Source of the DNA: Giardia intestinalis | Taxonomy: Eukaryota | Assembly (NCBI GenBank): GCA_000002435.2 | Contig: CM018792.1 | DNA length: 64,000 bases | Strand: one strand, 5' to 3' | In this document: positions 1-64,000 of the stretch, piece by piece | How the letters are laid out: each line of letters begins with the position of its first letter | Position numbering within the stretch: position 1 is the first letter of the stretch | Position numbers and translations under genes: made by a program | Notes under the pieces: model-generated | What the model saw: only the letters and a program-made list of their open reading frames with translations | Told to the model about the DNA's origin: nothing | Databases searched by the model: none

Positions 1-2273
1 TTCTCTGCCCCAGCCTCCTCCTTTATTAGCTGCTTAATGGCCTTGAGATCACTGCACGACTTAAAAGCCACTGCTCTAATAAGCCGCGTATTCCCGTCGT
101 TGTCCTTTTGGATAGTGATGTGTGCAGATGCCTTTAGATCCAAGTAGTCTTTCTCGAGGACCATCAACTTCTGCTTCAATATGAGGCACTCATGGTGCTC
201 TGCATCTCGTGCATCAATTGCAGCTTCAAGCTTCTTCTTGCACACAAGTAGCTCAGATTGCAGCCCCTGCTGAGCCTCTTTCAGTGCTAAAATGATCTGA
301 GCTGCTCGCGAAAGGCTGGATTGCGTGTGCAGATGACGAATTATGCTATCAAGCTCAACCTCACTCAGATCTTTATGCTCTAATTTAGAGTCTGTATGTG
401 CTCCTGGTGCTGACATACTTCTTGCAGGCGGAGGAAGATCGTTCTGGTTAGAAGCTACAGGGACAAACGTGGCTTCCCAAGTAGGCGGGAAGACTACATC
501 GTTACTAGTTGGGGCAGGAATAGTTGTTGTCTGCATGGTGGATCGCAAAGTTTGTTCTGCTTCGTCCAATTTCCACAGAAGTTCTTGGTTTTCAATCTGC
601 AGCCGATCAATCTCGGCGGTTTTTTCCTCATTTTCTGTTTGCAAGGTGGATATCACCTCATTCAAGTTGTTTACCACATTTGCTGTGACCTTTTCACCCA
701 TTTGTCTGAGGGCGTCAAATTCCTCACGCATTTTGCTGTATTTTTCCGCCAGGACAGCATATCTGTATTTGTATCGATCCGCAGCCTTGCGGTTAGAGGA
801 TGCCTCAGTAATTGCAGAAGATGAGCGAGGTGCTTCTTCAGTCCCGGTGATGTAGAACGTCGGATCGAGCTTATGCTGAGTTGAAAAAGGGTTTTTAATG
901 GTTAAGGAACGTATGTCAAGGGCCGATGCCGGCCTTACATGTATGTCTGCTCTGGGGCTGGATCCTTTGGTACTCTTAGATGAAATTATGAACGAGCTCT
1001 TGGAAGATTGCCTCAGAGGAGAACTCCTGCTAGGAGAGCTACGGGAGGGAGATATCGGAATGCTTTGAGAAAACGGGATCGATGGGCGCCTGGACGGTGA
1101 CAACGAAGGACTACGGCCAGGATGGCCACGTGGAGGGCTTGGGAATAGTCTCTGCACATTTATATTGGGCTCCTTAGAATTTTGCTGCGGTTCTTTGATT
1201 GATTTTGCCGACGCTATGTTCCGCTTTTTCTTTTTCTTACCAGAATCTGGTTGGGATTTTAATGAATTCGGGGATTGCAACGGTTCCTTAGGTTCCTTAT
1301 CGCGATCCACACTACCTTGTAAGACGCTTGATTCGGGGCCACTTTTGCTATTACTGGGTGACGAGGCTAAGATACGCGTCCGCGATAGAATAACACCTGT
1401 AGAACGAGTACTCTGAGAGCTTATAGGCTGCTCCTGCTCTGCAAGATTAAGTGAGGAGGAGGGTGTTACCTCCTTGCTTGTTTGGCTGGAGGGCGTCTTA
1501 GCCAAATGGCTTATCTGAAGCCTGCTCTGCTCGGCAAGGGTTGACACGCCCATCCGTGCCATAACAGAATCGCTTAGTGGTAGAGTAGGTGCCTGCTCAA
1601 TTCTGGTGCTAGCAACAGTAGCACCAATCTGTGTGCTTAGGGAAAAAGGATGCTCTTGTGAGTATTCTCTATCATCGAGATCTTCTTGCCTCGATTGAAC
1701 AGGAGGTGCCGTGCTCAGCAGCAACGAGTGAGAAGGAGGGAGAACGTTGTGTTCAACACTGCTCTTGGCGACTTGTTCTGTATAAATAGCAGACGCAGAC
1801 AGGGAGCGCTGAACATCCTCCTGTGTTATAGAGGCAGAACTGATCAAGAGAGATAGCATTTCAGAATCATCGGTCAGAACAGCTATGTCAGACATTTTTG
1901 AGGCCTCTGTGTCAGGATAGTAGGGTGTTAGAACTCTGACAGCATCTAAACTGGAGCTTTGGATGGCTAATAGCAAAGGTGTCATGCCTTTGTGTAGCGG
2001 CACACTTTTCTCGTATTTGACTAGTAACAGACATACGCTCGAATAATTTCTAAGGGCAGCAATGGCTAGGGCCGTGTATCCTCTATTGTTGGTCATTGAG
2101 TGCTCGTGGGGAGCAAGGGCTCGGCAAAGGCTCAAGCAGTTGGATGCAGCAGCCATCATCAGAGCCGTCTCGCCATGCTTGTTTTGTGTACGTGCATATG
2201 TCGGTAGAAGCTCGGACACCAGCTGTACATTCTTACTCCGCACGGCCTTAAACCACTGCTCCGCATCAGCCAT
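1..2273 (-). CDS. Ankyrin-repeat plus Ser-rich plus C-terminal coiled-coil protein (Giardia 'protein 21.1'-like). Partial: the 3' end runs off the window start.
   Basis: Hand translation of the minus strand from the ATG at 2273 gives MADAEQWFKAVRSKNVQLVSELLPTYARTQNKHGETALMMAAASNCLSLCRALAPHEHSMTNNRGYTALAIAAL..., which reads as ankyrin repeats, then a Ser/Pro-rich region, then coiled coil (..AEIDRLQIENQELLWKLDEAEQ..). The frame was spot-checked open at 841-900 and 1-62. It is not in the ORF track because it has no stop in the window. The track's long antisense ORF 343..855 (+) is consistent with a real gene on the opposite strand. An AT-poor 65-bp spacer separates it from the upstream gene. Confidence 0.55.
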   Translation of the reverse strand, partial: MADAEQWFKAVRSKNVQLVSELLPTYARTQNKHGETALMMAAASNCLSLCRALAPHEHSMTNNRGYTALAIAALRNYSSVCLLLVKYEKSVPLHKGMTPLLLAIQSSSLDAVRVLTPYYPDTEASKMSDIAVLTDDSEMLSLLISSASITQEDVQRSLSASAIYTEQVAKSSVEHNVLPPSHSLLLSTAPPVQSRQEDLDDREYSQEHPFSLSTQIGATVASTRIEQAPTLPLSDSVMARMGVSTLAEQSRLQISHLAKTPSSQTSKEVTPSSSLNLAEQEQPISSQSTRSTGVILSRTRILASSPSNSKSGPESSVLQGSVDRDKEPKEPLQSPNSLKSQPDSGKKKKKRNIASAKSIKEPQQNSKEPNINVQRLFPSPPRGHPGRSPSLSPSRRPSIPFSQSIPISPSRSSPSRSSPLRQSSKSSFIISSKSTKGSSPRADIHVRPASALDIRSLTIKNPFSTQHKLDPTFYITGTEEAPRSSSAITEASSNRKAADRYKYRYAVLAEKYSKMREEFDALRQMGEKVTANVVNNLNEVISTLQTENEEKTAEIDRLQIENQELLWKLDEAEQTLRSTMQTTTIPAPTSNDVVFPPTWEATFVPVASNQNDLPPPARSMSAPGAHTDSKLEHKDLSEVELDSIIRHLHTQSSLSRAAQIILALKEAQQGLQSELLVCKKKLEAAIDARDAEHHECLILKQKLMVLEKDYLDLKASAHITIQKDNDGNTRLIRAVAFKSCSDLKAIKQLIKEEAGAE

Positions 2274-2338
2274 TGCAAAAAAGCCAAATTTTAAAAGGAT
2301 GTTTTACTGCGTAGGCTACAAGTAGGGCACCAGGCCCT

Positions 2339-5300
2339 CTAGTTGATTAAATATTGAGAGTTATCCCCAGCAGAAGATCGAAAAAGATCAGATTCGTGGC
2401 CCATATCTTGAAATTGACTCCCTCCCGCTTTCTCAGACCCACGTAAGGAAGTACTGAGGGTTAGATTGTTTGCCCCCGCAGGACTGCGCATCAGAGATCG
2501 GATTGTCTCTTCCTGCTCACTAAGAATGCCACATAGGTTGGAATATTTCTCTTCTTGCAATGCATGCGCTCTGTGCAACGATGCAAAGGAATCTTTCTGC
2601 TCAGTCATTGCTTGAAGAAGCCCAGCAATTACGTTTTCCTTCTCTTTCAGCTTCTTCTGCAGAGATTCCACTTGAGCATTCTGTGGTGCAGCGTTAAATG
2701 CTCGTGCAGCAGCAGCATTGGCCGCTGCAAGCTTCTCCTCCATGATTCGCATCGAGTACTCCGCTGCTTCAGCTGCTTCCTTGGCCCTCTTTTCATAGTC
2801 TGAAGACTTATTTTCTGTAGCCCTCAGTCGGGCCTGGATGCTGAGCATGGTACGCAGGCGGTCATTTTCCTCGTCCTTTTCTGCGAGAAGCTTGTCGTAG
2901 TCGATGTCAGAGAACTTGTATTCGGTGACAATCTGTGGTTTCAAAGCACCAACGGAGTTAAGCTGTTCTTTGAGAGCTTCAATTTGATTATTTAAAGTGG
3001 CAATCTCATGCCGGTGGCCAGATTTCAGCCTTTCCAAGTCGGACCCACCGCTGGAAGGCGACACCGGAGGCGAATAGACAGGCACTTCTTTGACAATCTC
3101 CACTTTTTTAATGTTACGCTTTTCAGCGGCTAAATCATCCGTCAAGCGTCTAATCTCATCGTCCTTTCTCTTAAGCTCTTGCTCACATTCAGAGATCTGG
3201 GCACGTAGCTCTTCTAGTTCTTTTTCGAGACGTTCTATCTCATAGGAATCAATAGCCGGTGTCTGCTTGCAAGACGTTATCATTTCCGCAGGCTCTGCAG
3301 GTACAGGTTCAGACACCATCCATGTATCAAATGGCAACTCCGGAGGTGTGTCGACACGGTCAACCCGAGGGACTTCTGCGAGGTTGTATATCGAGATGTC
3401 GGCTTTACGCGCCGTGACCTGAGAGCAAACATCAGCACTCATCCACGTGTCGTACGAAAGCTCCGGAGGCGTGTCGACACGGTCAATCCTCGGGATCTCA
3501 ACCATTGCTAGCTCAGGGATATCCGATTTGCGTATAGTCCGGAACCCTCTTTCGGTGCTTCCTATCCACGTGTCGGAAGGTAATTCTGGAGGCGTGTCGA
3601 CGCGCTCGACAACAGGTATACCCGCCTGACCGTAAGTTCTCTGAATGTGTATAGTAGGTACAGGCATGTCTCTACACTGCTCCAAGCGTGCTTGAAGTTC
3701 GTTTATGATCTCATCCTTTTCAGCGATTACTCTACGAAGCTCGTCATATTCTGTTGTGGACACATACATGCGTGATTGATGCGCTGGAGATTCCAGTGAA
3801 AACAGGCCACAGTCCACGGGTGTTGGTAGGCGCTCAACTACGGGAACATCCACAAAGTCAAATGTAACGGCCTCCATGCGTGCACGAGGCAGCACATCGA
3901 CGTCATCTGGCATCCATGTATCGTATGGTCCAGCTGGTGGGGTAGGCAAGCGATCTGGAGAATCATCAAGAAAATCGATAGCAACAGGCTGGATTCGTTG
4001 CGTCTCTATGGTCAGATCAGCAATATAATTTCTCAGCCGCTCAATCTCCTCTCCCTGCTCGTTAATAAGATTCTCCAATCGATCGATTTCTATCGTATAA
4101 ATGGAGGTATCTATTCCCGATACGTCTGACCTGACTGCTGAACGGCTATATGCATTCTGCAGCTCGAGGGTCTTGCTCGCAAGCTCACTCCTCAATCTGT
4201 CTATCTCGTCGGTGCTCACCAGCCCCTGCTTACATGTGAGGTTATAAACAATTTGCTGCAGCCGACTGATCTCTGCATCCTTGCCAAGGAGCAAATCAGA
4301 GGTGTCCAGAGTCCTCACAGGAGCTTGCTGTGCCACAGTCAGAAGCTTGAGAGATTTCATTCCAATCTCATTCTCGGTGATATAATCTCTGAGTCGCTCT
4401 ATTTCAGTGCCTTGCTCCTCCAACTGCATCTCCAGTCTCTCTATCTCCGACGTGTAGACAGATGCATCTAAGGTTGTATCACGAAAGGCAGCCTTGGACG
4501 ACTGCATGGTGATCTCGGCATAGCGCTTTCTAAGCTCCTGAAGCTCTTCTTCAAGTGTGTCCGCCCGCGCCTTGCTCTGAAAGGCCTCTAATGAGGCACG
4601 GTCCAAGAGTTTGCGGAGCTCTTCTGAATCGTCTAGCAAAGGCACCTGCGCACGTACAAAGGCTGGTTGTGCAGGGGATGGTTGATAACTATAGAGCAAC
4701 TTTTGCAGGCGAGAGATCTCGTCATCCTTTCTTCTTAAGATCTTGTCCATGTCAACGACCAGTGACGCACTCGCGGCAGGTTGGATCGGGGGCATACGCA
4801 CGGACTCTATGTCCCTCTCGGCTATGTAATCACGCAATCTCTCTATCTCCGCGCCTTGCTCGTCTACTAATGTTTCGAGCCGTGAAATCTCTGTTGTGAA
4901 GATAGACGAGTCAGTTATTGCACGGCCGCTTTTGAGCTCCTCCAGCTCTATAGTCTTCTTGTTAAGCTCATGCTCATAAGTGATAAGTTTGTCAGTGAGA
5001 GCATTTATCTCTAGAAGTTGATCTCCTGACGAAAGAGAGGATGCACATGCTCCGTGGGAGAAAGCATCATCATGAACTTGGGCGCGTCCAGCGCACCGCA
5101 AGCACAGAGACAAGCTTTCAAGAGATATCAGGGAAGCAGATCCACAGTCAGAGAACATCGTTGTTTGGTCATTAACGCAAGAGAGCAACTCCCTAACAGC
5201 CGCCTCAATGACTGAGACATCGAACTCCTCTTGATATTCTGCACGCCCACGCTCTAAATTCGTCTTCAACTGCACTAGAATTTTCTGGGCCTCAATAGCT

Positions 5301-6124
5301 TCTCGTGCCGTGCTATAGACACATATTTGGGCCTGCACCTTACTGAGGTAATAACGCGTGGTAGCGGAGTAGTACCTCTCCTTGATCGACACTAGATTGG
5401 CCTCAGAAAGCATGAAGGGATAATGCGAAGGGTCCACCATACTGCGCAGCACTGTGTCAAGGTGAGTAACTGCGATTTTATATGAAAGTGCCGCTTTAGC
5501 GAAAGCATGCATGACACCCAGATTGTCCTGAAGTTCAGTTTGAGACTGCGCCTCGTACCCTAGTCCACGGACCATCTCTGCAAGCCCGCTTAGATACGCC
5601 TTTGTCATGGGGCCCGTTTGTCCACTCGCCATGTTGGAGGCCTCGTCAAAGAAGTGTCCCGCTCTCGCATAGAGTGTTATTTGCATGGTCTTGTCTGCCC
5701 TTGAGGCCTCAGATGCAGAAATGCAACCCAGTGAATAAAGCACATTGGTAAGTTCAGATGATAAAATTGCCGTTCCCGAGAGTAAAGCAGTGGAGGTGGA
5801 ATCGTCGACCTCCTGATGCTGATAGAGAGCAAAGGTCCAACGCGGCAGATGGCTCTGCTTTTCAGAGCCGACAAGAGATATGTTCCGGAAATCAGAACGA
5901 GTGACCAGCTGCAGGAGGAGGTTCCGCGCTTCCAGCATACTCTCGTATGAATCTGTCCTTGTGCGAAGACCCTGAACTCGCTCAAGAAGGGTGGTGGTCG
6001 ATAAATCGTCTGAGTTGAGCTTTTTAGCAATGAGCTTCGCCAATAGCGTATACACAGAGCCATTATCCAGGGGTTTCCTTTCTTGTGGAAGGATACTTGG
6101 AAGGGCCTGGGACGGCGTCTGCAT
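2339..6124 (-). CDS. Large coiled-coil protein (1261 aa) with internal tandem repeats
   Basis: Intact 1261-codon ORF. The start is ATG, preceded on the minus strand by an AT-rich stretch (..AAAAATAGAAAATTAAAAAAGTATCTT-ATG). There are repeated heptad-rich blocks (three copies of EQG.EIERLRDYI, two of ISRLQ..Y) and four to five RVDTPPELP.DTWM repeats. Confidence 0.7.
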   Translation of the reverse strand: MQTPSQALPSILPQERKPLDNGSVYTLLAKLIAKKLNSDDLSTTTLLERVQGLRTRTDSYESMLEARNLLLQLVTRSDFRNISLVGSEKQSHLPRWTFALYQHQEVDDSTSTALLSGTAILSSELTNVLYSLGCISASEASRADKTMQITLYARAGHFFDEASNMASGQTGPMTKAYLSGLAEMVRGLGYEAQSQTELQDNLGVMHAFAKAALSYKIAVTHLDTVLRSMVDPSHYPFMLSEANLVSIKERYYSATTRYYLSKVQAQICVYSTAREAIEAQKILVQLKTNLERGRAEYQEEFDVSVIEAAVRELLSCVNDQTTMFSDCGSASLISLESLSLCLRCAGRAQVHDDAFSHGACASSLSSGDQLLEINALTDKLITYEHELNKKTIELEELKSGRAITDSSIFTTEISRLETLVDEQGAEIERLRDYIAERDIESVRMPPIQPAASASLVVDMDKILRRKDDEISRLQKLLYSYQPSPAQPAFVRAQVPLLDDSEELRKLLDRASLEAFQSKARADTLEEELQELRKRYAEITMQSSKAAFRDTTLDASVYTSEIERLEMQLEEQGTEIERLRDYITENEIGMKSLKLLTVAQQAPVRTLDTSDLLLGKDAEISRLQQIVYNLTCKQGLVSTDEIDRLRSELASKTLELQNAYSRSAVRSDVSGIDTSIYTIEIDRLENLINEQGEEIERLRNYIADLTIETQRIQPVAIDFLDDSPDRLPTPPAGPYDTWMPDDVDVLPRARMEAVTFDFVDVPVVERLPTPVDCGLFSLESPAHQSRMYVSTTEYDELRRVIAEKDEIINELQARLEQCRDMPVPTIHIQRTYGQAGIPVVERVDTPPELPSDTWIGSTERGFRTIRKSDIPELAMVEIPRIDRVDTPPELSYDTWMSADVCSQVTARKADISIYNLAEVPRVDRVDTPPELPFDTWMVSEPVPAEPAEMITSCKQTPAIDSYEIERLEKELEELRAQISECEQELKRKDDEIRRLTDDLAAEKRNIKKVEIVKEVPVYSPPVSPSSGGSDLERLKSGHRHEIATLNNQIEALKEQLNSVGALKPQIVTEYKFSDIDYDKLLAEKDEENDRLRTMLSIQARLRATENKSSDYEKRAKEAAEAAEYSMRIMEEKLAAANAAAARAFNAAPQNAQVESLQKKLKEKENVIAGLLQAMTEQKDSFASLHRAHALQEEKYSNLCGILSEQEETIRSLMRSPAGANNLTLSTSLRGSEKAGGSQFQDMGHESDLFRSSAGDNSQYLIN
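3290..3660 (-). repeat. Tandem coding repeat of about 120 bp (about 40 aa), three or more copies. It encodes the ...RVDTPPELPxDTWM... units.
   Basis: The plus-strand motif GGAGG(T/C)GTGTCGACACGGTCAA recurs at about 3345, 3465 and 3585. It shows up as the repeated SGGVSTRS in the antisense ORF 3447..3629. Confidence 0.6.
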
Positions 6125-6487
6125 AAGATACTTTTTTAATTTTCTATTTTTTTAACTTGAGGCGCAAAGTTCCCGGTAGATCCTCACCGGCGTCTCTGAA
6201 TCCTCTAGAACCAGCGCCCCTTGACAACAATGCTACCAAATAGCTGGGACAAAAGAGATTACCTTGGCCGGATTAATTAGAGCCGGCCAGAAAACTTGAA
6301 TAAAGGTGGACGGCGCCAGCCGGGACAAGGGCAGGACCATCCTGGCAGCTGCCTCACAGCCCGGCTGCCCCTTGCATGTAGTGGATCGGCGGTTAAGCCG
6401 ACGAAACAGTAACTACACTAAAGTCGAAGCCGACTCTGATTTTAATTTTTGCCTGCAGCTAATTTTTCCTTGCAGCTTCTGCTCGGT

Positions 6488-7390
6488 TTACTTGGTGTGC
6501 TCCTCTGCCTTCCCCTCGCTGGAGTCTTTCTGCGGCATTGCTGCAAGACAAGTGTCGCGGAGCTCCTCCGTTGCGAACTTAAAGAGCGCGATCATGGAGG
6601 TCTTCGTTAGATCGTTGTGGATGGCGAGCTTGAGGTATCGCTTCTTATCGGGAACAACGTTCACATCCTTTGTTAAGCGTGAGTTTATTGCAACAATACT
6701 CGTTCCAACGCGCGAAAAGACGAGCTGGCGATCTTCTGGCGACTCCTCTACGCTAATAATCTGCAAGTATCCTTTGTTCTTGGCAACCCACCTACCATCC
6801 TCCTTATCATAGTGGTAGAGCTCGACGTCCCCGCCTTCGAAAAGACTGTTCTTGTTTTGATAATCCTTTTTGTCGACTGATTGGGTGGTCGTGTAGTTCT
6901 TAGCCGAAACCAGAGAGGCGTTATGCTCTGCAACTGGTGGACCCTGGGCGTTGTCGTCTGCCTTTAATGGCCCCATGTTGGGAAAGCTAAATGCTGCCTT
7001 AACTGTTGGCTCTAACGGTTTGCATGCTGCGATTCCTGTAAATGAGAACGCGAAAGTTGCAGTGCTCTCCTTAGTAGCATTCTCCGATGCTTCGTTTGTC
7101 TTGGTCTTCTTTGACTCGGTGGTAGGTTTGGGTAACGGGCCGTCTGCAGGCTCTGCCGCTTGCTTATCTATGTGTCCGTGAGACCTGAGAGATTTGCGTG
7201 GAGGTTCTTGGTCGGGTATGTAACCAAATGAGAACTTGAAATCTGAAGCAGGAGTGGGAGCAGGGACTGAGGCAGGCTTTTCTCCAGTAGGATTCTTGTC
7301 GTCGGTGCTTGCAGGCACAAATCCAAACTTGAATTGGGGCGGATCACGGGCCTCTTCCTTCTTTTCCTGGACGCCGAGAAGGTCGGGCAT
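6488..7390 (-). CDS. FG-repeat protein with a C-terminal Ran-binding (RanBD/PH-like) domain; Nup50/Nup2/RanBP1-like
   Basis: The FxF/FxFG-type motifs are FKFGF, FKFSFGY, FAFSFTG and FSFPN. The C-terminal 110 aa (ELYHYDKEDGRWVAKNKGYLQIISVEESPEDRQLVFSRVGTSIVAINSRLTKDVNV...) follows the RanBD pattern lf.fd...W.erG.G.lk.l......r.vmRrd....v.aN. The start is ATG with an AT-rich stretch upstream. Confidence 0.6.
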   Translation of the reverse strand: MPDLLGVQEKKEEARDPPQFKFGFVPASTDDKNPTGEKPASVPAPTPASDFKFSFGYIPDQEPPRKSLRSHGHIDKQAAEPADGPLPKPTTESKKTKTNEASENATKESTATFAFSFTGIAACKPLEPTVKAAFSFPNMGPLKADDNAQGPPVAEHNASLVSAKNYTTTQSVDKKDYQNKNSLFEGGDVELYHYDKEDGRWVAKNKGYLQIISVEESPEDRQLVFSRVGTSIVAINSRLTKDVNVVPDKKRYLKLAIHNDLTKTSMIALFKFATEELRDTCLAAMPQKDSSEGKAEEHTK

Positions 7391-7459
7391 TTGATTTTTT
7401 GCGTCTGCGCGCCGCGCGAGGCAAAAGGCAACTCAGAGATGAAAACCGCAAGTTAACGT

Positions 7460-7900
7460 TTACTTGCCCTTCCTGTACTCGGGCTCGATCCGCTTGCCGA
7501 TCCGGGTCGCAAGCTCCATGTCGGGCTTCATGATCGTGACGCGCTTGGCGTGCTCGGCGCAGAGCTGCGTGTCGACGAAGAGCGAGATGATGTAGTTCTC
7601 CGCAGACTCCTGGAGGGCCTCCACCGCCGCGCCCTGGAAGCGGATGTCGGACTTGGAGAGCCCGGAGGTGACGATGTCACGGACGAGCTTCGAGAAGGGC
7701 AGCTTCCGGATGAGCAGGTCTGTGGACTTCTGGTACTTCTTGATCTCCTTGACCGCGACCATGCCCTGCTTCTTGCGGCCGGTCTTCTTGATCCCGCTCG
7801 TCGAGGACGCCGTCTTGCGTGCGGCCTTGCGCGCGATCGTCTTGCGCGGCGCCTTCGTCGCGCTGGTCGTCTTGCGTGCCGTGTGCTTGGTGCGTGCCAT
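7460..7900 (-). CDS. H3: Histone H3 (146 aa, divergent C-terminal end)
   Basis: [29 protein letters not shown]...[27 protein letters not shown]...[41 protein letters not shown]. The track ORF 7460..8029 starts at an upstream ATG. The conserved H3 N-terminus starts at codon 44, so I start the CDS at the MARTK ATG. Confidence 0.85.
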
Positions 7901-7936
7901 TTTGTTCCCCGCCCTTTTTGGCCAAAAAGATTGATC

Positions 7937-7951
7937 CCAAATCTGCGCCCC
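7937..7951 (-). promoter_or_regulatory. Candidate histone-gene upstream motif, about 35 bp 5' of the H3 ATG (GGGGCGCAGATTTGG; resembles the Giardia histone 'him' motif GRGCGCAGATTVGG)
   Basis: Read from the reverse complement of 7937-7951. The match to the consensus is from memory of published Giardia histone promoters, 13 of 14 positions. Confidence 0.35.
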
Positions 7952-8296
7952 ATCGTGTGAAATTTCATTTAAAATGTCATCTTGGTGACTGCGAACACGG
8001 GCTGGCAAATACCTTACTATAGTAGACATCTATAGTACTCACGTTTTCTGCAAAACATGCTATTAAGATGACAAGGGCAACCATGGATGTCAAAGGGCTG
8101 CGACATATGGTTAGTCTCGCAGATCTCCTCAGCGAGCTGGACTTTTTGCAGACAGAAGCTCCAGAAGAATTGGTTTTGAGCATGGTGCTGCAAATGGTGT
8201 TTGCAATCCATCACTCTCCACTAGGCTCGATATTCTGTTGCCGCGTCGGACCTCACGGTTGGGTCAGAAAGCATATACATTGATAACAGAAGGGTC

Positions 8297-8716
8297 ATGG
8301 CCTTCGATACGTCGTCGTGTACTAGCGATTGGCAATCCAAGCAATCTCGCCAACCCGGCCCGCGTGATGATCTACTTCAATCTTACGATGACCCCAGCCT
8401 GTGGATTATAGCAAATTTACAGAGCATGATCGCATATGCTAAGAGACTACATGTGCGTGGATGCGATTCTCTAGTCTCCGCATTAGCAAACCTAGTACAA
8501 CAAGGATATACTGACCTTAGCGACATACTTGCGTTCCCGGAGCTGTTTGCACCATTTAACCTACTATTCAATAGGCTTAGACCGGTAATCGGGGCGCTTC
8601 AAATGCCGCTGATGATTCTAATAAAATTTTGTCCACGGATGGTTGAAAGCTCAGGGTTCCTGGACGTACATCAGGCACAGCTAGATTTCAGGATGTCTGT
8701 GCCCGCACGGCTTTGA
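8297..8716 (+). CDS. Hypothetical protein (139 aa)
   Basis: ATG ORF that fills the 1-kb space between the H3 start and the stop of the large minus-strand gene. No recognisable domain, and the upstream region is only weakly AT-rich. Confidence 0.3.
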   Translation: MAFDTSSCTSDWQSKQSRQPGPRDDLLQSYDDPSLWIIANLQSMIAYAKRLHVRGCDSLVSALANLVQQGYTDLSDILAFPELFAPFNLLFNRLRPVIGALQMPLMILIKFCPRMVESSGFLDVHQAQLDFRMSVPARL

Positions 8717-8968
8717 TGTACGCAGTGCACTATGACTAGAAGCTGTGTTCTATTTTAGCACAGCATGAAGCAGAACTACTGACAAAAATGGATGCTGCTT
8801 CAACTCATCGATTTCAGTGCGTCTTCGACCTAATTTCACACGAAGTTTGGATGAGGCAAAAGCCTAGCGAGGAGTTTCCCTCGGAAAGCGCGCATATGAC
8901 TATGCAATAATGCGCAATAGAACCCTCTGGGCACAAGTACTACAGTACTACAGCAGTATGCCGTTGGG

Positions 8969-11900
8969 TCATATGCATAGACGGTCGAGCTGCGCCAAGA
9001 TAGGAGTATTAGGCGGTAGGTATGCGCGTATTCGCATCCCTATATTTTTCTTATTGATAGATGCTTGGGAGGGGTCGTATCCCAGTGATCCCAGCTCGCT
9101 GTATTTGCGAACGAGAGCAATCATGTAGTAGCATAGAACCTTTGACACATAGGAGAAGTCCTCTTTTAGAAGATCAGGAACAGGTATGGATTCCATAACA
9201 GCTGCTGTGTCTATCTGGGTGTTCCCTACCGTGCTTACTCCACCTTGATGCAGCCCCAGCACCTTCCAAATAGAGTCAATGCTGTGTATAAGGTTGGCAA
9301 CAAGGGCTTTTTCGCGTATTGTCACAACATCTGTTGTAAATAAGTTCAGGACAAATTGGGCAGCCAATCTTTCATATTGCTGCTTTGGATCGTATGTCTT
9401 GTACCTGTTTGTTGTGAGTAGCGCAAAAATGGTCATAGGGATGACAAAGTCAAAGGAGGTCAGCTGCAGGTCCGAGCACATCTCTACTATGCTCCGGAAC
9501 ACCTGAGCTGCCTGGCCAATCACATTGGCTGCCTCAAGATCTGAAGAACTGAGACTGTCACTGCGGACGATACCTCTGGTGATGCCTCTGTGGGGGTCAT
9601 TGAGCAGACTCTCCTGTCTAAAGACAAAGCCAGGGAGGGTGGTGCTCGTCAATGCAGCCACCCAATAGCCGCCTAGGGCTGAGCGCTCTTGATTGGGCGT
9701 TGCGCTGGACAACAATATATATACCCCGATGTCACTCAATCGCAGGGGCACTACGCACTGGGTATATAATTCTTGGAGCGGTTTGATGCCGTCTGTGTCC
9801 AGCTGAGTAATGTATTTAGAGACATCCCCATCCTTTATGTTCTGCACCCTGCGAAGCACTACCAGTTGCACACGAGCCGCGACCAGGGTTTCTTTAATCG
9901 ACACCAAGAGCTTCTGCGGGGTAACACCCTGGTCATCTGCTCTACCCTTGTCTGTAGTGGCATAAATATTTCTGGGATAAGCTGCACTCATGGCTCCCTC
10001 CACTCCGAAGGTAGCATCTGCGGCACTGGATTGTCCCGACATACCAAACGGCTGGCTTTCCACCCCTACCAATGGAGCATTTCCAACGGTTCGATATGCC
10101 GTCTGAGCACTAGTTGGCTGTGCAAGTCCGCCACTCTCCAGCTTCGCAAGGGCATCAGATAACATGTTGATACGATCCTGTAGCGTCAGGTATCCCAGCT
10201 GGACCGTGCCATTGACGATTGATGGGAAGATAGCCTGAGTTTTTGCCTCTGTGGCCTTTCTAAACATCGCAACACATATTTTGTCATTGGAGCGTTTCTC
10301 CAAATACCTGAAATAGAGGTAAAAGTTCTGCGTCTTTAAGAAACTCTCTATGTAAGGCGAGACGGCCATTATTAGCCCTAGCGAGGCCCTATTTTCAATA
10401 ATCTTTAAAACGGTGACTACTGCTACACTTGTATCGCATTGTGAGTCTTCTTGGAGAGCTTTCAAAATGCATGCTGCAGTGTAGTAGTGCGCATACAAGA
10501 AGTAGTACAACTGCATCTGCCAGACTTTGGATGGACACTGAGTAATGGCCACACGAAGAACGGTGACAATCTGTCCAGACGCTGTCCCCGACGTTGCGCT
10601 TGCGGCGGTATGGATTGACCGCAGGGGGACGCCGGTTAGAGCAAAGAGGCTATCTGCATCGTGCACTCCAGACTCCACATCCGCAGCCATTTCAGTGAAG
10701 GTGCCTGGCCTGCCAAATTGGGTGTATCCACCAAAGTGACTGAATGCAGCACCGGAGAGATCTCTCAACCCGTTGGTTCCGTGCATAGCTGAGCCCTGGG
10801 GTCTCAATAGCTCGTATATCCCTGCTAAAAGATAGCCCTGACTGAGGATATCAAGGGCTTTGCTGCAGAGATTGCAAACTTTTGATATCGAGGCTTGCCA
10901 ATCTTTCCTGGGAATCGTAGACATAAGAAGCTCATTGTGTACCAACGCATCAAAGCCGTTGTCAATTTGAAAGGGGAATTTGACAATTCCAGAGTCTATG
11001 CTAGCTTGAAGCTCCTTGAGCCGTGTAAAAGGCCCTTGGCCAACTGTCTGATGGCAGCAACCTTTATAATAATCATATGCACGATTAATATTTGTCTGTA
11101 GAACTTTGTGAAATACGTCTTTTAACGAGCCTTCCAACTCTGGAGAACCTTGAGGGTTCCCCTGAGGCGCCATGAGATTATATGCGCGACCCTTGTGTCC
11201 ATAGGCTCCCTGGACAAGCCCTGCATTTTGTTCTGCATGAATACCGAGAGGCCCCTTGATGCTAGCCAACTTGCCATCATCTCCCAGAGCGTCCAATAAA
11301 GCAGTTTCGTCATCAAAGACCCTTATTAGAAGCAGTACGATGCACGCGGAGAAGTTCCCCATCCCTTTCAGGACATCGAGGATTGGCTCAATGGGCTCGA
11401 TGCTTGATTGAGAGCGCACCAGTGTATCTATGGCCCTGCGAATTATCAAATTCCGCCGCTCTGGAGGTAGTCTCTTGGCCTGCTCTAGCTGCTGCAGAAC
11501 CTGGATTCGCACACTATAGACACTGTGCAGGACCTGACAGTGCTCTTTGAGCTGCGCTGAAAAATCACAGTTCACGCCGTAGCGCAAAGACGCCGCCCGT
11601 AACAGCGAGTGGTTATGGCGACTAATACTGGAGGCCCCAGGAATCTCTGTCACGTCGCCTACAGAGAGTGTACGAATAATTTCATCCAAAAGGACCCGGG
11701 TTTCAGGGAGAAATATGCCGTGAATAGAGAGAAGGTCGCAATATATGCCGCACGACAAGCCATCATATACACTGGTGGAAAGCGTATTCACGCTCTGCTG
11801 CTTATTCCTCTTGCTGTTTTTCTGGGTGGCCATGGCGCCATCATGTCCGCTTGAAAATACCATTGGGTGTCCATGGAGCCGGGCAAAGTTGTTCAAGCAC

Positions 11901-14530
11901 GTGCTAGCATAGATTATTCTGGACGGATGAATGATTAGGCTGACGAATCCGATTGCTTCTGAGATGCTTCCCAATGATTCAAAGATCGTTTCCACCTTGT
12001 CAGCGTCTTGCTGTGCGCTATCCACAACAATCAATCGATTGTAGTTGATTTGCATAAAGCGCAGCAGTTGGTTGAGTCGTTCTCTAACACCTAGAAGCTC
12101 GTCCATGGTCCACGTCAAGGATGCCATTGTGTGAGAGCTATCCAGAAAGAGAGGGACCCCTTGAGTCGAGGCTTGAAAGGAAAGATTCTTTGTGAGTGTG
12201 GTGGTGGATAGTCTAGTCGACGACGCACGGAAGATGGACTTTGTACTTATATGGGATGTAGATACAGCCCGGTTTGCAGGGTGCGTATCAATGATACCCT
12301 CTTTATAAGCGCGACGACCCTCTTCGCTGAAGTCTATGCATACCCTTTGGCGTGCTGCTGAATGCGACCTTTTCTTTTCAGTGTAGGCAGCCCCTCCTTG
12401 GACTGTATTCTCGCTCTCTGTTCGTTGTGTAGCTTTAGAGAAGAATGTCGATAGGCGGTGCACTGCTCCATCTTTGTTATCTGACTCACCACTTTGAATC
12501 GCATAAGCGCGGGGAGCAGTTACTGGAGCCCCCTTCCAATAAGGGTATATCGACAACGGACCCATTAGGCGGGCAATGTAACGCTTCAAAGCTGCAATCT
12601 GGACACAGTTAACTGCAGTCATGCCCTCAAAGAAGTGCTGAGTCGCACACTCTGACACTTTCGAAGACGAGTATTGAGAAGCAATAGCAAGGAGCATGCA
12701 ATAGAATTCGTGATCTCCATAGAGATCCCTTTGCTTTGAGACATCAACTTTGTCGCGCAGGAGTGCGTGGAGCCTCTCTAGTGGAGTAGAAATGTTGTAA
12801 ACAATTATTGTCGAGGTTGTAATGATGGCTATTGTACGTGGAGAGTGAATATATTGGTAAAGCTGAGGATTCGAAGAAAGGTATGTGGTGGAAAGTGCGA
12901 GGCTCCCTGCTTGGGAAGAATCCAGTTCTACTACGTCTACGATCTTCTGCTGGTGTGGCTGTGGAGTAGCGCCCACTTGCGTCTGACCTCCACTAAAGAC
13001 ATCAAGCAACAGTTCTCTGGTGCACCTCTGGACACGTGGCTGGACAGAAATCTCGTTCACAGATCCACACACCGCACTTTGCTGGGATACATCATCGAAG
13101 AAACAGGCAACAGAGAGTCCACGAGAACGGAAAAAGCTTATGCACGAGGATCCAACAAGGCTTCTGATGCCTTGGAATGGCGTTCTAACCTGTTTGAGGA
13201 CCAGTTTGTCATAGTTGAAATCGTATGCCTGATTGTGCTTTGCATCCTGCTTGCCCATTGCAGCCATGAAGTCCGCATAGTACTCATTTTTGAGTGTGTA
13301 TGTGTCTTTGGCCACCCCGCAGGCCGATAGACTGTAATAGAGCTCTAGTCCTGTATCGGTCATTGCAACTAAAGTGAAGGTTACGCTTTCTGATAAAGTG
13401 ATTGGCCAAATTTGTACAATGGATGCCTGGGAGTCGTTGGAATACATGCTTAGATCCTTCTGGAATGAGGTGTATGGCTTTAGTTTGCGAAAAGATGATA
13501 TGCAGCTGTCATCAAAGACATATACGGTGATCCTGTTATCTTCGTGAAGTGTGTACAGGAGTCCTCTGGTATCATCTACTACTGCCTGTTTAATGGGCTT
13601 GGGCCGTAAAAGGTCTGAAATAAAGGGAACATGCGACAAGACTGGGATAGACGTATGATCTATCAACCGAGCCCTGCCGACTCCAGCACTACTGGAAGAA
13701 AAGCCGCCAGGCAAAATACCTCTTGCTGCCGAAAGAAGTCCAATATTTGAGAGAAGACCCTCATTTTGAGAACTATATACCACTTCTATGAGAGACCCGG
13801 TTGTTAATCCTGCGAAGAGTCTGCCTGTTTGAGTACCAACCAACTGGGTTACAGCGGCATCCGTGGGTAGGGTTACGCTTAGTTGTGACTCAGCGATGAT
13901 AAACCTTTCTTGCTGCAAAGTTGCTGCTAGGGTCTCTTCAGATGAGGAGCCAGCTGCCGACAGCCTAACACCGAAGGAGACTGTCTTCCTTTGAAGAAAC
14001 GCTTTTGTGGTTACGTCGGTATCTATGCTTGGCGCACCACGAGACATAGCGGGAGGTTGCACTGCTGTGTTGTTGAGCGTGGAGGTGGCCTTTGGGTAGG
14101 TTACTGGATAGAGCTTAATTTGGTTTGTAAGCGCTACGGCCAAAAGGTACCGCGTTTCCACAGCAAACGTTAAGGGAGCTGGAGTAATTATTAAACAACA
14201 ATCTATATAAGCATCTAGTTCCAACCTAATTATGCGCCGGTTGTCGATGAGGTCAACGAGAATAAGTTCATTATCAATCGCAGTCCAGACGTAGTTGATT
14301 TCGGGCAAAAACCCCATACGCAGCTGCCGCTCAACGTTGTTACCAAGCGTAGTCAGGGCAGGGGGCAGATTGAACGTATGCTGTCTAATAAAGGCCCTCT
14401 CACCGGAACCGGGAGAAAGAACAACCTCTGATAGTCTCGGTAAGGCACACTCGAGGTCAGCTGCTACTGCGTCCTTCTCGTAGAGCTCCCTGCACGTCTT
14501 AAGGAGATCCACGACATGTGAGGCAGACAT
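8969..14530 (-). CDS. Nucleoporin Nup155/Nup170 family (1853 aa)
   Basis: The N-terminal segment NLPPALTTLGNNVERQLRMGFLPEINYVWTAIDNELILVD...CCLIITPAPLTFAVETRYLLAVALTNQIKLYPV lines up with the Nup155/Nup170 signature, recalled as LPPEL....MGvFPeI.R.W.TIDn.L.lWn ... v.kPk...F...v.hLLvlaT. The rest of the protein is long and helical, which fits an alpha-solenoid. ATG start with an AT-rich 100-bp divergent spacer. Confidence 0.65.
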   Translation of the reverse strand: MSASHVVDLLKTCRELYEKDAVAADLECALPRLSEVVLSPGSGERAFIRQHTFNLPPALTTLGNNVERQLRMGFLPEINYVWTAIDNELILVDLIDNRRIIRLELDAYIDCCLIITPAPLTFAVETRYLLAVALTNQIKLYPVTYPKATSTLNNTAVQPPAMSRGAPSIDTDVTTKAFLQRKTVSFGVRLSAAGSSSEETLAATLQQERFIIAESQLSVTLPTDAAVTQLVGTQTGRLFAGLTTGSLIEVVYSSQNEGLLSNIGLLSAARGILPGGFSSSSAGVGRARLIDHTSIPVLSHVPFISDLLRPKPIKQAVVDDTRGLLYTLHEDNRITVYVFDDSCISSFRKLKPYTSFQKDLSMYSNDSQASIVQIWPITLSESVTFTLVAMTDTGLELYYSLSACGVAKDTYTLKNEYYADFMAAMGKQDAKHNQAYDFNYDKLVLKQVRTPFQGIRSLVGSSCISFFRSRGLSVACFFDDVSQQSAVCGSVNEISVQPRVQRCTRELLLDVFSGGQTQVGATPQPHQQKIVDVVELDSSQAGSLALSTTYLSSNPQLYQYIHSPRTIAIITTSTIIVYNISTPLERLHALLRDKVDVSKQRDLYGDHEFYCMLLAIASQYSSSKVSECATQHFFEGMTAVNCVQIAALKRYIARLMGPLSIYPYWKGAPVTAPRAYAIQSGESDNKDGAVHRLSTFFSKATQRTESENTVQGGAAYTEKKRSHSAARQRVCIDFSEEGRRAYKEGIIDTHPANRAVSTSHISTKSIFRASSTRLSTTTLTKNLSFQASTQGVPLFLDSSHTMASLTWTMDELLGVRERLNQLLRFMQINYNRLIVVDSAQQDADKVETIFESLGSISEAIGFVSLIIHPSRIIYASTCLNNFARLHGHPMVFSSGHDGAMATQKNSKRNKQQSVNTLSTSVYDGLSCGIYCDLLSIHGIFLPETRVLLDEIIRTLSVGDVTEIPGASSISRHNHSLLRAASLRYGVNCDFSAQLKEHCQVLHSVYSVRIQVLQQLEQAKRLPPERRNLIIRRAIDTLVRSQSSIEPIEPILDVLKGMGNFSACIVLLLIRVFDDETALLDALGDDGKLASIKGPLGIHAEQNAGLVQGAYGHKGRAYNLMAPQGNPQGSPELEGSLKDVFHKVLQTNINRAYDYYKGCCHQTVGQGPFTRLKELQASIDSGIVKFPFQIDNGFDALVHNELLMSTIPRKDWQASISKVCNLCSKALDILSQGYLLAGIYELLRPQGSAMHGTNGLRDLSGAAFSHFGGYTQFGRPGTFTEMAADVESGVHDADSLFALTGVPLRSIHTAASATSGTASGQIVTVLRVAITQCPSKVWQMQLYYFLYAHYYTAACILKALQEDSQCDTSVAVVTVLKIIENRASLGLIMAVSPYIESFLKTQNFYLYFRYLEKRSNDKICVAMFRKATEAKTQAIFPSIVNGTVQLGYLTLQDRINMLSDALAKLESGGLAQPTSAQTAYRTVGNAPLVGVESQPFGMSGQSSAADATFGVEGAMSAAYPRNIYATTDKGRADDQGVTPQKLLVSIKETLVAARVQLVVLRRVQNIKDGDVSKYITQLDTDGIKPLQELYTQCVVPLRLSDIGVYILLSSATPNQERSALGGYWVAALTSTTLPGFVFRQESLLNDPHRGITRGIVRSDSLSSSDLEAANVIGQAAQVFRSIVEMCSDLQLTSFDFVIPMTIFALLTTNRYKTYDPKQQYERLAAQFVLNLFTTDVVTIREKALVANLIHSIDSIWKVLGLHQGGVSTVGNTQIDTAAVMESIPVPDLLKEDFSYVSKVLCYYMIALVRKYSELGSLGYDPSQASINKKNIGMRIRAYLPPNTPILAQLDRLCI

Positions 14531-14631
14531 TCTCTTGTTTTACATATTCCAGAATTTATTATTGCAATTTCAAGCAAAATTGCGTTTGTAGCTAATACAA
14601 AAACCCAGAATCTTTCACATTTAACAACGCG

Positions 14632-15417
14632 ATGTTATTGGGCCACGGACCAAATCCGATTACGGCATACCTTGCGCATCTTTCGGCCGTTCCGCTTGGA
14701 ATTTATAAGACAGGTTACAGCACTTCTGCAGACACCCAGGCGTCTACTTTTTCAAGACATTCGCAGCATTCGCAGAGTGCAGATTGTGGCACAGAAGCTG
14801 CATTTCACTCCACGAAAAGCGTAGAAGCGGAGCATTTTGAAACACCTCACGGCCTCAAGTACTCTGAGGAAGAGGGTTACAATCCTCAGCCACTAAGGAC
14901 TCACCTAACGTTTTCGAGTTTGTCATCAGCGGTTCATTCTGGAGACGCTAGCAGTCAGAGCAAGGCGAGCTGCTCTTCTACTGCTCGAACTGATCCCGTC
15001 ATTGACAACATTTCACCAGATCTTTGGCGGAAGATCTCTCGCATCAGTGCACTGTTGCAAAACGTCGCACTTTCTATGTCCCAGGCAAGGAGTTCCCCAG
15101 AGAGCAGCAGATTTATGTCGCGGCTATCTGAAAGCAACGCAGCTAGCTCCAAATTTTACACGTCCCTTGGAAGCTTTAGTACAAGCACGCGTGACTTTGA
15201 TCTGAAGCAGATTGCCAGCATGCTGAGCGAGGTGATTGATAGCAGCCTTCAAAACGGAAGATCCGACGGTGCATCTCCCTCCGATCCTGAACTAAATCGG
15301 GAGATAGATGAGTTGGTGGCACAATATAACGACATGGCCTCGCTTGCTATCTCTTTGGGATCAGAGGCTCCTCTTATATCCACTACAGCATCTGTGAAGC
15401 AAAGTTCCCCTGAATAG
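14632..15417 (+). CDS. Hypothetical Ser-rich protein (261 aa)
   Basis: ATG ORF divergent from the Nup155-like gene across a 101-bp AT-rich spacer. The protein is low-complexity and Ser-rich with no recognisable domain. Confidence 0.5.
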   Translation: MLLGHGPNPITAYLAHLSAVPLGIYKTGYSTSADTQASTFSRHSQHSQSADCGTEAAFHSTKSVEAEHFETPHGLKYSEEEGYNPQPLRTHLTFSSLSSAVHSGDASSQSKASCSSTARTDPVIDNISPDLWRKISRISALLQNVALSMSQARSSPESSRFMSRLSESNAASSKFYTSLGSFSTSTRDFDLKQIASMLSEVIDSSLQNGRSDGASPSDPELNREIDELVAQYNDMASLAISLGSEAPLISTTASVKQSSPE

Positions 15418-15766
15418 ATTCTCATGACAATTTGGTCTAAATCTTGAGCTGACGGGATTAAAGCTAAAGGGTGGCATAAGTGCCGTCGAAGCATGAGAAG
15501 AACTGCATGACTATCTGGTGTTCGGGATCTTATCCTATACCCATTAAAAATCTAAGTTATACTAGCACACACTTCTCATCGGCTAATATGCTTAAGGCTA
15601 CAATTGTCTCCCACACTGCAGCTACCTGTCCAGTTTCTCCAGCATAGCGAAAGGGCTTTCATGCTACTATCCTCGTTTTCATCAAAAAAGCAATCTGGCT
15701 GTAACATCAGTCATTGTTATTCCTTAAAATATAATTTGTTGTACTCTCTTCTGCACTCACTGCGGT

Positions 15767-18700
15767 ATGCCACCAGCTCACAATCGAAAGATCTGCGTGT
15801 CCGGTGCACAGGGCTTCCCCCCGCCCCCTAGTGACGCCTATCAGTTTACTACCATGGAGACTAAGCAGCCTCTTCATGAGTATTTTCCCCGCTGCCTGTA
15901 CTACACGTATCACTGGCTAAGCCCAATAATAAAGCTTATCAAACGGCAGGGAGCCATATATCCACGAGATGTGTACATACTTCCCCGTCATATGCGCGTT
16001 TCCGAGGCTTCAAGGCGACTGGTAGGTGCATGGAATCGAACTGTCGCCAGGGATGCTGCGCGCGGCAAAAAGCGCATGTCTTCCCTTATCTCGATATGTA
16101 TTCGTGCGTACAAGAGCAGCATGCTCATTATTTTCTGTCTTATTCCAGTTTACACATTTTTGGGCCTCGTTCCTTCAATTGCCTTGAACAACCTAACCAC
16201 CATTCTTGCAGAGGAGAACATTAGAAGGATATCGCTGGACTACTTGCTTACCACGGGCCAGCAGGCGTCCGTTACCTATCTCATCGGCCAGCTGTTCGCC
16301 AAGGCCGTCCCTTGGATTGGCCTCGTCTTTGTATCCCAGATAACCCTCGCGTTTCTCATCAATATATCCATGTTGAAGAACTTCGAGGTCAACACCATGA
16401 CGTCCCAGGCGCTTTCTGACCTGTTATATCGTAAGCTTCTCACTCTGTCTGAGCTCTCGCGCTCCTCCTCCATCAGTGGAAGCATTATTAATTTTATCTT
16501 TACTGACACCGGCAGAATCACGGACTTCCTTGCCTTCATCCCGATGTTCACTGCAGTCCCCTTCCGGCTCGTCTATTCTATCGTTATTCTCAGTACTACA
16601 ATCAACCCCTTAACGATGGTGGGGATCATTGGCGGGCTCACAACATCTCCACTGCTGGTTCTTTTCATCCGGCGCCAGCTCTGGTTCACTAAGCACTATA
16701 TGTGCTACAAGGACCTCCGAATAAAGCGTGCTACTGAGGTCCTCACAGGCATTCGTGTTATTAAGTATTTCTCAATGGAGAAACTGCAAGCAATTCGTCT
16801 TCATAGCGCTCGAGACCGCGAGTTGTCCCACCTAATTAACATAAAAATGAATAGCGCATACACCGTGATTGTCACGTCTACCACGGGGCCCTTGATGCTC
16901 ACTCTTGCGCTGACAACTCTAGCACTTGCGGGTTACCTTGACAATGCCACTGCGTACAGTGCAGCGCTCGTCATCAACACACTAAGCATGATATTCAACC
17001 AGCTTCCCCAGTTGTTAGCAAAGTTATTCGAAAGCCTGATTAGCAGTGATCGTCTCATAGCGTTTTTTAACTTACCAAACAAGGACGGACAAGTGTTCTG
17101 TTTGAGAACGCTGGAGGAGTGCTGTGCTCACTCCACAGACTCTGGACCTAGCATGCAAGATCGCGATGCATCGACAAATGAAGACAATGACGACAAGTGT
17201 GGTATAGGTAGTGGAGATGTTATCCTCAGTACTGTTGGAAATCCATCTTATTCGTGGGGCACTGCAAAACACCTTTCCTTGCCAATAATCCTCGATCCAT
17301 TATTTAAGCAGACGCAGGACACAATTAAGAAGTTTGCACGGCAGCTTCCGGTCCTTAATAATCAACTAGCTCGCGCACTAGCTACGCTTGATAGGGACCC
17401 TGCATATTCCATCCTACTCCGCTCTAACCCACTTACAGCACAGAGGGGGGTAGATGCCGATCAGTCCACTGACGATGAACAAGAGACCAGCTCTATTCTA
17501 TCGAGTGCCACTGACAGGCCTCTCGAACCTCGTAAAATTGGCCTACAGGACGATTGCTTACAAGCTGTCGTTGTCTTTACTCAATCGGTATCAGCTCAGG
17601 AGTGGGACGCGCTGCATAAACCAGTTACTACATCGTGTGTACATCTTGATAAATGGTGCAAGGACTGCGACACTATTCCCTTCTCTACTATTGACCAGAT
17701 CTCATCCTACAAGGAGACGTCTTACCTGCCACTACAAGAGGACAATCCGCTAACAGTCGTGAAGAAGATATATGTCCACTGCGCTGTCATGACCTTCTTC
17801 TTGACAGATCCCAAGTTTGACAGCCACCGAGCAAGCTTCAAGGTGGCTCGTGAGATACTTACGACCAAGGATAGCTTCCCTAATGTCATCAACAACTTAG
17901 ACTTCAAGGTGAAGCGAGGAGCCTTGGTCGGCATTCACGGGCGCGTTGGATCTGGAAAGAGTTCACTTCTTCTTGCACTGTTAGGAGAGCTCGCAAATAC
18001 AAGTCCAGAGAAGCAGGCCCGCATCCACTGCACCGCCAGCATTGCCTACTGTCCGCAGCTCCCGACTATTTTTTCTGGCACACTGAAATCCAATATATTA
18101 TTTTTTAAAGATTGTGACGAGGATAGATTGAAAAATGTTATTAAAATATGTGCTCTTGAGACAGATCTGAATAGCATGGCTCACGGTGTGGACACGGAAA
18201 TTGGTGAACGGGGCATCACATTGTCTGGTGGGCAAAAGGCAAGGATTGCGCTTGCACGCGCCGTGTACTCAGACGCGGACATATTTCTCCTGGACGATCC
18301 TCTTTCAGCAGTTGACGCCCATGTCGGCAGCACCCTATGGAATGATTGCATATTGAACTATCTTGTACGAGAGCAAGGGAAAACAGTGATAATTGTGTCG
18401 CATCAGATACACTTCTTCTCTGACTGCGATGATATTTATGAGATGAATAATGGACACCTAACTCGCATGACTCTCGAGGAGATGCGGAACCAGAATCTGA
18501 TTTCTGTCTCTTCTATGTTGACAGACACTGGTTCTCTGGCCAACGCCGCTACTAAGAGCACCCTACAACTTGATATTGGAGAAGCAGAACAGCCCGTTCC
18601 CCAGAAGGCGGTGCGAATGATAGAAGACGAAAAGCACGCCGCTATAGGCCGGGTTCAATTAGGTGTATACCACGCGTGGATAAAGGCAGGAGGCTACGGA

Positions 18701-20491
18701 ATCTTCTGGGGATACATACTATTGACACTAACTGGCAACGGCATACTGCAGTACCTTGGCCTGTACATCAATCACTGGTCTTCTAATCTGTATGGTTTCT
18801 CATCGGCAGGGTACATTGTGCTTTACGTGAGTATTTCTATGCTATATATTCTAATAGTCTTTTTAGAGCGGGTTGCCTTTATTAAGAGCTCTGTTAACGC
18901 TACGCGCACCCTACACAACAGGATGGTCGATGCCGTCCTCAACACACAACTGTTCTTTTTCGAAACCAACCCATTAGGTCGGATCCTCAACAGGCTCAGT
19001 CGAGACACAGATCAGTGTGACTCAGCAATTCCAAACAGCATTGTGTCGCTCAGCAATGACCTCCTCTATTTGCTGGTTAACCTGCTTGTGATTATGTTAC
19101 TTTCGTGGCCAACCATTGTCTTCATCATCCCCCTAGGGATACTCTACATCTTTATCTTTAACACGTTCAGACTAATAGCTCCTCAGCTAAAGCGTATCAC
19201 TCCTATCCTTTCTAGTCCCATACTCGCACTTGTGCAGGATTCCCTCACCGCGTTGCCATCTATAAGGTGCTATGGAAGTGAAGACCATCTCATAGAGCTC
19301 AACAGACTAAACCTTACGCGGAGCTACAGCGCGGACTGGCTTATGCGTGTGATGAATAGGTGGCTGAGCTTTCGCGTCAATGTGATCATGGGGATATTTG
19401 CATCGTTGGTGAGCATGAGCGTTGTCATTATTGCTCCCATTGGCAACAGTGCGCGCTATACCGGCCTAATTCTTATGAATAGCTTCACACTCATCAGCAG
19501 GCTGATTATGCTCGCCTTTTCTATTAACAGTTTGGAGAGTTCTATGAGCAGCGCAGAGCGCGTCCTGGAATATGGGAAGTTGAAGGGAGAGGAAGATGGT
19601 CTAACATATCCCGCTTTATCGACACAGAGTGCAGACCCAGCGAAGTTTGTTGACGTGTCATCGCTTTCCTTGCGCTATAGAAAAGATCTTGACTTAGTAT
19701 TGCGAAATGTGTCCTTTTCGGCCCACCGTGGAGAGCGTATTGGCATTGTTGGCCGCACAGGTGCTGGTAAGTCATCGATAACCGCAGCCATGTTTCGCTT
19801 GGTTGAGCCCGAGCCAGGATCGAGCATAATTGTTAATGGAGTGGACCTGCTCTCAGTTCCACTTGATGATGCACGTGCTCAACTGACCATCATCCCCCAG
19901 GACCCGTTTCTATTCTCAGGCACTATAAGGACCTGCCTCTGCTTTTACTCCCAATTGACAGCAGAAGGAATAACTCCCAAAGATATGCCTCCTGGTGTTG
20001 AGCGGATCTCGGACGAGAAACTCTGGCGGGTGCTCGAGCAGGTCCGCATGCGCGAGTACTTCGAGAAGCAGCCTGGCGGACTCGACGCCAAGATCACAGC
20101 TAACGGGGACAACCTCTCTGCAGGTCAGCGCCAGCTTGTCTGTGTGGCCCGTGCACTACTACGAGACGCACCAGTGGTTATTCTGGATGAGGCCACCGCC
20201 CAGGTCGACCGGGAAAACGACGCCATAATCCAGTCCACGATCCGTACAGCGCTGGAAGACCGCGTCGTCATCGCCATTGCACACAGGATCAATACTATCA
20301 TCGACTTTGACAGAATCATAGTTATGGACGCGGGCGAGGTAAAGGAGTTCGACACCCCCAGGGCGCTCCTGAGCAACCCAGAGTCGTTCTTCAGCAGACT
20401 AGTTGCTAAGTGCGAGGATGCAGAGGAGCTTTACCAAAAGGCATATGCCAAGGGCTCGAAGACGAACTCGGACCCAGAACGTGCAAGCTGA
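15767..20491 (+). CDS. ABC transporter, ABCC/MRP-like full transporter (TMD-NBD-TMD-NBD)
   Basis: Two nucleotide-binding domains. NBD1 has Walker A [9 protein letters not shown] and the signature/Walker B [32 protein letters not shown]. NBD2 has GRTGAGKSS and [32 protein letters not shown]. There are multiple TM helices. The first ATG at 15767 follows an AT-rich stretch; an alternative in-frame ATG (METKQ...) is at 15854. Confidence 0.9.
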   Translation: [1574 protein letters not shown]

Positions 20492-20895
20492 GTAGACTGA
20501 TTTAAGTTAAAGGACCAGAAGATGCATGTTCTTGCTTGTTCCATCAATCTATGCAAGTGAGAGAAGAATGGAATTTTCTATGAACTTCATGGTGATGTCT
20601 CAGCCCCCCAAGATTCTGTTTCCCCTTAAGCTGACCTCTAAGTCTCCCAAAGCATGGCACTATAGTGGCCAATAAGGGCGTGTATCTCTTTGGGATACTC
20701 TCTTTGGGGTACACTGCCTCAGTAAATATCAAAACAGAGTGTTTTGTGTCGAAAACCCTTTTAGTCGATCTACTCTCATGAATAGTGACTAATTGTTGTC
20801 GTGCTTAGCTCGTTATGAAAGTCTGCTGAAGGGGAGGTGAGCCGTGCCATTAAAAAAGCAAGCAGCAAAGTCTTTTGGGCAACACTCCAGAACTG

Positions 20896-21399
20896 ATGGA
20901 TGGGGACTGGGAAGACGAAGTTCCTCTACCAGAGGGAAACGAAAGCCGGCTGAGTGACGCCGTGGGACGGATGTTCTGTCACTGCGGTAATGAGGTAAAG
21001 ATAAGCTGCATATGGAGCAATGGCACTTGGAAGATTCTTTATACGTGCACGACAATTCTCAGTGGACAGGAAACGCACGGCCACATCAAGGAAGAGGTAA
21101 CGTCTGCTGTCCTTGATCAGCTGCAGGATGCAGACCTGCGGACCCGGGCGATGACGGTGAGGCCTCGGCAAACGGAGGGGAGTAAGACGTTTGGGAGTCT
21201 GAGCGTGGCTCAAATAGAAAACATACTGCTGAATCCAGTTTTGGAGAGAATGATAGATAAATGCCCCCTATGCAACATGGTCGTTCCAATGGTTGTTTGG
21301 CAATTGAGTCTTACGGAGATGCGTTTCGCATATATCTGCACAAATTGCAAGCTAGCATCCGATATGCGCGACGTCGTCGCCTGCAGTGAGAGCAGATGA
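20896..21399 (+). CDS. Hypothetical Cys-containing protein (about 167 aa), possibly a zinc-ribbon type
   Basis: The track ORF 20875 starts at TTG. The first ATG is at 20896, with an AT-rich stretch (CCATTAAAAAAGCAAGCAGCAAAG) upstream. CHCG...C and CPLC...C..C pairs are present. No recognised family. Confidence 0.35.
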   Translation: MDGDWEDEVPLPEGNESRLSDAVGRMFCHCGNEVKISCIWSNGTWKILYTCTTILSGQETHGHIKEEVTSAVLDQLQDADLRTRAMTVRPRQTEGSKTFGSLSVAQIENILLNPVLERMIDKCPLCNMVVPMVVWQLSLTEMRFAYICTNCKLASDMRDVVACSESR

Positions 21400-21451
21400 A
21401 GATTCCATTTCAAAATGGAATTCGGCTAACCCAAAAAGGAGTTCTCGAGAA

Positions 21452-21685
21452 ATGCCCAACACAATCACAGAGGAGAACCTCATGAAGATGATCGCAGACG
21501 GCCGAGGAAAGAAGCTTGTGGTCAAGTCCTGTAGCAAGGGGAGGCTGCAGGGCAAGGTCAAGCTGAAGCTCCGCACAGCGAAGTATCTTTACACCCTGAC
21601 GGTTCCCAATGCTGACGATGCAAAGAGTATTGTGAAGGGTTGCAAGGATAAGGTGGAGGTGCAATATGTCAACGACTCGGAGTAA
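21452..21685 (+). CDS. RPL38: Ribosomal protein L38e
   Basis: MPNTITEENLMKMIADGRGKKLVVKSCSKGRLQGKVKLKLRTAKYLYTLTV... matches the eL38 core (KFKVRCSRYLYTLVI). The stop TAA is embedded in an AGTAAAT poly(A) signal (21681-21687). Confidence 0.85.
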   Translation: MPNTITEENLMKMIADGRGKKLVVKSCSKGRLQGKVKLKLRTAKYLYTLTVPNADDAKSIVKGCKDKVEVQYVNDSE

Positions 21686-21687
21686 AT
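21681..21687 (+). terminator. AGTAAAT polyadenylation signal overlapping the L38e stop codon
   Basis: The Giardia-type AGTRAAY motif, here GAGTAAATAC, with TAA as the stop. Confidence 0.5.
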
Positions 21688-21715
21688 ACGCCGGCGGCGG
21701 CTCTGTGCAAAAATC

Positions 21716-24151
21716 ATGAATGAATGCCCACGGCTTCCTCGGGCCCTGTCGGTTGGGCGCCGCAGTGGAAGGCCCTTAGTGGGTGCCATTCCAAAATTAC
21801 TGGTCACCGAGGAAGGAGACGAAAACTCAAATCTCAGCCTCCCTGTCCGGTCTCTCAAGATTTCTCCCTGGAGTGATGTTGAGTGGTCACTGATACCGCC
21901 GATTGTCTCCAGTTCCATCCTAGAGATCCGTAGTGGCATGCAGCTCGTCTATGACATGCTCATGAACTCCATTAGTAGCACGCGGGTATCCACCGCTGCG
22001 CACAGCCAGGTGGCTGCGCGTCTTGATGCCTATTACTTAGACTTTGGCAAGCGCATTTCCGCCCTGGAGGTGAAGCTAAACATGGCTCAGCTTAGGCAAA
22101 GCGACGTCTTGGAAAAGCTAGATGCGCAGCAGAGAGATATCATCCAGCATACAGACTCCGTGACTGCAAAGCTGAATGCACAGTTTGAACGCACTAAGCT
22201 CCTTGTGGACTCAGCTCTGAGCAAATTCAGCCCACCCACAGATGTGGAGCTAGACGCCATTACGCTTCGCCTGTTATCTAGCCCCGTATTAATTAATGCT
22301 CTTCGAGATATGCAGTCAGAGTACTCAGCTGCTTCTTTCCAGGCCGTGCAGGAGCTCAATGGTCGCCTGGAGGATGTCGAACAGCAACTGAACCTTTATA
22401 GGAAGAACGTCCAGGAATTGGCCGAGATTATAGCAAACAACGAGCGGCACTTCAACCAGTATCAGGCACGCATCGGGGATAGGCTGCGGTTACTAGATGA
22501 GTTACCAAGCAAGTTAAAAGAGTTAGAAGGCATGCACCAATTATCCCTGAAGCAAACGTGTGATAAAGAAAAGCAAGCACAGTCTGAGCAAGCTAGTCAA
22601 GAAACGAAAGATGCATTAGCAGCCATTAAAAAGGAACTTGGTGAGCTGCGCACCTCTTTAACAAGCAATGCAATATGTGGTGAAAGAGCATGCCCTCACT
22701 TCCATAATATGCAGTCCTCCATAGCACCTTCAGCGCTTCCAACAATTCCAGATTTCAAGGCCCCCTCTTTTGAACCAAAGAACTCCTTGATGCCTCATGG
22801 TCATACTGTGGTTGAGCCAATCTCACGGGACTCTATTACTGGAAACCCCGTTACTAAGTCCCTTACATGCGAGGGTGAAGAGATGAAACGCACCCTAAGG
22901 CGTCATCTCCCACACACACAAAAGTCTGATGCACAGTCATACAGCTTTCAGACTAAACGATATGATGAACGTGAAGATGGCTGTGAAGATAGGGACGAGA
23001 CAATGGTCTACCAGGGCTCGAGGTCCACCCCAGGAACAGTGTACCTGAATGATCCGGAGTTTTATCAGGATTGCCATAGGTCAATTGCCCAGCCTGTTAA
23101 CCCTCATCGTTACAAGTCCACTGTTATGATCTCTGCAGACAAAAACATACGTCCACGTTCTGCTACTAGCCAGCCAACGTCAGCCGCGCTAACTGTCCGT
23201 GAGCTCATACCACAAATTTCTGCACAGTTACCATATAATAGTAAGCTATTGCAGAGTCTAGTCGCCAAACTAGTGCCAGAGCTTCTCCCGTATTTCCGCA
23301 CAGGAAGTGATAATCAGGAAAAAGAAGATGATGTTTCTCCAGTTAAACTTCAGGAGAGGTTAGCCTCTATTGTTCAACAAATAGAACCCCTGGCTGCTTC
23401 AGTCTCTGTTGTAATGGGCAGAATGGAAACGCTGTCACAGACACTGGATGCCGTTATAGAATCAAAAGTGAAGAGCGTGAGTGACAAGGTTGAAAAGGTT
23501 GACAAGGCTCTTACAGATGATATACTCCAGAAGCATGGGGCTCTAGTGTCTAAACTCAATAGCAAAATAGAGCTTGTGCGCGAATCCTTGCAGTTGTGCA
23601 TCTCATCCCACATAAAGTCAATTATGGATGCACTTGATCTTAGAGATAAGACGTATGCAACTAAGACGGCTTTATTTCAGCTTTCTCGGTCTGTAGCCGG
23701 TACAGACACTCGTATCTCTCTCCACGAAGACACTATCCTTCAACTGTGCCGACGTCTTCCCGATGAGACTAATCTGCGCGCTTTAGGCACATTTACTGAC
23801 GTCGTACGTGAATTAGGAGTGGAGAACTCATACACCTACGATGCACCTATAACAGTACCCACAAACTCCTCTGTTAACTCAGAGCTGTCGGCTGGTTCCA
23901 CCACATTTCGTGATCAGCTGAGCGACAGGCCCAGCAAAAGACCGAGGGCTATGAAGCGATCGACAGTGGTGTCTGCACCGCCCGCAAGGACCAAACAAAG
24001 TGTGCAGGGTACCCAGAATACACAAATCTTGCCCGGGCAAAGTCACCTGGCGTCGTTTTGTGCACCCAATCAGAACGAAGAACTGATTAGAACATCCCCT
24101 AGTCTCAAGGTATCTTACTATGACACTACAACACTAGACTCAGCATCGTGA
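21716..24151 (+). CDS. Coiled-coil protein (811 aa), hypothetical
   Basis: Intact ATG ORF. Long heptad-rich segments (..LEVKLNMAQLRQSDVLEKLDAQQRDII.., ..LEDVEQQLNLYRKNVQELAEII..). No enzymatic motif. Confidence 0.6.
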   Translation: MNECPRLPRALSVGRRSGRPLVGAIPKLLVTEEGDENSNLSLPVRSLKISPWSDVEWSLIPPIVSSSILEIRSGMQLVYDMLMNSISSTRVSTAAHSQVAARLDAYYLDFGKRISALEVKLNMAQLRQSDVLEKLDAQQRDIIQHTDSVTAKLNAQFERTKLLVDSALSKFSPPTDVELDAITLRLLSSPVLINALRDMQSEYSAASFQAVQELNGRLEDVEQQLNLYRKNVQELAEIIANNERHFNQYQARIGDRLRLLDELPSKLKELEGMHQLSLKQTCDKEKQAQSEQASQETKDALAAIKKELGELRTSLTSNAICGERACPHFHNMQSSIAPSALPTIPDFKAPSFEPKNSLMPHGHTVVEPISRDSITGNPVTKSLTCEGEEMKRTLRRHLPHTQKSDAQSYSFQTKRYDEREDGCEDRDETMVYQGSRSTPGTVYLNDPEFYQDCHRSIAQPVNPHRYKSTVMISADKNIRPRSATSQPTSAALTVRELIPQISAQLPYNSKLLQSLVAKLVPELLPYFRTGSDNQEKEDDVSPVKLQERLASIVQQIEPLAASVSVVMGRMETLSQTLDAVIESKVKSVSDKVEKVDKALTDDILQKHGALVSKLNSKIELVRESLQLCISSHIKSIMDALDLRDKTYATKTALFQLSRSVAGTDTRISLHEDTILQLCRRLPDETNLRALGTFTDVVRELGVENSYTYDAPITVPTNSSVNSELSAGSTTFRDQLSDRPSKRPRAMKRSTVVSAPPARTKQSVQGTQNTQILPGQSHLASFCAPNQNEELIRTSPSLKVSYYDTTTLDSAS

Positions 24152-24196
24152 TGTAAGGAAAACGATCAGGATTGATGCTTTGACAAATGACTATCC

Positions 24197-25168
24197 TTAT
24201 CCGTGGCGTGCAAACCTGTCCCGAGTTATCCGGAATTCCCCTTGACCCCCGGGCCTCCCGCTATGTTTTTTCTGCTCATCATCTTTTCTTTTGGAGTTAT
24301 TAGATTGATTAAACGTAATTTCTAGGCGTTTAGAGTCATCTTTCCGTGCACGTAGATTTTTTATAATGGAATAAGCTCCACGTACCAGGGTTTCGTCACG
24401 CTTGGTCGCAGCCGGTATACTTTTGCCAACATGCTTGGCGTTATATGCGTGCAGTAAGCGCGAGTATTCATTTTCGCGAAAGCGATAGCCCATCCGCAGG
24501 GGAAAATTTCGCTCTCTGCATTCAAATTGGTAATGGTCTCTTGCGCCACATATGAAACAGCGCATCTTTCCCAGTAACCTGCTCCTCTTCTCTTTTGCCT
24601 CCTTCTTAAGATCGGGGCAGTCTCGCGACATGTGTCTCTGAAAGCAAAACTTGCACCTCTCCGTGCCCCTACAGTGTGGCATATACTCTGGACACACTAA
24701 TCCACTGTGGGGCCCTCCGCAACGGTAGCATTCGTTGGCGTATGTGTTTATAAAATTGTCTATGTCTATCAGATCGAGCAATCCTCCGGGAAGGCGATTC
24801 TTCTTCTTGCACGAACAATTTGCTTCACCACAAAGCATGCACACATTTGCGGTGCACGTGTCAACCTGATGCCGATCGTCTCCGCAGCAGAAGCAAACCC
24901 CGATTATCCTTTTCCTGGACCGACACATGTGTGCAAGATGGCCTATTTGGCCACATTCTCTGCACCAGATTGTTTCATCATAGTCGAAGTATCTTCGAAC
25001 AGGATAGTCCGCAACGGGAAAGGGCTGCTGCTGGGAGAGACTGGCGATCGAAAGGTTTGACTGGGACATGCTCAGAAAGGATTCACTGAAGCGAAGTGGA
25101 GAAGCAAAGTCATGCGCACTGGGTATTGTTGGCTCCGGGGTGGCATCCAGCTTCGGGGTTGTCGTCAT
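24197..25168 (-). CDS. CCHC zinc-knuckle protein (at least four CX2CX3-4HX4C knuckles)
   Basis: CRECGQIGHLAHMC, CFCCGDDRHQVDTC, CYRCGGPHSGLVC and CFICGARDHYQFEC. ATG start with an AT-rich stretch upstream. Confidence 0.7.
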   Translation of the reverse strand: MTTTPKLDATPEPTIPSAHDFASPLRFSESFLSMSQSNLSIASLSQQQPFPVADYPVRRYFDYDETIWCRECGQIGHLAHMCRSRKRIIGVCFCCGDDRHQVDTCTANVCMLCGEANCSCKKKNRLPGGLLDLIDIDNFINTYANECYRCGGPHSGLVCPEYMPHCRGTERCKFCFQRHMSRDCPDLKKEAKEKRSRLLGKMRCFICGARDHYQFECRERNFPLRMGYRFRENEYSRLLHAYNAKHVGKSIPAATKRDETLVRGAYSIIKNLRARKDDSKRLEITFNQSNNSKRKDDEQKKHSGRPGGQGEFRITRDRFARHG

Positions 25169-25293
25169 TGATCAATGTAAATTTTCATCCATTAATGCTG
25201 CAATTTATATGGTATTGCACGAAATGGCACTGCAATGGTTATGCATTTTAAATTGATTTTTGTCCTACAAATTGGACCCGAAACGACTGAGCC

Positions 25294-25563
25294 ATGCAAT
25301 CGGATGACATCGGGATGAAGAACAGCAGCGGAGTGGTCGTAGACGCATACATACCGCGCAAGTGTTCAGCAACAAATAGGCTCATTGGCCCGAAGGACCA
25401 CGCCGCAGTCCAGCTGAGCGTCGCCAGGGTTAATGATAAGGGCAAGATGATCGAGAACAACTATGTTACATTCGCCTTCTGCGGGGCCATCCGCAGCCGA
25501 GGCGGAGTGGACTCGGCCTTCATGCTCCTCGCCCAGGAGCACGGTCTCATGGAACGCCTTTAG
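25294..25563 (+). CDS. RPS21: Ribosomal protein S21e
   Basis: MQSDDIGMKNSSGVVVDAYIPRKCSATNRLIGPKDHAAVQLSVARV...FAFCGAIR matches the eS21 pattern (..YVPRKCSASNRIIgAKDHAS.Q.nvaev....AiCGAIR). An AGTAAAC poly(A) signal lies at 25584-25590. Confidence 0.85.
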   Translation: MQSDDIGMKNSSGVVVDAYIPRKCSATNRLIGPKDHAAVQLSVARVNDKGKMIENNYVTFAFCGAIRSRGGVDSAFMLLAQEHGLMERL

Positions 25564-25583
25564 GTTGCCGCATACACCGGCCA

Positions 25584-25590
25584 AGTAAAC
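25584..25590 (+). terminator. AGTAAAC polyadenylation signal about 20 nt after the S21e stop
   Basis: CCAAGTAAACGC matches AGTRAAY. Confidence 0.45.
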
Positions 25591-25638
25591 GCTCTGATAC
25601 TTGCTGTATTCCTGCGTTGATTTACACAGCCTTCGGGT

Positions 25639-28600
25639 TCAGAGCGAGCACCTGGCTGCTAGGTCGTAAACGGCCTCCATGACAGCATCGTTTTGGGGAA
25701 CCCCCTTCATCAATCCGGTGGCAGATGACCTTAGGGCAATGATGAGATTGGCTAGCTCATTAGTGTCTTCATTGGCCAAAAGCGTGAAGCGAATCGTGTA
25801 TCCATAAACCTCCAGCTCGTCAAGGAGGACTGCTCGGAGCTCTGCAAGGGGCTCTAGGTCTAAGGCTAGAGCACCAACATCAATGACGTTGGCCATTATT
25901 TCTAAAAGACCGTGGGGAAGGACAGGGATGGCTTCTGTCGGAAGCATAGTCGATTCCAATACAACGTTAGAGGCAGAAATCCCGCTCTGGTACTCCTTGA
26001 AGTACGCTGATAACCCGGCTACACTCTGTGTAAGAGATGGATGGAATATGACTACCCTGGAAATCTCGGCGGGTGTCAGATCTCTAAGCTCAAAGAGTGC
26101 AAAGCTGTACCGCACAAAACTCGACCAATCGTGGTACTTGGCCATCACCGTTGCAGCCTGCCTAACCTTCACCGGTAAAGAGACCAGCTCTTCGTTAATT
26201 GAGCGACGCCTGTCCTTGAACGACTGGATTGCCAAGCCTGCTTCCTTCGATCTGTAGAAGATTTGGAGGACGCAATCTGCTAAGGTTGCACTTGTCTTGA
26301 CTAGCTGGACCAGAACAAATTCGTGAAGGCTCTTTGCATTGTGTTCTAGAAGGCCAAAAGACACAGGAGTTCCCTGGCCATCTGTGTCTATAGATATTTT
26401 ATAGATGCTACACATTTGGCTAACCAGGCTGCAGATAACGTTGAAGAGATCATACAAACATGGATGAAGAGAGTTGAGCCAAGAAGGGATGTCATTATAT
26501 GTCGAAATTGACAACAGATCAATGTTCGTTTCTCTAGACACCAATGCCGTTTGCAAATAAACACAGAGCGAATCGAGTGATTGAGCCATCGATAAGACCT
26601 CAAAAAGCCGTTCCTGCGTTAATTTAAACTCATCTGACATACTGTTTGAAAGAGGGTCAAGAACAGACCTTACGTTCTTCAGAATACCGTGTGCTATGGG
26701 AAGGTGACTGGTTGTTGTCAGGGTCACGCCGCTCAAGATAGATTCGAAGCCATTCAAGCATGCTTCGCGGAGTTTGGTAAAGCCGGAATTGAATTGTCCA
26801 TCCGCTTTACAAACTGACGAGTATATCTTCCCTATACTTTGCTGCAGCTGCTGACAAACCAGTACCTCATTGTACTCCGACACAAAGTTAGAGTACTCGT
26901 GGAAGGTGAGCAGATAGTAATCAGCTTCAAGAAGGGTCGGGGATTCGTTCCCACGACCGGTGTAAACGTAGAAGAACTTTATAAGGCCAGACATAGCATA
27001 GAGAGCTTCCAAATACGTTCGAATCTTCATTTTCAGATCGGCCGTAACAAGGCTTTTGACACCCCATAGCCCGGTCTCTTTGAGAAATGTAATGAATAGT
27101 ATGAGATCCTCGATTTTTTGTATGCACGCTTTGAAGTACAACTTACAGAGTGTCTTGTGTCTTGCTATTTCCTTCCTGTCGATAGATGAACCAGGCCCTG
27201 AAGAGAGGGTTCCAGAAACCATGAATGCCCTATCACTACTGGTGTGTTCGCGTGCACACCAGATGGGGTCTTCTATATTATTGATAATAGAACGGTCAGT
27301 TATGTGTATAAGAAGCCTCTCCAGATCTGCTGGGACGAGTGTTTGGAACAAGAGGTTGAAAAGAGCATCTCCGCTGCAATATGCACTGTAGGATGCATGG
27401 AGGAGATCGTAGGGCGTGAGCTTCGAGCCGCCAGTTGGGTCTGTGTGCTTTAGGCGCTTTTCTAGGTATTCTCGTCTCGCTCCGTCACCAAGCTTACTAC
27501 ACGAGCCACCATTATGTGAGGTAAAAAGTATATCCATGTTGACGTTCCCAGTCAATGACCTGTCGAGGGGTTCAACTGTGGCACCTTCAGGGGTCTGCCC
27601 AATGGCCTCAATGTAATTACTGAGAGAGCGTAGATAACCCTGGTTTGTTAGGAGAAGAATGCTGGTAAGGTGGACTGTCTTGATGAGCCGCAGCTTGCGA
27701 TGGATGGCTCGCCGAGATGCGAATCCGTAGGAACTGATGGATCCTGCGCCTTGTGGAAATGAAAAATTGCGACCAGTAAAGCGCTCTGAGCCATACGGCT
27801 TGAGCTGCACAACGGCTTGCGAGTCATAAATATTATCAATATTTCTGCAAGTCATATCGCTCCTGCTCATTCCTTGGGACTTTAGAACGGATGCCACAGG
27901 CACACGAGTGAGCATAAGGTCATCAAATGCTTTCCCGGTGAGTCCAAGCCTGTTTGTAAAGGCCATATTTTTCCTCTGTGAAGCGTGGACGGTAAGTAAG
28001 TTTGGTAATGATCCGTAATAGAGCACAGTATACCGCTTGAGAAGTTCGCTCCTGATGCTGTGTGCCATCCGTGCTTTAGTTGATCTAAGTCCGTGTAACA
28101 CGGAAGTTACCTTATGCATTAGGCTAGGATCAATGGGGGTGTTGAAAAGGGATTCAACAAATTGGGGCAATTCATCCCTGTACTGCAGGAAGTAGTCTCC
28201 CGGCTTGTTATAAATGTAAACATGAGAGCTTGTCCCTGGAGAACCATATGCCAGGGCCAAGGCTTGTGGAGAGAGATCTGAAATTCCAGACAACACTCTC
28301 GTGCACAACACCCGGCTTCCTGTCACTACGTATCCTACTTTGCTATTTAAGAGGGGGATATCTAGGCTTGGGCGTCTAGAGTAGAAGTCGGCAAGAGGGA
28401 AGTTTTCGACAGAATAGTTGAACATATCGATAACTAAATCTTTAAGCGCCTCTGACTTGAATCTTCTACTGTGCTTCGTCTGCTTAGAGAAGAGCTTGTC
28501 GGAGACAGGGATATGGGATATCATCATTGTACCTGAGTGCATATGAGCGTCGTCGAGGCCGGGGCCTTCAACGGGCATCTCAGATACTCGTCCTTCTTTG

Positions 28601-30798
28601 CGCTGAACTAAAGGGTTGAGCAGGATATCAGCCACAATCACATTTGTGTGATGATTGTAATAAAGAAGGGAATATGTGACCGAGCCCTCTTGTGGACAAT
28701 TATCAATCAAGCGAAGATTCTTGCTCTCTGATAGGGCTATAACTGAATATAGAAGAATGACGGAGTTCTTATCTATAACGTTACAATCTGACATCGTTAT
28801 ATAAGCGCGTTCATCTTCATAGTCTATGTGTGGGATTGTTTCTGTGGCACAGGAAACGTACCTAGTTCCGGGGAAAAGAGTAGATAGCTCGTCTGCCCGA
28901 ATAATTGCCTGTGATGAGAACACCATTGAGGACGTATCGCACACTCTCAATCCAACAGAATCAGGAGGCCTGTCAATTAAGCCATAGAAGCAGAGTCTGT
29001 CGTAAGCCTCCTTCGATAGTTCACCAGCGATAGGCTGTTCTTTATCGGCCCTGCTTTTGCTGGCAAACAGAGACTGCTTAATGTCACCTTTGGCAAGGCT
29101 CTCTGGCCGGTAACTTGCTCCATAATATTTAACGTTAGAGAGAAACCTTCGACCATACCTAGTCAACGCATTTATAACCGGAATTCTCTTCTTGAGCAGA
29201 ACAATTCTGTCTTCATAGATAATCAATACTTGCCCGTTGATAGCCGTGGAAGTTGTTTCCAAGTCGGTAACCCTGATGCGGAGAACTGGATCCAAGGTAA
29301 GAAAGTTAGAGACCCAGGCATCATTGGGTATTTCTGGAAAGTAGACTCTAGCATTGTTTTTATACTCTTTATAGATCCCGCCTTGGTCTAGCTCTGATTG
29401 ATGCAGCGACCTAAATTGCTCGCCTTGTGGATCATATAGCTGTACGCCATCGACATTAGTCAACTCCAGTGGGTTGAGCAGGTTGTTGCGACGAAGCTGT
29501 TCGTGTTCTTCAGCCCATCTTCCCAGCCGCCTCTTGCCCTCGATTTGTTGGGGCTTCAGTCCGATGCTTCTTTGAAGATGCGTGCGCTTAGGAGGCTTCA
29601 TGAGCTTTAGAAGCTCCTTCTCACCGCCGGTCTTGGTCAGGACATGTCCTGCCTCCTTCATTTGAAGAAGCACCTGGCGCTTTAGTGCAATGGGATACGC
29701 AAGCCTGTCAACCTCCGTATAGCCAGAAAAGAACTCGCGCATCTGTTCCAGCAGAGAGTGCGCTGTTTTTCGACCTCCTAAAGATCTTGTGGGGAAGGGC
29801 TCGTCAACCAGTTCAAGAGTGCAGGAAGAGTAAGGAACATTGTATGCCCGTATCCCCAGCTTATTGCTGCCCAAGAGGCTGTTTCGCCCAACAGTCATAC
29901 TGATTGCTGAATTTGTTTGCGAAATAGGACTGGCCCTGGTTGGCATTCCCGTTAGCATCCCTTTACAAAACTGTGCCACTGCCACCTTTGTCCGCTTGAT
30001 AATTCCTCTCTGTGGAGCCATGGGATCAGCCTTATGAAAGGATCCGAGCCAACTACTTGCTTGGAGCCTGAGTGACTTGCGCTCTTTGACACTGACCGCA
30101 GACATGGGGGCCCGCTTGGAAATCTCAAAGTCCAGCTGCTCATCAATCCTCAGTGTGACCCTCAGAATGCGCCCAAGGCTGGTGCCAATAAGCAAAGTTA
30201 CTCGTAATGCTTTAGAGCTCCTGGATGCATGCGGAGGATCGGGCAGTATGCCTGCTCCAGCGGTTTCGGCCGCCGTTACAAATTCTGTGGGATAGAGATT
30301 CAAATAATTACATAATCTGCTACGGACGAGACACAGGCGGTCCCGTCTAAAGTCCTTTTGAAGGTCGCTAAAGCAGAGAAGAAACCCATCTGTCGTGATA
30401 GCCACAGCCGTCTGAGGAAGGTCGGCCATGATTCCAGGAAAGACTGACTCAAAGGTAAACACAAAGGGATTGCTGGGGTAAGCGGTTGACGGTACAGCGT
30501 CCGGTCCTAGCAAAAATTCATTGTTATTACCGTTGTGAACCTGGTTGGCCAGCAAAGGATCACCGAGAGCCTCATCTGCGGGGCTGAAGGGTGATGTTTC
30601 CAGAATAAGAAGGCGCTGTGGCGTTGCATCTATCGAACTATAGAGGATAGTCCTGTATCTAGAGGCTATGGAAATACAAAGAGTTGATCTGTCAATGGAC
30701 GTGCGGCACTGGTCCATTGTGAGATTGAGCGTCTCCATGTATGACAGCACTAACTGCGGCGGCTCATATAGGTCTCTTTCGCGGGTCCTAATGCTCAT
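25639..30798 (-). CDS. Very large hypothetical protein (1719 aa): N-terminal beta-rich region, C-terminal helical region
   Basis: Intact ATG ORF, divergent from the giant kinase gene across only 36 bp. I see no catalytic motif. The composition suggests beta-propeller plus alpha-solenoid (scaffold, coat or nucleoporin-like), but this is unassigned. Confidence 0.65.
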   Translation of the reverse strand: MSIRTRERDLYEPPQLVLSYMETLNLTMDQCRTSIDRSTLCISIASRYRTILYSSIDATPQRLLILETSPFSPADEALGDPLLANQVHNGNNNEFLLGPDAVPSTAYPSNPFVFTFESVFPGIMADLPQTAVAITTDGFLLCFSDLQKDFRRDRLCLVRSRLCNYLNLYPTEFVTAAETAGAGILPDPPHASRSSKALRVTLLIGTSLGRILRVTLRIDEQLDFEISKRAPMSAVSVKERKSLRLQASSWLGSFHKADPMAPQRGIIKRTKVAVAQFCKGMLTGMPTRASPISQTNSAISMTVGRNSLLGSNKLGIRAYNVPYSSCTLELVDEPFPTRSLGGRKTAHSLLEQMREFFSGYTEVDRLAYPIALKRQVLLQMKEAGHVLTKTGGEKELLKLMKPPKRTHLQRSIGLKPQQIEGKRRLGRWAEEHEQLRRNNLLNPLELTNVDGVQLYDPQGEQFRSLHQSELDQGGIYKEYKNNARVYFPEIPNDAWVSNFLTLDPVLRIRVTDLETTSTAINGQVLIIYEDRIVLLKKRIPVINALTRYGRRFLSNVKYYGASYRPESLAKGDIKQSLFASKSRADKEQPIAGELSKEAYDRLCFYGLIDRPPDSVGLRVCDTSSMVFSSQAIIRADELSTLFPGTRYVSCATETIPHIDYEDERAYITMSDCNVIDKNSVILLYSVIALSESKNLRLIDNCPQEGSVTYSLLYYNHHTNVIVADILLNPLVQRKEGRVSEMPVEGPGLDDAHMHSGTMMISHIPVSDKLFSKQTKHSRRFKSEALKDLVIDMFNYSVENFPLADFYSRRPSLDIPLLNSKVGYVVTGSRVLCTRVLSGISDLSPQALALAYGSPGTSSHVYIYNKPGDYFLQYRDELPQFVESLFNTPIDPSLMHKVTSVLHGLRSTKARMAHSIRSELLKRYTVLYYGSLPNLLTVHASQRKNMAFTNRLGLTGKAFDDLMLTRVPVASVLKSQGMSRSDMTCRNIDNIYDSQAVVQLKPYGSERFTGRNFSFPQGAGSISSYGFASRRAIHRKLRLIKTVHLTSILLLTNQGYLRSLSNYIEAIGQTPEGATVEPLDRSLTGNVNMDILFTSHNGGSCSKLGDGARREYLEKRLKHTDPTGGSKLTPYDLLHASYSAYCSGDALFNLLFQTLVPADLERLLIHITDRSIINNIEDPIWCAREHTSSDRAFMVSGTLSSGPGSSIDRKEIARHKTLCKLYFKACIQKIEDLILFITFLKETGLWGVKSLVTADLKMKIRTYLEALYAMSGLIKFFYVYTGRGNESPTLLEADYYLLTFHEYSNFVSEYNEVLVCQQLQQSIGKIYSSVCKADGQFNSGFTKLREACLNGFESILSGVTLTTTSHLPIAHGILKNVRSVLDPLSNSMSDEFKLTQERLFEVLSMAQSLDSLCVYLQTALVSRETNIDLLSISTYNDIPSWLNSLHPCLYDLFNVICSLVSQMCSIYKISIDTDGQGTPVSFGLLEHNAKSLHEFVLVQLVKTSATLADCVLQIFYRSKEAGLAIQSFKDRRRSINEELVSLPVKVRQAATVMAKYHDWSSFVRYSFALFELRDLTPAEISRVVIFHPSLTQSVAGLSAYFKEYQSGISASNVVLESTMLPTEAIPVLPHGLLEIMANVIDVGALALDLEPLAELRAVLLDELEVYGYTIRFTLLANEDTNELANLIIALRSSATGLMKGVPQNDAVMEAVYDLAARCSL

Positions 30799-30834
30799 CA
30801 GTACAAGATTTAATTTTTCTATTGCAGGCGTTCC
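30799..30834. promoter_or_regulatory. 36-bp AT-rich shared head-to-head promoter between 25639..30798(-) and 30835..39000(+)
   Basis: The two ATGs face away from each other, separated by CAGTACAAGATTTAATTTTTCTATTGCAGGCGTTCC. Confidence 0.5.
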
Positions 30835-33800
30835 ATGGACAACAAAAAATTAAATAAAAATCCCATGCCAAGTGGAGCATTTTCTTTCTCACAGAAAAGC
30901 GAAATCAACGAGCACGAATATCCACAAGATAAGATAACTCATTACATTTTTGGGCAGTGCATAGGGAGAGGGTCCTTTGGGTCTGTTTATTATTGCCTCC
31001 ACCGCGAATCGCGGAATGAATTTGCAGCCAAAATTATGTCTAAACGGTATCTGTCTAAGAGGTTCTTCATCAGAGAGTTCAATACCCAGGGTTCAGAGCC
31101 TTTATCAGGCTCAGACGACGCGGGGCAGGCAAGGGCTGGTGCCTCTAACCAGGACACCATCCTCTCTTATTTGGACCTTGCATATCAAGAGATAGAGGTT
31201 ATGAAAACCTTTCGCCACCCATGCTTGCTCAGACTCTACGAGGTCATCCAGTCGACTGAGCTGGATAAGCTTCTCATGATTATGGACCTTGCTGAGGGAC
31301 CTATTTCATCTGTGGCGCCTAACGCGTCTCACGTGAATAGTAACGTAGTAGGAATGCTACGATGTATTTACAACTCTACCGACCTTGACAACTTGCTAGA
31401 GTATTCCTCTCTCTGCTGCACTCCAATGTCTCTTTCATTTCTCCGGAAGGCAATCCTCCACATCACTCTTGGTCTCTATGCTCTCCACTCCAAGGATTAT
31501 GTCCACGCAGACATAAAGGCCGCAAACGTTCTCCGTCTGGCCAACGGTAACTTTGTGTTGGGAGACTTCTCTCTCACTAACCACGTTAGCGTAACACGTA
31601 CCATGTCTACGGTTGTTTCTGCAGCATATGCCTCTCCTGACAACCGCGGGTTGACTAAGGAGAATGACGTTTGGGCTTTTGGGGTGACTCTATTCATGCT
31701 CCTCTTTGGCCGCCATCCTGCATCGCTTTGCCTGCATATCCTTGTCAGCAAGCTCCCGCCACCGGAGGATGGTGGCATAATTATTTCTCCTAATCCACTA
31801 AAGCGGCTAAATCATTGGAGTGACGTATTACGCGAGGCTCCCGACGCCCTCACCAACATCCTGAATGTCAACACGGCATCCCCACATGCAACCGTAATAC
31901 AGATTATTGTGGGGTGCTTGGAACTAGACTACAAAAAGCGTTTTACGGTTCCGATGATTTACGACCTAATTATAGGGGATCATATCAAGAATACGTGCTA
32001 CCGTGTTACAAATAAGTTCACATTGCGGCTAATGCTCAATTTCTACAAGATTCAATCCAGTATTATCTTGGGCTCTGGACTCCCCCCTCACCTAACCGAT
32101 CCATCCATTACATCTCGATTTAAGGTAGACATTTGGAGGAACGCCATGCAGCGCCATCAATTCTACAAAGCAGGAGAGGATCTTGAGCTAGATCTGTCTC
32201 TTCCCCTGACACAAATGATTCTAAAGAAAAATTACGTCACTTTCCTCACAGACATGGTCTCAACTATGGATCCATCTAACGAGCATTCTGCGAGTTTCCT
32301 GATAAGCCTTGCACTTATGGGAACAGACGGGGATCTTGACGTTTATTTCTACTCTAAGTTTATACGGTTGTTTCTCTGGGGTGTTTCCAGCAAGCGCACT
32401 ATGGATACGTACTGGAGCGATATAGCCTATCTCCTCTACAATAATATGAACTACAAACGGTTGCACACCTCGAGGACCCTCAAGGAACTGAACTTCCCGT
32501 CTATACATTCCACAGACTCTGAAGATTCTGAAGAGCAGCATGTCATGTTGCTAGGCAAACTGGAACAAGAGTTGGCCCCTGAAATATGTAATCTGGATAT
32601 GGGATGCAGCCCCCTCTTTGAATTTGAACAAAGAAATCACTATTTCGTAAAGGACATGTTTTGGAACTTTCCGCTCAACGCGAGTTTTGCACGCACACGC
32701 ATACTTTTGATGGATCAAGGACTGCGGCCTCCCCAGTTGGTTTTCTATGAGATGTGCATGCTTAAGCATGATCTTTCAAAGTCCCATGGACTCGCTACCT
32801 CCCTCTACGCGTCTAAGAGTGATAAAAAGGGAAACTCCAGTGACCCTCAGGCACGGTTCAGATCTGCCTGTGCATCAGTGGTGAAAAGACTAACAGCTAA
32901 CGATTCATCAGCAACTTCGTTTCTGACGGGTGCCAATTACGGCTCTAGTGCCTTGAACACGGAGGGTGGCAAAGACGCCGACGCCATGCACTTTGTCGAA
33001 GAGGATGCATATGGAATGAAGGGCTATGATGGCGGAAATTTGCTATCGTCAACTTTAGGAGTTATGAGCGGAACTGGAGAACCACATTGTCATGGCCCTG
33101 CTGCATCTGCAATTAAAGGCGTTCCCTCAACCCTGGGAGATGGGGCCTCCAGTGCCTCTGCCCTCGCTGAGGATCTCTTTGAAGAAGAGATAGACCTCGC
33201 CAAGCTATCTAGTCTTTTCTCTAAGCAGTATATTTCAGAGCAGGACATAGCCGGCACGGGACTATATGTAGATAACTTCTCCTTTGGCTCCGGGGAAAAG
33301 GCCAGCAAGAACAAGGTATGTGTTGTGGCAGGAGGTAAAGCAGATCCGAGTGCTACCGCTCCGTTCATGAAGGACCTGTTCAATCTCGACAGTAGAAAAG
33401 ATCAGAACAGCATGCTCGGACTAGGAAGCTTTTCGCTTAGTACCTTACAGCATAGAAAGGCGTCTCCGGCCAAAAAGAAGACTTTGCACGTGAATTCCGC
33501 GGGCCAACGGAAAGAGGGGACTAGTCAAGCTGATGCACATACCCCCTCAGATGCGACAGATAAGAAACAACTTCTGAGCGATAGTAGCTCTGATGACGGT
33601 GACATTGTGGCCGTCGCAGCATCTGACTCTGACGACATGGACCGAGCCTTTGGCCTGGAGGAGGAGGCCGCCAAAAAGTCAGGTACATCTAATGGTAGTG
33701 ATATTAGCGATGATGATTCTGATATTGAGTTTGTCGGGTCCAATTCTGATAATATGGACGCCGCGTTTGGCCTGATTAGCAGCTCCGATGAGTCGGATGT

Positions 33801-36800
33801 CCAGGACATTATGGATATGACTGACTCTTCTAGTGAAGGTGATGATTATAGTGATGGGTACAGTAGCGACGGTGATATAGTTGCTATAGGCTCCGATTCA
33901 GAAGAGATGGACGCGGCTTTTGGTCTAGAGAAAGAGCCAGTGAAGAGAGAGAGCAAACAGCTCTCTGCGCCGGTTTCCAAACCTCAACCGGAGGCACGCG
34001 GCTCCTTCGATTCTCTTATGGTTCCCGAAACCGTCTCAGGCGAAAAACGAATGGAAAAGCCAAAGCCCAAAATGACACTGATAGCTCAGAGCTTTGATGC
34101 ATTCGACGAGGCCCTAGAAGACAAGTACATGGAGAGTCTTCCAGATGATGAAAAGCAACTATACAGTGTTGGTGGGCCGTTGTCTTATCCCCTGATAGGA
34201 ACAGGTACTGTACTACCACCAAACGATGATGAAGGTATACAGGAGGTGCCCCTCAGGGCTCAAGGCGCTGAGAACACGTTCAGCTTCGGGAGCTTCGCGT
34301 CACTCCGAGACTCTGCGATGCAGCTTTTCTCCAAGCGACCACTATCAGATCAGCAGGCACAGGATGCACATTCAGATGCTATTGAAACTATTGGAGAGGA
34401 CTCCACCCTTATTCTAGAGCCGCTCGTCGGAGTTGATCGCCAAAAGGGGGGAACTTTGCATAATTCGTTTACCTCTGAGGGGCGTGCTGGCAACCATATA
34501 GACTCTGTCTCACTCAAAGATCCAACATATGAGCTCAAGGACAAGGACACAAGCCCGCTAACCTGTATGTCTGTCGGCAAGCTAGATATGGGTTTGGACA
34601 TAGATGATGAAGAATCAAACGTATTTTCTCAGCCCTTTCAGATGTTATCACTGACTGTTGACAAAAGTGTGAAAAGACTTGATGCCGTTTCAGTAATGGA
34701 CCCTTTGACCTCAGAAATCCATGACACTCAAGCAAGTAGCCAGGAAGCCTTTGCACTCGACATTAATCCGGAAGACAGTGAGAGCATAGACCGAGGAATC
34801 AACATTGGATTCGCACAAAATCTTCCGGAGGACGCTGGTGCTTTGACAAACCAGGATGACAACTTTGATTGTCTGCACTTATCCTTCCACAATGACAATA
34901 TAGAGTATCCTCACTCAGACTCTCATCTTTCATCCAGGGAGCATCATGATGATATAATAGCCAATGCAAATATTAGTAACAGCTCTGGAGAGTATGATCA
35001 GTCATTGAGAGTTGGACATGTTGCACACATGGCAATCAGCCAGGATTCCGATGAAAAGGTGAATGCCTACCTCAAAGATAGTGAGATGCACATTCCTGAG
35101 GAACACATGGCTCTCCTTATGACCAGGACTGTCATTCTGTTGATATATTCTACGTGGGCTGTGCTTCAGCGGTTTGGCCACAGGTATTCCAAAAGCATGT
35201 CACTAGCAGATGCATACTCCAAATTTCATATCCTGGTCGATCAAGTTCTCAGTGAAGGTACTCATCTGTATGGTAAGTGGAGAGAGTATAAAGATAAAGC
35301 GCAAGCAAGTAAGTCGACGAATGAGGAAGTTGATCCGCGTGTTAGGATGCTTTTAAAGTACGGCACTGATAAAGCCCATCCCTATGCCTTGACAAGAACT
35401 TTGGCCACCAACATTTTGTCTGTTGGAAGAGCATACATTCAAGCTCTCTGTGAAGAGCTGGGCACGCCCACTTCTTTTGATGATGACTGGGTATCATGGC
35501 CACTGTTAGTCAACGACTGTACACAATTGCATGAGGTAGACCTCGATAGCTTCTTGCGTTTCACACCAGATAACTACAAGACGTACCTGCAAAACAAGCT
35601 AACGGGCTCTGTGCGCAACAGTTCATTCTCCCAACTTACTGATGCTTCCGCCTTTGATCAGCAAAACTCTAGCTTCAGTGGCTCGATGGAGTTCTTTGAT
35701 AACCCCATGCTGCCCTTAGAGAACAACACCCTTGCGTATGATGTGCACTTTGGCAAGAGCAGCGTTATGGCTACTCTCCCAAGCATAAGTTTCAGTAAGA
35801 ACCAGACAACAACTGGACTGCTAAGCAGAGGCCCTAGTGCTCTACCGCCAGGGCGAAACTCGGTGAGTGGATCTAGATCAGTGTCAACCAATTTATCAGT
35901 TCATGACAAACTAGTTTGCTCACTTTTACATCCCCAAGTTGTGACTGACCACAGTGTGATTTTTCAATCGCATTCCAACAATCTTAATAACAACGAATTA
36001 ATGAAAAGGAAATGCGCTTCATGCAGCGATTTCTCACTCATGGCTGACGCAGCTCATTCTACTGAAGCCTTATTACACGCGTCCTCTGTGCCGTTGACAA
36101 AACTAAATGGTTTTCAAGACTTACTTGATCCTCCATCAGATGATCTTGCTTCAGATTCTAACGTCAACGCTATTGAGCCCCATGTCTCTCAAGTTAATCG
36201 AGTTTCCCTTGACGCTGATGAGTCATATGCTAAGACTGCCGAGGGAAGCTTTATTGAGCAGAACGTTCCTGCCACCATTGATTATTGTACAACTACATCT
36301 GCTGACTCTTCGCTACCCCACTCCTTGAGGAGTCGTAGCACCTTTTGCGGCTTATCGTTATGCACAGAAAGATTAAGACTGATCGAAAACTCTGCCAACT
36401 TCGATGTACCGCTCACCTTTCAATCACGGTCTGTATCCCTGCGGCACAAGGCAAGAGCTCCTCATAAGATGTCTAGATTGAGCTTGCACACCCATCAAAG
36501 ACATCACTACGGTATTAGGCCCATCGTAGAGATTGTAAAGACTCCTTCCATTATGGATAGCTCTATCAGTACCTCTCCTACAAATGTCAGTCTTACAGAA
36601 GAGCAGAACGTGGGCAAAGAAAAGGGGGACGATGGCCTCTTTGAACTCTCTGCCCAGAGCTCATCGCTGGAAACAGATAATTTGAAGATAGAGCTTATTA
36701 CAAATGACGTTGTTGATTTGATTACTCCGTTAAAGGTATCCTCTGGTCAAGTTCGCTCTTCTTCGCAAGAAAAGTGTACCCGTGATAGCCCATTGGAAAA

Positions 36801-39000
36801 TTCTGATAGCAACAGGTTAGCATTGCGGCCAGTATCTCAGAATCTTCACGCTTCTAACGCTCACTCCACCACTGACAACATCCCTTTGCTATCCCTCTCG
36901 GATAAGCAACAGCGTTTGGAGAATCTGATCTCTCATTCCATACATCCATTCCTCGTATCGAGCTGGAAGTTGACGAAGCAAAGACTCACACTAAATGCAT
37001 CTGGTCTGAATCCCAATAAAGGCTGGGTTATTCTGAGCATTATTGACGTAGCCCACTTCCTGCAGGGGATCGCGAAGATTATAAACGTGAGATCCACTAC
37101 GTCGTCATACGGAACTGATGCGCCTCAGGTGCGGCTTTATTGCAATGAGAACATTGTCTATGAGCCTCGCTCGCTTCAGAATACCGTCGCACACAGCAGG
37201 CTTCCAAAGACAATAAAGGAGACAGTCAAGCTGCGGCAAAACGTCCACGATCTATGGGTTAATATTGGTCTAGATGCAGCTGAGCGATCTCCCCTTGTGG
37301 GTATTCGCCACAGCACGAAAGAGCGACAAGGGTATATCATCCGGCGAAGTACTCAACACCACGATGATGAGATTAATAAATATGAAGGAGATCTGGATGT
37401 GACGAGAGCCCAAGTTTGTTCTAGAAAGGCCAATGGAAAGGTTGAGCTTAGGCTGAAGTCCCTCTTCGATCTCTTAGAAATTAAAAATAAGGATGTCTTT
37501 AATGCTGACAACGCCCCAGCCACCATGAATGTGGGTGGCAAGGAGATCTATGGTAACGACTGCTCTGACTTTAAGCAAAGCGGCCACAGCTCATCGGATG
37601 ACGGATATAACATTCCTTCAGGGTATAAGATCTTGAACACCTGCATGCCCGCAATGGGGGACATGGGTAAGCCTGTGTCAATATACCGTTTTTCTCGCAA
37701 CGCTCCCACAGGCGATTACTTCACTTTTCTGTATGCCAATTCTGTTGAAGGCAATAGAGCCGACTTCAAAGATAGTTTGGTCCCAGGAGACCAAAACTAT
37801 CTTGCCAATTGGTTAATTGAGACGGACAAGATAGAGCGGCCACAGGCCCAGATGGATGAGGTCATTGTACAGACCCAGGACTCTGTCAAGATAAAGCCAC
37901 TTCAGATTGATAGTGACGCAAAGGTTATGCCTAGCATACTTTCTACGGCGGCAATCTCCATCAACTCGCAAGCAAACTTGAAACGAGTGGGGTCCAGCAA
38001 CATATCTCATTCTGTGCTTCGCAGAAAGTCTGTCTCTGCGGCTAACATGTTTGCACTATATCCTCGGTCAGCCATTGGGCACATGTCAGAACCTTCTCCA
38101 CAGGCTCCAGTGGAGCAACCATTCGAGAATGTGTCTACTCCCTCTGTAAAACTTGATGATTATCAAATTGCGGCTGTCAATGAGGAGAATAGCATCGAAG
38201 GACTAAGTACTTTCCAAATAGAGCCTGTAACTAGCAACATGGATATGTCGTCAGAGCAGCAGACTGGGACTAACGACTTGAACGGCTATGACTTTCAGCT
38301 TGCCAGCTCAGAGATGGACAGTAAGGCGTTGACAGATGTTCATTGTTTCACCATCAGTACTCTTGTAAGTCAACCGTCGCTACCTGCACCACTCATTACT
38401 GAACAGGATAACAACAGCGAACCGGAGCATCCCAACGATGCAGAGAAAAGGCCTCTAGCAATGAAGAGCTGCACCACAGGCACCAGACCCTTGTTTCCGA
38501 CAATTACACGTCAAGACTATGAAGCAATGGAAAATGCACAGAGGCAGGCCTGTACAGAGGGCTTTGCTGATACAGGTGGCAATAGCACTCTTCAGGCTCT
38601 CTGTATAGATACGGGTGTCTACGTCAATCGAATGAGCTTTGAAGAACATGTGTTCATGCCGCACATCTTCCTCGAGATTCTCCTCGATCTGGTTGTCAAT
38701 GCAAGGCAATACTCTAAGCCCTCAATTGTCCGTGCTGCCCTATTTAACTGCCAAGAGTCGCTGTACCTTGTGGTCAATGATTGTGGAATAGGTCTTCCCA
38801 AGCAGTGCTGGCAGCATGCTTTCTTCCACCAGCAGGAGCTGGCAGATATCTCACAGTGCCTTGGGTCGGGTCTTGCCCGTGCCATCCTCATTACTCGTGC
38901 CTACGGCGGTATTATTAACGTAAGCTCGTGCAAGAACGGCGGAACTCGCCTCATACTCAAGATACCTCTTCCCAAGGAGTCAACATTTATCGACGCTTGA
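30835..39000 (+). CDS. Giant (2721 aa) protein: N-terminal Ser/Thr protein-kinase domain (NEK-like, slightly degenerate) plus a long low-complexity middle plus a C-terminal histidine-kinase-type ATPase (HATPase_c/GHKL) domain
   Basis: Kinase motifs: Gly-loop IGRGSFGSVY, VAIK-like FAAKIM, HRD-like VHADIKAANVL, DFG-like VLGDFSL, APE-like ASPD (about nt 30940-31970). C-terminal domain (about nt 38640-38990): N-box FLEILLDLVVNARQYS, G1 VNDCGIGLP, F-box HAFFHQ, G2 GSGLARAILITRAYGG, G3 NGGTRLILKIPLP. Confidence 0.8.
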   Translation: MDNKKLNKNPMPSGAFSFSQKSEINEHEYPQDKITHYIFGQCIGRGSFGSVYYCLHRESRNEFAAKIMSKRYLSKRFFIREFNTQGSEPLSGSDDAGQARAGASNQDTILSYLDLAYQEIEVMKTFRHPCLLRLYEVIQSTELDKLLMIMDLAEGPISSVAPNASHVNSNVVGMLRCIYNSTDLDNLLEYSSLCCTPMSLSFLRKAILHITLGLYALHSKDYVHADIKAANVLRLANGNFVLGDFSLTNHVSVTRTMSTVVSAAYASPDNRGLTKENDVWAFGVTLFMLLFGRHPASLCLHILVSKLPPPEDGGIIISPNPLKRLNHWSDVLREAPDALTNILNVNTASPHATVIQIIVGCLELDYKKRFTVPMIYDLIIGDHIKNTCYRVTNKFTLRLMLNFYKIQSSIILGSGLPPHLTDPSITSRFKVDIWRNAMQRHQFYKAGEDLELDLSLPLTQMILKKNYVTFLTDMVSTMDPSNEHSASFLISLALMGTDGDLDVYFYSKFIRLFLWGVSSKRTMDTYWSDIAYLLYNNMNYKRLHTSRTLKELNFPSIHSTDSEDSEEQHVMLLGKLEQELAPEICNLDMGCSPLFEFEQRNHYFVKDMFWNFPLNASFARTRILLMDQGLRPPQLVFYEMCMLKHDLSKSHGLATSLYASKSDKKGNSSDPQARFRSACASVVKRLTANDSSATSFLTGANYGSSALNTEGGKDADAMHFVEEDAYGMKGYDGGNLLSSTLGVMSGTGEPHCHGPAASAIKGVPSTLGDGASSASALAEDLFEEEIDLAKLSSLFSKQYISEQDIAGTGLYVDNFSFGSGEKASKNKVCVVAGGKADPSATAPFMKDLFNLDSRKDQNSMLGLGSFSLSTLQHRKASPAKKKTLHVNSAGQRKEGTSQADAHTPSDATDKKQLLSDSSSDDGDIVAVAASDSDDMDRAFGLEEEAAKKSGTSNGSDISDDDSDIEFVGSNSDNMDAAFGLISSSDESDVQDIMDMTDSSSEGDDYSDGYSSDGDIVAIGSDSEEMDAAFGLEKEPVKRESKQLSAPVSKPQPEARGSFDSLMVPETVSGEKRMEKPKPKMTLIAQSFDAFDEALEDKYMESLPDDEKQLYSVGGPLSYPLIGTGTVLPPNDDEGIQEVPLRAQGAENTFSFGSFASLRDSAMQLFSKRPLSDQQAQDAHSDAIETIGEDSTLILEPLVGVDRQKGGTLHNSFTSEGRAGNHIDSVSLKDPTYELKDKDTSPLTCMSVGKLDMGLDIDDEESNVFSQPFQMLSLTVDKSVKRLDAVSVMDPLTSEIHDTQASSQEAFALDINPEDSESIDRGINIGFAQNLPEDAGALTNQDDNFDCLHLSFHNDNIEYPHSDSHLSSREHHDDIIANANISNSSGEYDQSLRVGHVAHMAISQDSDEKVNAYLKDSEMHIPEEHMALLMTRTVILLIYSTWAVLQRFGHRYSKSMSLADAYSKFHILVDQVLSEGTHLYGKWREYKDKAQASKSTNEEVDPRVRMLLKYGTDKAHPYALTRTLATNILSVGRAYIQALCEELGTPTSFDDDWVSWPLLVNDCTQLHEVDLDSFLRFTPDNYKTYLQNKLTGSVRNSSFSQLTDASAFDQQNSSFSGSMEFFDNPMLPLENNTLAYDVHFGKSSVMATLPSISFSKNQTTTGLLSRGPSALPPGRNSVSGSRSVSTNLSVHDKLVCSLLHPQVVTDHSVIFQSHSNNLNNNELMKRKCASCSDFSLMADAAHSTEALLHASSVPLTKLNGFQDLLDPPSDDLASDSNVNAIEPHVSQVNRVSLDADESYAKTAEGSFIEQNVPATIDYCTTTSADSSLPHSLRSRSTFCGLSLCTERLRLIENSANFDVPLTFQSRSVSLRHKARAPHKMSRLSLHTHQRHHYGIRPIVEIVKTPSIMDSSISTSPTNVSLTEEQNVGKEKGDDGLFELSAQSSSLETDNLKIELITNDVVDLITPLKVSSGQVRSSSQEKCTRDSPLENSDSNRLALRPVSQNLHASNAHSTTDNIPLLSLSDKQQRLENLISHSIHPFLVSSWKLTKQRLTLNASGLNPNKGWVILSIIDVAHFLQGIAKIINVRSTTSSYGTDAPQVRLYCNENIVYEPRSLQNTVAHSRLPKTIKETVKLRQNVHDLWVNIGLDAAERSPLVGIRHSTKERQGYIIRRSTQHHDDEINKYEGDLDVTRAQVCSRKANGKVELRLKSLFDLLEIKNKDVFNADNAPATMNVGGKEIYGNDCSDFKQSGHSSSDDGYNIPSGYKILNTCMPAMGDMGKPVSIYRFSRNAPTGDYFTFLYANSVEGNRADFKDSLVPGDQNYLANWLIETDKIERPQAQMDEVIVQTQDSVKIKPLQIDSDAKVMPSILSTAAISINSQANLKRVGSSNISHSVLRRKSVSAANMFALYPRSAIGHMSEPSPQAPVEQPFENVSTPSVKLDDYQIAAVNEENSIEGLSTFQIEPVTSNMDMSSEQQTGTNDLNGYDFQLASSEMDSKALTDVHCFTISTLVSQPSLPAPLITEQDNNSEPEHPNDAEKRPLAMKSCTTGTRPLFPTITRQDYEAMENAQRQACTEGFADTGGNSTLQALCIDTGVYVNRMSFEEHVFMPHIFLEILLDLVVNARQYSKPSIVRAALFNCQESLYLVVNDCGIGLPKQCWQHAFFHQQELADISQCLGSGLARAILITRAYGGIINVSSCKNGGTRLILKIPLPKESTFIDA
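33585..33940 (+). repeat. Three acidic coding repeats inside the giant kinase gene (consensus ..SDDGDIVA[VI][AG]SDS[DE][DE]MD[RA]AFGLE..)
   Basis: SSSDDGDIVAVAASDSDDMDRAFGLEEE, DDSDIEFVGSNSDNMDAAFGLISS and SDGDIVAIGSDSEEMDAAFGLEKE, spaced about 130 nt apart. Confidence 0.6.
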
Positions 39001-39080
39001 TCTTCACCGTACGGAGCGTAGCTATCTAAAAACCTCAGTATTTAAATCAAAGTCTAATTGTATTAGAAGCAATCTGCACC

Positions 39081-39677
39081 ATGAGAAGTAAATTGTTAAT
39101 GATAATTCTAGTTCCGGCGCCGCTTCTTCGTGGCTGGAGAATCCTGACCCTACAGGCCCAGCGCTGGCACAGAACAGTGATCTATCTGCTTCGCCCCCTT
39201 TACCTCATCAGGTATATCTCTCTTCTCATTCTAGGACTTATCTTCATCTTTCGCTACCTCTTGGTAATCAAGAACATGCTCCCAATATTCCAGTTTATTA
39301 CTTTTCTATTGACTGTCTGGACTGGAGAGTGCATGAAAGCCCGCTACTCTGGAATTTACGAGTTACGCCCTCTCCTTATAGACGAGCCCTGGAATAACCT
39401 CAATCAGACGTTTACTGATAAATATGTTTTCTACGAGGCAGACGTGTGGATTAAGCTTTTCACGTCCAACGTTCTGGCGATCATCATGAGCTTCACAGAA
39501 CTCGGAAAGAGAGGCCTTCGCCTTCTTCCATTTGTGTTTTCACTGATAGCTGATGTTCTTCTCCAGATACTGAGACCATATGGGAAGTTTCGAGCCATGG
39601 GCTACAACAAGGGCTTGTTGCACTGCATCATAGACAGCTGCCAATACATGAACAGGGCTCTCCGGAACCGACTTTAG
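39081..39677 (+). CDS. Hypothetical small membrane protein (198 aa, three to four predicted TM helices)
   Basis: ATG with an AT-rich stretch upstream (TATTTAAATCAAAGTCTAATTGTATTAG). Hydrophobic segments LLMIILVPAPLL, ISLLILGLIFIFRYLLVI, IFQFITFLLTVW and VLAIIMSF. No family recognised. Confidence 0.4.
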   Translation: MRSKLLMIILVPAPLLRGWRILTLQAQRWHRTVIYLLRPLYLIRYISLLILGLIFIFRYLLVIKNMLPIFQFITFLLTVWTGECMKARYSGIYELRPLLIDEPWNNLNQTFTDKYVFYEADVWIKLFTSNVLAIIMSFTELGKRGLRLLPFVFSLIADVLLQILRPYGKFRAMGYNKGLLHCIIDSCQYMNRALRNRL

Positions 39678-39680
39678 TCA

Positions 39681-42600
39681 CTAGACGTCATCTTCTGCTA
39701 CCACATATAAGCTATTGACCTTGATAATGTCACGGAATATTGCATCGTGGACAGCAGTTAACCGTGCCTTCAAACGCTCGTCCCCAATGACTTCCACCGC
39801 GATTATTAGCTGGTCGACAAGGTTTATTAGACGCCTGAACATCCTTACTATGTTCCCTTCGAATTGGCTCCGGTCTATGTCGAGGATCTCCTGAAATGTC
39901 TGACCTGCCGCCCATGAAAAAGCAATTACCGCTGTGGTGTCGTCCACGATGTGATCAACTGTTGTGCAGCGCAACTCTAACGTTGTGTCCTCTGTTGCAC
40001 AATCCTTTAGCAACATAGATACAATCTGTTTTAGCTTCGTCAACGCTTGAGACAGCTTCGGGTCCATCTGGAGTTGGTTACTCTTCGATGATCCCGATGC
40101 TCCAGTTCCCTCTCCGAGAAGGGAGGCCAAGACGCCAGCGAGGACTCGTGGAGTTAGGTCAGTGAATTGGGCCTCAAACAGACACTCAACGAGTATTACC
40201 TCATTTGCAGAGCTAACATGACATGCAACACGCCCCTTGTCTGTGAGAAGGTATGCAGCTTCGCTATCTGTGGCCCCAGGAATTTCTTCTATGAAGTGTT
40301 CACGGCGCAAGAAGTTTTTCAACTTTACCAGCTCTGAGCTCAGTATAAGGTCGTCGGCTTCTTGGATATATTGCTTAAATATCTGCTTTTTGGCATCTCG
40401 TCTCATACAATTGAGCATGAGAGAAAAAATCATACCCGATACCTCCAGCTGACCGGAGGCATCCTCATCATGTGGAGAGTTATCGATGTATTCCTTCACC
40501 ATTTGATAAACAATCAGCTGTTCTTCTTTTAATGCCTGCTCGTTGGTGTCTTCCATGCGCGTCGAAATCTTAGCATAAATTGCAGGAGAGCACACGGCAT
40601 TAAGCACTCTATGTAGAGTGGGCGCACTGTGTGCTGGTGATGAGAGTATACGCGTCAGAATCCCATATTCGTTGTCGCAAGTGATAGCATGTTCAACTAA
40701 CTTTATGTTACAGTCTAGATCGTTAACCTCTGATGTAACGTCGGCATAGGCCAACTCAGAAAGGTTAACGTGCGGCTCCATAAGATCAGCTAGAGTAGAG
40801 GGGAAGCTGTGAGATTCGTCTGATGGTATGAGAGAGGCTATCATTTGATAATAGAAAAACATTGCCTCGGACTTATCATCATACCTAGAAAGGCTTTCCG
40901 GTATGGTCTTTAATATCTTTCCAGAAGCCCTTCGGATTGCTCTCACCGGAACGCGAACAATTACACAAGCTGTTGCTTCTATTTCGCTCCAGAGATGTTC
41001 ATGCAGCTTTCCTTTCATCTGCTTCTTCTTAGACGATGCCCCACACTTGTCGATTGCTGTCAGGACACTGAGAAGGACGTCTCGAGGAGCAAGCATCTGA
41101 TAGGACGCCTTGTTTTCACGCACGAATGGCTGGAGAGGATCAATGAACGAGTACTCATAAAGATTTTGTGGGGTGATGGACTCTGAGGAGTCATTAGCGT
41201 AAATGAGGTCATTTATATCTGCATGTGACACTTTCTGCTTTTCGACTGGTTTGGAACCTACCTTTCGAAGTGGCCTCCTTTTTACAGGGGGTTGACTCTC
41301 GTCAGCAGATGCGTCTTGGGCATCAGCTGGGCTATCCTGCTTTTGCAAGGTCGACATATATTCTTGATAGTATGGCTTGTTAATTAGTGCAGCGTGGGCA
41401 AGCTCTTTATCAACTCCTCTCGAGCTAAGCGAAGAAGGGACGGTGTCGCTAAACGCAATTAAGTGTGTTTCTGAAGCATTAGTGTACTTCGCCGGGACGG
41501 AGCCGAGAGAACAGGGAACCAAACAATCCACAAAGCTGTCAGAGCCTAGTCTTGTAACTTTCAGGACTGGTACCCACCCCAGGTCCAACCCATCGGCATG
41601 CACATGAACTATTCGTCCGCGAACTAATAACTGCTTCATAGAGTCTTGGGACAACAAACGAGACCAATCCACATAGTAACTAGTCTTGAGTGCAAAGAGA
41701 TTAACATACTCAGTCAAGAGACCGTATAACCTTTGAGCATCCCAAGATGCTAGGTTTGCAAGTGACTGAAGCATATCTGGACCAAAGAATTGAGCGAGCT
41801 GCTCATACTCTCCGAAGGCTCTATGCAGGACATTAAGTATGCTTAGTAAAAGTCTGCCCAGTTGCGTTTTATCTACGGCATTGGCATTCTCTAGTGCAAG
41901 GATCTTGTCTATGCAGCGCGGCAACCTAAATAACTGCTGGAACTGCAAGAACGACCGCTTAATCACCTGCTCAGGAGAGGTATCTTCTATTTGCATCAAT
42001 TTAAGGACACTATTAAAAGAGAGTCTATATGCACTGTTTAGTGGTTCAGTGGTTCCTTGAATTACCTTTACAATGTTGTCACATTCGTCTGCTGTGCTGA
42101 ACATGCATATTGACATGCCCTGTTTGTCTATTCCTCGCCGGCCAGCGCGACCAGCCATCTGAACATACTCACCAGCAGTCACTAATCTGGAAGTCAATCC
42201 GTCGAACTTTTTAAATTCAGAAAAAATAATCGCACGAGCAGGAAGATTCAGGCCCATAGCGAATGTTTCGGTCGCATACAGAATCTTCACTAGCCCCTCA
42301 ACAAACAGTATTTCTATAATCTCCTTTGCCCAGGGAAGTAACCCTGAATGGTGGACTGCGATTCCTCGTCGTAACATGCCACGAAGAACGACAATAGGTC
42401 TTAAGTTGCGATCTTCTTCTGGAAGGCACTTGAGCGCTGCGTCAAATATATTATCTATAACACGTGTTTGTTCAGGAGTCACCAAGCTCTGTATAACGGG
42501 AGGCTGCGCTTGAGTGGCCTGCTGGTTATCCTGTGGAATCAATGCCTGGGGTTCTTCACCGTAAGTCCGCTGCAAGGGTGGCCGGGAGGTGGCTCTTTGC

Positions 42601-43766
42601 CCATTATTAAAGTAGTCACTGATAAAGTCCATGGCGTACGTCTCACATTTCTTTTTCCCAAAGGCAAACACAATAAGGGGGAAGCAATCTCGTGCTATGA
42701 GGTTTTTCATTACTTTATGAAGAGTATCGCGAACGGCCTTCTGCTGCTGCTTCTTGTTTGAGTGGCCGCTGGTTCCTTCTTCTTCCCCGCGAGCTACTGC
42801 TTGAGCATTATCATGAGGGAGATTTGCTTTTGCTTTTATAACCTGATCATGTCTGATTTTATTTTTGTCAATAGATGAACAAATAGGGTACAGGCCATCT
42901 CCTCCTACTGGACAAAGGAAGTGCATAAGGGGTACTGGGCGATATTGGGTGTACACCACGTGCACCGGTATGGAGTGTAGAGACGCCACCCACCCAGCAA
43001 ACTCGGATGCATTGGGCACCGTCGCCGAGAGGAAACAGAACTGAATGTTAGAACTGAGCATGGCAATACAGTCTTCCCAAACCAAGCCACGCTCGCTGTT
43101 CCGCATGTAATGAACTTCATCAAAAATAACATATCCTATCTCTCTCAGGAGTTCTGCACCTTGATGTAGCATATTACGCAGTATCTCAGTGGTCATAACC
43201 AAGACCCCAGCCGTTCTATTCAGGGTGGTGTCCCCAGTCATGATACCAACAGACCCCTTGGTGTATGCTGCAAGCTTTAGGTCCTGGTACTTTTGGTTTG
43301 ATAAAGCCTTTATTGGGGTAGTATAAACCACACGTTGATTTTGAGCTAGTGCCGTTGCAATAATGTACTCTGCCACGGTCGTCTTTCCTGCACTGGTGTG
43401 AGCTGCAACAAGAACAGAGTGACCGATATGTAGGGCACCAATAGCTCGACGCTGGAAGGGATCGAGCTCGTACGGAAACTTGACCGGTAACTCCGCCGGA
43501 GGTTCACAGGTATAAATCTTGTTGGCAGGATCTCTGGGGATCTCATATCCGTGTGGGAAAACAACAGAATGGTGAATCTTCTTGAGAGGATCTTCGGTTG
43601 CTGACTCGCTAACGTCCACCACAATGGGCAGCTTCTTGGTCTGCTCTAGGAGCCCTTGGTCCATGAGCACGGCCTGCAGCTGTTCCCTGATGTTATCCAC
43701 ATTAGTGGCTTCTCTGGAACCCCCCTCAGGGCTGCTATTCTCGTCCCGACCCAGTAATGCAATCAT
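39681..43766 (-). CDS. Ski2/Mtr4-family DExH RNA helicase (1361 aa)
   Basis: Motif I AHTSAGKTTVAEY, motif Ia/Ib MTGDTTLNRTAGVLVMTTEILRNMLHQG, motif II DEVHYMRNSERGLVWE, motif III LSATVPNASEFAGWV and motif VI QMAGRAGRRGID. A long helical C-terminal region is consistent with an arch/DSHCT architecture. Confidence 0.9.
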   Translation of the reverse strand: MIALLGRDENSSPEGGSREATNVDNIREQLQAVLMDQGLLEQTKKLPIVVDVSESATEDPLKKIHHSVVFPHGYEIPRDPANKIYTCEPPAELPVKFPYELDPFQRRAIGALHIGHSVLVAAHTSAGKTTVAEYIIATALAQNQRVVYTTPIKALSNQKYQDLKLAAYTKGSVGIMTGDTTLNRTAGVLVMTTEILRNMLHQGAELLREIGYVIFDEVHYMRNSERGLVWEDCIAMLSSNIQFCFLSATVPNASEFAGWVASLHSIPVHVVYTQYRPVPLMHFLCPVGGDGLYPICSSIDKNKIRHDQVIKAKANLPHDNAQAVARGEEEGTSGHSNKKQQQKAVRDTLHKVMKNLIARDCFPLIVFAFGKKKCETYAMDFISDYFNNGQRATSRPPLQRTYGEEPQALIPQDNQQATQAQPPVIQSLVTPEQTRVIDNIFDAALKCLPEEDRNLRPIVVLRGMLRRGIAVHHSGLLPWAKEIIEILFVEGLVKILYATETFAMGLNLPARAIIFSEFKKFDGLTSRLVTAGEYVQMAGRAGRRGIDKQGMSICMFSTADECDNIVKVIQGTTEPLNSAYRLSFNSVLKLMQIEDTSPEQVIKRSFLQFQQLFRLPRCIDKILALENANAVDKTQLGRLLLSILNVLHRAFGEYEQLAQFFGPDMLQSLANLASWDAQRLYGLLTEYVNLFALKTSYYVDWSRLLSQDSMKQLLVRGRIVHVHADGLDLGWVPVLKVTRLGSDSFVDCLVPCSLGSVPAKYTNASETHLIAFSDTVPSSLSSRGVDKELAHAALINKPYYQEYMSTLQKQDSPADAQDASADESQPPVKRRPLRKVGSKPVEKQKVSHADINDLIYANDSSESITPQNLYEYSFIDPLQPFVRENKASYQMLAPRDVLLSVLTAIDKCGASSKKKQMKGKLHEHLWSEIEATACVIVRVPVRAIRRASGKILKTIPESLSRYDDKSEAMFFYYQMIASLIPSDESHSFPSTLADLMEPHVNLSELAYADVTSEVNDLDCNIKLVEHAITCDNEYGILTRILSSPAHSAPTLHRVLNAVCSPAIYAKISTRMEDTNEQALKEEQLIVYQMVKEYIDNSPHDEDASGQLEVSGMIFSLMLNCMRRDAKKQIFKQYIQEADDLILSSELVKLKNFLRREHFIEEIPGATDSEAAYLLTDKGRVACHVSSANEVILVECLFEAQFTDLTPRVLAGVLASLLGEGTGASGSSKSNQLQMDPKLSQALTKLKQIVSMLLKDCATEDTTLELRCTTVDHIVDDTTAVIAFSWAAGQTFQEILDIDRSQFEGNIVRMFRRLINLVDQLIIAVEVIGDERLKARLTAVHDAIFRDIIKVNSLYVVAEDDV

Positions 43767-43792
43767 TTAGAGAAATGAAAAGAAAAATTAAA
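43767..43792. promoter_or_regulatory. 26-bp AT-rich element shared by the divergent Ski2-like helicase (ATG at 43766, minus) and eIF4E (ATG at 43793, plus)
   Basis: AGAGAAATGAAAAGAAAAATTAAA lies between the two start codons. Two further in-frame ATGs of the plus gene (43757, 43775) sit inside or upstream of the minus gene's start. Confidence 0.5.
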
Positions 43793-44599
43793 ATGGAGGA
43801 GTCGGGGCCTCGAACACCCTCTGAATGGTCTTTGTCCTTCCACGTCAACCTCCGCCGTGAAAAGCAGAGTTATAAGGTAAACGACTTTAGAACGTCTACC
43901 CTCCGTATTTGTGACTACACATCTGATCTCGACAAACTGCTTTGCTACTTGAATACAATTCCTTCCATTCAGGAAATGGTCCAGGGGTCCATCTCCCTGT
44001 TCCGCGATAACATTGAAAACCTATGGGAAGACCCTAAAAATGAGGGAGGCACCATATTACGTTTTATGTGTTGCAAGAAGGGCGTACACAGAGAGAGCGA
44101 GATTCATGGTGAGAATAACGATCAGGAACGCCAGGATACCCAGAAGAGGTTTATGGGGTCCGCCCCTAACTCGGGTAAGTATACATCTCAAAAGTCTCAA
44201 ACTCCTACGCCAGTACTAGAGGTAGAGAAGATAACAGATCTGTGGAAGCTGTTGCTTGCCCTCATTCTTTCATCAGCCTTTGAGAAGAGCCCTTCTGAGC
44301 AATCCAGTCGGGCAATTAACGGCATATATTGCAAGGTGTCAAAGGAGGGCACCGTTACGTTTGAGATCTGGTTCAGCAGTTATGGTGGAAGCAACTCCAA
44401 GCAGAAGACCGTAAATAGTGTGAAAAGTCTGCTCACTGACATCTTTAACAGCCCCGAGCTAAAAGATTATGAGAGTGGGGCGGAGTCAGAAGGAAAAGGG
44501 TCTGGAATTAGTATTGCATCTACCTTTAAAGTTACCGAGTTAATCCTCAACGCCCCGAATAAGCATAAGGCAGGGATGCGCTCATCCATGTCTCATTAG
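43793..44599 (+). CDS. Translation initiation factor eIF4E family
   Basis: WSLSFHVN (eIF4E WALWFFKN), LFRDNIENLWEDPKNEGGTILRF (eIF4E LFKDGIEPMWEDEKNKRGGRW) and a later W..LLL..I motif. I chose the start at the third in-frame ATG (43793), which follows the AT-rich stretch; 43757 and 43775 are alternatives. Confidence 0.75.
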   Translation: MEESGPRTPSEWSLSFHVNLRREKQSYKVNDFRTSTLRICDYTSDLDKLLCYLNTIPSIQEMVQGSISLFRDNIENLWEDPKNEGGTILRFMCCKKGVHRESEIHGENNDQERQDTQKRFMGSAPNSGKYTSQKSQTPTPVLEVEKITDLWKLLLALILSSAFEKSPSEQSSRAINGIYCKVSKEGTVTFEIWFSSYGGSNSKQKTVNSVKSLLTDIFNSPELKDYESGAESEGKGSGISIASTFKVTELILNAPNKHKAGMRSSMSH

Positions 44600-44760
44600 A
44601 TGTAAATGTGAGTGCGATGACCTATGCATGCACGGCTGTTAAGGCACGGGTACGCACAGGCTCCAACGGTAAATTTGCTAAAGATGAGTGCTCATCAAGA
44701 AAGTGACACAATGTCCTTCTCGCTTACCAATGAGGAGAAGAGGCTTCTGGCTTGCATATG

Positions 44761-46377
44761 CTACAGAAGATATACATAGAGGCTATACTGGCACAGTACT
44801 ACGAGAACACTTAATCCAGCATGGGTAATGATATTACAAGCAGTGATCATACTAGACCAGAGAGCTGGCTTTGGAGTCAGGAAGTGGGTACAGGGAGACG
44901 CTATGTGTGTGAACCCGACTCTACAAATATCTTTGGACAAACAGCATAATGACTGCTTATATGCACGTTGCGCTAAAGCCAATTCAGCACATGTGCATGT
45001 CCTAGTAGTTATGTGTGCAGAAACATGTGCGTGTATTGACTCTGATTTGCCGTCTGTATGGTTAGAAGTGCCTATAGTACCTATATACACTCCTCTTGTT
45101 GTTATATGCTGACCTGCGTGGCAGGGTCTGCGGAGCTTTCGCTCCACGTACCTATGGAGCAATGCTCTGAGCTTTTGCTCCATCTCCGTCGCTCTAAGAG
45201 TAGGTTTGCTTTGATCACATGTATATTCCTGCGCAACCCTAGAGATAATAGTACGCAAGAGATTCGCCTTCTGTGTGGGAGGCATGCTTACACCTGAGTC
45301 TGGTCTACATGCTTCTATGGCCTCTTGAAGCCCCCTGTCGAGGATGGCCTCGTGTAGCATGTCTTTCAGCGATCGAAGCTGGCGCTGGTTGCTGTGTTGA
45401 TGGCCGGTTTCAGAGATGCAAAGGTAATAACCAACTGGCACGTCAATTGCCCCTGAGAGATCATTACCCAGCGCAAAGCGTAAGCCGTGTAAGACGCACC
45501 TGCTGTCCATTGTTTCTCGAAAGTAAAACAGGAACTGTGTTGCACCAGTGTAGTAATCGGAGGACGAGCTGCCCCTCGTCAACAACGGGGTAAGTGGAGT
45601 TAGTTGTTTCTTCTCGACGTCAAGCTCAAAGCAGCACTTGCTTGTGAGACTGATGATTAGACTTTCGCGACAATTCCCGTAATCTAGTCTGTGCAATTTC
45701 ATACACTTTTCTATGGTAACTGGGGGCAAAACCAGCTCCTTCAGGGCCTTGCCACGTACTTCGTAACTTCCTATGTCCTGTTTACCTATCAATCTGAGAA
45801 GATTGCTCGTACTATGAATGTATAAAAAGCTGTGCTCAAAGATCCATAATTGGTGCCTATCAGTGATTGAGATGCAAATTCCACTACGCCCAAGTTGGAA
45901 GTATGCATCCAGATCACCAATCTTAGTCACCTCACAAGCAAACAGCGGAGAGCTCCTGCTGAAGCTAAAAATGACGTAACTGTCTAGCATAAGCAGTGAG
46001 CCAGGGGCATTCAGGCAACGACTGCAGCTCTCCTCGGTAAACATCTGAACGCGAGCTACTCCGGAGTATGTGTATTCATTGGTGCTAGAATTATAGATAC
46101 TGAGAAAGGGTGCTTGGCTAGTATATGATAAAATGAGTATGTTTTGGGCGAACATTTGAGCGTTCAATATATTGCGGCCGCTCAGCTGCAAAAAGGGTTC
46201 AAGGACTGTTCGCTGTGAAAGGGCTAAGAATAGTTGAGAGATTGAAAACCCTGAGACCTGCAGCTCAGAAAAGAACAAGATATGCGTATCAGTTGCACTG
46301 GAGCGAGTACAGCCTTCCAAGTGTCGCCAACAACCAGCAGCATCGGGCTGCAGGATCAGCTTACGATTGCAAGACAT
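44761..46377 (-). CDS. Hypothetical protein (about 538 aa)
   Basis: The track ORF 44761..46467 has its first ATG at 46467, which overlaps the neighbouring gene. The internal ATG at 46377 is directly preceded on the minus strand by the AT-rich ..AAGTACAATTTTTTGTTTTAAGGGT, so I prefer it as the start. No recognisable domain. Confidence 0.45.
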   Translation of the reverse strand: MSCNRKLILQPDAAGCWRHLEGCTRSSATDTHILFFSELQVSGFSISQLFLALSQRTVLEPFLQLSGRNILNAQMFAQNILILSYTSQAPFLSIYNSSTNEYTYSGVARVQMFTEESCSRCLNAPGSLLMLDSYVIFSFSRSSPLFACEVTKIGDLDAYFQLGRSGICISITDRHQLWIFEHSFLYIHSTSNLLRLIGKQDIGSYEVRGKALKELVLPPVTIEKCMKLHRLDYGNCRESLIISLTSKCCFELDVEKKQLTPLTPLLTRGSSSSDYYTGATQFLFYFRETMDSRCVLHGLRFALGNDLSGAIDVPVGYYLCISETGHQHSNQRQLRSLKDMLHEAILDRGLQEAIEACRPDSGVSMPPTQKANLLRTIISRVAQEYTCDQSKPTLRATEMEQKLRALLHRYVERKLRRPCHAGQHITTRGVYIGTIGTSNHTDGKSESIHAHVSAHITTRTCTCAELALAQRAYKQSLCCLSKDICRVGFTHIASPCTHFLTPKPALWSSMITACNIITHAGLSVLVVLCQYSLYVYLL

Positions 46378-46405
46378 ACCCTTAAAACAAAAAATTGTAC
46401 TTAAA

Positions 46406-49400
46406 ATGGATGGTGCCGACCTTCTGGAGCGCAATATTCGCACAATGCTCGAAGCTTCGTCCCGCAAGGTGCGTGAGGAAGCTGCGGTGCAACTTCAGCT
46501 AGCACTTAACGGCGGATCTCTGGCCCCGGAACAGGAGCGTAGTATTCTTGGTGCATACCTCACTCGCTTTCGCGATCCTTCTGAAGCCATGCGTCTTTGC
46601 GTTATAGAGATTGTCAGGGGGAGCTTTTCCAACCTTAGTTGTCTGGATGCTATCCTTCCACGTGCAATCCATGAGATTTATACCATCCTCGCCTGCGCAC
46701 CAGTCACAGAAGTAGAAAAATCCGAGGTTGTTCGGCTGCTCCTTTTGAAGCTGCTGCTTCGGATCATTCACACCTGCAATGAGAGCAATCCCTCTTTGAT
46801 CGAAAGCCTGTCACTTTTCTTTAAGGAGGTCACAGAAATTCTCAAGGCCCAGATGAAAGACCAGGCACCCGACAATCGCATAATAATCAACAAGTGCTTG
46901 TTCAAGCTCTCCAAAACGTATCAAAAGAGAAGCCATCTCTGGAATAAAGAGATAGTTCGCGATGTCACAGTTGCGATGCTAGAAAACTATAGGCACACGG
47001 TTTACACCGTCCGCATGACCACCATCGATACTCTATGCAGCATCCATCTTTCCCCAGCATCAGAAGACATAGCCACTCTTGTGGCCCCATACGTCTCCCT
47101 GTTTGTTAATGATTCTAATTTTAATGTGCGCCGGTCAGTAGCCACCATGGCTGCTGTATGGCTTGACGAACATATTGATCGGCACGTCTACTTGGACTTT
47201 TTCTGTGGGATTCTTTTGTCCTTGGCATTAGACAAGGACATTAACAAAGAGGTATTTGATCTCTTCATAGCTTGTGGAGAGACGTATGAGCGCGAGCATA
47301 AAGATGATCTAAGACTCTCCAAAGAGCTTAACCAGCCCCCTGTCATCGTTGGTTATAATAAGTTTCTCCAACGAGTGGCTCCACGTAATTACCTAGAAAA
47401 TGTCGCTAGATTGATTTCGGGGTCTGAGAGCATAGAGTCTCTAGAGTCGTGCCATCCGCTGCTGCGTTTAGGACTCGGCTGTAGGTGCCTTGCGGAAAAG
47501 ACAGCTGTTAAAGTCATCAAAGCTGTTCTGGCTGATATTACGGGGTCAAATGACGGCTACAGATCCAAGGCATGTGATATGCTTGCCATGCTTTTAATAA
47601 CTAATGAGCATAACAATATTCGTTATTCCCCAAGCATTCTGGAGCAATTGATATCATTTTTTGTAGGCGAAAGGATCCGGAATAACGTGCAGGAGCAACT
47701 GGACCACATCATGGATCTTGTTTTTTCATTCCTCATTCCACAAGAGATCATTTGCTTTATCCTGAGCTTTTACCGACGAAGCCAGTTGAGTGTTCGACAG
47801 CTAGGGGGGCTACTGACCCTCGTTAAAAAGTTTATTGATATTAGAACGTTTTTTATCCTGGAAGGCATACAGTACACCATAAAAGAACATAACTTAGACA
47901 TAGGGTACATAGTTAAAGTCATCAATGAGATCCTATTGAAGGATAACGTCCTTTACAACGATGATGCATATGTGCAGAGCTGCTTTCAAGGCTCAATCTA
48001 TTCCATCGTGAAGTACGTAATTCTTCTTTGCAACAATAGTACCAGTGAGGCCTTTGAGGCCAGTTTACGAGAAGTAGGAGAGGGAAAAGATGCTTCTGAC
48101 GTCTCAGACCTCCTGGCGAAGCTAACTATCTGTATAGTTTCAGCGGAGTCCAAGTCGATACCTGACAACGCCATTGCAGCAGCGCTGGAATCCCCATACG
48201 GAACAGCCAAACGCAGCCTCGATCAGCGTCACAAGACATCGGCAGCTTCTCTTGAGGTAGATCTTAATAGATATGAATCCAGGACAATAACAGAACTACT
48301 TAAGGCTTATTTTGGGAGGAAGTGCATCGATAACACCATTTTATCCGCCTATTTCACCAAGAGCTTTGACCTTATAAATCTTGACCCCACATCTTACGAC
48401 TTAGAGAAGCGCATGAGCTTCCTGATGAGAATGATGCTTTCATTTATTTCTGCTGGCTATCAACTGCCTCCAGAAGTCGAGAGCACCATGAGGAGGCTCT
48501 TCGTTCAACTTATGCGTTTAACCAATAAGACTGATTATCCTACGTGCATACGTACTGCTGCTTGTCGTTGTGTGTATCTAGTTGTCTCTTGCTTGACACG
48601 TACTCTGTCGATGAGCAATCCTAACATGCGATATTTCTTTGCGCAGATCCTACTTGTGTCTACATGGCAGTTTGGTGCGAGAACACCAGAGTGTCTGGAG
48701 TACCTTCTACGTGCACTCGCCTCCATGACGAGTAGCCTTACCATTGAGTCCTTTAACCTTCTTGGTCAGGCTCACAAAGATTGTCACGGGACACTCCTAG
48801 GCAGAATTGTCAGTAACTTAGATGCAGATACGCCTGGCTGCCGCATCGCTGCCCTCGATATCCTTAAAGGGGTGTATAGATATGTTGACTATGTCCGCAC
48901 CCTTGAACTATTGTATCAGCTAGTTCAGCGGGTGAATGATTGTGTCAGCAGAATTACTGTGGACTCGCTGCATCTCTGCGGGGAGATCTTATCTTTTCAT
49001 CACGAAGAAGCAATGAAAAGCCCCAAGAAGATGGCACGTCCTGGCCAAACAAATGTATTGGTGATTGCAAATAAGGAGCTTCTTAAGTTGCTAGTGCTGC
49101 ACATCGATGACTCCGTCTCTGAGATTTCAGATGCATGCATGGCTTTGCTCAAGCAGATGCGTTGTATGTGTACACAGCTGACATGCTATAACATCAGACA
49201 GCTTTGTGAAGAGCGGTTAGAGAGGTGTAGTCGGAGGGCGCTATATTCAGACTTGAAAGCTCTTTATGAAGATGTGCAATCAGAGCCCGCTGCTAACGAA
49301 GAGGAGATGCTCTTGACACGAGAGTATGAGGAGGAGGTTGCAAGAAGAGAACGTGAGCGCGAGCGCGAAAACTTAAGTAGTACGCCGAGTCATCCTGACT

Positions 49401-49438
49401 CCTCCACTCTGGACACCGTGCAAAGACTCAATAAATAA
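46406..49438 (+). CDS. Large helical-repeat (HEAT/ARM-like) protein (about 1010 aa), hypothetical
   Basis: The track ORF starts at TTG 46367. The first ATG is at 46406, after CCCTTAAAACAAAAAATTGTACTTAAA. The sequence is helical and Leu-rich throughout. The C-terminal end is acidic or ER-repeat (REYEEEVARRERERERE). Confidence 0.6.
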   Translation: MDGADLLERNIRTMLEASSRKVREEAAVQLQLALNGGSLAPEQERSILGAYLTRFRDPSEAMRLCVIEIVRGSFSNLSCLDAILPRAIHEIYTILACAPVTEVEKSEVVRLLLLKLLLRIIHTCNESNPSLIESLSLFFKEVTEILKAQMKDQAPDNRIIINKCLFKLSKTYQKRSHLWNKEIVRDVTVAMLENYRHTVYTVRMTTIDTLCSIHLSPASEDIATLVAPYVSLFVNDSNFNVRRSVATMAAVWLDEHIDRHVYLDFFCGILLSLALDKDINKEVFDLFIACGETYEREHKDDLRLSKELNQPPVIVGYNKFLQRVAPRNYLENVARLISGSESIESLESCHPLLRLGLGCRCLAEKTAVKVIKAVLADITGSNDGYRSKACDMLAMLLITNEHNNIRYSPSILEQLISFFVGERIRNNVQEQLDHIMDLVFSFLIPQEIICFILSFYRRSQLSVRQLGGLLTLVKKFIDIRTFFILEGIQYTIKEHNLDIGYIVKVINEILLKDNVLYNDDAYVQSCFQGSIYSIVKYVILLCNNSTSEAFEASLREVGEGKDASDVSDLLAKLTICIVSAESKSIPDNAIAAALESPYGTAKRSLDQRHKTSAASLEVDLNRYESRTITELLKAYFGRKCIDNTILSAYFTKSFDLINLDPTSYDLEKRMSFLMRMMLSFISAGYQLPPEVESTMRRLFVQLMRLTNKTDYPTCIRTAACRCVYLVVSCLTRTLSMSNPNMRYFFAQILLVSTWQFGARTPECLEYLLRALASMTSSLTIESFNLLGQAHKDCHGTLLGRIVSNLDADTPGCRIAALDILKGVYRYVDYVRTLELLYQLVQRVNDCVSRITVDSLHLCGEILSFHHEEAMKSPKKMARPGQTNVLVIANKELLKLLVLHIDDSVSEISDACMALLKQMRCMCTQLTCYNIRQLCEERLERCSRRALYSDLKALYEDVQSEPAANEEEMLLTREYEEEVARRERERERENLSSTPSHPDSSTLDTVQRLNK

Positions 49439-49448
49439 AGAAATATTG

Positions 49449-49679
49449 ATGCGTGAGGATACTCTCAGCTTGATACAGGCAGCTATCGAACGGGTAGAGA
49501 CCCAACAGACCCAGATTCTGAAGCTTGTGAGCAAATTGAGGACTGCAGAGCCTCTTGGCTTGAGCAACTTTGAGGAAGTTGTAATATCCCTAAATCCGCA
49601 GTCAACTTCGTCGTCGCTTTCATATTCTACTTATAGCTCATCATATACTACAGGCCGGAGCCTAGAAGAGGACTCTTAA
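49449..49679 (+). CDS. Small hypothetical protein (76 aa)
   Basis: ATG 11 nt after the stop of the preceding gene, preceded by AATAAATAAAGAAATATTG. The N-terminal half is helical and the C-terminal half is Ser/Thr/Tyr-rich. This is a weak call. Confidence 0.25.
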   Translation: MREDTLSLIQAAIERVETQQTQILKLVSKLRTAEPLGLSNFEEVVISLNPQSTSSSLSYSTYSSSYTTGRSLEEDS

Positions 49680-49710
49680 GACACTTACAGATGCTTTACT
49701 CATGCTCCCC

Positions 49711-50655
49711 TTAATAGCCCTTGACCTTTGTCACTAGCTCCTTCTTTCTGGCGTCTACATCTGCAATGACGGCGGCTTCTATGTCTGTAGATGCATGTCG
49801 AATGGCTTCGTGGGCCTCCACTGTCATCTGCACCAAATCATAGGGGCTGATCGGTGTGCCTGCCAGTTTATAGAGCCCGTTGGTGAGCCCTGACTTATCG
49901 AGGACTATGGTTGTGCAGCCTGCACAGAGCTCTAGCTCCTCCCGGCAGCAGTCTATGAGGTAGTCGTGCTGAATGCCAGCCCCTTGCTTGTGTTCGTCCT
50001 CGCCTCTATCAGAGATATCTTCCATGTTTGCAGCTGAAGAGAGCTGATAGAGTCCTATTCTTCTTTTATCCAAGTGTCCAAATGTAACAGAGAGCGGTAT
50101 ATATCTCATGGTGACCAGTTCGTCCCTCGGTAACCCCATGATGTGCGTGGTAAACTCTTCAACCTGTTTCTTGTTGCACGTGTCAATGCTGGATCCGCGG
50201 TAGGCCTGCACATTAGGGATCCCCATGTGATAGATGCTTGTGCCAGCTGCAATGATGCACGCATCCCGAAGTCCGCCGTCGTCTTGGAGGACCTCGACTG
50301 AGCAGCGAATGACGAAGTACATGGCGCCAGGTATTATAACGAGAGTATCCTTAGGGACGACCTGGTCGCTTGCGAAGGTGTTATTCAGTAGGTCTGCGAG
50401 ATTCACATGCTCTATGGTCTCCTTTAATTCGGAAGGGAGATTGCACGTGACAGTAATACGACCGCTTCTGAGCTGTTTCCCAGATAGAATTGCCAGCTTG
50501 GAAGACGCAGCGACCTTCGTTTTCCCCTTTTCAACCAGTACAGACCCCCTCGCAGTAAAGAACGAAAGGGAGATGTCTCTCGTCTCACCAATCCCTCTGC
50601 CATCTATCCGTGTATCAGTATACAGTATTTCGAGAGCATGGGGGATAGCATTCAT
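49711..50655 (-). CDS. RNase PH-domain exosome subunit (Rrp42/Rrp43/Rrp45-class)
   Basis: RIDGRGIGETRDISLSFFTARGSVLVEKGKTKVAASS matches the RNase PH core (R.DGR...e.R......g.....GSa.ve.G.Tkv). The 314-aa length fits the two-domain PH-ring subunits. Confidence 0.7.
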   Translation of the reverse strand: MNAIPHALEILYTDTRIDGRGIGETRDISLSFFTARGSVLVEKGKTKVAASSKLAILSGKQLRSGRITVTCNLPSELKETIEHVNLADLLNNTFASDQVVPKDTLVIIPGAMYFVIRCSVEVLQDDGGLRDACIIAAGTSIYHMGIPNVQAYRGSSIDTCNKKQVEEFTTHIMGLPRDELVTMRYIPLSVTFGHLDKRRIGLYQLSSAANMEDISDRGEDEHKQGAGIQHDYLIDCCREELELCAGCTTIVLDKSGLTNGLYKLAGTPISPYDLVQMTVEAHEAIRHASTDIEAAVIADVDARKKELVTKVKGY

Positions 50656-50759
50656 TTCTGCCTAACCCTTTGCCTCCGTCAGAAATAAAAACTCAGTGAG
50701 GATCATTTTGTGGCACTTTCAAATCCCCCTACTATTAATCCCGTCGATAGCCTTAGCGG

Positions 50760-53700
50760 ATGGCCGCTATGCTAAAAATTAAGGGTGTTCACTTCCAGTT
50801 TCCGTTTGAGCCATATCCCTCGCAGATAGAGTATATGAGTTCCCTTATTACGGCCCTGAATAAGAAGGAAAATGCCTTGTTGGAAAGCCCGACAGGCACC
50901 GGAAAGACACTTTCTCTGCTTATTCCCGCAATAGCTTATCAGGAACAATGTATTAGCTTTCTAAGTCTAGTAACCTCGCTTTTGAAGAAGTGCAAAGCTG
51001 GAGCAATCATAGCAGAGCCTACTGGAGCACCTACGTTATCTAGCAGTGCACCGCTAATGCCGCCAGACGTGGGTAAGCTTTTAGAGTGGACAGATCAAAC
51101 GTTAGACTTTCGAGACAGTGTCATCATAGATAGCAAGCTCAAAAATATAAGGCTCAATGATACAGCTAGGTGGGTAGCAGAACGACCTCCACCCAAGATT
51201 CTTTATGCTGCCAGGACCCATGCACAGATAGAACAGGCCATAAGACAACTAAAGAAGCATGTGACCATCTCTGATGCATCAGGTGACAGCAGATCTTTCT
51301 TATTATGGCCTATCGCCATGCTAGGAAGCCGCCGTATATTCTGCATAAACGAAAGAGCACACACTTATGCTGCAGCTGCAAATATCACACTAGGTATGGC
51401 ATGCAAGAAACTTTGCGACGACAGACAGTGTAGATATTACTCTAGTGACGGAGATAGTGATGATCTTGCACAGAAATACAGGGAGTATTACTGTGAGAAT
51501 AGTAATGGGCGATTGGATGATTTAGAAGACTTCCTGGGATACTGTAAGAACGAATCAAGGTGTCCATACTATTTGGGAAGAGCTCTCGTGCCACAGGCTA
51601 GGGTGGTTACTGCCCCTTATAACTATATACTCTCCAGTAAGAACAGGACATCCGAGCTTTCTTCTATGCTTCGAAATAGCATACTCCTTGTAGATGAAGG
51701 TCACAATATCGGCCAAGCATGCTGTGATACTTTTTCTGGCAGTGTTACTACTGACGCTCTTTTGAAGGCCTCCGAGGAAATTCAGTACTTACAGAAGGTA
51801 GCAGCAGCACAGCGGATGGGACCCGGTAATAAGGCTGCAACAATAGAGTTAGAGGGAAATTGGCTTTCAAAGACTAATCCTTGTGGACCCGCCACCTCCT
51901 ACACAGGGCTCCATGAGCCCAAAACAAAACTTATTCGGCAGTCAGTGACACGCCTCTACAGCTTATCGGATGCTCTGCCGCCGCAATCAGACATTGATGT
52001 GATATTCAATTTGATTAACCTCGTTTCAAAATACTTTGTAGACAAGCTTGCAGAGATAAGTGGGAATGCGCCCTTCAGCTTTGCCGTTCACGATCTTTCT
52101 AAAAAAGTTTATGAGCTGCTCTTGGCCACAGACTTCGAGTCTGGTGACCATAGTGCACCGTCAACACGTGTCTCTAGAGCGGCAACCGATATCGAAACTG
52201 CCAGATTCTATCTTTCGTCAAAGCCTATAGCAACTCATACAGATGCGGTCCAAACTTTACGCAAGAAACAGCAGCAGTTCTCCCTGTTAATTGACACCCT
52301 ATCCATCCTCATCCAATGTAACCCAGGCCTAGCGCCAGAGTATGCAGACAAGCCCTTACATTTACTAGAAGCAAGTGATTTCATATTGGCAATCAGTGAC
52401 ATCATGGTCTACTCTCAAACAGGATCTGAATTTTGCTTTGTTGTATCCAAACAGAAAGAAAATGACACTATTTCTAAACCAGCTAAGCCCAAATCTGCAT
52501 GTAGAATGAGTGAAGTTTTGAATAACGTCATAAGGAAGCATTCGGCTACTACAGTGCCGGCCATATCTAGCCAGGCTGGATGGCAAGTGCACCTACTCTG
52601 TATGACTCCAAAATCCATCCTCAAAACCATAGTCCTAGGGGAGAGTGTGCATTCTCTCGTCTTGACAAGTGGAACCCTAGCGCCCTTCTCGGCGCTCCAA
52701 GCAGAGCTTGGATTGTCTTTTGGCATATCTGTATCATGTCCTCACATAGTGCCACCCAGTAATTACTTATTTAGGGCTATCACGGCTATAACAGGAACTC
52801 CGTTATTGGGTATATATAAAAATAGGGAAAGCAAGTCATATCAGAAACAGTTAGGGTATGCTCTCCAAGCATGCGTACGTGGTGTGGTGGGAGGAACCCT
52901 GGTGTTCTTTCCATCATACAAGTATATGGCGCAGGTTCTGGATTCTTGGAAAGCGGACGGTACTGAAGCAGAGCTTAAGTCTAGCACCCATGGAGATCCT
53001 CGTGACCTGTTTGTCGAACCATTGAGGCAGCAAGATTGTAACGCAGTGATAAAGAAGTACAGGGATAGCTGTGACGCAGGACGATCCCCGATACTTTTTG
53101 TGATTTGCCGCGGAAAACTAGCTGAAGGAATTGACTTCAGCAACAACTACTGCAGATGCGCCCTTGTCATATCACTCCCCTATCCAAACATCTCTGACCC
53201 TCTGCTTAAGGCAAAAATGGATTGGCTTGACAAGCACTCTGTTCTGAAGGGAGGTGACTGGTATTCTGTACACGCATATAGGAGTGTCAACCAGGCGTTA
53301 GGCCGTGTCCTACGACACAAAGACGACTACGGATGCATGTTCCTCCTAGATCAAAGGTACTCCATAGAGATAAGCAGAAAGCAGCTCTCCGGATGGCTGG
53401 CTGATCAACTTGTTTCTACAGAACTGGCTGGGACAGGCGTACAAACGGAGAAAATATTTGCAGAAACACGCGCCTTTTACTCTAAGCGCACATTGTCTTC
53501 GTCCCCAGAAAGTGCGAAAGGTAGTAATCCATTTGACAGGATGTCAACTACAAGAAAGCTAGAAGAGCCAATATTTAAAACAAAGGACGAATTGGGCCTT
53601 TTGATGCAAGAGTTTTCCAATCCATTGAAGATTAAAAAGGCTACGGAACATTCTACTGCAATCTTGGATGAAACATCATCGGCTACTTATCAGCTACTGA

Positions 53701-53939
53701 CGAAGTTCAAGGGAAGGCTTACGGAAGTAAGATACAAGCAGCTAAAAACTCTTCTGCGTGATGTACAGTTGGTACAGAAAAGCGACCAAAAGAGAGTTCA
53801 GAAACTATGCAGTGATCTGGCAATTTTGCTGTATAGCCGTACTTTCTCCCAAGAGGTGAGTGACCTACTCAAGGTTCTAGAGCCTCACGTTGCGTCGGAA
53901 CTAGAAACCCAGATCAGATTCCTACAGAAACGATCTTAA
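50760..53939 (+). CDS. Fe-S cluster DEAH-box DNA helicase of the Rad3/XPD superfamily (RTEL1/FANCJ/Chl1-like; 1059 aa)
   Basis: N-terminus KIKGVHFQFPFEPYPSQIEYMSSLITALNKKENALLESPTGTGKTLSLLIPAIAY (family pattern FPF.PY..Q...M.....LESPTGTGKtL.LL). Fe-S cysteines CKKLCDDRQC...C.....CPYY. DEAH box LLVDEGHNI. Motif V ICRGKLAEGIDFSNNYCRCALVISLPYP. Motif VI QALGRVLRHKDDYGCMFLLD. Confidence 0.85.
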   Translation: MAAMLKIKGVHFQFPFEPYPSQIEYMSSLITALNKKENALLESPTGTGKTLSLLIPAIAYQEQCISFLSLVTSLLKKCKAGAIIAEPTGAPTLSSSAPLMPPDVGKLLEWTDQTLDFRDSVIIDSKLKNIRLNDTARWVAERPPPKILYAARTHAQIEQAIRQLKKHVTISDASGDSRSFLLWPIAMLGSRRIFCINERAHTYAAAANITLGMACKKLCDDRQCRYYSSDGDSDDLAQKYREYYCENSNGRLDDLEDFLGYCKNESRCPYYLGRALVPQARVVTAPYNYILSSKNRTSELSSMLRNSILLVDEGHNIGQACCDTFSGSVTTDALLKASEEIQYLQKVAAAQRMGPGNKAATIELEGNWLSKTNPCGPATSYTGLHEPKTKLIRQSVTRLYSLSDALPPQSDIDVIFNLINLVSKYFVDKLAEISGNAPFSFAVHDLSKKVYELLLATDFESGDHSAPSTRVSRAATDIETARFYLSSKPIATHTDAVQTLRKKQQQFSLLIDTLSILIQCNPGLAPEYADKPLHLLEASDFILAISDIMVYSQTGSEFCFVVSKQKENDTISKPAKPKSACRMSEVLNNVIRKHSATTVPAISSQAGWQVHLLCMTPKSILKTIVLGESVHSLVLTSGTLAPFSALQAELGLSFGISVSCPHIVPPSNYLFRAITAITGTPLLGIYKNRESKSYQKQLGYALQACVRGVVGGTLVFFPSYKYMAQVLDSWKADGTEAELKSSTHGDPRDLFVEPLRQQDCNAVIKKYRDSCDAGRSPILFVICRGKLAEGIDFSNNYCRCALVISLPYPNISDPLLKAKMDWLDKHSVLKGGDWYSVHAYRSVNQALGRVLRHKDDYGCMFLLDQRYSIEISRKQLSGWLADQLVSTELAGTGVQTEKIFAETRAFYSKRTLSSSPESAKGSNPFDRMSTTRKLEEPIFKTKDELGLLMQEFSNPLKIKKATEHSTAILDETSSATYQLLTKFKGRLTEVRYKQLKTLLRDVQLVQKSDQKRVQKLCSDLAILLYSRTFSQEVSDLLKVLEPHVASELETQIRFLQKRS

Positions 53940-55972
53940 GCCGCCGTTCTCTCGTTTCTCAGTAACACCAACCTTATTAGCAAAGTATTGACCTACTGAA
54001 AAATATCTAGCTTAATGCATAAAAAAGCGTTCACCAATAATCTAACTTTCCAACGAAGTATAGCTATATGTACTTACAGAACTCGGTAGATTTATAGACT
54101 AGAAGTGTGGTTCCTTCAGAAGCATGCCCTCTGTACGTATTGATACAATAGTAACGAGTAACCACGTTTCTCGTCAATACGTGCAGCACAGAAATCACTA
54201 GAGCTTATAGAGAGCAACAATCCAAGTACGAAGATGGATATCTCACAGTTATGCGCCTCAAAGTAATGTTGATTCACTTGTGATATCCGAGGAACACAGA
54301 GCATGTGAGCTAGGCACACAGCAGAGAAACTGGTCGCTTTACTAGCTAAGCTGTCCGAGCAGACGTGCCTGTTGCCCTGCAGAAGACAACTGCTGCACTG
54401 CTCAGGTGGAGCGAGCAGCTGAAAGGCCGGTAGATAAGTGTCCCTTATCGCACCGAGGCTGTGGTGCGTGAACGGGGCGAGTGTGCCAATCTTGCTCGGA
54501 TACATGCGCTGCGACAGTCGAAGACGAGAGTCTATGTCTCCACACATAAGGGAAGCAACAAGTGAGTGCTGCAGCGCGCCCGACTACCGGTGCAAGGGGG
54601 ACGATGAGGCACCTCTGGCTGCGTTAAGGATGACAGCGTACAGCAGCCCTAGCTCCCGAAGAAGGCCTTTGAGAGCAACCGAGACTCGGGGGCTGAACAA
54701 GGGGCAGCATGGTGCGAAGGGCTAACAATTTAACCCGGATTGACTCTAGTGCAACACAACGGTTCTCTCGGACCGCTCTTTGCAGCTTGGGATCCTGGGA
54801 AGCGAAGAGACCAGGAAGTCAGGTCATATCCTTACGACCGCAGGCACAACAGAGGACTGTGCAGGCACCCATTCGTCACACAGGGTAGTAAATCGTTAAG
54901 GGGGCTCAAGACAGTTGAATCCCACCAGATCTCTCAGCCGACAGCCAGAATGGCGGGTGTCCCCCTACGTTCCACCAGGCAGCGTCAAACATAGCAGAGG
55001 TCTGCCGGAAATGCACCAGATGCAGTCAACGCTTTTCTGGGTGTAGTGTTAACAGAATCACACACTACGATGCGCCTCAGACAGGCTCCACCTGGCAGCG
55101 GCGCCCCAGAGACGGGCCCCGAGGGACAAAGTATCTCCGGCCCTGTCCCTGCTCCAATGCGAGGGGCCTGTAGACAGAGCCGAGGATGGGGGCCAGTGCT
55201 CGGCCTCCTGCTGGTGCGGTGGCGCCGGGAGACCACCGGACCATCGACTCGGCCGCGGCAACCGGCGGAGCGCCCTGGGCTGCTGCTGTGTCCACACGCC
55301 TGGAGCGCGCCGCAGCAGCCCGGGATGGGTCCGCAGACAGGCGTGCCGCCCCAGCCGTCCCGGGGGCCGGCTCCTCGTGGCGGGCGGTCCTGCTCCCTTT
55401 GACTTTTCAAATGGAGAACGCAGTTATGGACCCTAGCTCTGCTGCAGAAGGTGCCTTATGAGACGCAGCACAATCACACCAAGCGGTATTGGGGCTGAGC
55501 ACTCCTTGGGACGGGCTCTTGGCGTATCTGAGAGACGCTCGTTGCTGTGCACTGCCTCTTGGGCCTTGGATGCACGTTGTGCAGAGCTGCAGGAGTCGCC
55601 CTTGCAGTTGTCGGTGGGCCGTTGATGGAGCCATTGAAAGCTCTGGACCGCTACTGGACCGTACTGTCCCAGTGCACGTGTGGCAGCTTTGATTCGCACT
55701 GGATGATCCGTACAGATTGCAACGGAGCCACGAGGTGCACTAGTATGACATACGCATTGAGACAGTCGCAGTTCTGTTCGGCTCAATCCACCTCCTTCTG
55801 GCCCTGTGCCGAGATTGCAGATTGCAGAGTAGTGTCAGCGATAGACCCGGTGAGTGTTGATTCCATCAGCGCCTGTGGTCAACGTGCGTCCGAAGGATCA
55901 ATCAACTGCATCAATCGACGCGGATTGACTGATGTACCGCGAGTATGTTCCTACCAATCTATCAATCGGGCA
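53940..55972. other. About 2-kb apparently non-coding region with a roughly 70%-GC core (about 55080-55420), between the helicase gene and the VSP gene
   Basis: Only short overlapping ORFs, on both strands and in several frames, with Pro/Arg/Ala-rich nonsense translations typical of GC-rich non-coding DNA. No AT-rich initiator context. This spacer is unusually long for this otherwise compact window. Confidence 0.4.
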
Positions 55973-58186
55973 ATGTTTGGCAGTTTTGTTCTCGCGGGGG
56001 TACTCGCTCAGATTGCATGGGCAGGAAAAGCAACAGAGCGCGCGGCTCACTGCGCAGATAACACTAATTGCGCAGCAGACGCATGCAACGTTCTGATCGG
56101 TGGTAAATTGTATTGCTCTCGATGTAACACAGGATTTGTTCCTATCAATGGACAATGTGCAGACAAAGAAGGTGCAACAGATAAGTGCAAAGATGGCTCC
56201 GGAGGCGATACAGCTGATCAGACCTGTGGACAGTGCGCCGAGCAGACTTTCATGTACAAGGGCGGCTGTTACGAAGCAGCCCAGCAGCCCGGACAGACCA
56301 TGTGTCAGGCGGCAGATGCTGGAGTATGCACACAAGCCGCGCAAGGATACTTCGTGCCGCCGGGCGCAGACGCCTCTCACCAGTCGGTCATACCATGTGG
56401 AGACGAAGAGGAAATAACAGTTAAAAACGATAAAAAGTACAAGGGCGTGCTGCACTGCACTCGGTGTAACGCTCCCACAGAAGCAGCAGATGCTAACGCC
56501 AAGGCCGCCACGTGTACTGCGTGCGGCGATAGCAAGATCGTCAAGACAGCCAAGGACTCAGCCACCTCCTGCGTGACAGAAGAAGAGTGCACCGGCACCG
56601 AAGGGTTCTTCGTGAAAAATGGCGGCACCAAAACCTGTGAGGCGTGTGATCCTGGTTGCAAGACCTGTAAGACCGAGGCTGCGAAGTGCACCTCCTGTAA
56701 GGACGACAAGCCGTACCTGAAGAAGGATAATGGCAGCGACACTGGCACGTGCGTCACCGAAGCTGAGTGCAAGACTGGAAACACCCACTACCCCGACGAC
56801 ACTGAGCCGAAGACGTGCAAGACGTGCGCCGAGGGGACCTCCGACGGGTGTGCGACGTGCGAGAAGGGCGCCGATGGAGCAGTCGCCTGCAAGACGTGCG
56901 GGTCTAATAAGAAGGTCCAGCCAAACAAGAAGGGGTGCATAGCAAAGTGCCCGGAGACGGTGAGTGCCGAGAAGGATGGCGTTTGTGAGTGCGTCGAGGG
57001 CTACGTTCCCGACAACGCGGGCACCGGGTGCACGAAGAAGCCCGACCCCCAGTGCAACACCCCCGGCTGCAAGACGTGCAGTGAGCCGAAGACAAGCAAG
57101 GAGGTGTGCACAGAGTGCGAAGACCCCAAGGCCCTCACGCCCACGGGCCAGTGCATCTACGGTTGTGAGCACCTGGAAGGCTACTACGAGGGCACCAGCG
57201 AGGGGGGCAAGAAGGCCTGCAAGAAGTGCGAGGTCGAGAACTGCCTCCTGTGCAACGGGCAAGGACAGTGCGAGACCTGCAAGGACGGGTACTACAAGAG
57301 CGGAGCCGCCTGTGCCAAGTGCAATACCTCGTGCAAGACGTGCGCGAACGGGAACTCCAACGGGTGCACGAGCTGCGAGCCTAAGCAGGTCCTCAGCTAC
57401 GAAGGAGAGGGCACGGGGACGTGCAAGCCAGGCTGCAAGCCAGTGAGCGGCGGCAAGGATGGAACGTGCAAGAGCTGCGACCTGAACATAGACGGGACAA
57501 GCTACTGTTCTGCCTGTAACGTGGGCACGGAGTATCCAGAGAACGGCGTGTGCGTCAAGAAGTCGGCCCGCACAGCCTCCTGCCAGGCAGAACCGAGCAA
57601 TGGTGTGTGCGGGACATGTGCAAGGGGCTTCTTCCGCATGAACGGGGGCTGCTACGAAACGACCAAACTCCCTGGAAAGAGCGTCTGTGAGGAGGTAGCA
57701 TCGGCCGGCGATACCTGTCAGACTCCGGCCGACGGATACAAGCTGAATAATGGCGCGCTCATCACTTGCTCGGCCGGATGTAAGACGTGCACCAGCCAGG
57801 ACCAGTGCGACACGTGTAAGGCTGGATATGCTAAGGATAGTGGTAACACTAAGAAGTGTGTTCCCTGCGCCACTGGGTGCTCCGAGTGCAATGCGGACGA
57901 CGCCACCAAGTGCACGGTGTGCGCTGCAGGGTACTACCTGTCCAAAGAAAAGTGTATAGCATGCGACAAGAGCGACGGGGGATCCATCACCGGCGTCGCC
58001 AACTGCGCTAGCTGTACTCCCCCAACCAACAATAAAGGGTCTGTCCTCTGCTACCTCATACAGAACACCAACAAGAGCGGTCTCAGCGCGGGCGCTATCG
58101 CGGGGATCTCCGTGGCTGTCATCGTCGTTGTGGCTGGTCTCGTAGGGTTCCTCTGCTGGTGGTTCATCTGCAGAGGCAAAGCGTAG
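55973..58186 (+). CDS. vsp: Variant-specific surface protein (VSP), 737 aa
   Basis: Signal peptide MFGSFVLAGVLAQIAWA. About 12% Cys with many CXXC motifs. GGCY motifs (MYKGGCYEAA, MNGGCYETT). A C-terminal TM segment AGAIAGISVAVIVVVAGLVGFLCWWFI is followed by the invariant CRGKA-stop. The track ORF extends 426 nt upstream in frame (from an ATG at 55547), but the signal peptide fixes the start at 55973. Confidence 0.9.
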   Translation: MFGSFVLAGVLAQIAWAGKATERAAHCADNTNCAADACNVLIGGKLYCSRCNTGFVPINGQCADKEGATDKCKDGSGGDTADQTCGQCAEQTFMYKGGCYEAAQQPGQTMCQAADAGVCTQAAQGYFVPPGADASHQSVIPCGDEEEITVKNDKKYKGVLHCTRCNAPTEAADANAKAATCTACGDSKIVKTAKDSATSCVTEEECTGTEGFFVKNGGTKTCEACDPGCKTCKTEAAKCTSCKDDKPYLKKDNGSDTGTCVTEAECKTGNTHYPDDTEPKTCKTCAEGTSDGCATCEKGADGAVACKTCGSNKKVQPNKKGCIAKCPETVSAEKDGVCECVEGYVPDNAGTGCTKKPDPQCNTPGCKTCSEPKTSKEVCTECEDPKALTPTGQCIYGCEHLEGYYEGTSEGGKKACKKCEVENCLLCNGQGQCETCKDGYYKSGAACAKCNTSCKTCANGNSNGCTSCEPKQVLSYEGEGTGTCKPGCKPVSGGKDGTCKSCDLNIDGTSYCSACNVGTEYPENGVCVKKSARTASCQAEPSNGVCGTCARGFFRMNGGCYETTKLPGKSVCEEVASAGDTCQTPADGYKLNNGALITCSAGCKTCTSQDQCDTCKAGYAKDSGNTKKCVPCATGCSECNADDATKCTVCAAGYYLSKEKCIACDKSDGGSITGVANCASCTPPTNNKGSVLCYLIQNTNKSGLSAGAIAGISVAVIVVVAGLVGFLCWWFICRGKA

Positions 58187-58192
58187 ATGTAC

Positions 58193-58207
58193 ACTTAGGT
58201 AGTAAAT
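58193..58207 (+). terminator. VSP-type extended polyadenylation signal ACTTAGGTAGTAAAT (contains AGTAAAT)
   Basis: It sits 7 nt after the VSP stop codon and matches the conserved VSP 3' element ACTYAGRTAGTRAAY as I remember it. Confidence 0.7.
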
Positions 58208-58446
58208 GCGTCGATGAATTCTGTTTGTAGGTCTGACTCGGAAGTTGCATGAATAACTCAATCTGGCTGTATTAGGAACAGGGACAAACCACAACTAATA
58301 GGTTAAAGATTTTCTTCTTCAGTTTTGAGCTCAATTCCAGGGTGGTCTCTGGATCTCTGAACTTGATACGCTGGCCCCCGGGTTTGACGACAGTACTACC
58401 TCCCGTCTCAAAAAGCATCACAAAGTGGTTTACAATCACCGATCAG

Positions 58447-60108
58447 TTAACTATCCCCGACCACGGGAGTCAGCTCTGCCAACTGAGGGGTAACACCGTA
58501 CTCCACGTCGGTACTGTTGTTGAAGGAGCCCCCACCAACAACGTGCGCCATTATATTGTTGCAGCCCTTGCGGTTCACGTCAGAGAACGGCGTGCCAAAG
58601 ACGAGGACAACTGCGTCTCCACGCTCCGCCTGCCCTGATTCAAGCGCATGTGTGTCAGCCACACTGATCAGAGTCTTCATGCTGTCAATGTTTCCGGGGT
58701 GGAGAACAGGGCGGCATCCCCAGCACATGTGGAGCCACTGGTAGGATCGCTGCTCCGATGTGATGCAAAGGACAGGGCAGTGCGGGAGTTGACGAAGAAC
58801 ACGACCAGTTGAGTTGCCACTCTTCGAGAAAACAATGATTAGTTTCGCTCCAAGCTCTCGAGCGAGTAGACACGCCCCCAGTGCTATGGAATCAGGACGC
58901 TTGTGCTCCTTCGAGGTGCGTTGGTTGATATAGTTGTCTGTCAGAACCTGCTTGATAAAGGCCTCAGACTGTTCTGTGGTAGTAAGGATTGAACGGAGGA
59001 CCTTGACAACGTTGACCGGGTCGTGTCCGGCCGCGGTTTCGGCGGTGACCAACACAGAATTAGCCCCGTCAAAGCACACCGACGCAACATCTGTCACCTC
59101 TGCTCTTGTGGGAACGGTGTTCTCGATAAGAGACTCAACCATCTGCGTCGCGACCATTGCCTGGCAGCCGTGATAACGCGCTCGTTCACAGATGTACTTC
59201 TGGATAGAGCAAACCTTAGATAGGCATGTTTCGATAGCCAGGTCCCCGCGAGCGACCATGAGCATGTCAGAAAGTAGTGCAATGTCGTCGATGTCAAGGA
59301 CTGCCGTGGGCTTTTCAATCTTGCTGCATACGCGCGGGCAGAAGCTTGCCGGATTTTCTGCGTGGAGCTTCGCAATGTAATCTCGGGCTTCAATAACGTC
59401 AGCCTTAGTCTGCACAAACGAGAGGGCAATCCAGTCCATCCCGAGTCTGCATGCATTTCTGATGTCTCCCAGATCTTTGGGTGATAGTCCACTCAGTGGG
59501 AGAATGCGCGTGGGAATGGTTATCCCCTTGCGGGCTCCGAGCTTCCCGCCGGTTTTCACTCTCGTGACGATTCTCATGGCTTGACGATCAACGCTCGTGG
59601 CAACCAAACGGATGTAGCCGTCGTTGAGGATGATGTCATCGTTAGGCTCGCAGACAGCAAAGAACTCTTTATGGGGAAGATACACCCTGGACTCATCGCC
59701 GTTCACGTTGTTATGATCCAAAGTGAACTCCTGGCCTTCCTTGAGCTCTATACAGTTGTCTGGGTTAGAGAAGCCGGCAATCCTGAGCTTCGGTCCCTGG
59801 ATATCCCCCATTATTGCGACAGTCTTGCCGGTCAGTTGCATTGCCTGCTGGACTTTGTGGAAAATTTGAGTATGATCGTCTGTGTTGCCATGAGAGAAGT
59901 TGATGCGAATAATATCGGCACCTGCCCTGATCATTCCTGCTATGACCTCAACGTTGAACGAAGACGGGCCCAGCGTGCAGCAAATCTTCACGCGATTGAA
60001 GTGCGGGTGATTCTTATCCACACCTTTGAGGCCCTGCTCGACGAGCTTCTTGAGGTTTGTGAGGTTGTACTCGGTGATCTGATTTGCTGTAAACTTATTG
60101 TTAAGCAT
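58447..60108 (-). CDS. Pyruvate kinase (553 aa)
   Basis: N-terminal KICCTLGPSSFNVEVIAGMIRAGADIIRINFSHGNTDDH (PK: KIvcTiGPas.s.e.l..li.aGmnvaRlNFSHG). ..MVARGDL.IE.. and a C-terminal allosteric domain are also present. Confidence 0.9.
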   Translation of the reverse strand: MLNNKFTANQITEYNLTNLKKLVEQGLKGVDKNHPHFNRVKICCTLGPSSFNVEVIAGMIRAGADIIRINFSHGNTDDHTQIFHKVQQAMQLTGKTVAIMGDIQGPKLRIAGFSNPDNCIELKEGQEFTLDHNNVNGDESRVYLPHKEFFAVCEPNDDIILNDGYIRLVATSVDRQAMRIVTRVKTGGKLGARKGITIPTRILPLSGLSPKDLGDIRNACRLGMDWIALSFVQTKADVIEARDYIAKLHAENPASFCPRVCSKIEKPTAVLDIDDIALLSDMLMVARGDLAIETCLSKVCSIQKYICERARYHGCQAMVATQMVESLIENTVPTRAEVTDVASVCFDGANSVLVTAETAAGHDPVNVVKVLRSILTTTEQSEAFIKQVLTDNYINQRTSKEHKRPDSIALGACLLARELGAKLIIVFSKSGNSTGRVLRQLPHCPVLCITSEQRSYQWLHMCWGCRPVLHPGNIDSMKTLISVADTHALESGQAERGDAVVLVFGTPFSDVNRKGCNNIMAHVVGGGSFNNSTDVEYGVTPQLAELTPVVGDS

Positions 60109-60175
60109 GGTCGCTCCCCGACTTTTGGCTGATGCCTACTTTAAAACTTTCTAAACTGACTTTAATTTTGAATCC
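60109..60175. promoter_or_regulatory. 67-bp AT-rich divergent spacer between pyruvate kinase (-) and RNase Z (+)
   Basis: CTTTAAAACTTTCTAAACTGACTTTAATTTTGAATCC lies immediately 5' of the plus-strand ATG. Confidence 0.45.
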
Positions 60176-61180
60176 ATGTTTCCGTTTATCCCAAAGGTTA
60201 CTGTGCTTGGATGCATATCTGGAAAGCCTACTGCAAATGGTGGAACATGTGGCATCCTGGTGGAATATTCCCCTAAGCACTACCTCATTTACGACTGTCC
60301 GGAAGGCACTTATGTCAAGCTCCTTCAGTACAACATTCTGCTGAGTTGCCTCCACTATGTTGTGATATCGCATATGCACCCCGATCATATGGCAGGGCTC
60401 CTAACCCTAATTTCTGGGCTCTCAGAGATATGTGGAGGCAGCCTTCCTTCGATCTACGGCCCCCAAGCTCTCGTCAAATATTTGGAGGTGGCTCTTCCAC
60501 TTACTGACCTTGCAGAAAGGTTTTCGCGTCCCCTAAAGCTTATTCCCATTGCTCCATTTCAGACGTTATCGAGCGTCATCACTGCAGATGGACCTTGGTC
60601 ATTTATTTTCTTTCCGCTTGCACACAGAATTGAGTGCCATGGATTGGCTATGGTGAGAGACACGTTTTCCGTGTTTGATACGAAGAAAGCTTTGGACTCA
60701 GGTGTTCCTCTGGACAAGCTTCCGGAGCTCAAGAAGACAACTGAGGGAATAAAGTTTTCTACGGTGTGTCCTCGTTTGAAGATTATCCTCTGCAGTGATA
60801 ACGACGCCAAGAGACTCCTTGCCGACCGTGCATACGGAGGCATCGACGGGGCTACGTTTCTTCAATTCATAGACCGGACTGATCTTCGAAACCCAGACCT
60901 TCTCCTCCATGAATTTACATTTACCAATTATCATCAGGAAAAGGCGTCGTTGTATGGACATAGTTGCACTACCGCAGTCGGGGATCTGTGCAATGAGTTA
61001 CGCCCAAAACGCGTTCTACTCAACCACTTCAGTGTTCGCTACAAAAGAACGGCCTGCTCAAATAGGTTTGGCGTAGCGCCCCCCAAAGAGTGCGTCCAGC
61101 TCACTGAGTGGCATAGACTTTTCGGCAAGGTTTATAGCACGGCCTATGCAACCGAGGATAAAGTATATCCCATCGAATGA
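60176..61180 (+). CDS. Ribonuclease Z (tRNA 3'-processing endonuclease, short ELAC1-like form; metallo-beta-lactamase fold)
   Basis: HxHxDH motif VISHMHPDHMAGL. The N-terminal ...LGCISGKPTANGGTCGILVEYSPKHYLIYDCPEGTYVKLLQ resembles the tRNase Z pattern LGtg...P...Rn.s...l....lfDcGEGtq.ql. The C-terminal LLNHFSVRYK matches the tRNase Z l.HfSqRY motif. Confidence 0.7.
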   Translation: MFPFIPKVTVLGCISGKPTANGGTCGILVEYSPKHYLIYDCPEGTYVKLLQYNILLSCLHYVVISHMHPDHMAGLLTLISGLSEICGGSLPSIYGPQALVKYLEVALPLTDLAERFSRPLKLIPIAPFQTLSSVITADGPWSFIFFPLAHRIECHGLAMVRDTFSVFDTKKALDSGVPLDKLPELKKTTEGIKFSTVCPRLKIILCSDNDAKRLLADRAYGGIDGATFLQFIDRTDLRNPDLLLHEFTFTNYHQEKASLYGHSCTTAVGDLCNELRPKRVLLNHFSVRYKRTACSNRFGVAPPKECVQLTEWHRLFGKVYSTAYATEDKVYPIE

Positions 61181-61336
61181 CATTCGTGGAGATTAAATGT
61201 TACTGGCTTAGCTTTAAGGCCTTCACAAAGATCACTAGTCAGTTGCGACCTGGGTATATTGGAGTTGCTAGAGTGGCTTAAAACTTGTGGTCAAAATTAA
61301 TTCCAACATTTTCGCCTCTTGTGGTTTAAATAGGCT

Positions 61337-64000
61337 AATGCTGATACTGTCATGGTTGTTGCCATGCCTCCTCACGGTATCTGTCAGCACAGAAATGGAG
61401 CTTAGGAAGGCCTTAAGCAACGGAAGAGACGTCACACTAAACGATGACATAACTCTCAAACTGCCGTGGATGCCTGTTCCTGCATATGGAAAAGTGTTCG
61501 ATGGCAAGGGTCACACTATCCGAAACATCTCAGTGAGCTCGACTGTCCCAGCCAGCCAGGGATCAGGGCTTTTTTCTGAATTGACTGGAGGAAGTATTTC
61601 CAATCTAAATTTGCAATTCAATACAACAATTGATAGTGGATTGATACTTTTTGGTGGCGTGTCAGCAAAGGCTTCGGACAAGGCCAGGGTTACAAACGTC
61701 AATGTCAGTGGAACGGTCTCGATTAAATCACACGCCGATGGAAACGTGACTGTTGGTTGTATCTTCGGAACAGCCGGAGACACTGGAACTCGAGAGCCTT
61801 CTGACGCAGTCCGATCAGACTGCATCGTCACTGTTAATGCTTCTAACGCGAATCTCAGGCTCGGCGGATTCATCGGAATTCTGGAGAACACTGCAGTGGC
61901 CATGCACTACACCGGGAAGCCGCGCGTAGGCTGTCATGCAAAGCGGTGCTACGTCGGAGGCTTCGCATCGATGGCAACAGGGCCTATTCAAGATGTCCAC
62001 TTTACAGATTCGGTTGTCAACGCCACTGCCCTTCGACACTCGATTGTGGGAGGTATTGTAGGCCATGGCAATAACATTCAGCTCTGCAGCTCATACAACT
62101 CGACCATCAGTGTCACCTCTACTGGCCGTGTCCTTGCTGGTGTGTCTGTCGGAGGGGCAGTCGGCGAAACTAATGCCGAAAACTATGTGATCAACACGAC
62201 ATTTGTTAAGGCATCAATGATTGTTCTGGAGACACGCTCCTCATCCTATCTCGGGGGTGTTCTGGGATATGGCAAGCATAGGGGTGGAACCATGACGAAT
62301 AGCTACGCTGTTGTTCAATCGCTGCGAGGGTATAATAATGGTGGCCATATGTACGGTGGAGGATTTCTGGGCTACGGTAATGCGTCTTCTCTTACCCTTT
62401 CTACGTGTTACATGTTCGTTCCAGAGTTTCAATTCTTCGAGAAGCCCGGGGCCGGTGGGCAGTCATATTACGGGGGATTCTTTGGACTTATCAACGGGTC
62501 ATCGTCAGACACACCATCAGTTCACAGCATTCAGGCTGGGATGGGCAAGTTTGAGGTACGGATGGTTGCGCAGGGGACCAACGCTGGAAACTTCGGAGGC
62601 GCGATAGAAGCAGCTCGTGAAACGCTTATTGAGCGCATAGTGCTTATGGGAGCCGCAGGTATCTGGTCTGGCGAAGCTCCGGAAAATGCAGCGATCTTCA
62701 TCGGCAAGGTTGGTCCAGGGATAAACCTTAAAACAATCTTGGTCAATATTTCCATCGGTAACGGAAACAATCTACCCAATACCGCAAACTTTGTCAACAC
62801 ATTCACTGGTACAGCGACAGACATTGTCTACAATTCTGGCATTGTAAAGACGTCGCAATTTATGCCTGCCTCAGGGACATATCAGAACTTTAATATACGT
62901 GTCAATACAACCACTCAAGTCTCCTGCGAAAACTACCTCCAAAAACACGGACTCGACAGCAGCAAAGTTAATTGTGCGGATGACTTATATCTAAATAAAA
63001 CCACTTCAAGCGCTCAGATCAATACCGATTGGAAGTTTGAAACTGTCGACAACTGGGAACATGATCCAAAGGGATGGTACTTGCCCAAGGGAATGCCGGT
63101 CGCCAACTCAGCAATTAACAACCCGGCCCTCTTTATGACTATATACCTTGATGCTAAGGGGAAAACAGGCCTTTCATGGCAGAACAGTGGATGGGATAAT
63201 GAAACTATATGGCGCTTTGGAAACACTAATGAAGCCGATACTACGAAGGCAATCCCACCCTCTTTTCCTGCCCTTTGGAAGAATCCCGAATCGTTCCTAG
63301 CGTGCACCCCTCAAAGCTGTGGGCGTGAAAGCTTCTTTAGCCCATTCATGTGCAATTGTCTGCACGGCTGTCCTGACCTAAAGAACGGACAGTGCAGTTC
63401 ATACAATGGCGCGACGTGTGACGAGGGCTGGAAAAATGTTGGGACTTCTTTATGTTCTGGTTTCAGTTGCGCAGGTAAGGATCAGCTGTGCGGAGGTAGT
63501 CAGGTAGCTGAGTGTGATGCTGGCAGCAGCCTGTGCAAGTGCAAGGAGCATGAAAAATACTACAACATCTCCACAAAGACCTGCGAAATGGGATGCCAAG
63601 GCATTGGCCACGGGTTTTGCACAGGCCCTGGTGTGGCAATGTGTGACAAAGGGTGGAAAGATGGTGAAGCCGGTCTTTGCACCGTGTACAGTTGTTCTTC
63701 AGATGATCCCACAACGGCATGTGGGGGCTCCTCAGTTGCTAAATGTATTACTGCATACGATGTTTGTAATTGCACAGTTCAGACCTCAGCCTATAATCCT
63801 GAGAATAAGCAATGTGAGCCTAATAAGTGTACTATAGCTAGCGGGGATCACATTTGCATCGGAGAAAACAAGGCCATTTGCATGTCCAATACTTGGCCAA
63901 CCAGTGGAACGTCTGGCGAAACACTCTGCGCACACTATGACTGTATGAGGCACCAGCAGTGTGCCGCTGGAAGTGTTTGTGATATTGATACGTTTGCTTG
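61337..64000 (+). CDS. Secreted or membrane cysteine-rich protein. Partial: it runs off the window end. It has a signal peptide, Gly-rich GLUG-like beta-helix repeats, and EGF/tenascin-like Cys repeats.
   Basis: Hand translation from the ATG at 61337 stays open to 64000. Signal peptide MLILSWLLPCLLTVSVS. There are repeated ..GG[FIV][IVL]G.. units (RLGGFIGIL, VGGFASMA, VGGIVGHG, AGVSVGGAVG, LGGVLGYG, GGGFLGYG, YGGFFGLI). From about nt 63300 onward the Cys spacing is EGF-like (CDEGWKNVGTSLCSGFSC, CEMGCQGIGHGFCTGPGVAMCDKGWKDGEAGLC). It is not in the ORF track because it has no stop in the window. Confidence 0.6.

Follow-up and report, generated by a model that had tools for sequence, protein, structure and literature searches.

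On the protein kinase side, the closest described relatives of the gene considered here are the AMPK-activating kinases of the CaMKK / SAK1 / GRIK class. CaMKKs carry an insert between beta3 and helix C, and a short autoinhibitory/calmodulin-binding tail lies directly after their kinase domain. Sensor histidine kinases (HKs), such as HK853, WalK/YycG, PhoQ and EnvZ, have a core comprising a DHp and a CA domain. A Ser/Thr-kinase-type domain and an HK-type ATPase share one polypeptide in the fungal group X hybrid HKs (S/TKr + GAF + HisKA + HATPase_c + REC), which keep HisKA and REC and in which the kinase domain is described as 'kinase-related'. The Giardia protein resembles the fungal proteins in this combination, whereas its eukaryotic protein kinase (ePK) domain looks catalytically complete and its HK part is without HisKA and REC.

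Classical HKs are missing from Giardia according to two published surveys. One of them required two of HisKA, HATPase_c and REC, so the present gene was not counted. The bare observation of a HATPase_c match is not new, because the 2011 Giardia kinome paper already lists it for this gene in a supplementary table (Manning, 2011). A literature search by gene identifier returned only that paper, and no discussion of the tabulated match was found in the literature searched. A 2026 preprint surveying TOR/AMPK mentions CAMKK and Giardia, and the HATPase_c domain is absent from it. The fusion had been called an unusual architecture from the DNA letters alone, and this description is supported in an organism reported to lack HKs.

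The window analysed here is a stretch of 64,000 nucleotides of Giardia intestinalis (contig CM018792.1 of NCBI GenBank assembly GCA_000002435.2). It holds, as the sequence-only reading had it, a single uninterrupted open reading frame of 8.2 kb (2721 codons plus stop). The encoded protein matches XP_001709518.1 (Giardia lamblia ATCC 50803, WB; annotated "Kinase, CAMKK") at every residue, which also confirms the earlier guess that the DNA came from a diplomonad. The true start is probably M11 (nt 30865) and not the first ATG at 30835, because the newer RefSeq model has 2711 aa and the orthologues of assemblage B and G. muris begin with MP... aligning at residue 11. The gene and the features of its N-terminal part are as follows, with the five kinase motifs given as motif coordinates.

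30835..39000, + strand: whole ORF GL50803_96363, translation matching XP_001709518.1
30943..31974, + strand: CAMKK-type Ser/Thr protein kinase domain, aa 37-380 (Pfam Pkinase, PDB matches, kinome paper)
30964-30987, + strand: kinase G-loop GRGSFGSV
31030-31032, + strand: kinase catalytic Lys66
31504-31527, + strand: kinase HADIKAAN (D226, N231)
31564-31572, + strand: kinase DFS (D244-F-S246)
31630-31641, + strand: kinase ASPD replacing APE

The N-terminus is a eukaryotic Ser/Thr kinase, as had been proposed: Pfam Pkinase matches it with E 1.3e-27 (best stretch aa 115-375), and the ePK core is complete, with GRGSFGSV, K66, H-A-D226-IKAA-N231 and D244-F-S all present. The proposal that it is NEK-like fails. 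CaMKK1/2 take the first four places among the PDB matches (E 1e-17 to 7e-16); AMPK, SIK and MARK come next, and the best 60 include no NEK. The published kinome classes the gene as Other/CAMKK, outside the expanded Giardia NEK family, with 1:1:1 orthologues and the remark 'Active (K,D,D present)' (Manning, 2011). The supposed 'GDF in place of DFG' is likewise not there; the motif is L-G-D244-F-S246, and the apparent GDF arose because DFS (DFG with G→S) was read one residue out of register. By its sequence matches the N-terminal kinase is of CAMKK type and is the single CAMKK of Giardia, which the kinome paper describes as a single-copy member of the 'primordial' class, with LKB listed as lost (Manning, 2011). 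As in CaMKKs, all catalytic residues are present, and beta3 is separated from helix C by an insert of ~35 aa at the CaMKK insert site. Unlike the CaMKK class, the Giardia kinase is non-RD (HAD), carries DFS and SPD variants, reaches 2721 aa, and appears to have an HK-derived module where CaMKK has its autoinhibitory/calmodulin-binding tail. Pfam finds no domain in aa 356-1455.

The C-terminal end of the protein carries the second recognisable domain, whose boxes are again given as motif coordinates.

38587..38979, + strand: CA / HATPase_c domain, aa 2585-2715 (Pfam, PDB profiles, NCBIfam, family HMM, hhalign)
38674-38715, + strand: N-box, aa 2614-2627 (Asn2622)
38779-38799, + strand: G1, aa 2649-2655, D2649-x-G-x-G
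38821-38832, + strand: FFHQ, aa 2663-2666
38863-38910, + strand: G2, aa 2677-2692
38938-38973, + strand: G3, aa 2702-2713

The tail is, on profile evidence, a genuine histidine-kinase-class ATP-binding domain. Pfam HATPase_c matches aa 2614-2713 with 24.9 bits when the whole protein is scanned, slightly below the gathering score of 26.4. The score rises to 28.8 bits if only the C-terminal 299 aa are scanned, and the G. muris orthologue reaches 36.7 bits. An HMM built from 81 members of a bacterial family described below scores each of the three Giardia orthologues at 72-75 bits over HMM positions 185-303, and hhalign gives a probability of 99.5% (E 3e-22). PDB profiles of WalK, PhoQ, SrrB and HK853 match the domain, and RstB, EnvZ, PhoQ and other NCBIfam models match solely via their CA part; every PDB and NCBIfam sequence match is a bacterial sensor His kinase. 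The sequence-only reading was thus right about the HATPase_c domain and its sensor-kinase resemblance, and about the N, G1, FFHQ, G2 and G3 boxes, all of which lie where it had placed them. Sensor HK cores are the best matches in both sequence and structure, and the N, G1, F-like, G2 and G3 boxes follow the same order with normal spacing. Unlike sensor HKs, the Giardia protein has no HisKA/DHp beside the CA domain, no detectable acceptor His or known receiver partner and a Gln for the N-box Lys; it also has a eukaryotic protein kinase in the same chain.

The alternative assignment to a PDK/BCKDK-type domain was rejected. Pfam finds no BCDHK_Adom3 and no HATPase_c_2 above threshold, no PDK/BCKDK occurs among the PDB sequence matches, and there is no specific sequence relationship; PDK/BCKDK are also not fused to an ePK. 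In a fold comparison they were similar in fold alone and ranked below sensor HKs. An AF2 model of the C-terminal 695 aa of Giardia, made from the three-orthologue alignment, had a pLDDT of 34.6, and the structural inference for the tail rests on a homologue that is ~28% identical. Upstream of the CA domain no canonical H-box had been seen, and this stands: HisKA, HisKA_2/3 and His_kinase give no Pfam match at E<=10 in the Giardia protein, and the three-orthologue alignment has no conserved His in the 60 aa preceding the CA domain.

The CA domain is as conserved as the kinase core. Identity between assemblages A and B is 97% in the CA domain, 94% in the kinase domain and 62-63% in the linkers, and identity to G. 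muris is 63%, 62% and 23-27%, respectively. The residues that bind Mg, adenine and phosphate are retained (Asn2622, Asp2649, and the G1 and G2 glycines), and Giardia, Barthelona and the bacteria all share the N-box Asn, the G1 Asp and glycines, and the G2 GxGL without exception. All three Giardia sequences replace the N-box Lys, nearly invariant in the bacterial family, by Gln (NARKY to NARQY). G. duodenalis has Cys for the first G2 Gly and His for the lid Arg, and a Giardia-like relative holds an insertion of ~130 aa in its ATP-lid region.

The closest relatives of the CA domain form a bacterial stand-alone HK-like family of ~300 aa, represented at 320 loci in many phyla, with members in Spirochaetaceae, Opitutaceae, Kiritimatiellota, Gemmatimonadota, Thermosynechococcus, Ectothiorhodospira and others. 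At the N-terminus its members have a helical bundle; a conserved His (LLDMHSxLNxLNV) opens the first long helix, which has invariant His and Asn residues (H-S-x-x-N-x-x-N). A pre-CA segment (a P..W helix and an NS.GRY.I strand) and a CA/HATPase_c domain follow. No named model in Pfam or NCBIfam scans covers the N-terminal domain. The family and the Giardia CA domain have the signature MPxV..DV.RDL..NAR.Y ... G.GL.KA ... GTR..I.IP.P in common, and the family HMM gives the Giardia domain 72 bits, compared with 25-29 bits from generic HATPase_c. The bacterial proteins are compact and free-standing, or fused to REC or HPt-like regions in some relatives (judged from source names or sequence reading); in three genomes their gene neighbours were not conserved and included no adjacent response regulator. 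The Giardia copy, by comparison, is fused to CAMKK, carries huge inserts and is without the His-helix motif.

Word-indexed homologue searches with the full protein and with the CA alignment returned Giardia sequences only; relatives outside Giardia surfaced only with an exhaustive HMMER search of 1.84 billion representatives. Pfam scans found Pkinase plus HATPase_c in Dysnectes brevis (779 aa), Barthelona sp. PAP020 (665 aa) and Barthelona sp. PCE (662 aa; gene on a 2.17-Mb scaffold). The same pair occurs in a further protein, P0170, where the kinase domain was read from its motifs, and the HK-like module is present in a partial sequence of Aduncisulcus paluster. In these compact relatives the tail is ~300 aa long and consists of the His-bearing helical bundle and the CA domain. 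The Barthelona modules are covered end to end by the bacterial family HMM (182 bits), and the Barthelona kinase domain is also CaMKK-like. In Barthelona (~660 aa) the module lies directly after the kinase domain, the position where the regulatory segments of kinases usually sit. The His helix is retained in Barthelona, Dysnectes, Aduncisulcus and P0170.

Other diplomonad genomes had been proposed as a place to look for the fusion; a hexamitine contig encodes the same pre-CA block and CA domain when in-frame TAA/TAG are read as sense. The hexamitine probably retains the His helix ('FHHAIILFN'), for which the register looks right and the His-helix HMM gives a non-significant E of 0.17. A Giardia-like contig carries the C-terminal end of the gene together with the same neighbouring DSHCT helicase gene. 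A metagenome scan with diplomonad patterns yielded just two unrelated bacterial KdpD-like kinases. No mention of the fusion in Barthelona, Dysnectes, Aduncisulcus or the hexamitine was found in the literature searched.

Between the two domains, the sequence-only reading described ~2000 aa of low-complexity linker with acidic MDAAFGL repeats. Ser/Asp-rich stretches are indeed present (Ser content 14%), and MD(A/R)AFGL occurs three times within them, at aa 935, 974 and 1025, but the linker is interrupted by conserved islands at aa 1416-1450, 2036-2172 and 2281-2343.

33595..33927, + strand: three acidic repeats, SD.DI(V/E)(A/F)(V/I)..SDS..MD(R/A)AFGL, aa 921-941, 961-980 and 1012-1031 (protein level)
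35080..35184, + strand: conserved helical island, aa 1416-1450 (...IPEEHMALLMTRTVILLIYSTWAVLQRFGH) (conservation, hhalign)
36940..37350, + strand: pre-CA block, aa 2036-2172 (IHPFL...RL, NPNKGWVILS..DV, IINVRS, PQVRLYCNE..EPR, HDLWVNIGLDAAERSPLVGIRH) (conservation, hhalign, hexamitine bridge)
37675..37863, + strand: Giardia-specific block, aa 2281-2343 (VSIYRF.RN.PTGDYFTFLYA ... W..ET...E.P...MDEV) (three-orthologue invariant columns)

The acidic repeats have no DNA-level tandem repeat; weaker counterparts are seen in G. muris ('SDIVDL' and 'DSIVDI'), and 'SSDLIDIGGDIAVSDSSDD' occurs in Dysnectes. Pfam searches with linker pieces covering aa 356-2055 gave sub-threshold noise only (SPIDER, zf-RING_13).

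Sequence comparison tentatively assigns at least one linker island, the pre-CA block, to the HK-like module. This block is 88% identical between assemblages A and B and 53% identical to G. muris. The hexamitine orthologue matches Giardia aa 2134-2165 (iE 1.7e-4), and the bacterial family HMM, over its positions 129-184, matches the hexamitine region just upstream (iE 0.006). In hhalign, Giardia aa 2020-2360 aligned with the metamonad modules at E 1e-3 and a probability of 21%. The block at aa 2281-2343 is gap-free (83% identity between A and B, 37% to G. muris), is predicted to be beta-rich, with strands in the low-confidence AF2 model, and has no relative outside Giardia among the 1.84 billion representatives.

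The island at aa 1416-1450 is the best candidate, statistically unproven, for a remnant of the His-bearing helix. It is 91% identical between A and B within a linker of 63%, and it was the top local match when linker aa 620-2030 were compared by hhalign with the metamonad N-terminal-module profile (E 0.12; 0.051 with a shorter query). The His-helix HMM found nothing significant in Giardia proteins. In the candidate alignments of aa 1417-1473 (E 0.05-0.4) the family His falls on Arg1431 in every register obtained, and the Asn is absent; the apparent change from His to Arg, and with it the loss of the acceptor His in Giardia, is suggested by these non-significant alignments. Seven residues upstream of Arg1431, H1424 is invariant among the three Giardia sequences, as is H2159 in the diplomonad-conserved ERSPLVGIRH motif.

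The metamonad module, aligned along its whole length, is an end-to-end homologue of the bacterial HK-like family. A neighbour-joining tree of 118 CA columns grouped the metamonads as a clade in 29 of 40 bootstraps and set the family apart from generic HKs in 38 of 40. The distribution of the module and this rough tree make a single bacterial gene transfer the most likely source. We consider that there is an even chance that the Giardia CAMKK bears the remains of this bacterial-type HK-like module as a nucleotide-binding regulatory tail and not as a phosphorelay. The fusion of the ~300-aa module with a CAMKK-type kinase would predate the split between barthelonids and Fornicata. In Giardia the module would then have come to be spread over ~1300 aa, pulled apart by >1500 aa of fast-evolving Ser/Asp-rich inserts. 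Its CA domain and pre-CA block are constrained as strongly as the kinase core. The N-box Lys is lost and the His helix is unrecognisable, its best candidate having Arg at the His position. In Giardia the tail would no longer run a His-Asp phosphorelay. It may instead bind ATP/ADP, possibly dimerise, and control the attached CAMKK catalytic domain; the motifs and their conservation point to both nucleotide binding and a regulatory role. The non-phosphorelay part of the earlier suggestion (an ATPase or PDK-like module and not a phosphorelay) is thereby supported, with neither HisKA nor a His-helix match. Since Giardia has no LKB1, and judging by other eukaryotes, the kinase that activates AMPK-type kinases from upstream is presumably the CAMKK itself.

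A broader reading, unlikely but a serious contender, takes the protein for an ancient metamonad hybrid enzyme of barthelonids, Carpediemonas-like organisms and diplomonads, in which a transferred HK core was hard-wired to an AMPK-activating CAMKK as an intramolecular ATP/signal switch that needs no response regulator. Giardia would then keep a functional, stretched version, perhaps with a relocated acceptor or direct nucleotide sensing, that controls energy signalling. A CA domain as tightly constrained as the kinase core is also compatible with a tail that is still catalytic. It is equally improbable, and deserves the same weight, that the tail is a working HK-fold protein kinase that phosphorylates Ser/Thr in its own Ser-rich linker, in the CAMKK domain or in a partner. 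PDK/BCKDK, SpoIIAB-type anti-sigma kinases and plant phytochromes do so after losing His phosphotransfer; every nucleotide-binding box is kept under strong constraint, and the linker is 14% Ser. However, the tail has no sequence relation to PDK/BCKDK, Gln stands in for the near-invariant N-box Lys in each of the Giardia sequences, and a substrate is not known.

More doubtful is a histidine autokinase in a cryptic phosphorelay, with a diverged or relocated His (e.g., H1424 or H2159) and an unrecognised receiver. The retention of the His helix in Barthelona, Dysnectes, Aduncisulcus, P0170 and probably the hexamitine speaks for it, as do the invariance of H1424 and H2159, the superficial likeness of ERSPLVGIRH to an H-box (H-E-L-R-T-P-L), and the REC or HPt-like fusions read in some bacterial relatives. 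Against this, no profile detects a HisKA-type domain, the family His aligns with Arg1431, the two surveys report no classical HKs in Giardia, and the candidate His residues of G. duodenalis lie 450-1200 residues from the CA domain. More doubtful still is a pseudo-enzyme with a structural, dimerisation or scaffolding role only and no functional nucleotide binding. The apparent loss of the His helix, the Lys to Gln change, the G2 and lid substitutions of G. duodenalis and the tolerated ATP-lid insertion would suit such a role, but a purely structural domain is hard to square with the invariance of the Mg-ATP-contacting residues from Giardia to Barthelona to bacteria. The chance that an assembly or gene-model artefact unites two genes, the mis-assembly chimera against which the sequence-only reading had advised a check, is negligible: nothing was found in its support, the ORF runs for 8.2 kb without interruption, many assemblies made independently for assemblages A and B have the same full-length gene intact, as does a 2.8-Mb scaffold of the chromosome-scale G. 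muris assembly, and the same fusion order recurs in four other metamonad lineages.

With its tail traced to compact modules in Barthelona and Dysnectes and to a widespread bacterial family, the fusion would be a case, placed in time, of a eukaryotic kinase taking over a bacterial signalling module. The compact 300-aa versions in Barthelona and Dysnectes provide a tractable route to biochemistry, and the analysis also flags a bacterial HK-like family whose His-bearing N-terminal domain is without a Pfam or NCBIfam model. The CA domain would also give this probably essential signalling kinase an ATP-binding pocket that is specific to the parasite and not human. Giardia, cited as an organism without histidine kinases, retains an HK-class ATP-binding domain under strong selection on its only CAMKK, which, LKB1 being absent, is the presumed sole upstream activator of its AMPK-type kinases.

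The CAMKK gene of the window (GL50803_96363) encodes an N-terminal protein kinase domain and a C-terminal histidine-kinase (HK)-class catalytic ATP-binding (CA; HATPase_c) domain, which by its sequence is a member of an uncurated bacterial family defined here. Translation of the window bore out the single uninterrupted open reading frame of the sequence-only reading, with 2721 codons and a product identical to XP_001709518.1 ('Kinase, CAMKK', Giardia lamblia ATCC 50803), from a diplomonad as that reading had supposed. The first ATG, from which residues are numbered, is an unlikely start: the newer RefSeq model has 2711 aa, and in assemblage B and in G. muris the protein starts at a Met aligned with residue 11. 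The true start is probably residue 11 (nt 30865).

Features of the window
25639-30798 (-): 1719-aa ORF without Pfam domain, divergent from the CAMKK gene; first ATGs 36 bp apart (66 bp if CAMKK starts at M11)
30835-39000 (+): CAMKK gene
33595-33927 (aa 921-1031): three acidic protein-level repeats
37276-37311 (aa 2148-2159): motif AAERSPLVGIRH
39081-39677 (+): 198-aa ORF directly downstream of the CAMKK gene, without Pfam match
39681-43766 (-): DEAD/DSHCT (Mtr4/Ski2-like) helicase, after the 198-aa ORF and opposite in strand to the CAMKK gene
55547-58186 (+): variant-specific surface protein (VSP) gene (Pfam VSP, E 4e-139), in the window's only GC-rich, A-over-T-skewed part (GC 0.56-0.585)
56558-58294: 578-aa ORF antisense to and overlapping the VSP gene, probably spurious

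The N-terminal domain matches Pfam Pkinase (E 1.3e-27). It had been described as NEK-like; however, the closest solved structures in the PDB are CaMKK1 and CaMKK2, followed by AMPK, SIK and MARK, with no NEK in the top 60. NEK membership is rejected, and the protein belongs to the CAMKK class. A GDF reported in place of DFG was a one-residue register slip, the actual motif being D244-F-S246. The catalytic loop, HADIKAAN, is non-RD, SPD replaces APE, and the domain is predicted to be catalytically complete. The Giardia kinome study placed the gene in Other/CAMKK and counted it among the 'primordial' 1:1:1 orthologues; it marked the kinase 'Active (K,D,D present)', noted a 'large insert within kinase domain', and found LKB1 to be missing in Giardia (Manning et al. 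2011, PMC3218828).

At the C-terminus, Pfam HATPase_c was placed at aa 2614-2713, as had been called, and every motif string quoted earlier lay at its expected position. The score was 24.9 bits on the whole protein, slightly under the gathering score of 26.4, 28.8 bits on the C-terminal 299 aa alone, and 36.7 bits in the G. muris orthologue, which also carries the domain. With an hhalign probability of 99.5% (E 3e-22), the identity of the CA domain is unambiguous at the level of sequence. A PDK/BCKDK-type reading had also been offered, but profile searches of PDB and NCBIfam returned bacterial sensor histidine kinases only (WalK, PhoQ, SrrB, HK853, RstB, EnvZ and others), always via the CA part of the models alone, and PDK/BCKDK membership is rejected. 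The reported lack of an upstream H-box held, in that HisKA/DHp was not found beside the CA domain; because this feature is missing there, the protein is not a classical sensor-HK family member either. Among known architectures, the closest are those of fungal group X hybrid HKs, where a Ser/Thr-kinase-related domain and an HK core occur together, and of HK-derived kinases that have abandoned His phosphotransfer. A tail that acts as a Ser/Thr kinase of the HK fold, like PDK or phytochrome, is unlikely.

The bacterial family comprises many metagenome proteins of ~300 aa with a C-terminal CA domain and an 'LLDMHSxLNxLNV' helix ~25 residues from the N-terminus. A family HMM, made from 81 of these proteins, matches the Giardia CA domain over its positions 185-303; the score of 72-75 bits greatly exceeds that of the generic Pfam model. 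When one genome per prokaryotic species was scanned, 320 loci were confirmed, in Spirochaetaceae, Opitutaceae and other Verrucomicrobiota, Kiritimatiellota, Gemmatimonadota, Fidelibacterota, Desulfobacterota, Bacteroidota, Planctomycetota, Thermosynechococcus and Ectothiorhodospira. Members (GTDB loci L004-L083; proteins P0035-P0178) are predicted to be cytoplasmic and HK-like, with an invariant N-terminal H-S-x-x-N-x-x-N helix. Their H-x3-N-x2-N spacing is, we assume, reminiscent of the LytS-type His_kinase H-box; the corresponding model, Pfam PF06580, did not match the family, and no model in Pfam or NCBIfam covers the N-terminal domain. Neighbouring genes in the three genomes examined were not related to one another, with no adjacent response regulator, and some longer relatives have N-terminal REC or HPt-like regions, judged by source names and sequence reading.

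Word-indexed searches gave no homologues outside Giardia. Exhaustive HMMER searching with the C-terminal 695-aa alignment, over 1.84 billion representatives, yielded 448 matches, the non-Giardia ones all confined to the CA region. Among them were the ~300-aa family proteins, kinase fusions, and two gene fragments nearer to Giardia than these. The same fusion, sought in relatives as had been proposed, was found as N-terminal Pkinase plus C-terminal HATPase_c in Dysnectes, Barthelona and others.

Fusion proteins outside Giardia
Dysnectes brevis: 779 aa
Barthelona sp. PAP020: 665 aa
Barthelona sp. PCE: 662 aa (KAL0230028.1, 2.17-Mb scaffold)
Protein P0170: 728 aa (kinase domain from motif reading, not Pfam)
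Aduncisulcus paluster: partial

In the compact relatives among them the ~300-aa module of His-helix bundle and CA domain directly follows the kinase domain. CaMKK1/2 are again closest to the Barthelona kinase; that of Dysnectes has mixed best matches, CaMKK2 among them, with DFS as in Giardia and the non-RD loop HGD (HAD in Giardia). The family HMM spans the Barthelona tails end to end (positions 5-302, 182 bits); for Dysnectes, Aduncisulcus and P0170 its match to the tail is broken by inserts into two or three segments. A diplomonad contig (L002, Logan SRR21617920) has 28 in-frame stops at positions 2-1819 (15 TAA, 13 TAG) and ends in TGA, the genetic code of hexamitine diplomonads; for this reason standard gene callers kept its last 118 aa only. 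Under code 6 it encodes 605 aa, with a CA domain at 76 bits against Giardia. A contig of a Giardia-like organism (L001, SRR14944320) carries the end of an orthologous gene, open to the contig edge, then a small ORF that matches TBCC and, in the opposite direction, a DSHCT/DEAD helicase with the domains and orientation of the window helicase. The protein of this organism (P0032, L001 114-1172) has a ~130-aa Ala/His/Asp-rich insertion in the ATP-lid region of the CA domain, between the F-box region and the G2 box. A rough neighbour-joining tree (118 CA columns, 40 bootstraps), a crude method, set the family apart from generic HKs in 38/40 replicates, all metamonad sequences together in 29/40, and Giardia with the hexamitine sequence in 37/40. 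A single bacterial gene was probably captured and joined to CAMKK before the split between barthelonids and Fornicata.

The region between the two domains had been read as a low-complexity linker. Ser/Asp-rich stretches are indeed present, but the three-orthologue alignment shows conserved blocks among them.

Amino acid identity by region (assemblage A vs B; A vs G. muris)
Kinase core, aa 37-380: 94%; 62%
Ser/Asp-rich stretches: 62-63%; 23-27%, heavily gapped
Island, aa 1416-1450: 91%; 34%
Block, aa 2036-2172: 88%; 53%
Block, aa 2281-2343: 83%; 37%
CA domain, aa 2585-2715: 97%; 63%

The acidic repeats (SD.DI(V/E)(A/F)(V/I)..SDS..MD(R/A)AFGL) are not a tandem repeat at the DNA level; their counterparts are 'SDIVDL' and 'DSIVDI' in G. 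muris and 'SSDLIDIGGDIAVSDSSDD' in Dysnectes. Their hydrophobic I-V-x-[IVL] core with Ser/Asp flanks presumably resembles SUMO-interaction or CK2-dependent motifs. The block at aa 2036-2172 is a putative pre-CA part of the module. Its hhalign match to metamonad modules has E 1e-3 and probability 21%, and motifs correspond: Giardia 'IHPFL...RL' to module 'VLPVL..R..E...R', and 'NPNKGWVILS..DV...IINVRS...VRLYCNE' to 'P..W......D.....NS......I..N'. The hexamitine sequence bridges the two; its HDVHVYVGLQMVEQSPVIGVRH matches Giardia aa 2134-2165 (iE 1.7e-4), and it also has an 'ECGWVLQNS' segment, with 'IIYFHHAIILFNM' further upstream. A His-helix HMM found nothing in Giardia. When the whole linker (aa 620-2030) was aligned to a profile of the metamonad N-terminal module, the best local match paired aa 1417-1473 with the His helix, non-significantly (E 0.12; 0.051 with a shorter query). 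The family His aligns with invariant Arg1431 in every alignment obtained and the two family Asn are not kept; the island is probably a remnant of the His helix, though unproven. AAERSPLVGIRH, invariant in the three Giardia sequences, with counterparts VEQSPVIGVRH in the hexamitine contig and AAELCPV in Dysnectes, superficially resembles a HisKA H-box (H-E-L-R-T-P-L), with Ala at the His place and a conserved His eight residues downstream of Glu. That the tail is a cryptic His kinase whose acceptor has moved, for example to H1424 or H2159, is improbable, somewhat more so than an HK-fold Ser/Thr kinase.

From the regional identities, the CA domain is under at least as much constraint as the kinase catalytic core. 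The predicted Mg-, adenine- and phosphate-binding residues N2622, D2649, G2651, G2653, G2679 and L2680 are invariant. The N-box Lys, nearly invariant in the family, is Gln in all Giardia sequences (NARQY), and G. duodenalis has Cys for the first G2 Gly and His for the lid Arg. A purely structural pseudo-enzyme is slightly less probable than the cryptic His kinase. An artefactual fusion is barely conceivable, the worry over a mis-assembly chimera being removed by recovery of the full-length gene from many independent assemblies.

Full-length CAMKK genes in Giardia
Assemblage A: 2721 aa
Assemblage B: 2724 aa (72-73% identity)
G. muris: 2177 aa (2.8-Mb scaffold)

The Pfam match has been on record since 2011, so the bare observation is not new: PF02518 HATPase_c (2e-06) is listed for GL50803_96363 and its GLP15 orthologue in Additional file 1 of the kinome study, whose main text is silent on it and says that 'Giardia lacks classical histidine kinases' (Manning et al. 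2011, PMC3218828). A later survey counted zero HKs in Giardia and Spironucleus; the CAMKK gene went uncounted because the filter demanded two of HisKA, HATPase_c and REC (Kabbara et al. 2018, PMC6324907). The gene is not named elsewhere in the searchable literature, from which metamonad-wide conservation of the kinase and HK fusion, origin of the Giardia tail from a complete bacterial module and His-helix erosion in Giardia are likewise absent.

The statements on identity and evolution, taken jointly, are held with high confidence. In the Barthelona and Carpediemonas-like tails, where the His is kept, autophosphorylation may persist. The Giardia tail would be a nucleotide-binding regulatory module of CAMKK, perhaps dimerising, and not a phosphorelay; this mechanism is offered tentatively, and the whole explanation, with identity, evolution and regulation combined, is evenly poised. 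The CAMKK protein is taken to behave like a kinase whose regulatory domain derives from an HK.

Follow-up and report, generated by a model that had tools for sequence, protein, structure and literature searches.

The 2033 bp between positions 53940 and 55972, which run from the stop codon of an XPD/RTEL-type helicase gene (ending at 53939) to the ATG of a VSP gene at 55973, are non-coding DNA. Very probably, they constitute the extended non-coding 5' flank of this VSP and form, together with the gene, a small GC-rich "VSP island" between two housekeeping genes, those of the helicase and pyruvate kinase. All positions refer to the window, i.e., the whole stretch of 64 kb that was analysed. The feature is already known in kind: published work describes VSP flanks of this character throughout the genome, and the present one is an ordinary case among them.

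Rodriguez-Walker et al. (2022; bioRxiv 10.1101/2022.03.07.483299) reported that VSP intergenic regions have a median length of 1280 nt and a mean of 2131 nt, compared to 79 nt and 392 nt genome-wide, that the GC content in the 2 kb upstream of VSPs is raised (53.9% versus 45.2%), and that hypothetical genes neighbouring VSPs are probably not real. Xu et al. (2020; PMC7000408) found few genes and higher allelic variation in the surroundings of VSPs; a raised G+C content of VSP islands was described along with the P15 genome (PMC3091692). Our stretch resembles the Giardia vsp 5' intergenic regions treated by Adam et al. (2010; PMC2996952) and in the first two of these studies in that it lies directly upstream of a complete VSP with a PyAatgTT initiator. 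Its length of 2.0 kb is set against a reported VSP mean of 2.1 kb, its GC content is 55.5% in the 2 kb upstream of the VSP (48.5% in the whole window), and it has no real coding capacity. Like known vsp flanks, it also contains a doubtful "hypothetical" ORF and varies in structure between isolates. The suggestion of an earlier note, made from the letters of this DNA, that the region is VSP-associated sequence is borne out. Two properties set it apart. The position of this VSP is kept between assemblages A and E, which was called rare in the P15 genome paper (PMC3091692), and the GC peak of 72-77% is unusually sharp.

The Locus and Its VSP Gene

As the earlier note had stated, the region lies directly upstream of a VSP gene. 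The gene is complete (55973-58186, plus strand) and encodes 737 aa with the signal peptide MFGSFVLAGVLAQIAWA, 28 CXXC motifs, a TM segment and CRGKA. Its product matches XP_001709528.2 exactly, clusters with "VSP WB/9B10-B" and is labelled "VSP9B10B-like"; the Pfam VSP family matches it with an E-value of 1e-142. In the literature, VSP9B10B is tied to ORF 137618/VSP-8, a major VSP of the WB C6 proteome. The start codon is embedded in the initiator or Kozak-like element CAatgTT (55971-55977, plus strand), which fits the consensus PyAatgTT defined in PMC2996952 and is retained in P15 as TCAatgTT. Behind the gene follows the VSP-specific extended polyadenylation signal ACTTAGGTAGTAAATGC (58195-58211, plus strand), recognized by its sequence and corresponding to a motif defined in PMC3091692. 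The gene would be expression-competent, and the assembly of VSP hallmarks at the locus (Inr, signal peptide, 28 CXXC, CRGKA, and extended PAS) supports the interpretation of the upstream region as a VSP flank.

An exact look-up of ten ORFs in public protein sets returned only the VSP and the hypothetical ORF GL50803_5629 discussed below. The only match in an Rfam scan of the whole window at the gathering threshold was U2 snRNA (Gl_U2). Along with the exact protein matches of the VSP and of this ORF, it identifies the organism as Giardia intestinalis WB.

Coding Potential

Under a codon-usage log-likelihood trained on the genes of the window, no frame is consistently positive in 53940-55972, while the flanking genes reach +5 to +18 per 50 codons. 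Three-base periodicity is absent from every segment of the region (P between 0.08 and 0.9; coding controls P<=0.006). A Pfam scan of the full six-frame translation gave no family, with a single sub-threshold chance match of 16 bits, and a six-frame protein search of the GC-rich core among 5.8 billion clusters revealed no related protein. When the window was searched for repeats and tandem repeats and compared with itself by BLAST and tblastx, neither copies of the region nor similarity to the VSP came up. Two exact-pattern scans of a metagenome collection with 24-32-mers conserved between assemblages A and E had zero matches.

The view that about 2 kb are free of ORFs consequently holds insofar as no frame carries a coding signal; in the public annotation, however, an ORF of 143 aa does lie inside. 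Likewise, the statement that spacers elsewhere in the window measure 3-350 bp holds approximately, the exceptions being a spacer of 470 bp at 25169-25638 and a weakly coding stretch of 1.2 kb at 20492-21715.

The annotated ORF, GL50803_005629 (GL50803_5629; 54116-54547, minus strand), is judged spurious. Its translation matches XP_001709527.1 exactly and is the only member of its protein cluster. Were it a real small protein-coding gene, as its place in the RefSeq annotation and the transcript-shaped contigs covering its DNA might suggest, the region would not be gene-free. We find this scarcely credible. The product has neither a Pfam domain nor a homolog, and its codon log-likelihood lies below zero or close to it, i.e., codon usage is that of non-coding DNA. 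In AII the frame is broken by an insertion of 20 nt at 98% DNA identity, while stop codons and a 689-bp indel interrupt it in P15 (assemblage E). No AT-rich initiator is found upstream of its ATG, and many hypothetical genes adjacent to VSPs lack transcription or translation (bioRxiv 10.1101/2022.03.07.483299). The annotation should probably be retired.

Comparison Across Assemblages

P15 shows the same gene order as WB, with 2877 bp between helicase and VSP and pyruvate kinase beyond. At the corresponding locus of an assemblage-B-like genome, helicase and pyruvate kinase are separated by 760 bp, which contain no VSP and have no detectable similarity to the flank. Assemblages A and E would have inherited the island from their common ancestor, whereas the assemblage-B-like genome lacks it. 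The difference may reflect an insertion in A/E or a loss in B, as G. muris is not syntenic here; the contigs of two more distant helicase orthologs end close to that gene.

For neutral calibration, we used four-fold sites of the flanking genes, where identity between WB and P15 is 0.714 over 924 sites. Between the helicase and the VSP, the two genomes form a mosaic of blocks with 53-82% identity, interrupted by indels of 689, 173, 115, and 82 bp; set against the four-fold sites, the spacer blocks have values of 0.50-0.77 and the block next to the VSP has 0.82. Blocks of the spacer lie around the four-fold-site level, except for the 215 bp proximal to the VSP (82%) and, marginally, the GC-rich core (76%). 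Gap openings number 4-8 per 200-360 nt in the other blocks of the flank and none in the core. Most of the spacer would accordingly evolve about as fast as neutral sites; large indels are frequent in it, and at least one breakpoint is polymorphic.

Composition divides the region into two parts. The AT-rich helicase-proximal segment (53940-54304; 365 bp, 39% GC) is 75% identical to P15 and about 98% identical to AII. The helicase 3' UTR and ancestral intergenic DNA are probably contained in this segment, which would be ordinary AT-rich intergenic sequence, leaving the remaining ~1.67 kb as the putative VSP-associated spacer. The latter, the GC-rich non-coding 5' flank within the VSP island (54305-55972), has a GC content of 58.9%. 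At the boundary, the GC content steps from ~0.42 to ~0.58 within an indel hotspot (54305-54366), in which P15 has 689 extra bp and AII 20 extra bp at about 54360.

A recurrent breakpoint lies further downstream at 54562-54587. Here, one contig (L022) follows the window with 99.985% identity as far as 54582, with a G>T change at 54562, and continues with 239 nt of unrelated sequence of 63% GC; a second one (L013) ends at 54561, and the 82-bp indel of P15 falls on 54574-54587.

Transcript-shaped Logan contigs extend from the 5' end of the helicase to 54687 and stop short of the core. Their adapters and their ends at gene 5' ends led us to drop a genomic repeat as the cause of the recurrent ends at 54687; these observations suggest that the contigs are RNA-seq assemblies, and their ends at 54687 may be transcript or coverage boundaries.

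The GC-Rich Core

The earlier note described the centre of the region as far more GC-rich than its surroundings, and it is in fact the GC maximum of the window. Positions 55080-55420 have a GC content of 71.8%, and windows of 200 nt peak at 0.77. The best 340-nt window reaches 0.732 (z = 5.9), compared to 0.647 for the next highest elsewhere in the 64 kb. As delimited by the alignment to P15, which is free of any gap, the core spans 55007-55366. Identity across these 360 nt is 76.4%, and mismatches are spread evenly over the codon phases (28/31/26, chi-square P=0.80), in contrast to pyruvate kinase (11/1/147). tblastx of the core gives similar scores in all six frames. The core is probably not a gene. 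It contains no G4 motifs, and its CpG o/e equals the average of the window. At its 3' edge lies a small AT-rich island, TTTGACTTTTCAAA (55395-55412), which is conserved in P15. Most likely, the core is a matter of composition and would be a product of the GC-rich and recombination-prone VSP environment; GC-biased gene conversion would be one example of a cause.

The lack of indels, however, hints at some constraint that a neutral spacer does not account for. The core could be a DNA element serving the VSP, e.g., a chromatin boundary, a nucleosome-organising or histone-modification platform, or a recombination hotspot, kept by selection and not by drift. Besides the missing indels and a slightly raised conservation, no GC peak in the 64 kb is sharper, and, as cited in PMC7066823, the state of expression has been linked to acetylation of histones at sequences upstream of vsp genes, that of vsp9B10B among them. 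Yet the excess of conservation is small (76% against 71% at neutral sites, with a nominal z of about 2.3 that is uncorrected for the choice of the block), the core has no motif, repeat or palindrome, and two orthologs are thin evidence for selection. We consider such an element improbable.

Even less probable, and very unlikely in our view, is an unannotated structured ncRNA gene in the core (about 55000-55420), a candidate raised by the earlier note. It would explain the 76% identity between A and E over 360 nt without an indel, the conserved AT-rich island bordering the 3' edge, and a plus-strand MFE z-score of -1.9, although this value and the second MFE z-score of -0.9 are small. Like Giardia ncRNA genes (PMC3510501), the region is intergenic and GC-rich and has an AT-rich element on one side. 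However, the covariance-model scan that the note had proposed, run against Rfam, was negative, with no match in the WB region at E<=10 and none in the P15 ortholog at E<=1. Hudson et al. (2012; PMC3510501) described a 12-nt 3' processing motif common to snRNAs, snoRNAs and RNase MRP RNA of Giardia. We scanned for it as [T/A/C]C[C/A]TT[T/C][A/T/C][C/T/A]T[C/T/A]AA; within the 64 kb, the U2 gene alone has an exact match, and the region has a single match with one mismatch, which corresponds to chance frequency. The AT-rich island does not fit the motif HCMTTYHHTHAA either. Column-shuffled RNAalifold z-scores of the core are only -1.0 and -2.1 (SCI 0.65-0.70), within a range of +0.8 to -2.1 and SCI 0.44-0.70 for the alignment shuffles, which with two sequences have little power. 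Furthermore, the identity of the core barely exceeds that of four-fold sites, and the locus is missing in the assemblage-B-like genome, while the ncRNAs known from Giardia occur in conserved form in WB, P15, and GS (PMC3091692). In its lack of a 3' motif, an Rfam family and a structure signal, the region thus differs from Giardia ncRNA genes, and the suggestion of a structured RNA was not confirmed. An origin from rDNA found no support in the rRNA genes, for neither SSU, 5.8S nor LSU models matched at E<=10.

The Open Frame Upstream of the VSP Start

A stretch of 142 codons (55547-55972, plus strand) is free of stops in the frame of the VSP but does not code. The first WB annotation took it as an N-terminal extension: XP_001709528.1 had 853 aa, where the present protein has 737. 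Xu et al. (2020; PMC7000408) reset start codons by the signal peptide.

In the earlier note, this stretch was thought to be the relic of an older VSP 5' end because of its scattered Cys residues. These are real, with 13 Cys in 142 codons (9.2%), one CXC and just one CXXC, where about 5 CXXC are expected at the density of the VSP with its 28 in 737 aa. The relic itself, or any other pseudogene or retroelement remnant that moved along with the VSP, is an unlikely explanation of the flank, although it is the least improbable of the alternatives we weighed. A frame of 142 open codons is mildly improbable by chance (P about 0.007), TGY codons are enriched in the VSP frame (13/4/8 by frame, P=0.04), and VSP-like remnants in intergenic DNA as well as RT remnants are found near some VSPs (bioRxiv 10.1101/2022.03.07.483299; PMC7000408). 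Against this stands that no VSP, RT or other Pfam domain was detected in any frame, including remnants of reverse transcriptase/endonuclease of the non-LTR types GilM, GilT and GilD, and that the 142-codon translation itself does not match Pfam VSP. The flank has no tblastx similarity to the adjacent VSP and no three-base periodicity. In P15, the equivalent frame is open for 52 codons only and is shifted, as the alignment contains indels whose lengths are not divisible by three.

Protein searches point in the same direction. A query of the extension joined to the VSP N-terminus found nothing, and phmmer, run exhaustively against 1.84 billion representatives with the 142 aa of the extension as query, gave no VSP match. 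Three matches were rejected as repeat-summing artefacts; the best of them (E 1e-24) was a SUEL-lectin protein of 16 repeats, whose single-repeat match scored just 29.6 bits. A DNA pattern of CXXC spacing occurs 11 times in the region where about 5 matches are expected, several being palindromic double counts, and its density is far below that of the VSP.

Rodriguez-Walker et al. define pseudo-VSPs by similarity to VSP, CRMP or SCRP proteins and by at least 4% Cys with at least two CXC, CXXC or CXXXC motifs in one frame. The translation of 55547-55972 has such a composition (9.2% Cys, one CXXC and one CXC), but the similarity that should accompany it is lacking in Pfam, in tblastx to the adjacent VSP, and in phmmer. 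Neither the relic nor the pseudogene proposed earlier is supported.

The VSP-Proximal Block

A conserved block of 215 bp ends at the start codon (55758-55972, plus strand) and is likely a promoter or control region. Counting aligned columns, 82% are identical in P15, as compared to 71% at four-fold sites of the flanking genes and 65% in VSP coding DNA between WB and P15. Constraint in the spacer would be confined to these ~215 bp, including the PyAatgTT initiator. Judging from sequence conservation, they most likely carry sequences for the on/off switching of the VSP.

The block may at the same time be a tract of homology common with the paralog vsp9B10A, which published primers document for 55954-56043 only. 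The vsp9B10A primers (PMC7066823) match 55954-55983 and 56031-56043 (-19 to +11 and +59 to +71), after which the sequences diverge. These matches recall other vsp genes, cited in PMC2996952 (ref. 28), whose 5' regions are nearly identical although their coding sequences then diverge. The regulatory or recombination element considered in the earlier note is hence plausible for parts of the region, namely the 215 bp at the ATG and the 5' end common with vsp9B10A, but not for the region as a whole.

A bolder proposal would be that the core and the AT-rich island at its edge together constitute a functional element specific to assemblages A and E and to this positionally conserved VSP, either a long non-coding transcript or a chromatin/recombination element. 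We attach as little probability to it as to the DNA element discussed above. If true, the core would help decide the expression of the VSP or its exchange with vsp9B10A.

As a VSP flank, the locus adds one more example to a genome-wide property known from published measurements, and in this respect it matters little. Breakpoints in the flank recur between isolates and between assemblages, which fits the notion of VSP flanks as recombination-prone. Moreover, few VSPs and flanks occupy a conserved position in assemblages A and E as this pair does, which makes the locus a convenient natural experiment on which upstream bases are constrained, here about 215 bp.

The VSP gene and its neighbors

The open reading frame at 55973-58186 is a gene with the full VSP signature. 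Its product is identical to XP_001709528.2 / KAE8303639.1, the 'VSP' of Giardia intestinalis WB C6, matches Pfam VSP with an E-value of 1e-142, and contains the signal peptide MFGSFVLAGVLAQIAWA, 28 CXXC motifs and a C-terminal transmembrane segment with CRGKA. The start codon shows the initiator consensus CAatgTT (PMC2996952), and the VSP-specific extended polyadenylation signal ACTTAGGTAGTAAATGC, a motif known from PMC3091692, lies directly 3' of the stop. The first WB annotation began the VSP at an upstream ATG (853 aa), while the current one gives 737 aa; current VSP starts were reset by signal peptide (PMC7000408). At 90% clustering, the product is a partner of AAK97086, 'variant-specific surface protein WB/9B10-B'. 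VSP9B10B is 'most likely' ORF 137618 / VSP-8, among the dominant VSPs of WB C6 according to proteomics (PMC7332775). Published primers for vsp9B10A (GL50803_101074; PMC7066823) match 55954-55983 and 56031-56043 and then diverge; thus, vsp9B10A and the VSP studied here share a 5' end, as is known in other vsp groups (PMC2996952).

A helicase gene (DEAD_2/Helicase_C_2, 1059 aa, 50760-53939) lies upstream of the VSP, and pyruvate kinase is encoded downstream on the opposite strand. The Giardia annotation names the helicase 'TFIIH basal transcription factor complex helicase subunit'. Over the N-terminal quarter to third, the top non-Giardia matches are consistently of the RTEL1 type (E ~1e-80 to 1e-90), and this name may therefore be imprecise.

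Coding potential and composition of the flank

Helicase stop and VSP start are separated by 2033 bp (53940-55972), and the claim of the earlier note that this flank lacks coding potential holds. Under a log-likelihood model of codon usage, trained on genes of the window itself, all six frames score near or below zero, compared to +5 to +18 per 50 codons for the flanking genes. Sub-segments of the flank show no three-base periodicity (P 0.08-0.9), with P<=0.006 for the controls helicase, VSP and pyruvate kinase, and a Pfam search with the whole flank translated in six frames found no family. The gap does hold an annotated gene: the public annotation places the hypothetical GL50803_005629 (143 aa) on the minus strand at 54116-54547. 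This ORF has neither homolog nor domain, its codon usage is noncoding, a 20-nt insertion shifts its frame in assemblage AII (98% DNA identity), and in assemblage E it is broken by a 689-bp indel and stop codons. Its removal from the annotation should be considered.

The proposed GC-rich core is likewise real. GC content at 55080-55420 is 71.8%, with 200-nt windows reaching 0.77; the top 340-nt window (0.732) lies 5.9 sd over the window mean, and the next peak reaches 0.647. GC-richness does not extend over the entire gap, however, as its left 365 bp are AT-rich (39% GC versus 59% in the remainder).

Elsewhere in the window, weak or no coding signal was also seen at 20492-21715 (1.2 kb; sole ORF TTG-started, 174 aa, with a low codon score) and in the 470-bp spacer 25169-25638, neither of which is GC-rich. 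One minus-strand frame of 1-2300 has a positive codon-usage signal, indicating a gene (1-2325) that runs off the window start. An ORF lister misses this gene, so what looks like a 1.5-kb gap in ORFs at 856-2338 is not one.

The open frame upstream of the VSP start codon

The stop-free stretch of 142 codons preceding the ATG, with its scattered cysteines, had been suggested to fit a relic of an older VSP 5' end. Some peculiarity is indeed present: a frame of this length has a chance probability of ~0.007 in first-order Markov simulation, and it encodes 13 Cys, with TGY codons distributed 13/4/8 over the three frames (P=0.04). The remaining comparisons speak against the relic reading. The frame contains a single CXXC, its translation has no Pfam VSP match and no likeness to the adjacent VSP, and phmmer, run exhaustively against 1.84 billion representatives, returned no VSP for it. 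In P15 (assemblage E), the frame runs only 52 codons, and the WB/P15 alignment includes indels whose lengths are not multiples of three.

The top phmmer match (P0125, E 1e-24), an animal protein carrying 16 copies of the SUEL-lectin repeat, was rejected. Its E-value adds up 12 weak matches to near-identical repeats, each of only 29.6 bits, and is thus an artefact of summing; whole-sequence E-values call for caution where the target is a repeat protein.

Search for RNA genes

The evidence points against the flank being an RNA gene. The covariance-model scan suggested by the earlier note found no Rfam family at E<=10 in WB or E<=1 in P15, with rRNA, RNase P/MRP, SRP, snRNA and snoRNA models included; an rDNA origin is likewise unsupported, as no rRNA model matched the WB sequence at E<=10. 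In Giardia, a 12-nt 3' processing motif is common to snRNAs, snoRNAs and the RNase MRP RNA (PMC3510501). Its only exact match in the 64 kb, ACCTTTATTCAA, belongs to the U2 snRNA gene on the minus strand at 6296-6438 (Rfam Gl_U2, 6303-6438, 178.9 bits), which served as internal positive control; there, the motif overlaps the U2 3' end, with AT-rich sequence immediately upstream. The flank contains no exact match and one with a single mismatch, which is the chance frequency.

Folding of the GC core is no better than that of shuffles (z -1.9 on the plus, -0.9 on the minus strand). RNAalifold on WB/P15, a two-sequence alignment of low power, gave z-scores of +0.8 to -2.1 against column shuffles and structure-conservation indices of 0.44-0.70 over all blocks and both strands.

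Conservation and synteny among assemblages

As a rough neutral yardstick we used four-fold degenerate sites of four flanking housekeeping genes, which are 71.4% identical between WB and P15 (924 sites). The flank aligns as a mosaic with identities of 75% (53940-54304), 72% (54367-54573), 63% (54588-54899), 76.5% (55007-55411), 53% (55412-55757) and 82% (55758-55972), the blocks being interrupted by indels of 689, 82, 173 and 115 bp. Therefore, most of the flank evolves at or below the neutral yardstick. In the VSP-proximal block 55758-55972, conservation clearly exceeds that of neutral sites (171 of 208 columns identical, z ~3.4), and VSP coding DNA lies well below this block (65% nucleotide, 57% amino-acid identity). 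Conservation of the GC core is marginally above neutral, and it aligns over 360 nt (55007-55366) with no gap. The 85 mismatched positions in this stretch are spread evenly over the three phases (28/31/26, P=0.80; versus 11/1/147 in pyruvate kinase) and tblastx scores are similar in all six frames; hence, the core is not protein-coding.

Comparison loci were taken from contigs carrying helicase orthologs. P15 has the same order as WB: helicase, 2877 bp without a called gene, a 739-aa VSP, and pyruvate kinase. In a genome with a 72%-identical helicase, which we label assemblage-B-like, only 760 bp separate helicase and pyruvate kinase, the VSP is absent, and the spacer has no detectable similarity to WB or P15. 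The locus is not syntenic in G. muris. VSP and flank thus form one unit that A and E share and the B-like genome lacks, by either insertion or loss. The size of the B-like spacer (44% GC) resembles that of the AT-rich left segment of WB (365 bp) plus the VSP-pyruvate kinase interval (260 bp), which would be compatible with insertion of a GC-rich block.

Probable transcription and possible breakpoints in the flank

Within the flank, ends of public contigs lie at 54453 for AII and, for WB-like samples, at 54561 and 54687, with four samples ending at exactly 54687 (Logan contigs; L011, L013, L014 and L023-L025 among those examined). Several carry Illumina adapter where they end at the 5' end of a gene, and one covers exactly 50751-54687, its start lying 9 nt 5' of the helicase ATG, so that they look like RNA-seq assemblies. 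If so, this suggests that the left ~750 bp of the flank are transcribed contiguously with the helicase mRNA.

Contig L022 follows the window at 99.985% identity as far as 54582, with G>T at 54562; its next 239 nt (63% GC) are unrelated sequence. Contig L013 ends at 54561, and the 82-bp P15 indel (54574-54587) falls on the spot where L022 departs. L022 thus shows either a structural variant, in which case 54562-54587 may be a breakpoint that recurs in the VSP flank, or a chimeric join made in assembly. The divergence of L022 fits the higher allelic variation reported around VSPs (PMC7000408).

Relation to known VSP flanks

For the core, with its high GC content and lack of indels, we consider a real function very improbable.

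Regions around VSPs are gene-poor (Xu et al. 2020, PMC7000408), and the P15 genome paper describes VSP islands with raised G+C (PMC3091692). Rodriguez-Walker et al. (2022, bioRxiv 10.1101/2022.03.07.483299) report VSP intergenic regions with a median of 1280 and a mean of 2131 nt, versus 79 and 392 nt genome-wide, and a GC content of 53.9% versus 45.2% in the 2 kb upstream; many VSP-adjacent hypothetical genes are, according to them, probably not genes. With its 2033 bp, 55.5% GC over the upstream 2 kb and one spurious ORF, our flank resembles these published ones, and among the readings offered earlier, that of VSP-associated sequence is the one borne out. The class is already known, and the flank is a textbook instance of the extended 5' intergenic region of VSP genes.

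What the first reader, a model, noticed from the sequence alone, without database searches (positions are those of the whole stretch)
61337..64000. Signal-peptide protein combining GLUG-like glycine repeats with EGF-like cysteine repeats, missing from the ORF track
A cleavable signal peptide is followed by about 600 aa with at least seven repeated GG(F/I/V)(I/L/V)G-containing units, spaced 25-45 aa apart. That pattern resembles GLUG/beta-helical adhesin repeats, which are better known from bacterial surface proteins. The protein then switches to tightly spaced Cys patterns typical of EGF/tenascin-like modules and of Giardia high-cysteine membrane proteins. It lacks the VSP CRGKA logic, at least within the window. 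This combination of modules in one surface protein looks unusual and could be a distinct surface or adhesion family.
Basis: partly seen in the sequence, partly recalled or inferred. Interest (0 to 1): 0.5.

Follow-up and report, generated by a model that had tools for sequence, protein, structure and literature searches.

The report
Giardia CXC-rich GLUG surface protein gene

Summary
The ORF is real. It starts at ATG 61338 on the + strand and is still open at base 64000. That is the only reason it is absent from the ORF list.

**Identity**
- The window is Giardia intestinalis.
- The ORF is 80% identical to the 1806-aa assemblage B "CXC-rich/GLUG motif protein" (KWX15737.1, EES99494.1) and lies in the same gene order. 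It is 33% identical to a G. muris "CXC-rich protein".
- It is most probably GL50803_14225 (1805 aa) or its equivalent in a close isolate.

**GLUG call: upheld**
- Pfam Glug itself is below threshold (13.8 bits against a 20.5-bit cut-off).
- The domain matches bacterial proteins that do pass Glug: phmmer E down to 6e-36, and hhalign probability 99.5%.

**EGF call: weaker**
- No Pfam EGF family matches.
- A confident model (pLDDT 80) resembles Delta/Jagged EGF arrays only weakly.

**Full-length orthologues**
- They add a second GLUG beta-helix, a VSP-like transmembrane helix and a tail that is not CRGKA.

**Likely role (inferred)**
- A non-variant, sheddable binding or adhesion protein.
- Novelty is low: the gene is known but has not been studied functionally.

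The parts
61278..61337 (+). Short AT-rich upstream region, a putative Giardia initiator/promoter, in the 157-bp gap after the preceding gene (which ends at 61180)
   Evidence: Read directly from the sequence: TTAAAAC at 61278-61284, CAAAATTAATTCC at 61292-61304, GTTTAAATAGG at 61324-61334. Promoter function is inferred from general knowledge of Giardia promoters and was not tested.
61338..64000 (+). 5' part (887 codons plus 2 bases) of the CXC-rich/GLUG motif protein gene. It is cut by the window end, and about 918 codons are missing.
   Evidence: The frame is open with no stop. It is 80% identical over 876 aa to the 1806-aa assemblage B protein and 33% identical to the G. muris protein. Gene order and 78.5% nucleotide identity are shared with the assemblage B locus.
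61338..61391 (+). Signal peptide (aa 1-18, MLILSWLLPCLLTVSVST). The exact cleavage site was not determined.
   Evidence: Hydrophobic core read. AF2 models residues 2-11 as a helix. SignalP 0.997 and a TargetP secretory call are reported for GL50803_14225 in the PMC3044749 supplement.
61392..62867 (+). GLUG-type right-handed parallel beta-helix domain 1 (aa 19-510). It opens with an N-terminal cap (ELRKAL...DITL...FDGKGHTIRNISV...GLFSEL...ISNLNL) followed by about 11 coils with GG-hydrophobic motifs.
62868..63302 (+). Tryptophan-rich linker or C-terminal cap region (aa 511-655), with two W...W...P.L-type motifs (TDWKFETVDNWEHDPKGWYLPKGMP and LSWQNSGWDNETIWRF...PPSFPALW)
   Evidence: Read. The same F...W...P.L pattern appears in the consensus of the alignment with bacterial GLUG proteins. 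The AF2 confidence is low here (pLDDT 28-52), so the structure is undetermined.
63303..63998 (+). Cysteine-rich CxC-type EGF-like repeat region (aa 656-887), with about three 77-aa units of 10 Cys. It continues beyond the window.
   Evidence: Cys positions. Repeat units and conserved Cys framework across Giardia B, G. muris and two unidentified eukaryotic proteins. AF2 mean pLDDT 80.3. Foldseek's top hits are EGF arrays of Delta-like 1, Jagged-1/2, integrin beta and NELL2, with E 2e-3 to 0.1. No Pfam EGF or VSP hit at E <= 10.

Best explanation
The region holds the 5' 887 codons of a conserved, single-copy Giardia gene. Public annotation calls it 'CXC-rich protein' or 'CXC-rich/GLUG motif protein'. 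It is most probably GL50803_14225 or its equivalent in a close isolate.

Shown: the complete protein, as seen in orthologues, is a type I membrane protein of about 1805 aa. In order it has:
- a signal peptide;
- a first right-handed beta-helix built of GLUG-type coils;
- a Trp-rich linker;
- a rod of four to five CxC-type EGF-like double modules;
- a second GLUG beta-helix;
- a short CxxC segment;
- a VSP-like transmembrane helix;
- a 27-aa (assemblage B) to 34-aa (G. muris) cytoplasmic tail that is not CRGKA.

Inferred: the two beta-helices are non-catalytic binding surfaces held away from the membrane by the disulfide-bonded stalk. They would serve in adhesion or ligand capture (glycans, mucus, or host or microbial proteins) at the trophozoite surface. 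The ectodomain could be shed. The protein does not take part in antigenic variation. The beta-helix module is of a bacterial type and was probably acquired anciently, before the split of G. muris and G. intestinalis.
For: Gene identity:
- 80% aa identity to KWX15737.1/EES99494.1.
- Same gene order in assemblage B: RNase PH, DEAD_2 helicase, pyruvate kinase, Lactamase_B_2, then this gene. Nucleotide identity is 78.5% over 5.6 kb.
- GL50803_14225 is 1805 aa. That fits the 1806-aa orthologue with the one-residue gap seen in the alignment.
- A VSP-like TMD is described for GL50803_14225 and is seen in the orthologue.

Architecture:
- Orthologue sequences.
- A second domain hit at aa 1040-1300.
- One hydrophobic segment at aa 1744-1780.

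GLUG beta-helix:
-.

No protease:
- No HExxH motif.

Expression and surface or secreted behaviour:
- GL50803_14225 peptides were found in membrane fractions.
- The paralogue GL50803_17476 (2169 aa) has peptides with the same FxGxLDGxxHxI domain-start motif. It is among the top proteins released by WB trophozoites.

Non-variant status:
- Positional orthologue in assemblage B, a sequence orthologue in G. muris (different gene neighbourhood there), 4.9% Cys, and no CRGKA.
Against: - No experiment bears on what the beta-helices bind. The function is inferred from fold and from bacterial analogues.
- Pfam Glug and Peptidase_M26_N are both below their curated cut-offs on this sequence.
- AF2 confidence is low for aa 185-232 and from about aa 410 onward in the N-terminal model.
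- The same fold is used by many polysaccharide lyases and hydrolases, so a catalytic role is not excluded.
- The identification as GL50803_14225 is indirect, resting on length, described features and orthology. No WB sequence was available to compare.
- A Naegleria hit reported in 2011 and two homologues from an unidentified eukaryote make the direction and timing of any gene transfer uncertain.
Confidence: 0.8

Rival explanations
1. The beta-helix domains are enzymes (a polysaccharide lyase, a glycosidase or an epimerase of the pectin-lyase fold) that act on mucus or microbial glycans, rather than passive binding modules.
Against: The best sequence and structure matches are the GLUG family and the non-catalytic gating beta-helix (NTD2) of IgA1 metalloproteases. 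No glycoside hydrolase or lyase family reaches significance. Pfam describes Pectate_lyase_5 as a putative adhesive domain. No conserved acidic or basic catalytic cluster was identified, though this was not searched systematically.
Confidence: 0.12
2. It is just another member of the VSP/HCMP/tenascin-like cysteine-rich superfamily, and the glycine repeats have no separate meaning.
For: The literature groups the CXC-rich proteins with the HCMP superfamily and the CRMP class. The orthologues carry a VSP-like TMD and a short CxxC segment near the membrane. A true VSP lies 3 kb upstream in the window.
Against: Pfam VSP does not hit this protein, while it hits the neighbouring gene at E 4e-139. Cys content is 4.9% against a median near 11.5% for CRMPs. 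More than 1000 of the roughly 1805 residues are Cys-poor beta-helix with significant bacterial GLUG homology. The window's Cys region finds no match in the neighbouring VSP, neither by phmmer at E <= 10 nor by tblastn at E <= 1e-3.
Confidence: 0.05
3. The ORF is a chance open frame or a pseudogene fragment at the window edge.
For: It is absent from the ORF list. One database fragment (P0004) carries a frameshift in this gene.
Against: It runs 887 codons without a stop, while the other forward frames are full of stops. It is conserved at the protein level in assemblage B and in G. muris, where the reading frame is full length. Peptides of GL50803_14225 have been detected. The ORF list omits edge-running ORFs by design.
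Confidence: 0.01

Closest known systems
Giardia 'CXC-rich protein' GL50803_14225 and its orthologues: KWX15737.1 'CXC-rich/ GLUG motif protein', EES99494.1, ESU45626.1 'Putative GLUG motif protein', and G. muris TNJ26234.1
   Same: 80% identity and the same gene order in assemblage B, and 33% identity across the full window ORF in G. muris. The domain order is the same. The length fits (1805/1806 aa). The signal peptide and VSP-like TMD match published descriptions.
   Different: Nothing of substance. The window holds only the first 887 of about 1805 codons. Assignment to the WB gene ID is inferred, not verified by direct sequence comparison.
Giardia CXC-rich protein GL50803_17476 (2169 aa), a paralogue
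   Same: It has the same annotation, a signal peptide and one TM. Its peptides carry the beta-helix start motif (SYEWEGVDFSGTLDGNNHAISGINLR) and the W...YP.L cap motif.
   Different: It has a different length and lies at a different locus (GLCHR04:204969-211478). Its published peptides are absent from the window ORF (checked by eye) and from the orthologues and other retrieved hits. Its abundant release by WB trophozoites is documented for 17476, not for this gene.
Bacterial GLUG-motif surface proteins (Pfam PF07581), for example the 3444-aa Bacillota MAG protein MFH2117318.1
   Same: The N-terminal cap and GG-hydrophobic coil repeat are shared. phmmer E is 6e-36 for the best hit, and hhalign probability is 99.5% against a 12-protein bacterial alignment. 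16 of the 26 members of alignment A1 (3 of them Giardia sequences) pass Pfam Glug.
   Different: The Giardia coils are too diverged to pass the Pfam Glug cut-off. The bacterial proteins combine the helix with SLH, Big_2, Flg_new or fn3 domains. They do not combine it with EGF-like Cys repeats or a eukaryotic type I membrane anchor.
M26 IgA1 metalloproteases of Streptococcus pneumoniae and Gemella haemolysans (beta-helix domain NTD2)
   Different: The Giardia protein has no HExxH motif, no middle domain and no C-terminal catalytic domain. It is not a protease of this family.
Giardia tenascin-like proteins and animal EGF arrays (Delta, Jagged, Notch)
   Same: CxC-dominated cysteine spacing, C-x2-GW-x-G...C motifs, a predicted rod of small disulfide-bonded beta-hairpin modules, and weak Foldseek matches to Delta-like 1 and Jagged-1 EGFs.
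   Different: No Pfam EGF family matches. The repeat is a 77-aa, 10-Cys double unit. Giardia tenascin-like proteins are mostly secreted without a TMD, whereas this protein is membrane-anchored in its orthologues.

Membership tests
Giardia CXC-rich/GLUG motif protein orthologous group (GL50803_14225) | High sequence identity over the full available length to named members | tested here: met
   80% identity over 876 aa to KWX15737.1. 33% identity over 934 aligned columns to G. muris TNJ26234.1.
Giardia CXC-rich/GLUG motif protein orthologous group (GL50803_14225) | Same chromosomal neighbourhood | tested here: met
   RNase_PH, DEAD_2 helicase, pyruvate kinase and Lactamase_B_2 precede the gene both in the window and in assemblage B contig JXTI01000003.1. 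The regions are collinear by blastn at 78.5%.
Giardia CXC-rich/GLUG motif protein orthologous group (GL50803_14225) | Second GLUG domain, VSP-like TMD and non-CRGKA tail at the C-terminus | not testable with these tools
   The window ends at codon 887. These features are seen only in the orthologues.
GLUG motif family (Pfam PF07581) | Score at or above the Pfam gathering cut-off (20.5 bits) | tested here: not met
   No hit on the whole protein. On sub-segments the scores are 13.8 bits (E 0.083) and 11.7 bits (E 0.39).
GLUG motif family (Pfam PF07581) | Significant homology to proteins that pass the Glug cut-off | tested here: met
   phmmer against 1.84 billion representatives gave 109 hits. 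The nearest non-Giardia hit scores E 5.9e-36 and itself scores Glug E 7.6e-31. 16 of the 26 members of alignment A1 pass Glug, and 3 of those 26 are Giardia sequences. hhalign probability is 99.5%, E 1.7e-22.
GLUG motif family (Pfam PF07581) | Right-handed parallel beta-helix fold as in solved GLUG-containing proteins (3n6z, IgA1 protease NTD2) | tested here: met
M26 IgA1-specific metalloprotease | HExxH zinc site and Peptidase_M26 catalytic domains | tested here: not met
   There is no HExxH in the window ORF or the orthologues. Peptidase_M26_N scores 12.8 bits against a 27.7-bit cut-off, and no M26_C hit was found.
Giardia VSP | Pfam VSP match, frequent CxxC motifs, and a C-terminal CRGKA | tested here: not met
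   No Pfam VSP hit. The window part has 0 CxxC. The orthologues end in ...CRRKDSLAEKSV...SMV without CRGKA. The TMD alone is VSP-like.
Giardia HCMP (high cysteine membrane protein) | About 10% or more cysteine, with many CxxC motifs and a C-terminal TMD (definition from my own knowledge and from the ranges given) | tested here: not met
   The orthologue has 4.87% Cys and 6 CxxC. A TMD is present. It sits at the extreme low end of the CRMP class of preprint 10.1101/2022.03.07.483299, whose range starts at 4.93%.
EGF-like domain families (Pfam EGF clan) | A profile match to any EGF family | tested here: not met
   No family at E <= 10 for aa 650-887 or for a single 79-aa repeat. No PDB sequence match at E <= 10.
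EGF-like domain families (Pfam EGF clan) | EGF-type fold and cysteine spacing | tested here: inconclusive
   The spacing C-x8-C-x7-C-x6-C-x-C-x13-C and the C-x2-GW-x-G motifs are read from the sequence. The AF2 model has pLDDT 80.3. The Foldseek top 20 are nearly all EGF arrays, but with E 2e-3 to 0.1, probability at most 0.57, and TM below 0.3.
Giardia tenascin-like/secreted Cys-rich proteins (SCRP) | Signal peptide, majority CxC motifs, and no TMD | tested here: not met
   The signal peptide and CxC majority are present, but the orthologues have a TMD. GL50803_14225 is classed as CRMP, not SCRP.

The most novel reading that the evidence does not exclude
The two GLUG beta-helices are bacterial-origin modules that Giardia's ancestors captured and mounted on a eukaryotic EGF-like stalk. 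Their closest solved relatives are the beta-helix gating domains of IgA1 proteases. On that basis they might work as non-catalytic binders of a mucosal host ligand, such as secretory IgA or mucin glycans. That would give Giardia a conserved, non-variant immune-evasion or attachment factor.
Probability: 0.07. Interest if true: 0.7.

Novelty: already known. Interest (0 to 1): 0.25.

Why it matters
As a discovery it adds little.

What is still open is biology:
- No paper in the searched library mentions both Giardia and the GLUG motif.
- The protein is conserved from G. muris to human-infective assemblages.
- It is expressed, and its paralogue is one of the most abundant proteins released by trophozoites.
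- Over 1000 of its residues form bacterial-type beta-helices of unknown ligand.

A conserved, non-variant surface protein is a more attractive vaccine or diagnostic target than a VSP. Its origin (gene transfer or ancient protist inheritance) can be tested now that related proteins have turned up in other eukaryotes.

Tried and rejected
- **Word-indexed protein search.** The whole ORF and aa 1-641 each returned nothing at E <= 1e-3 and 1e-2. The 80%-identical orthologue is in the collection, so that tool does not reach Giardia proteins. These negatives say nothing about novelty.
- **NCBIfam.** No family, as expected for a eukaryotic protein.
- **PDB sequence searches.** No match at E <= 10 for either the N-terminal region or the Cys region.
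- **Pfam on sub-segments.** This raised Glug, Peptidase_M26_N and Pectate_lyase_5 only to sub-threshold scores.
- **Paralogues in the window.** tblastn found none. The Cys region does not match the neighbouring VSP.
- **Literature search for 'GLUG'.** It mostly returned Glugea and unrelated abbreviations.
- **Is the window gene GL50803_17476?** Rejected. Its length is 2169 aa, it lies at a different locus, and its peptides are absent from the window ORF (by eye) and from the retrieved proteins.
- **Is the gene downstream of the G. muris orthologue a tandem paralogue?** It is not: 1.7% Cys and no blastp match.
- **Protease reading.** Rejected for lack of an HExxH motif.
Full report
**1. What is in the sequence**

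- Translating from base 61338 on the + strand gives 887 codons with no stop up to the window end. The other two forward frames are broken by many stops.
- The ORF is preceded by a 157-bp gap after the previous gene. Short AT-rich elements lie within 60 bp of the ATG, as is usual for Giardia genes (my knowledge).
- The ORF is missing from the mechanical ORF list only because that tool omits ORFs that run off the source.
- The window is Giardia. The neighbouring ORF at 55547-58186 matches Pfam VSP at E 4e-139, and the window is packed with long intron-free genes.

**2.

- The N-terminus MLILSWLLPCLLTVSVS has a hydrophobic core of about 15 residues.
- GG-hydrophobic-hydrophobic-small motifs occur at aa 106, 176, 207, 238, 272, 306, 341, 379 and 420. 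From 176 onward they are 31-41 aa apart.
- The strict pattern GG[FIV][ILV]G occurs 4 times in aa 1-640. In 5000 shuffles the mean was 0.04 and the maximum was 2.
- Cysteines are sparse up to aa 546: nine in all, counting one in the signal peptide. None occurs between 547 and 655. From aa 656 there are 31 Cys in 232 residues, arranged in a roughly 77-aa unit with 10 Cys, three CxC and no CxxC.

**3. Identity of the gene**

- The word-indexed homologue search found nothing. The exhaustive HMMER search with aa 1-700 found 109 proteins.
- The best hit, P0001 (1806 aa), is 80% identical over 876 aa. GenBank names it 'CXC-rich/ GLUG motif protein' (assemblage B, KWX15737.1). Cluster mates are named 'CXC-rich protein' (GS, EES99494.1) and 'Putative GLUG motif protein' (ESU45626.1).
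- The second hit is the G. muris 'CXC-rich protein' TNJ26234.1, at 33% identity across the whole ORF.
- The assemblage B gene has the same neighbours: RNase PH, DEAD_2 helicase, pyruvate kinase and Lactamase_B_2. The two loci are collinear at 78.5% nucleotide identity. The genes are therefore positional orthologues.
- WB has two 'CXC-rich proteins':
  - GL50803_17476 is 2169 aa and lies at another locus. Its published peptides are not in this ORF (by eye) nor in the retrieved proteins.
  - GL50803_14225 is 1805 aa, with SignalP 0.997. It is described as having a signal peptide, a single VSP-like TMD and a non-CRGKA tail.
- The orthologue is 1806 aa, and the window copy has a one-residue deletion relative to it. 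I therefore infer that the window gene is GL50803_14225 or its equivalent in a closely related isolate. This was not checked against a WB sequence.

**4. Full architecture, from the orthologues**

| Segment | Position in the assemblage B orthologue |
|---|---|
| Signal peptide | N-terminus |
| GLUG beta-helix 1 | about aa 19-510 |
| Trp-rich linker | to aa 655 |
| Four to five CxC-type EGF-like double modules | to about aa 1010 |
| GLUG beta-helix 2 (eleven further GG motifs) | about aa 1040-1640 |
| Short CxxC segment | before the TM |
| Hydrophobic TM segment (AAIAGISITVILVVAGVAGFLCWWF) | aa 1744-1780 |
| Cytoplasmic tail RRKDSLAEK...SMV | C-terminus |

- There is no CRGKA and no HExxH motif. 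Cysteine content is 4.87%.
- The window contains only the first three segments and about three of the EGF-like units.

**5. Is the glycine repeat a GLUG beta-helix?**

Direct Pfam membership fails:
- The whole protein gives only a weak Peptidase_M26_N hit (E 0.068).
- Sub-segments give Glug at 13.8 and 11.7 bits against a 20.5-bit cut-off. Peptidase_M26_N and Pectate_lyase_5 are also sub-threshold.

Homology to the family is nevertheless strong:
- The nearest non-Giardia hit is a 3444-aa Bacillota MAG protein. Its whole-library E-value is 5.9e-36, and it scores Glug at E 7.6e-31 itself.
- 16 of the 26 members of alignment A1 (3 of them Giardia sequences) pass Glug. Several also carry typical bacterial wall or surface domains such as SLH, Big_2 and Flg_new.
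- hhalign of aa 19-510 against an alignment of 12 bacterial members gives probability 99.5% and E 1.7e-22. It aligns the characteristic start motif (L..DIDL...W.PI..F.G.FDG.GHTI) and the first coils.

The predicted structure agrees:
- AlphaFold2 with a 26-sequence alignment gives an all-beta model. Confidence is high for aa 10-180 and moderate for aa 230-410. It is low for aa 185-232 and from about aa 410 onward.
- Foldseek's top five are the same IgA1-protease entries.
- In those enzymes the beta-helix (NTD2) is a non-catalytic gate over the active site (PMC9637739).

**6. Is the cysteine region EGF-like?**

- No Pfam EGF or VSP model matches even at E <= 10. No PDB sequence matches. The neighbouring VSP does not match either.
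- The spacing C-x8-C-x7-C-x6-C-x-C-x13-C and the C-x2-GW-x-G...C motifs are EGF-like.
- A five-sequence alignment shows an invariant cysteine framework. The AF2 model is confident (pLDDT 80.3).
- Foldseek's best matches are almost all EGF arrays: Delta-like 1, Jagged-1/2, integrin I-EGF, NELL2 and Notch. They are weak, with E 2e-3 to 0.1 and probability at most 0.57.
- I call this an EGF-like rod at the level of fold and spacing, not a demonstrated member of an EGF family.

**7. Function**

Nothing has been tested for this protein beyond its detection by mass spectrometry.

Shown:
- it has a secretory signal;
- it has a single C-terminal TM in the orthologues;
- it has two beta-helices and a disulfide-rich stalk;
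- it is conserved across Giardia species;
- it lacks the hallmarks of variant proteins.

The paralogue GL50803_17476 is among the most abundant proteins released by WB trophozoites, so shedding is plausible for this family.

Inferred: the beta-helices are binding modules for adhesion or ligand capture, presented on an EGF-like stalk. An enzymatic role (lyase or hydrolase of the same fold) is the main rival, which I put at about 0.12.

**8. Origin**

- Nearly all of the 109 homologues look bacterial.
- Two Cys-rich proteins, P0008 and P0089, come from sequencing run SRR14944320. They share the GLUG to W-linker to 'C.C.EGCP.L..G.C' order.
- P0089's contig also encodes a eukaryote-type aspartyl-tRNA synthetase (my reading of the sequence). 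GC is 0.64 for that contig and 0.55 for P0008's.
- A 2011 table lists a Naegleria gruberi protein as the best outside hit of GL50803_14225.
- The module combination is therefore older than Giardia and not unique to it. Whether the beta-helix came by gene transfer from bacteria is plausible but untested.

**9. Verdict**

- Novelty: already known.
- Interest is low to moderate. It rests on the lack of any functional study of a conserved, non-variant, partly bacterial-like surface protein. No paper in the library pairs Giardia with the GLUG motif.

Noticed in passing
window 53940-58446 (VSP ORF at 55547-58186, + strand): A complete VSP gene (Pfam VSP E 4e-139) sits in a GC-rich block (GC 0.56-0.59) between the DEAD_2 helicase and pyruvate kinase genes. 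The syntenic assemblage B locus (L003) has only about 760 bp there, and blastn finds no counterpart. This is therefore a lineage-specific VSP insertion or deletion at a conserved locus.
   Followed up: partly
window 56558-58294 (- strand): A 578-aa ORF lies antisense to the VSP gene and almost wholly inside it. It is probably a spurious open frame favoured by the GC-rich, repetitive VSP sequence.
   Followed up: no
L001 1888-8616 and L002 463-8991 (Logan run SRR14944320): Two large Cys-rich proteins, P0008 (2242 aa, 8.1% Cys) and P0089 (2842 aa, 9.7% Cys), share the GLUG beta-helix, Trp-rich linker and 'C.C.EGCP.L..G.C' EGF-like order. They continue into long CxxC arrays. P0089 has a TM and a long tail. 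One contig also carries a eukaryote-type AspRS. GC is 0.55 and 0.64. The organism is not identified.
   Followed up: partly
window 62292-62520 (aa 319-394 of the ORF): Database fragment P0004 (104 aa) is identical to the window protein for 61 residues and then continues in the window's third forward frame. This indicates a frameshifted assembly of the same assemblage elsewhere, not a real variant.
   Followed up: partly
L003 13468-21421 (assemblage B, downstream of the orthologue, - strand): A gene for a protein of 6995 residues with no Pfam hit converges on the 3' end of the CXC-rich/GLUG gene in assemblage B. The same giant gene probably lies just beyond the window's right edge.
   Followed up: no
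tool behaviour: the search for homologous proteins returned no hit for this ORF, although its 80%-identical orthologue is a cluster representative in the same collection. Negatives from that tool should not be read as absence for Giardia queries.
   Followed up: yes
window 60176-61180 (+ strand): The small gene just upstream is a metallo-beta-lactamase-fold protein (Lactamase_B_2, E 3.5e-8). Its assemblage B orthologue also carries a weak precomputed hit to Anti-Pycsar_Apyc1.
   Followed up: no
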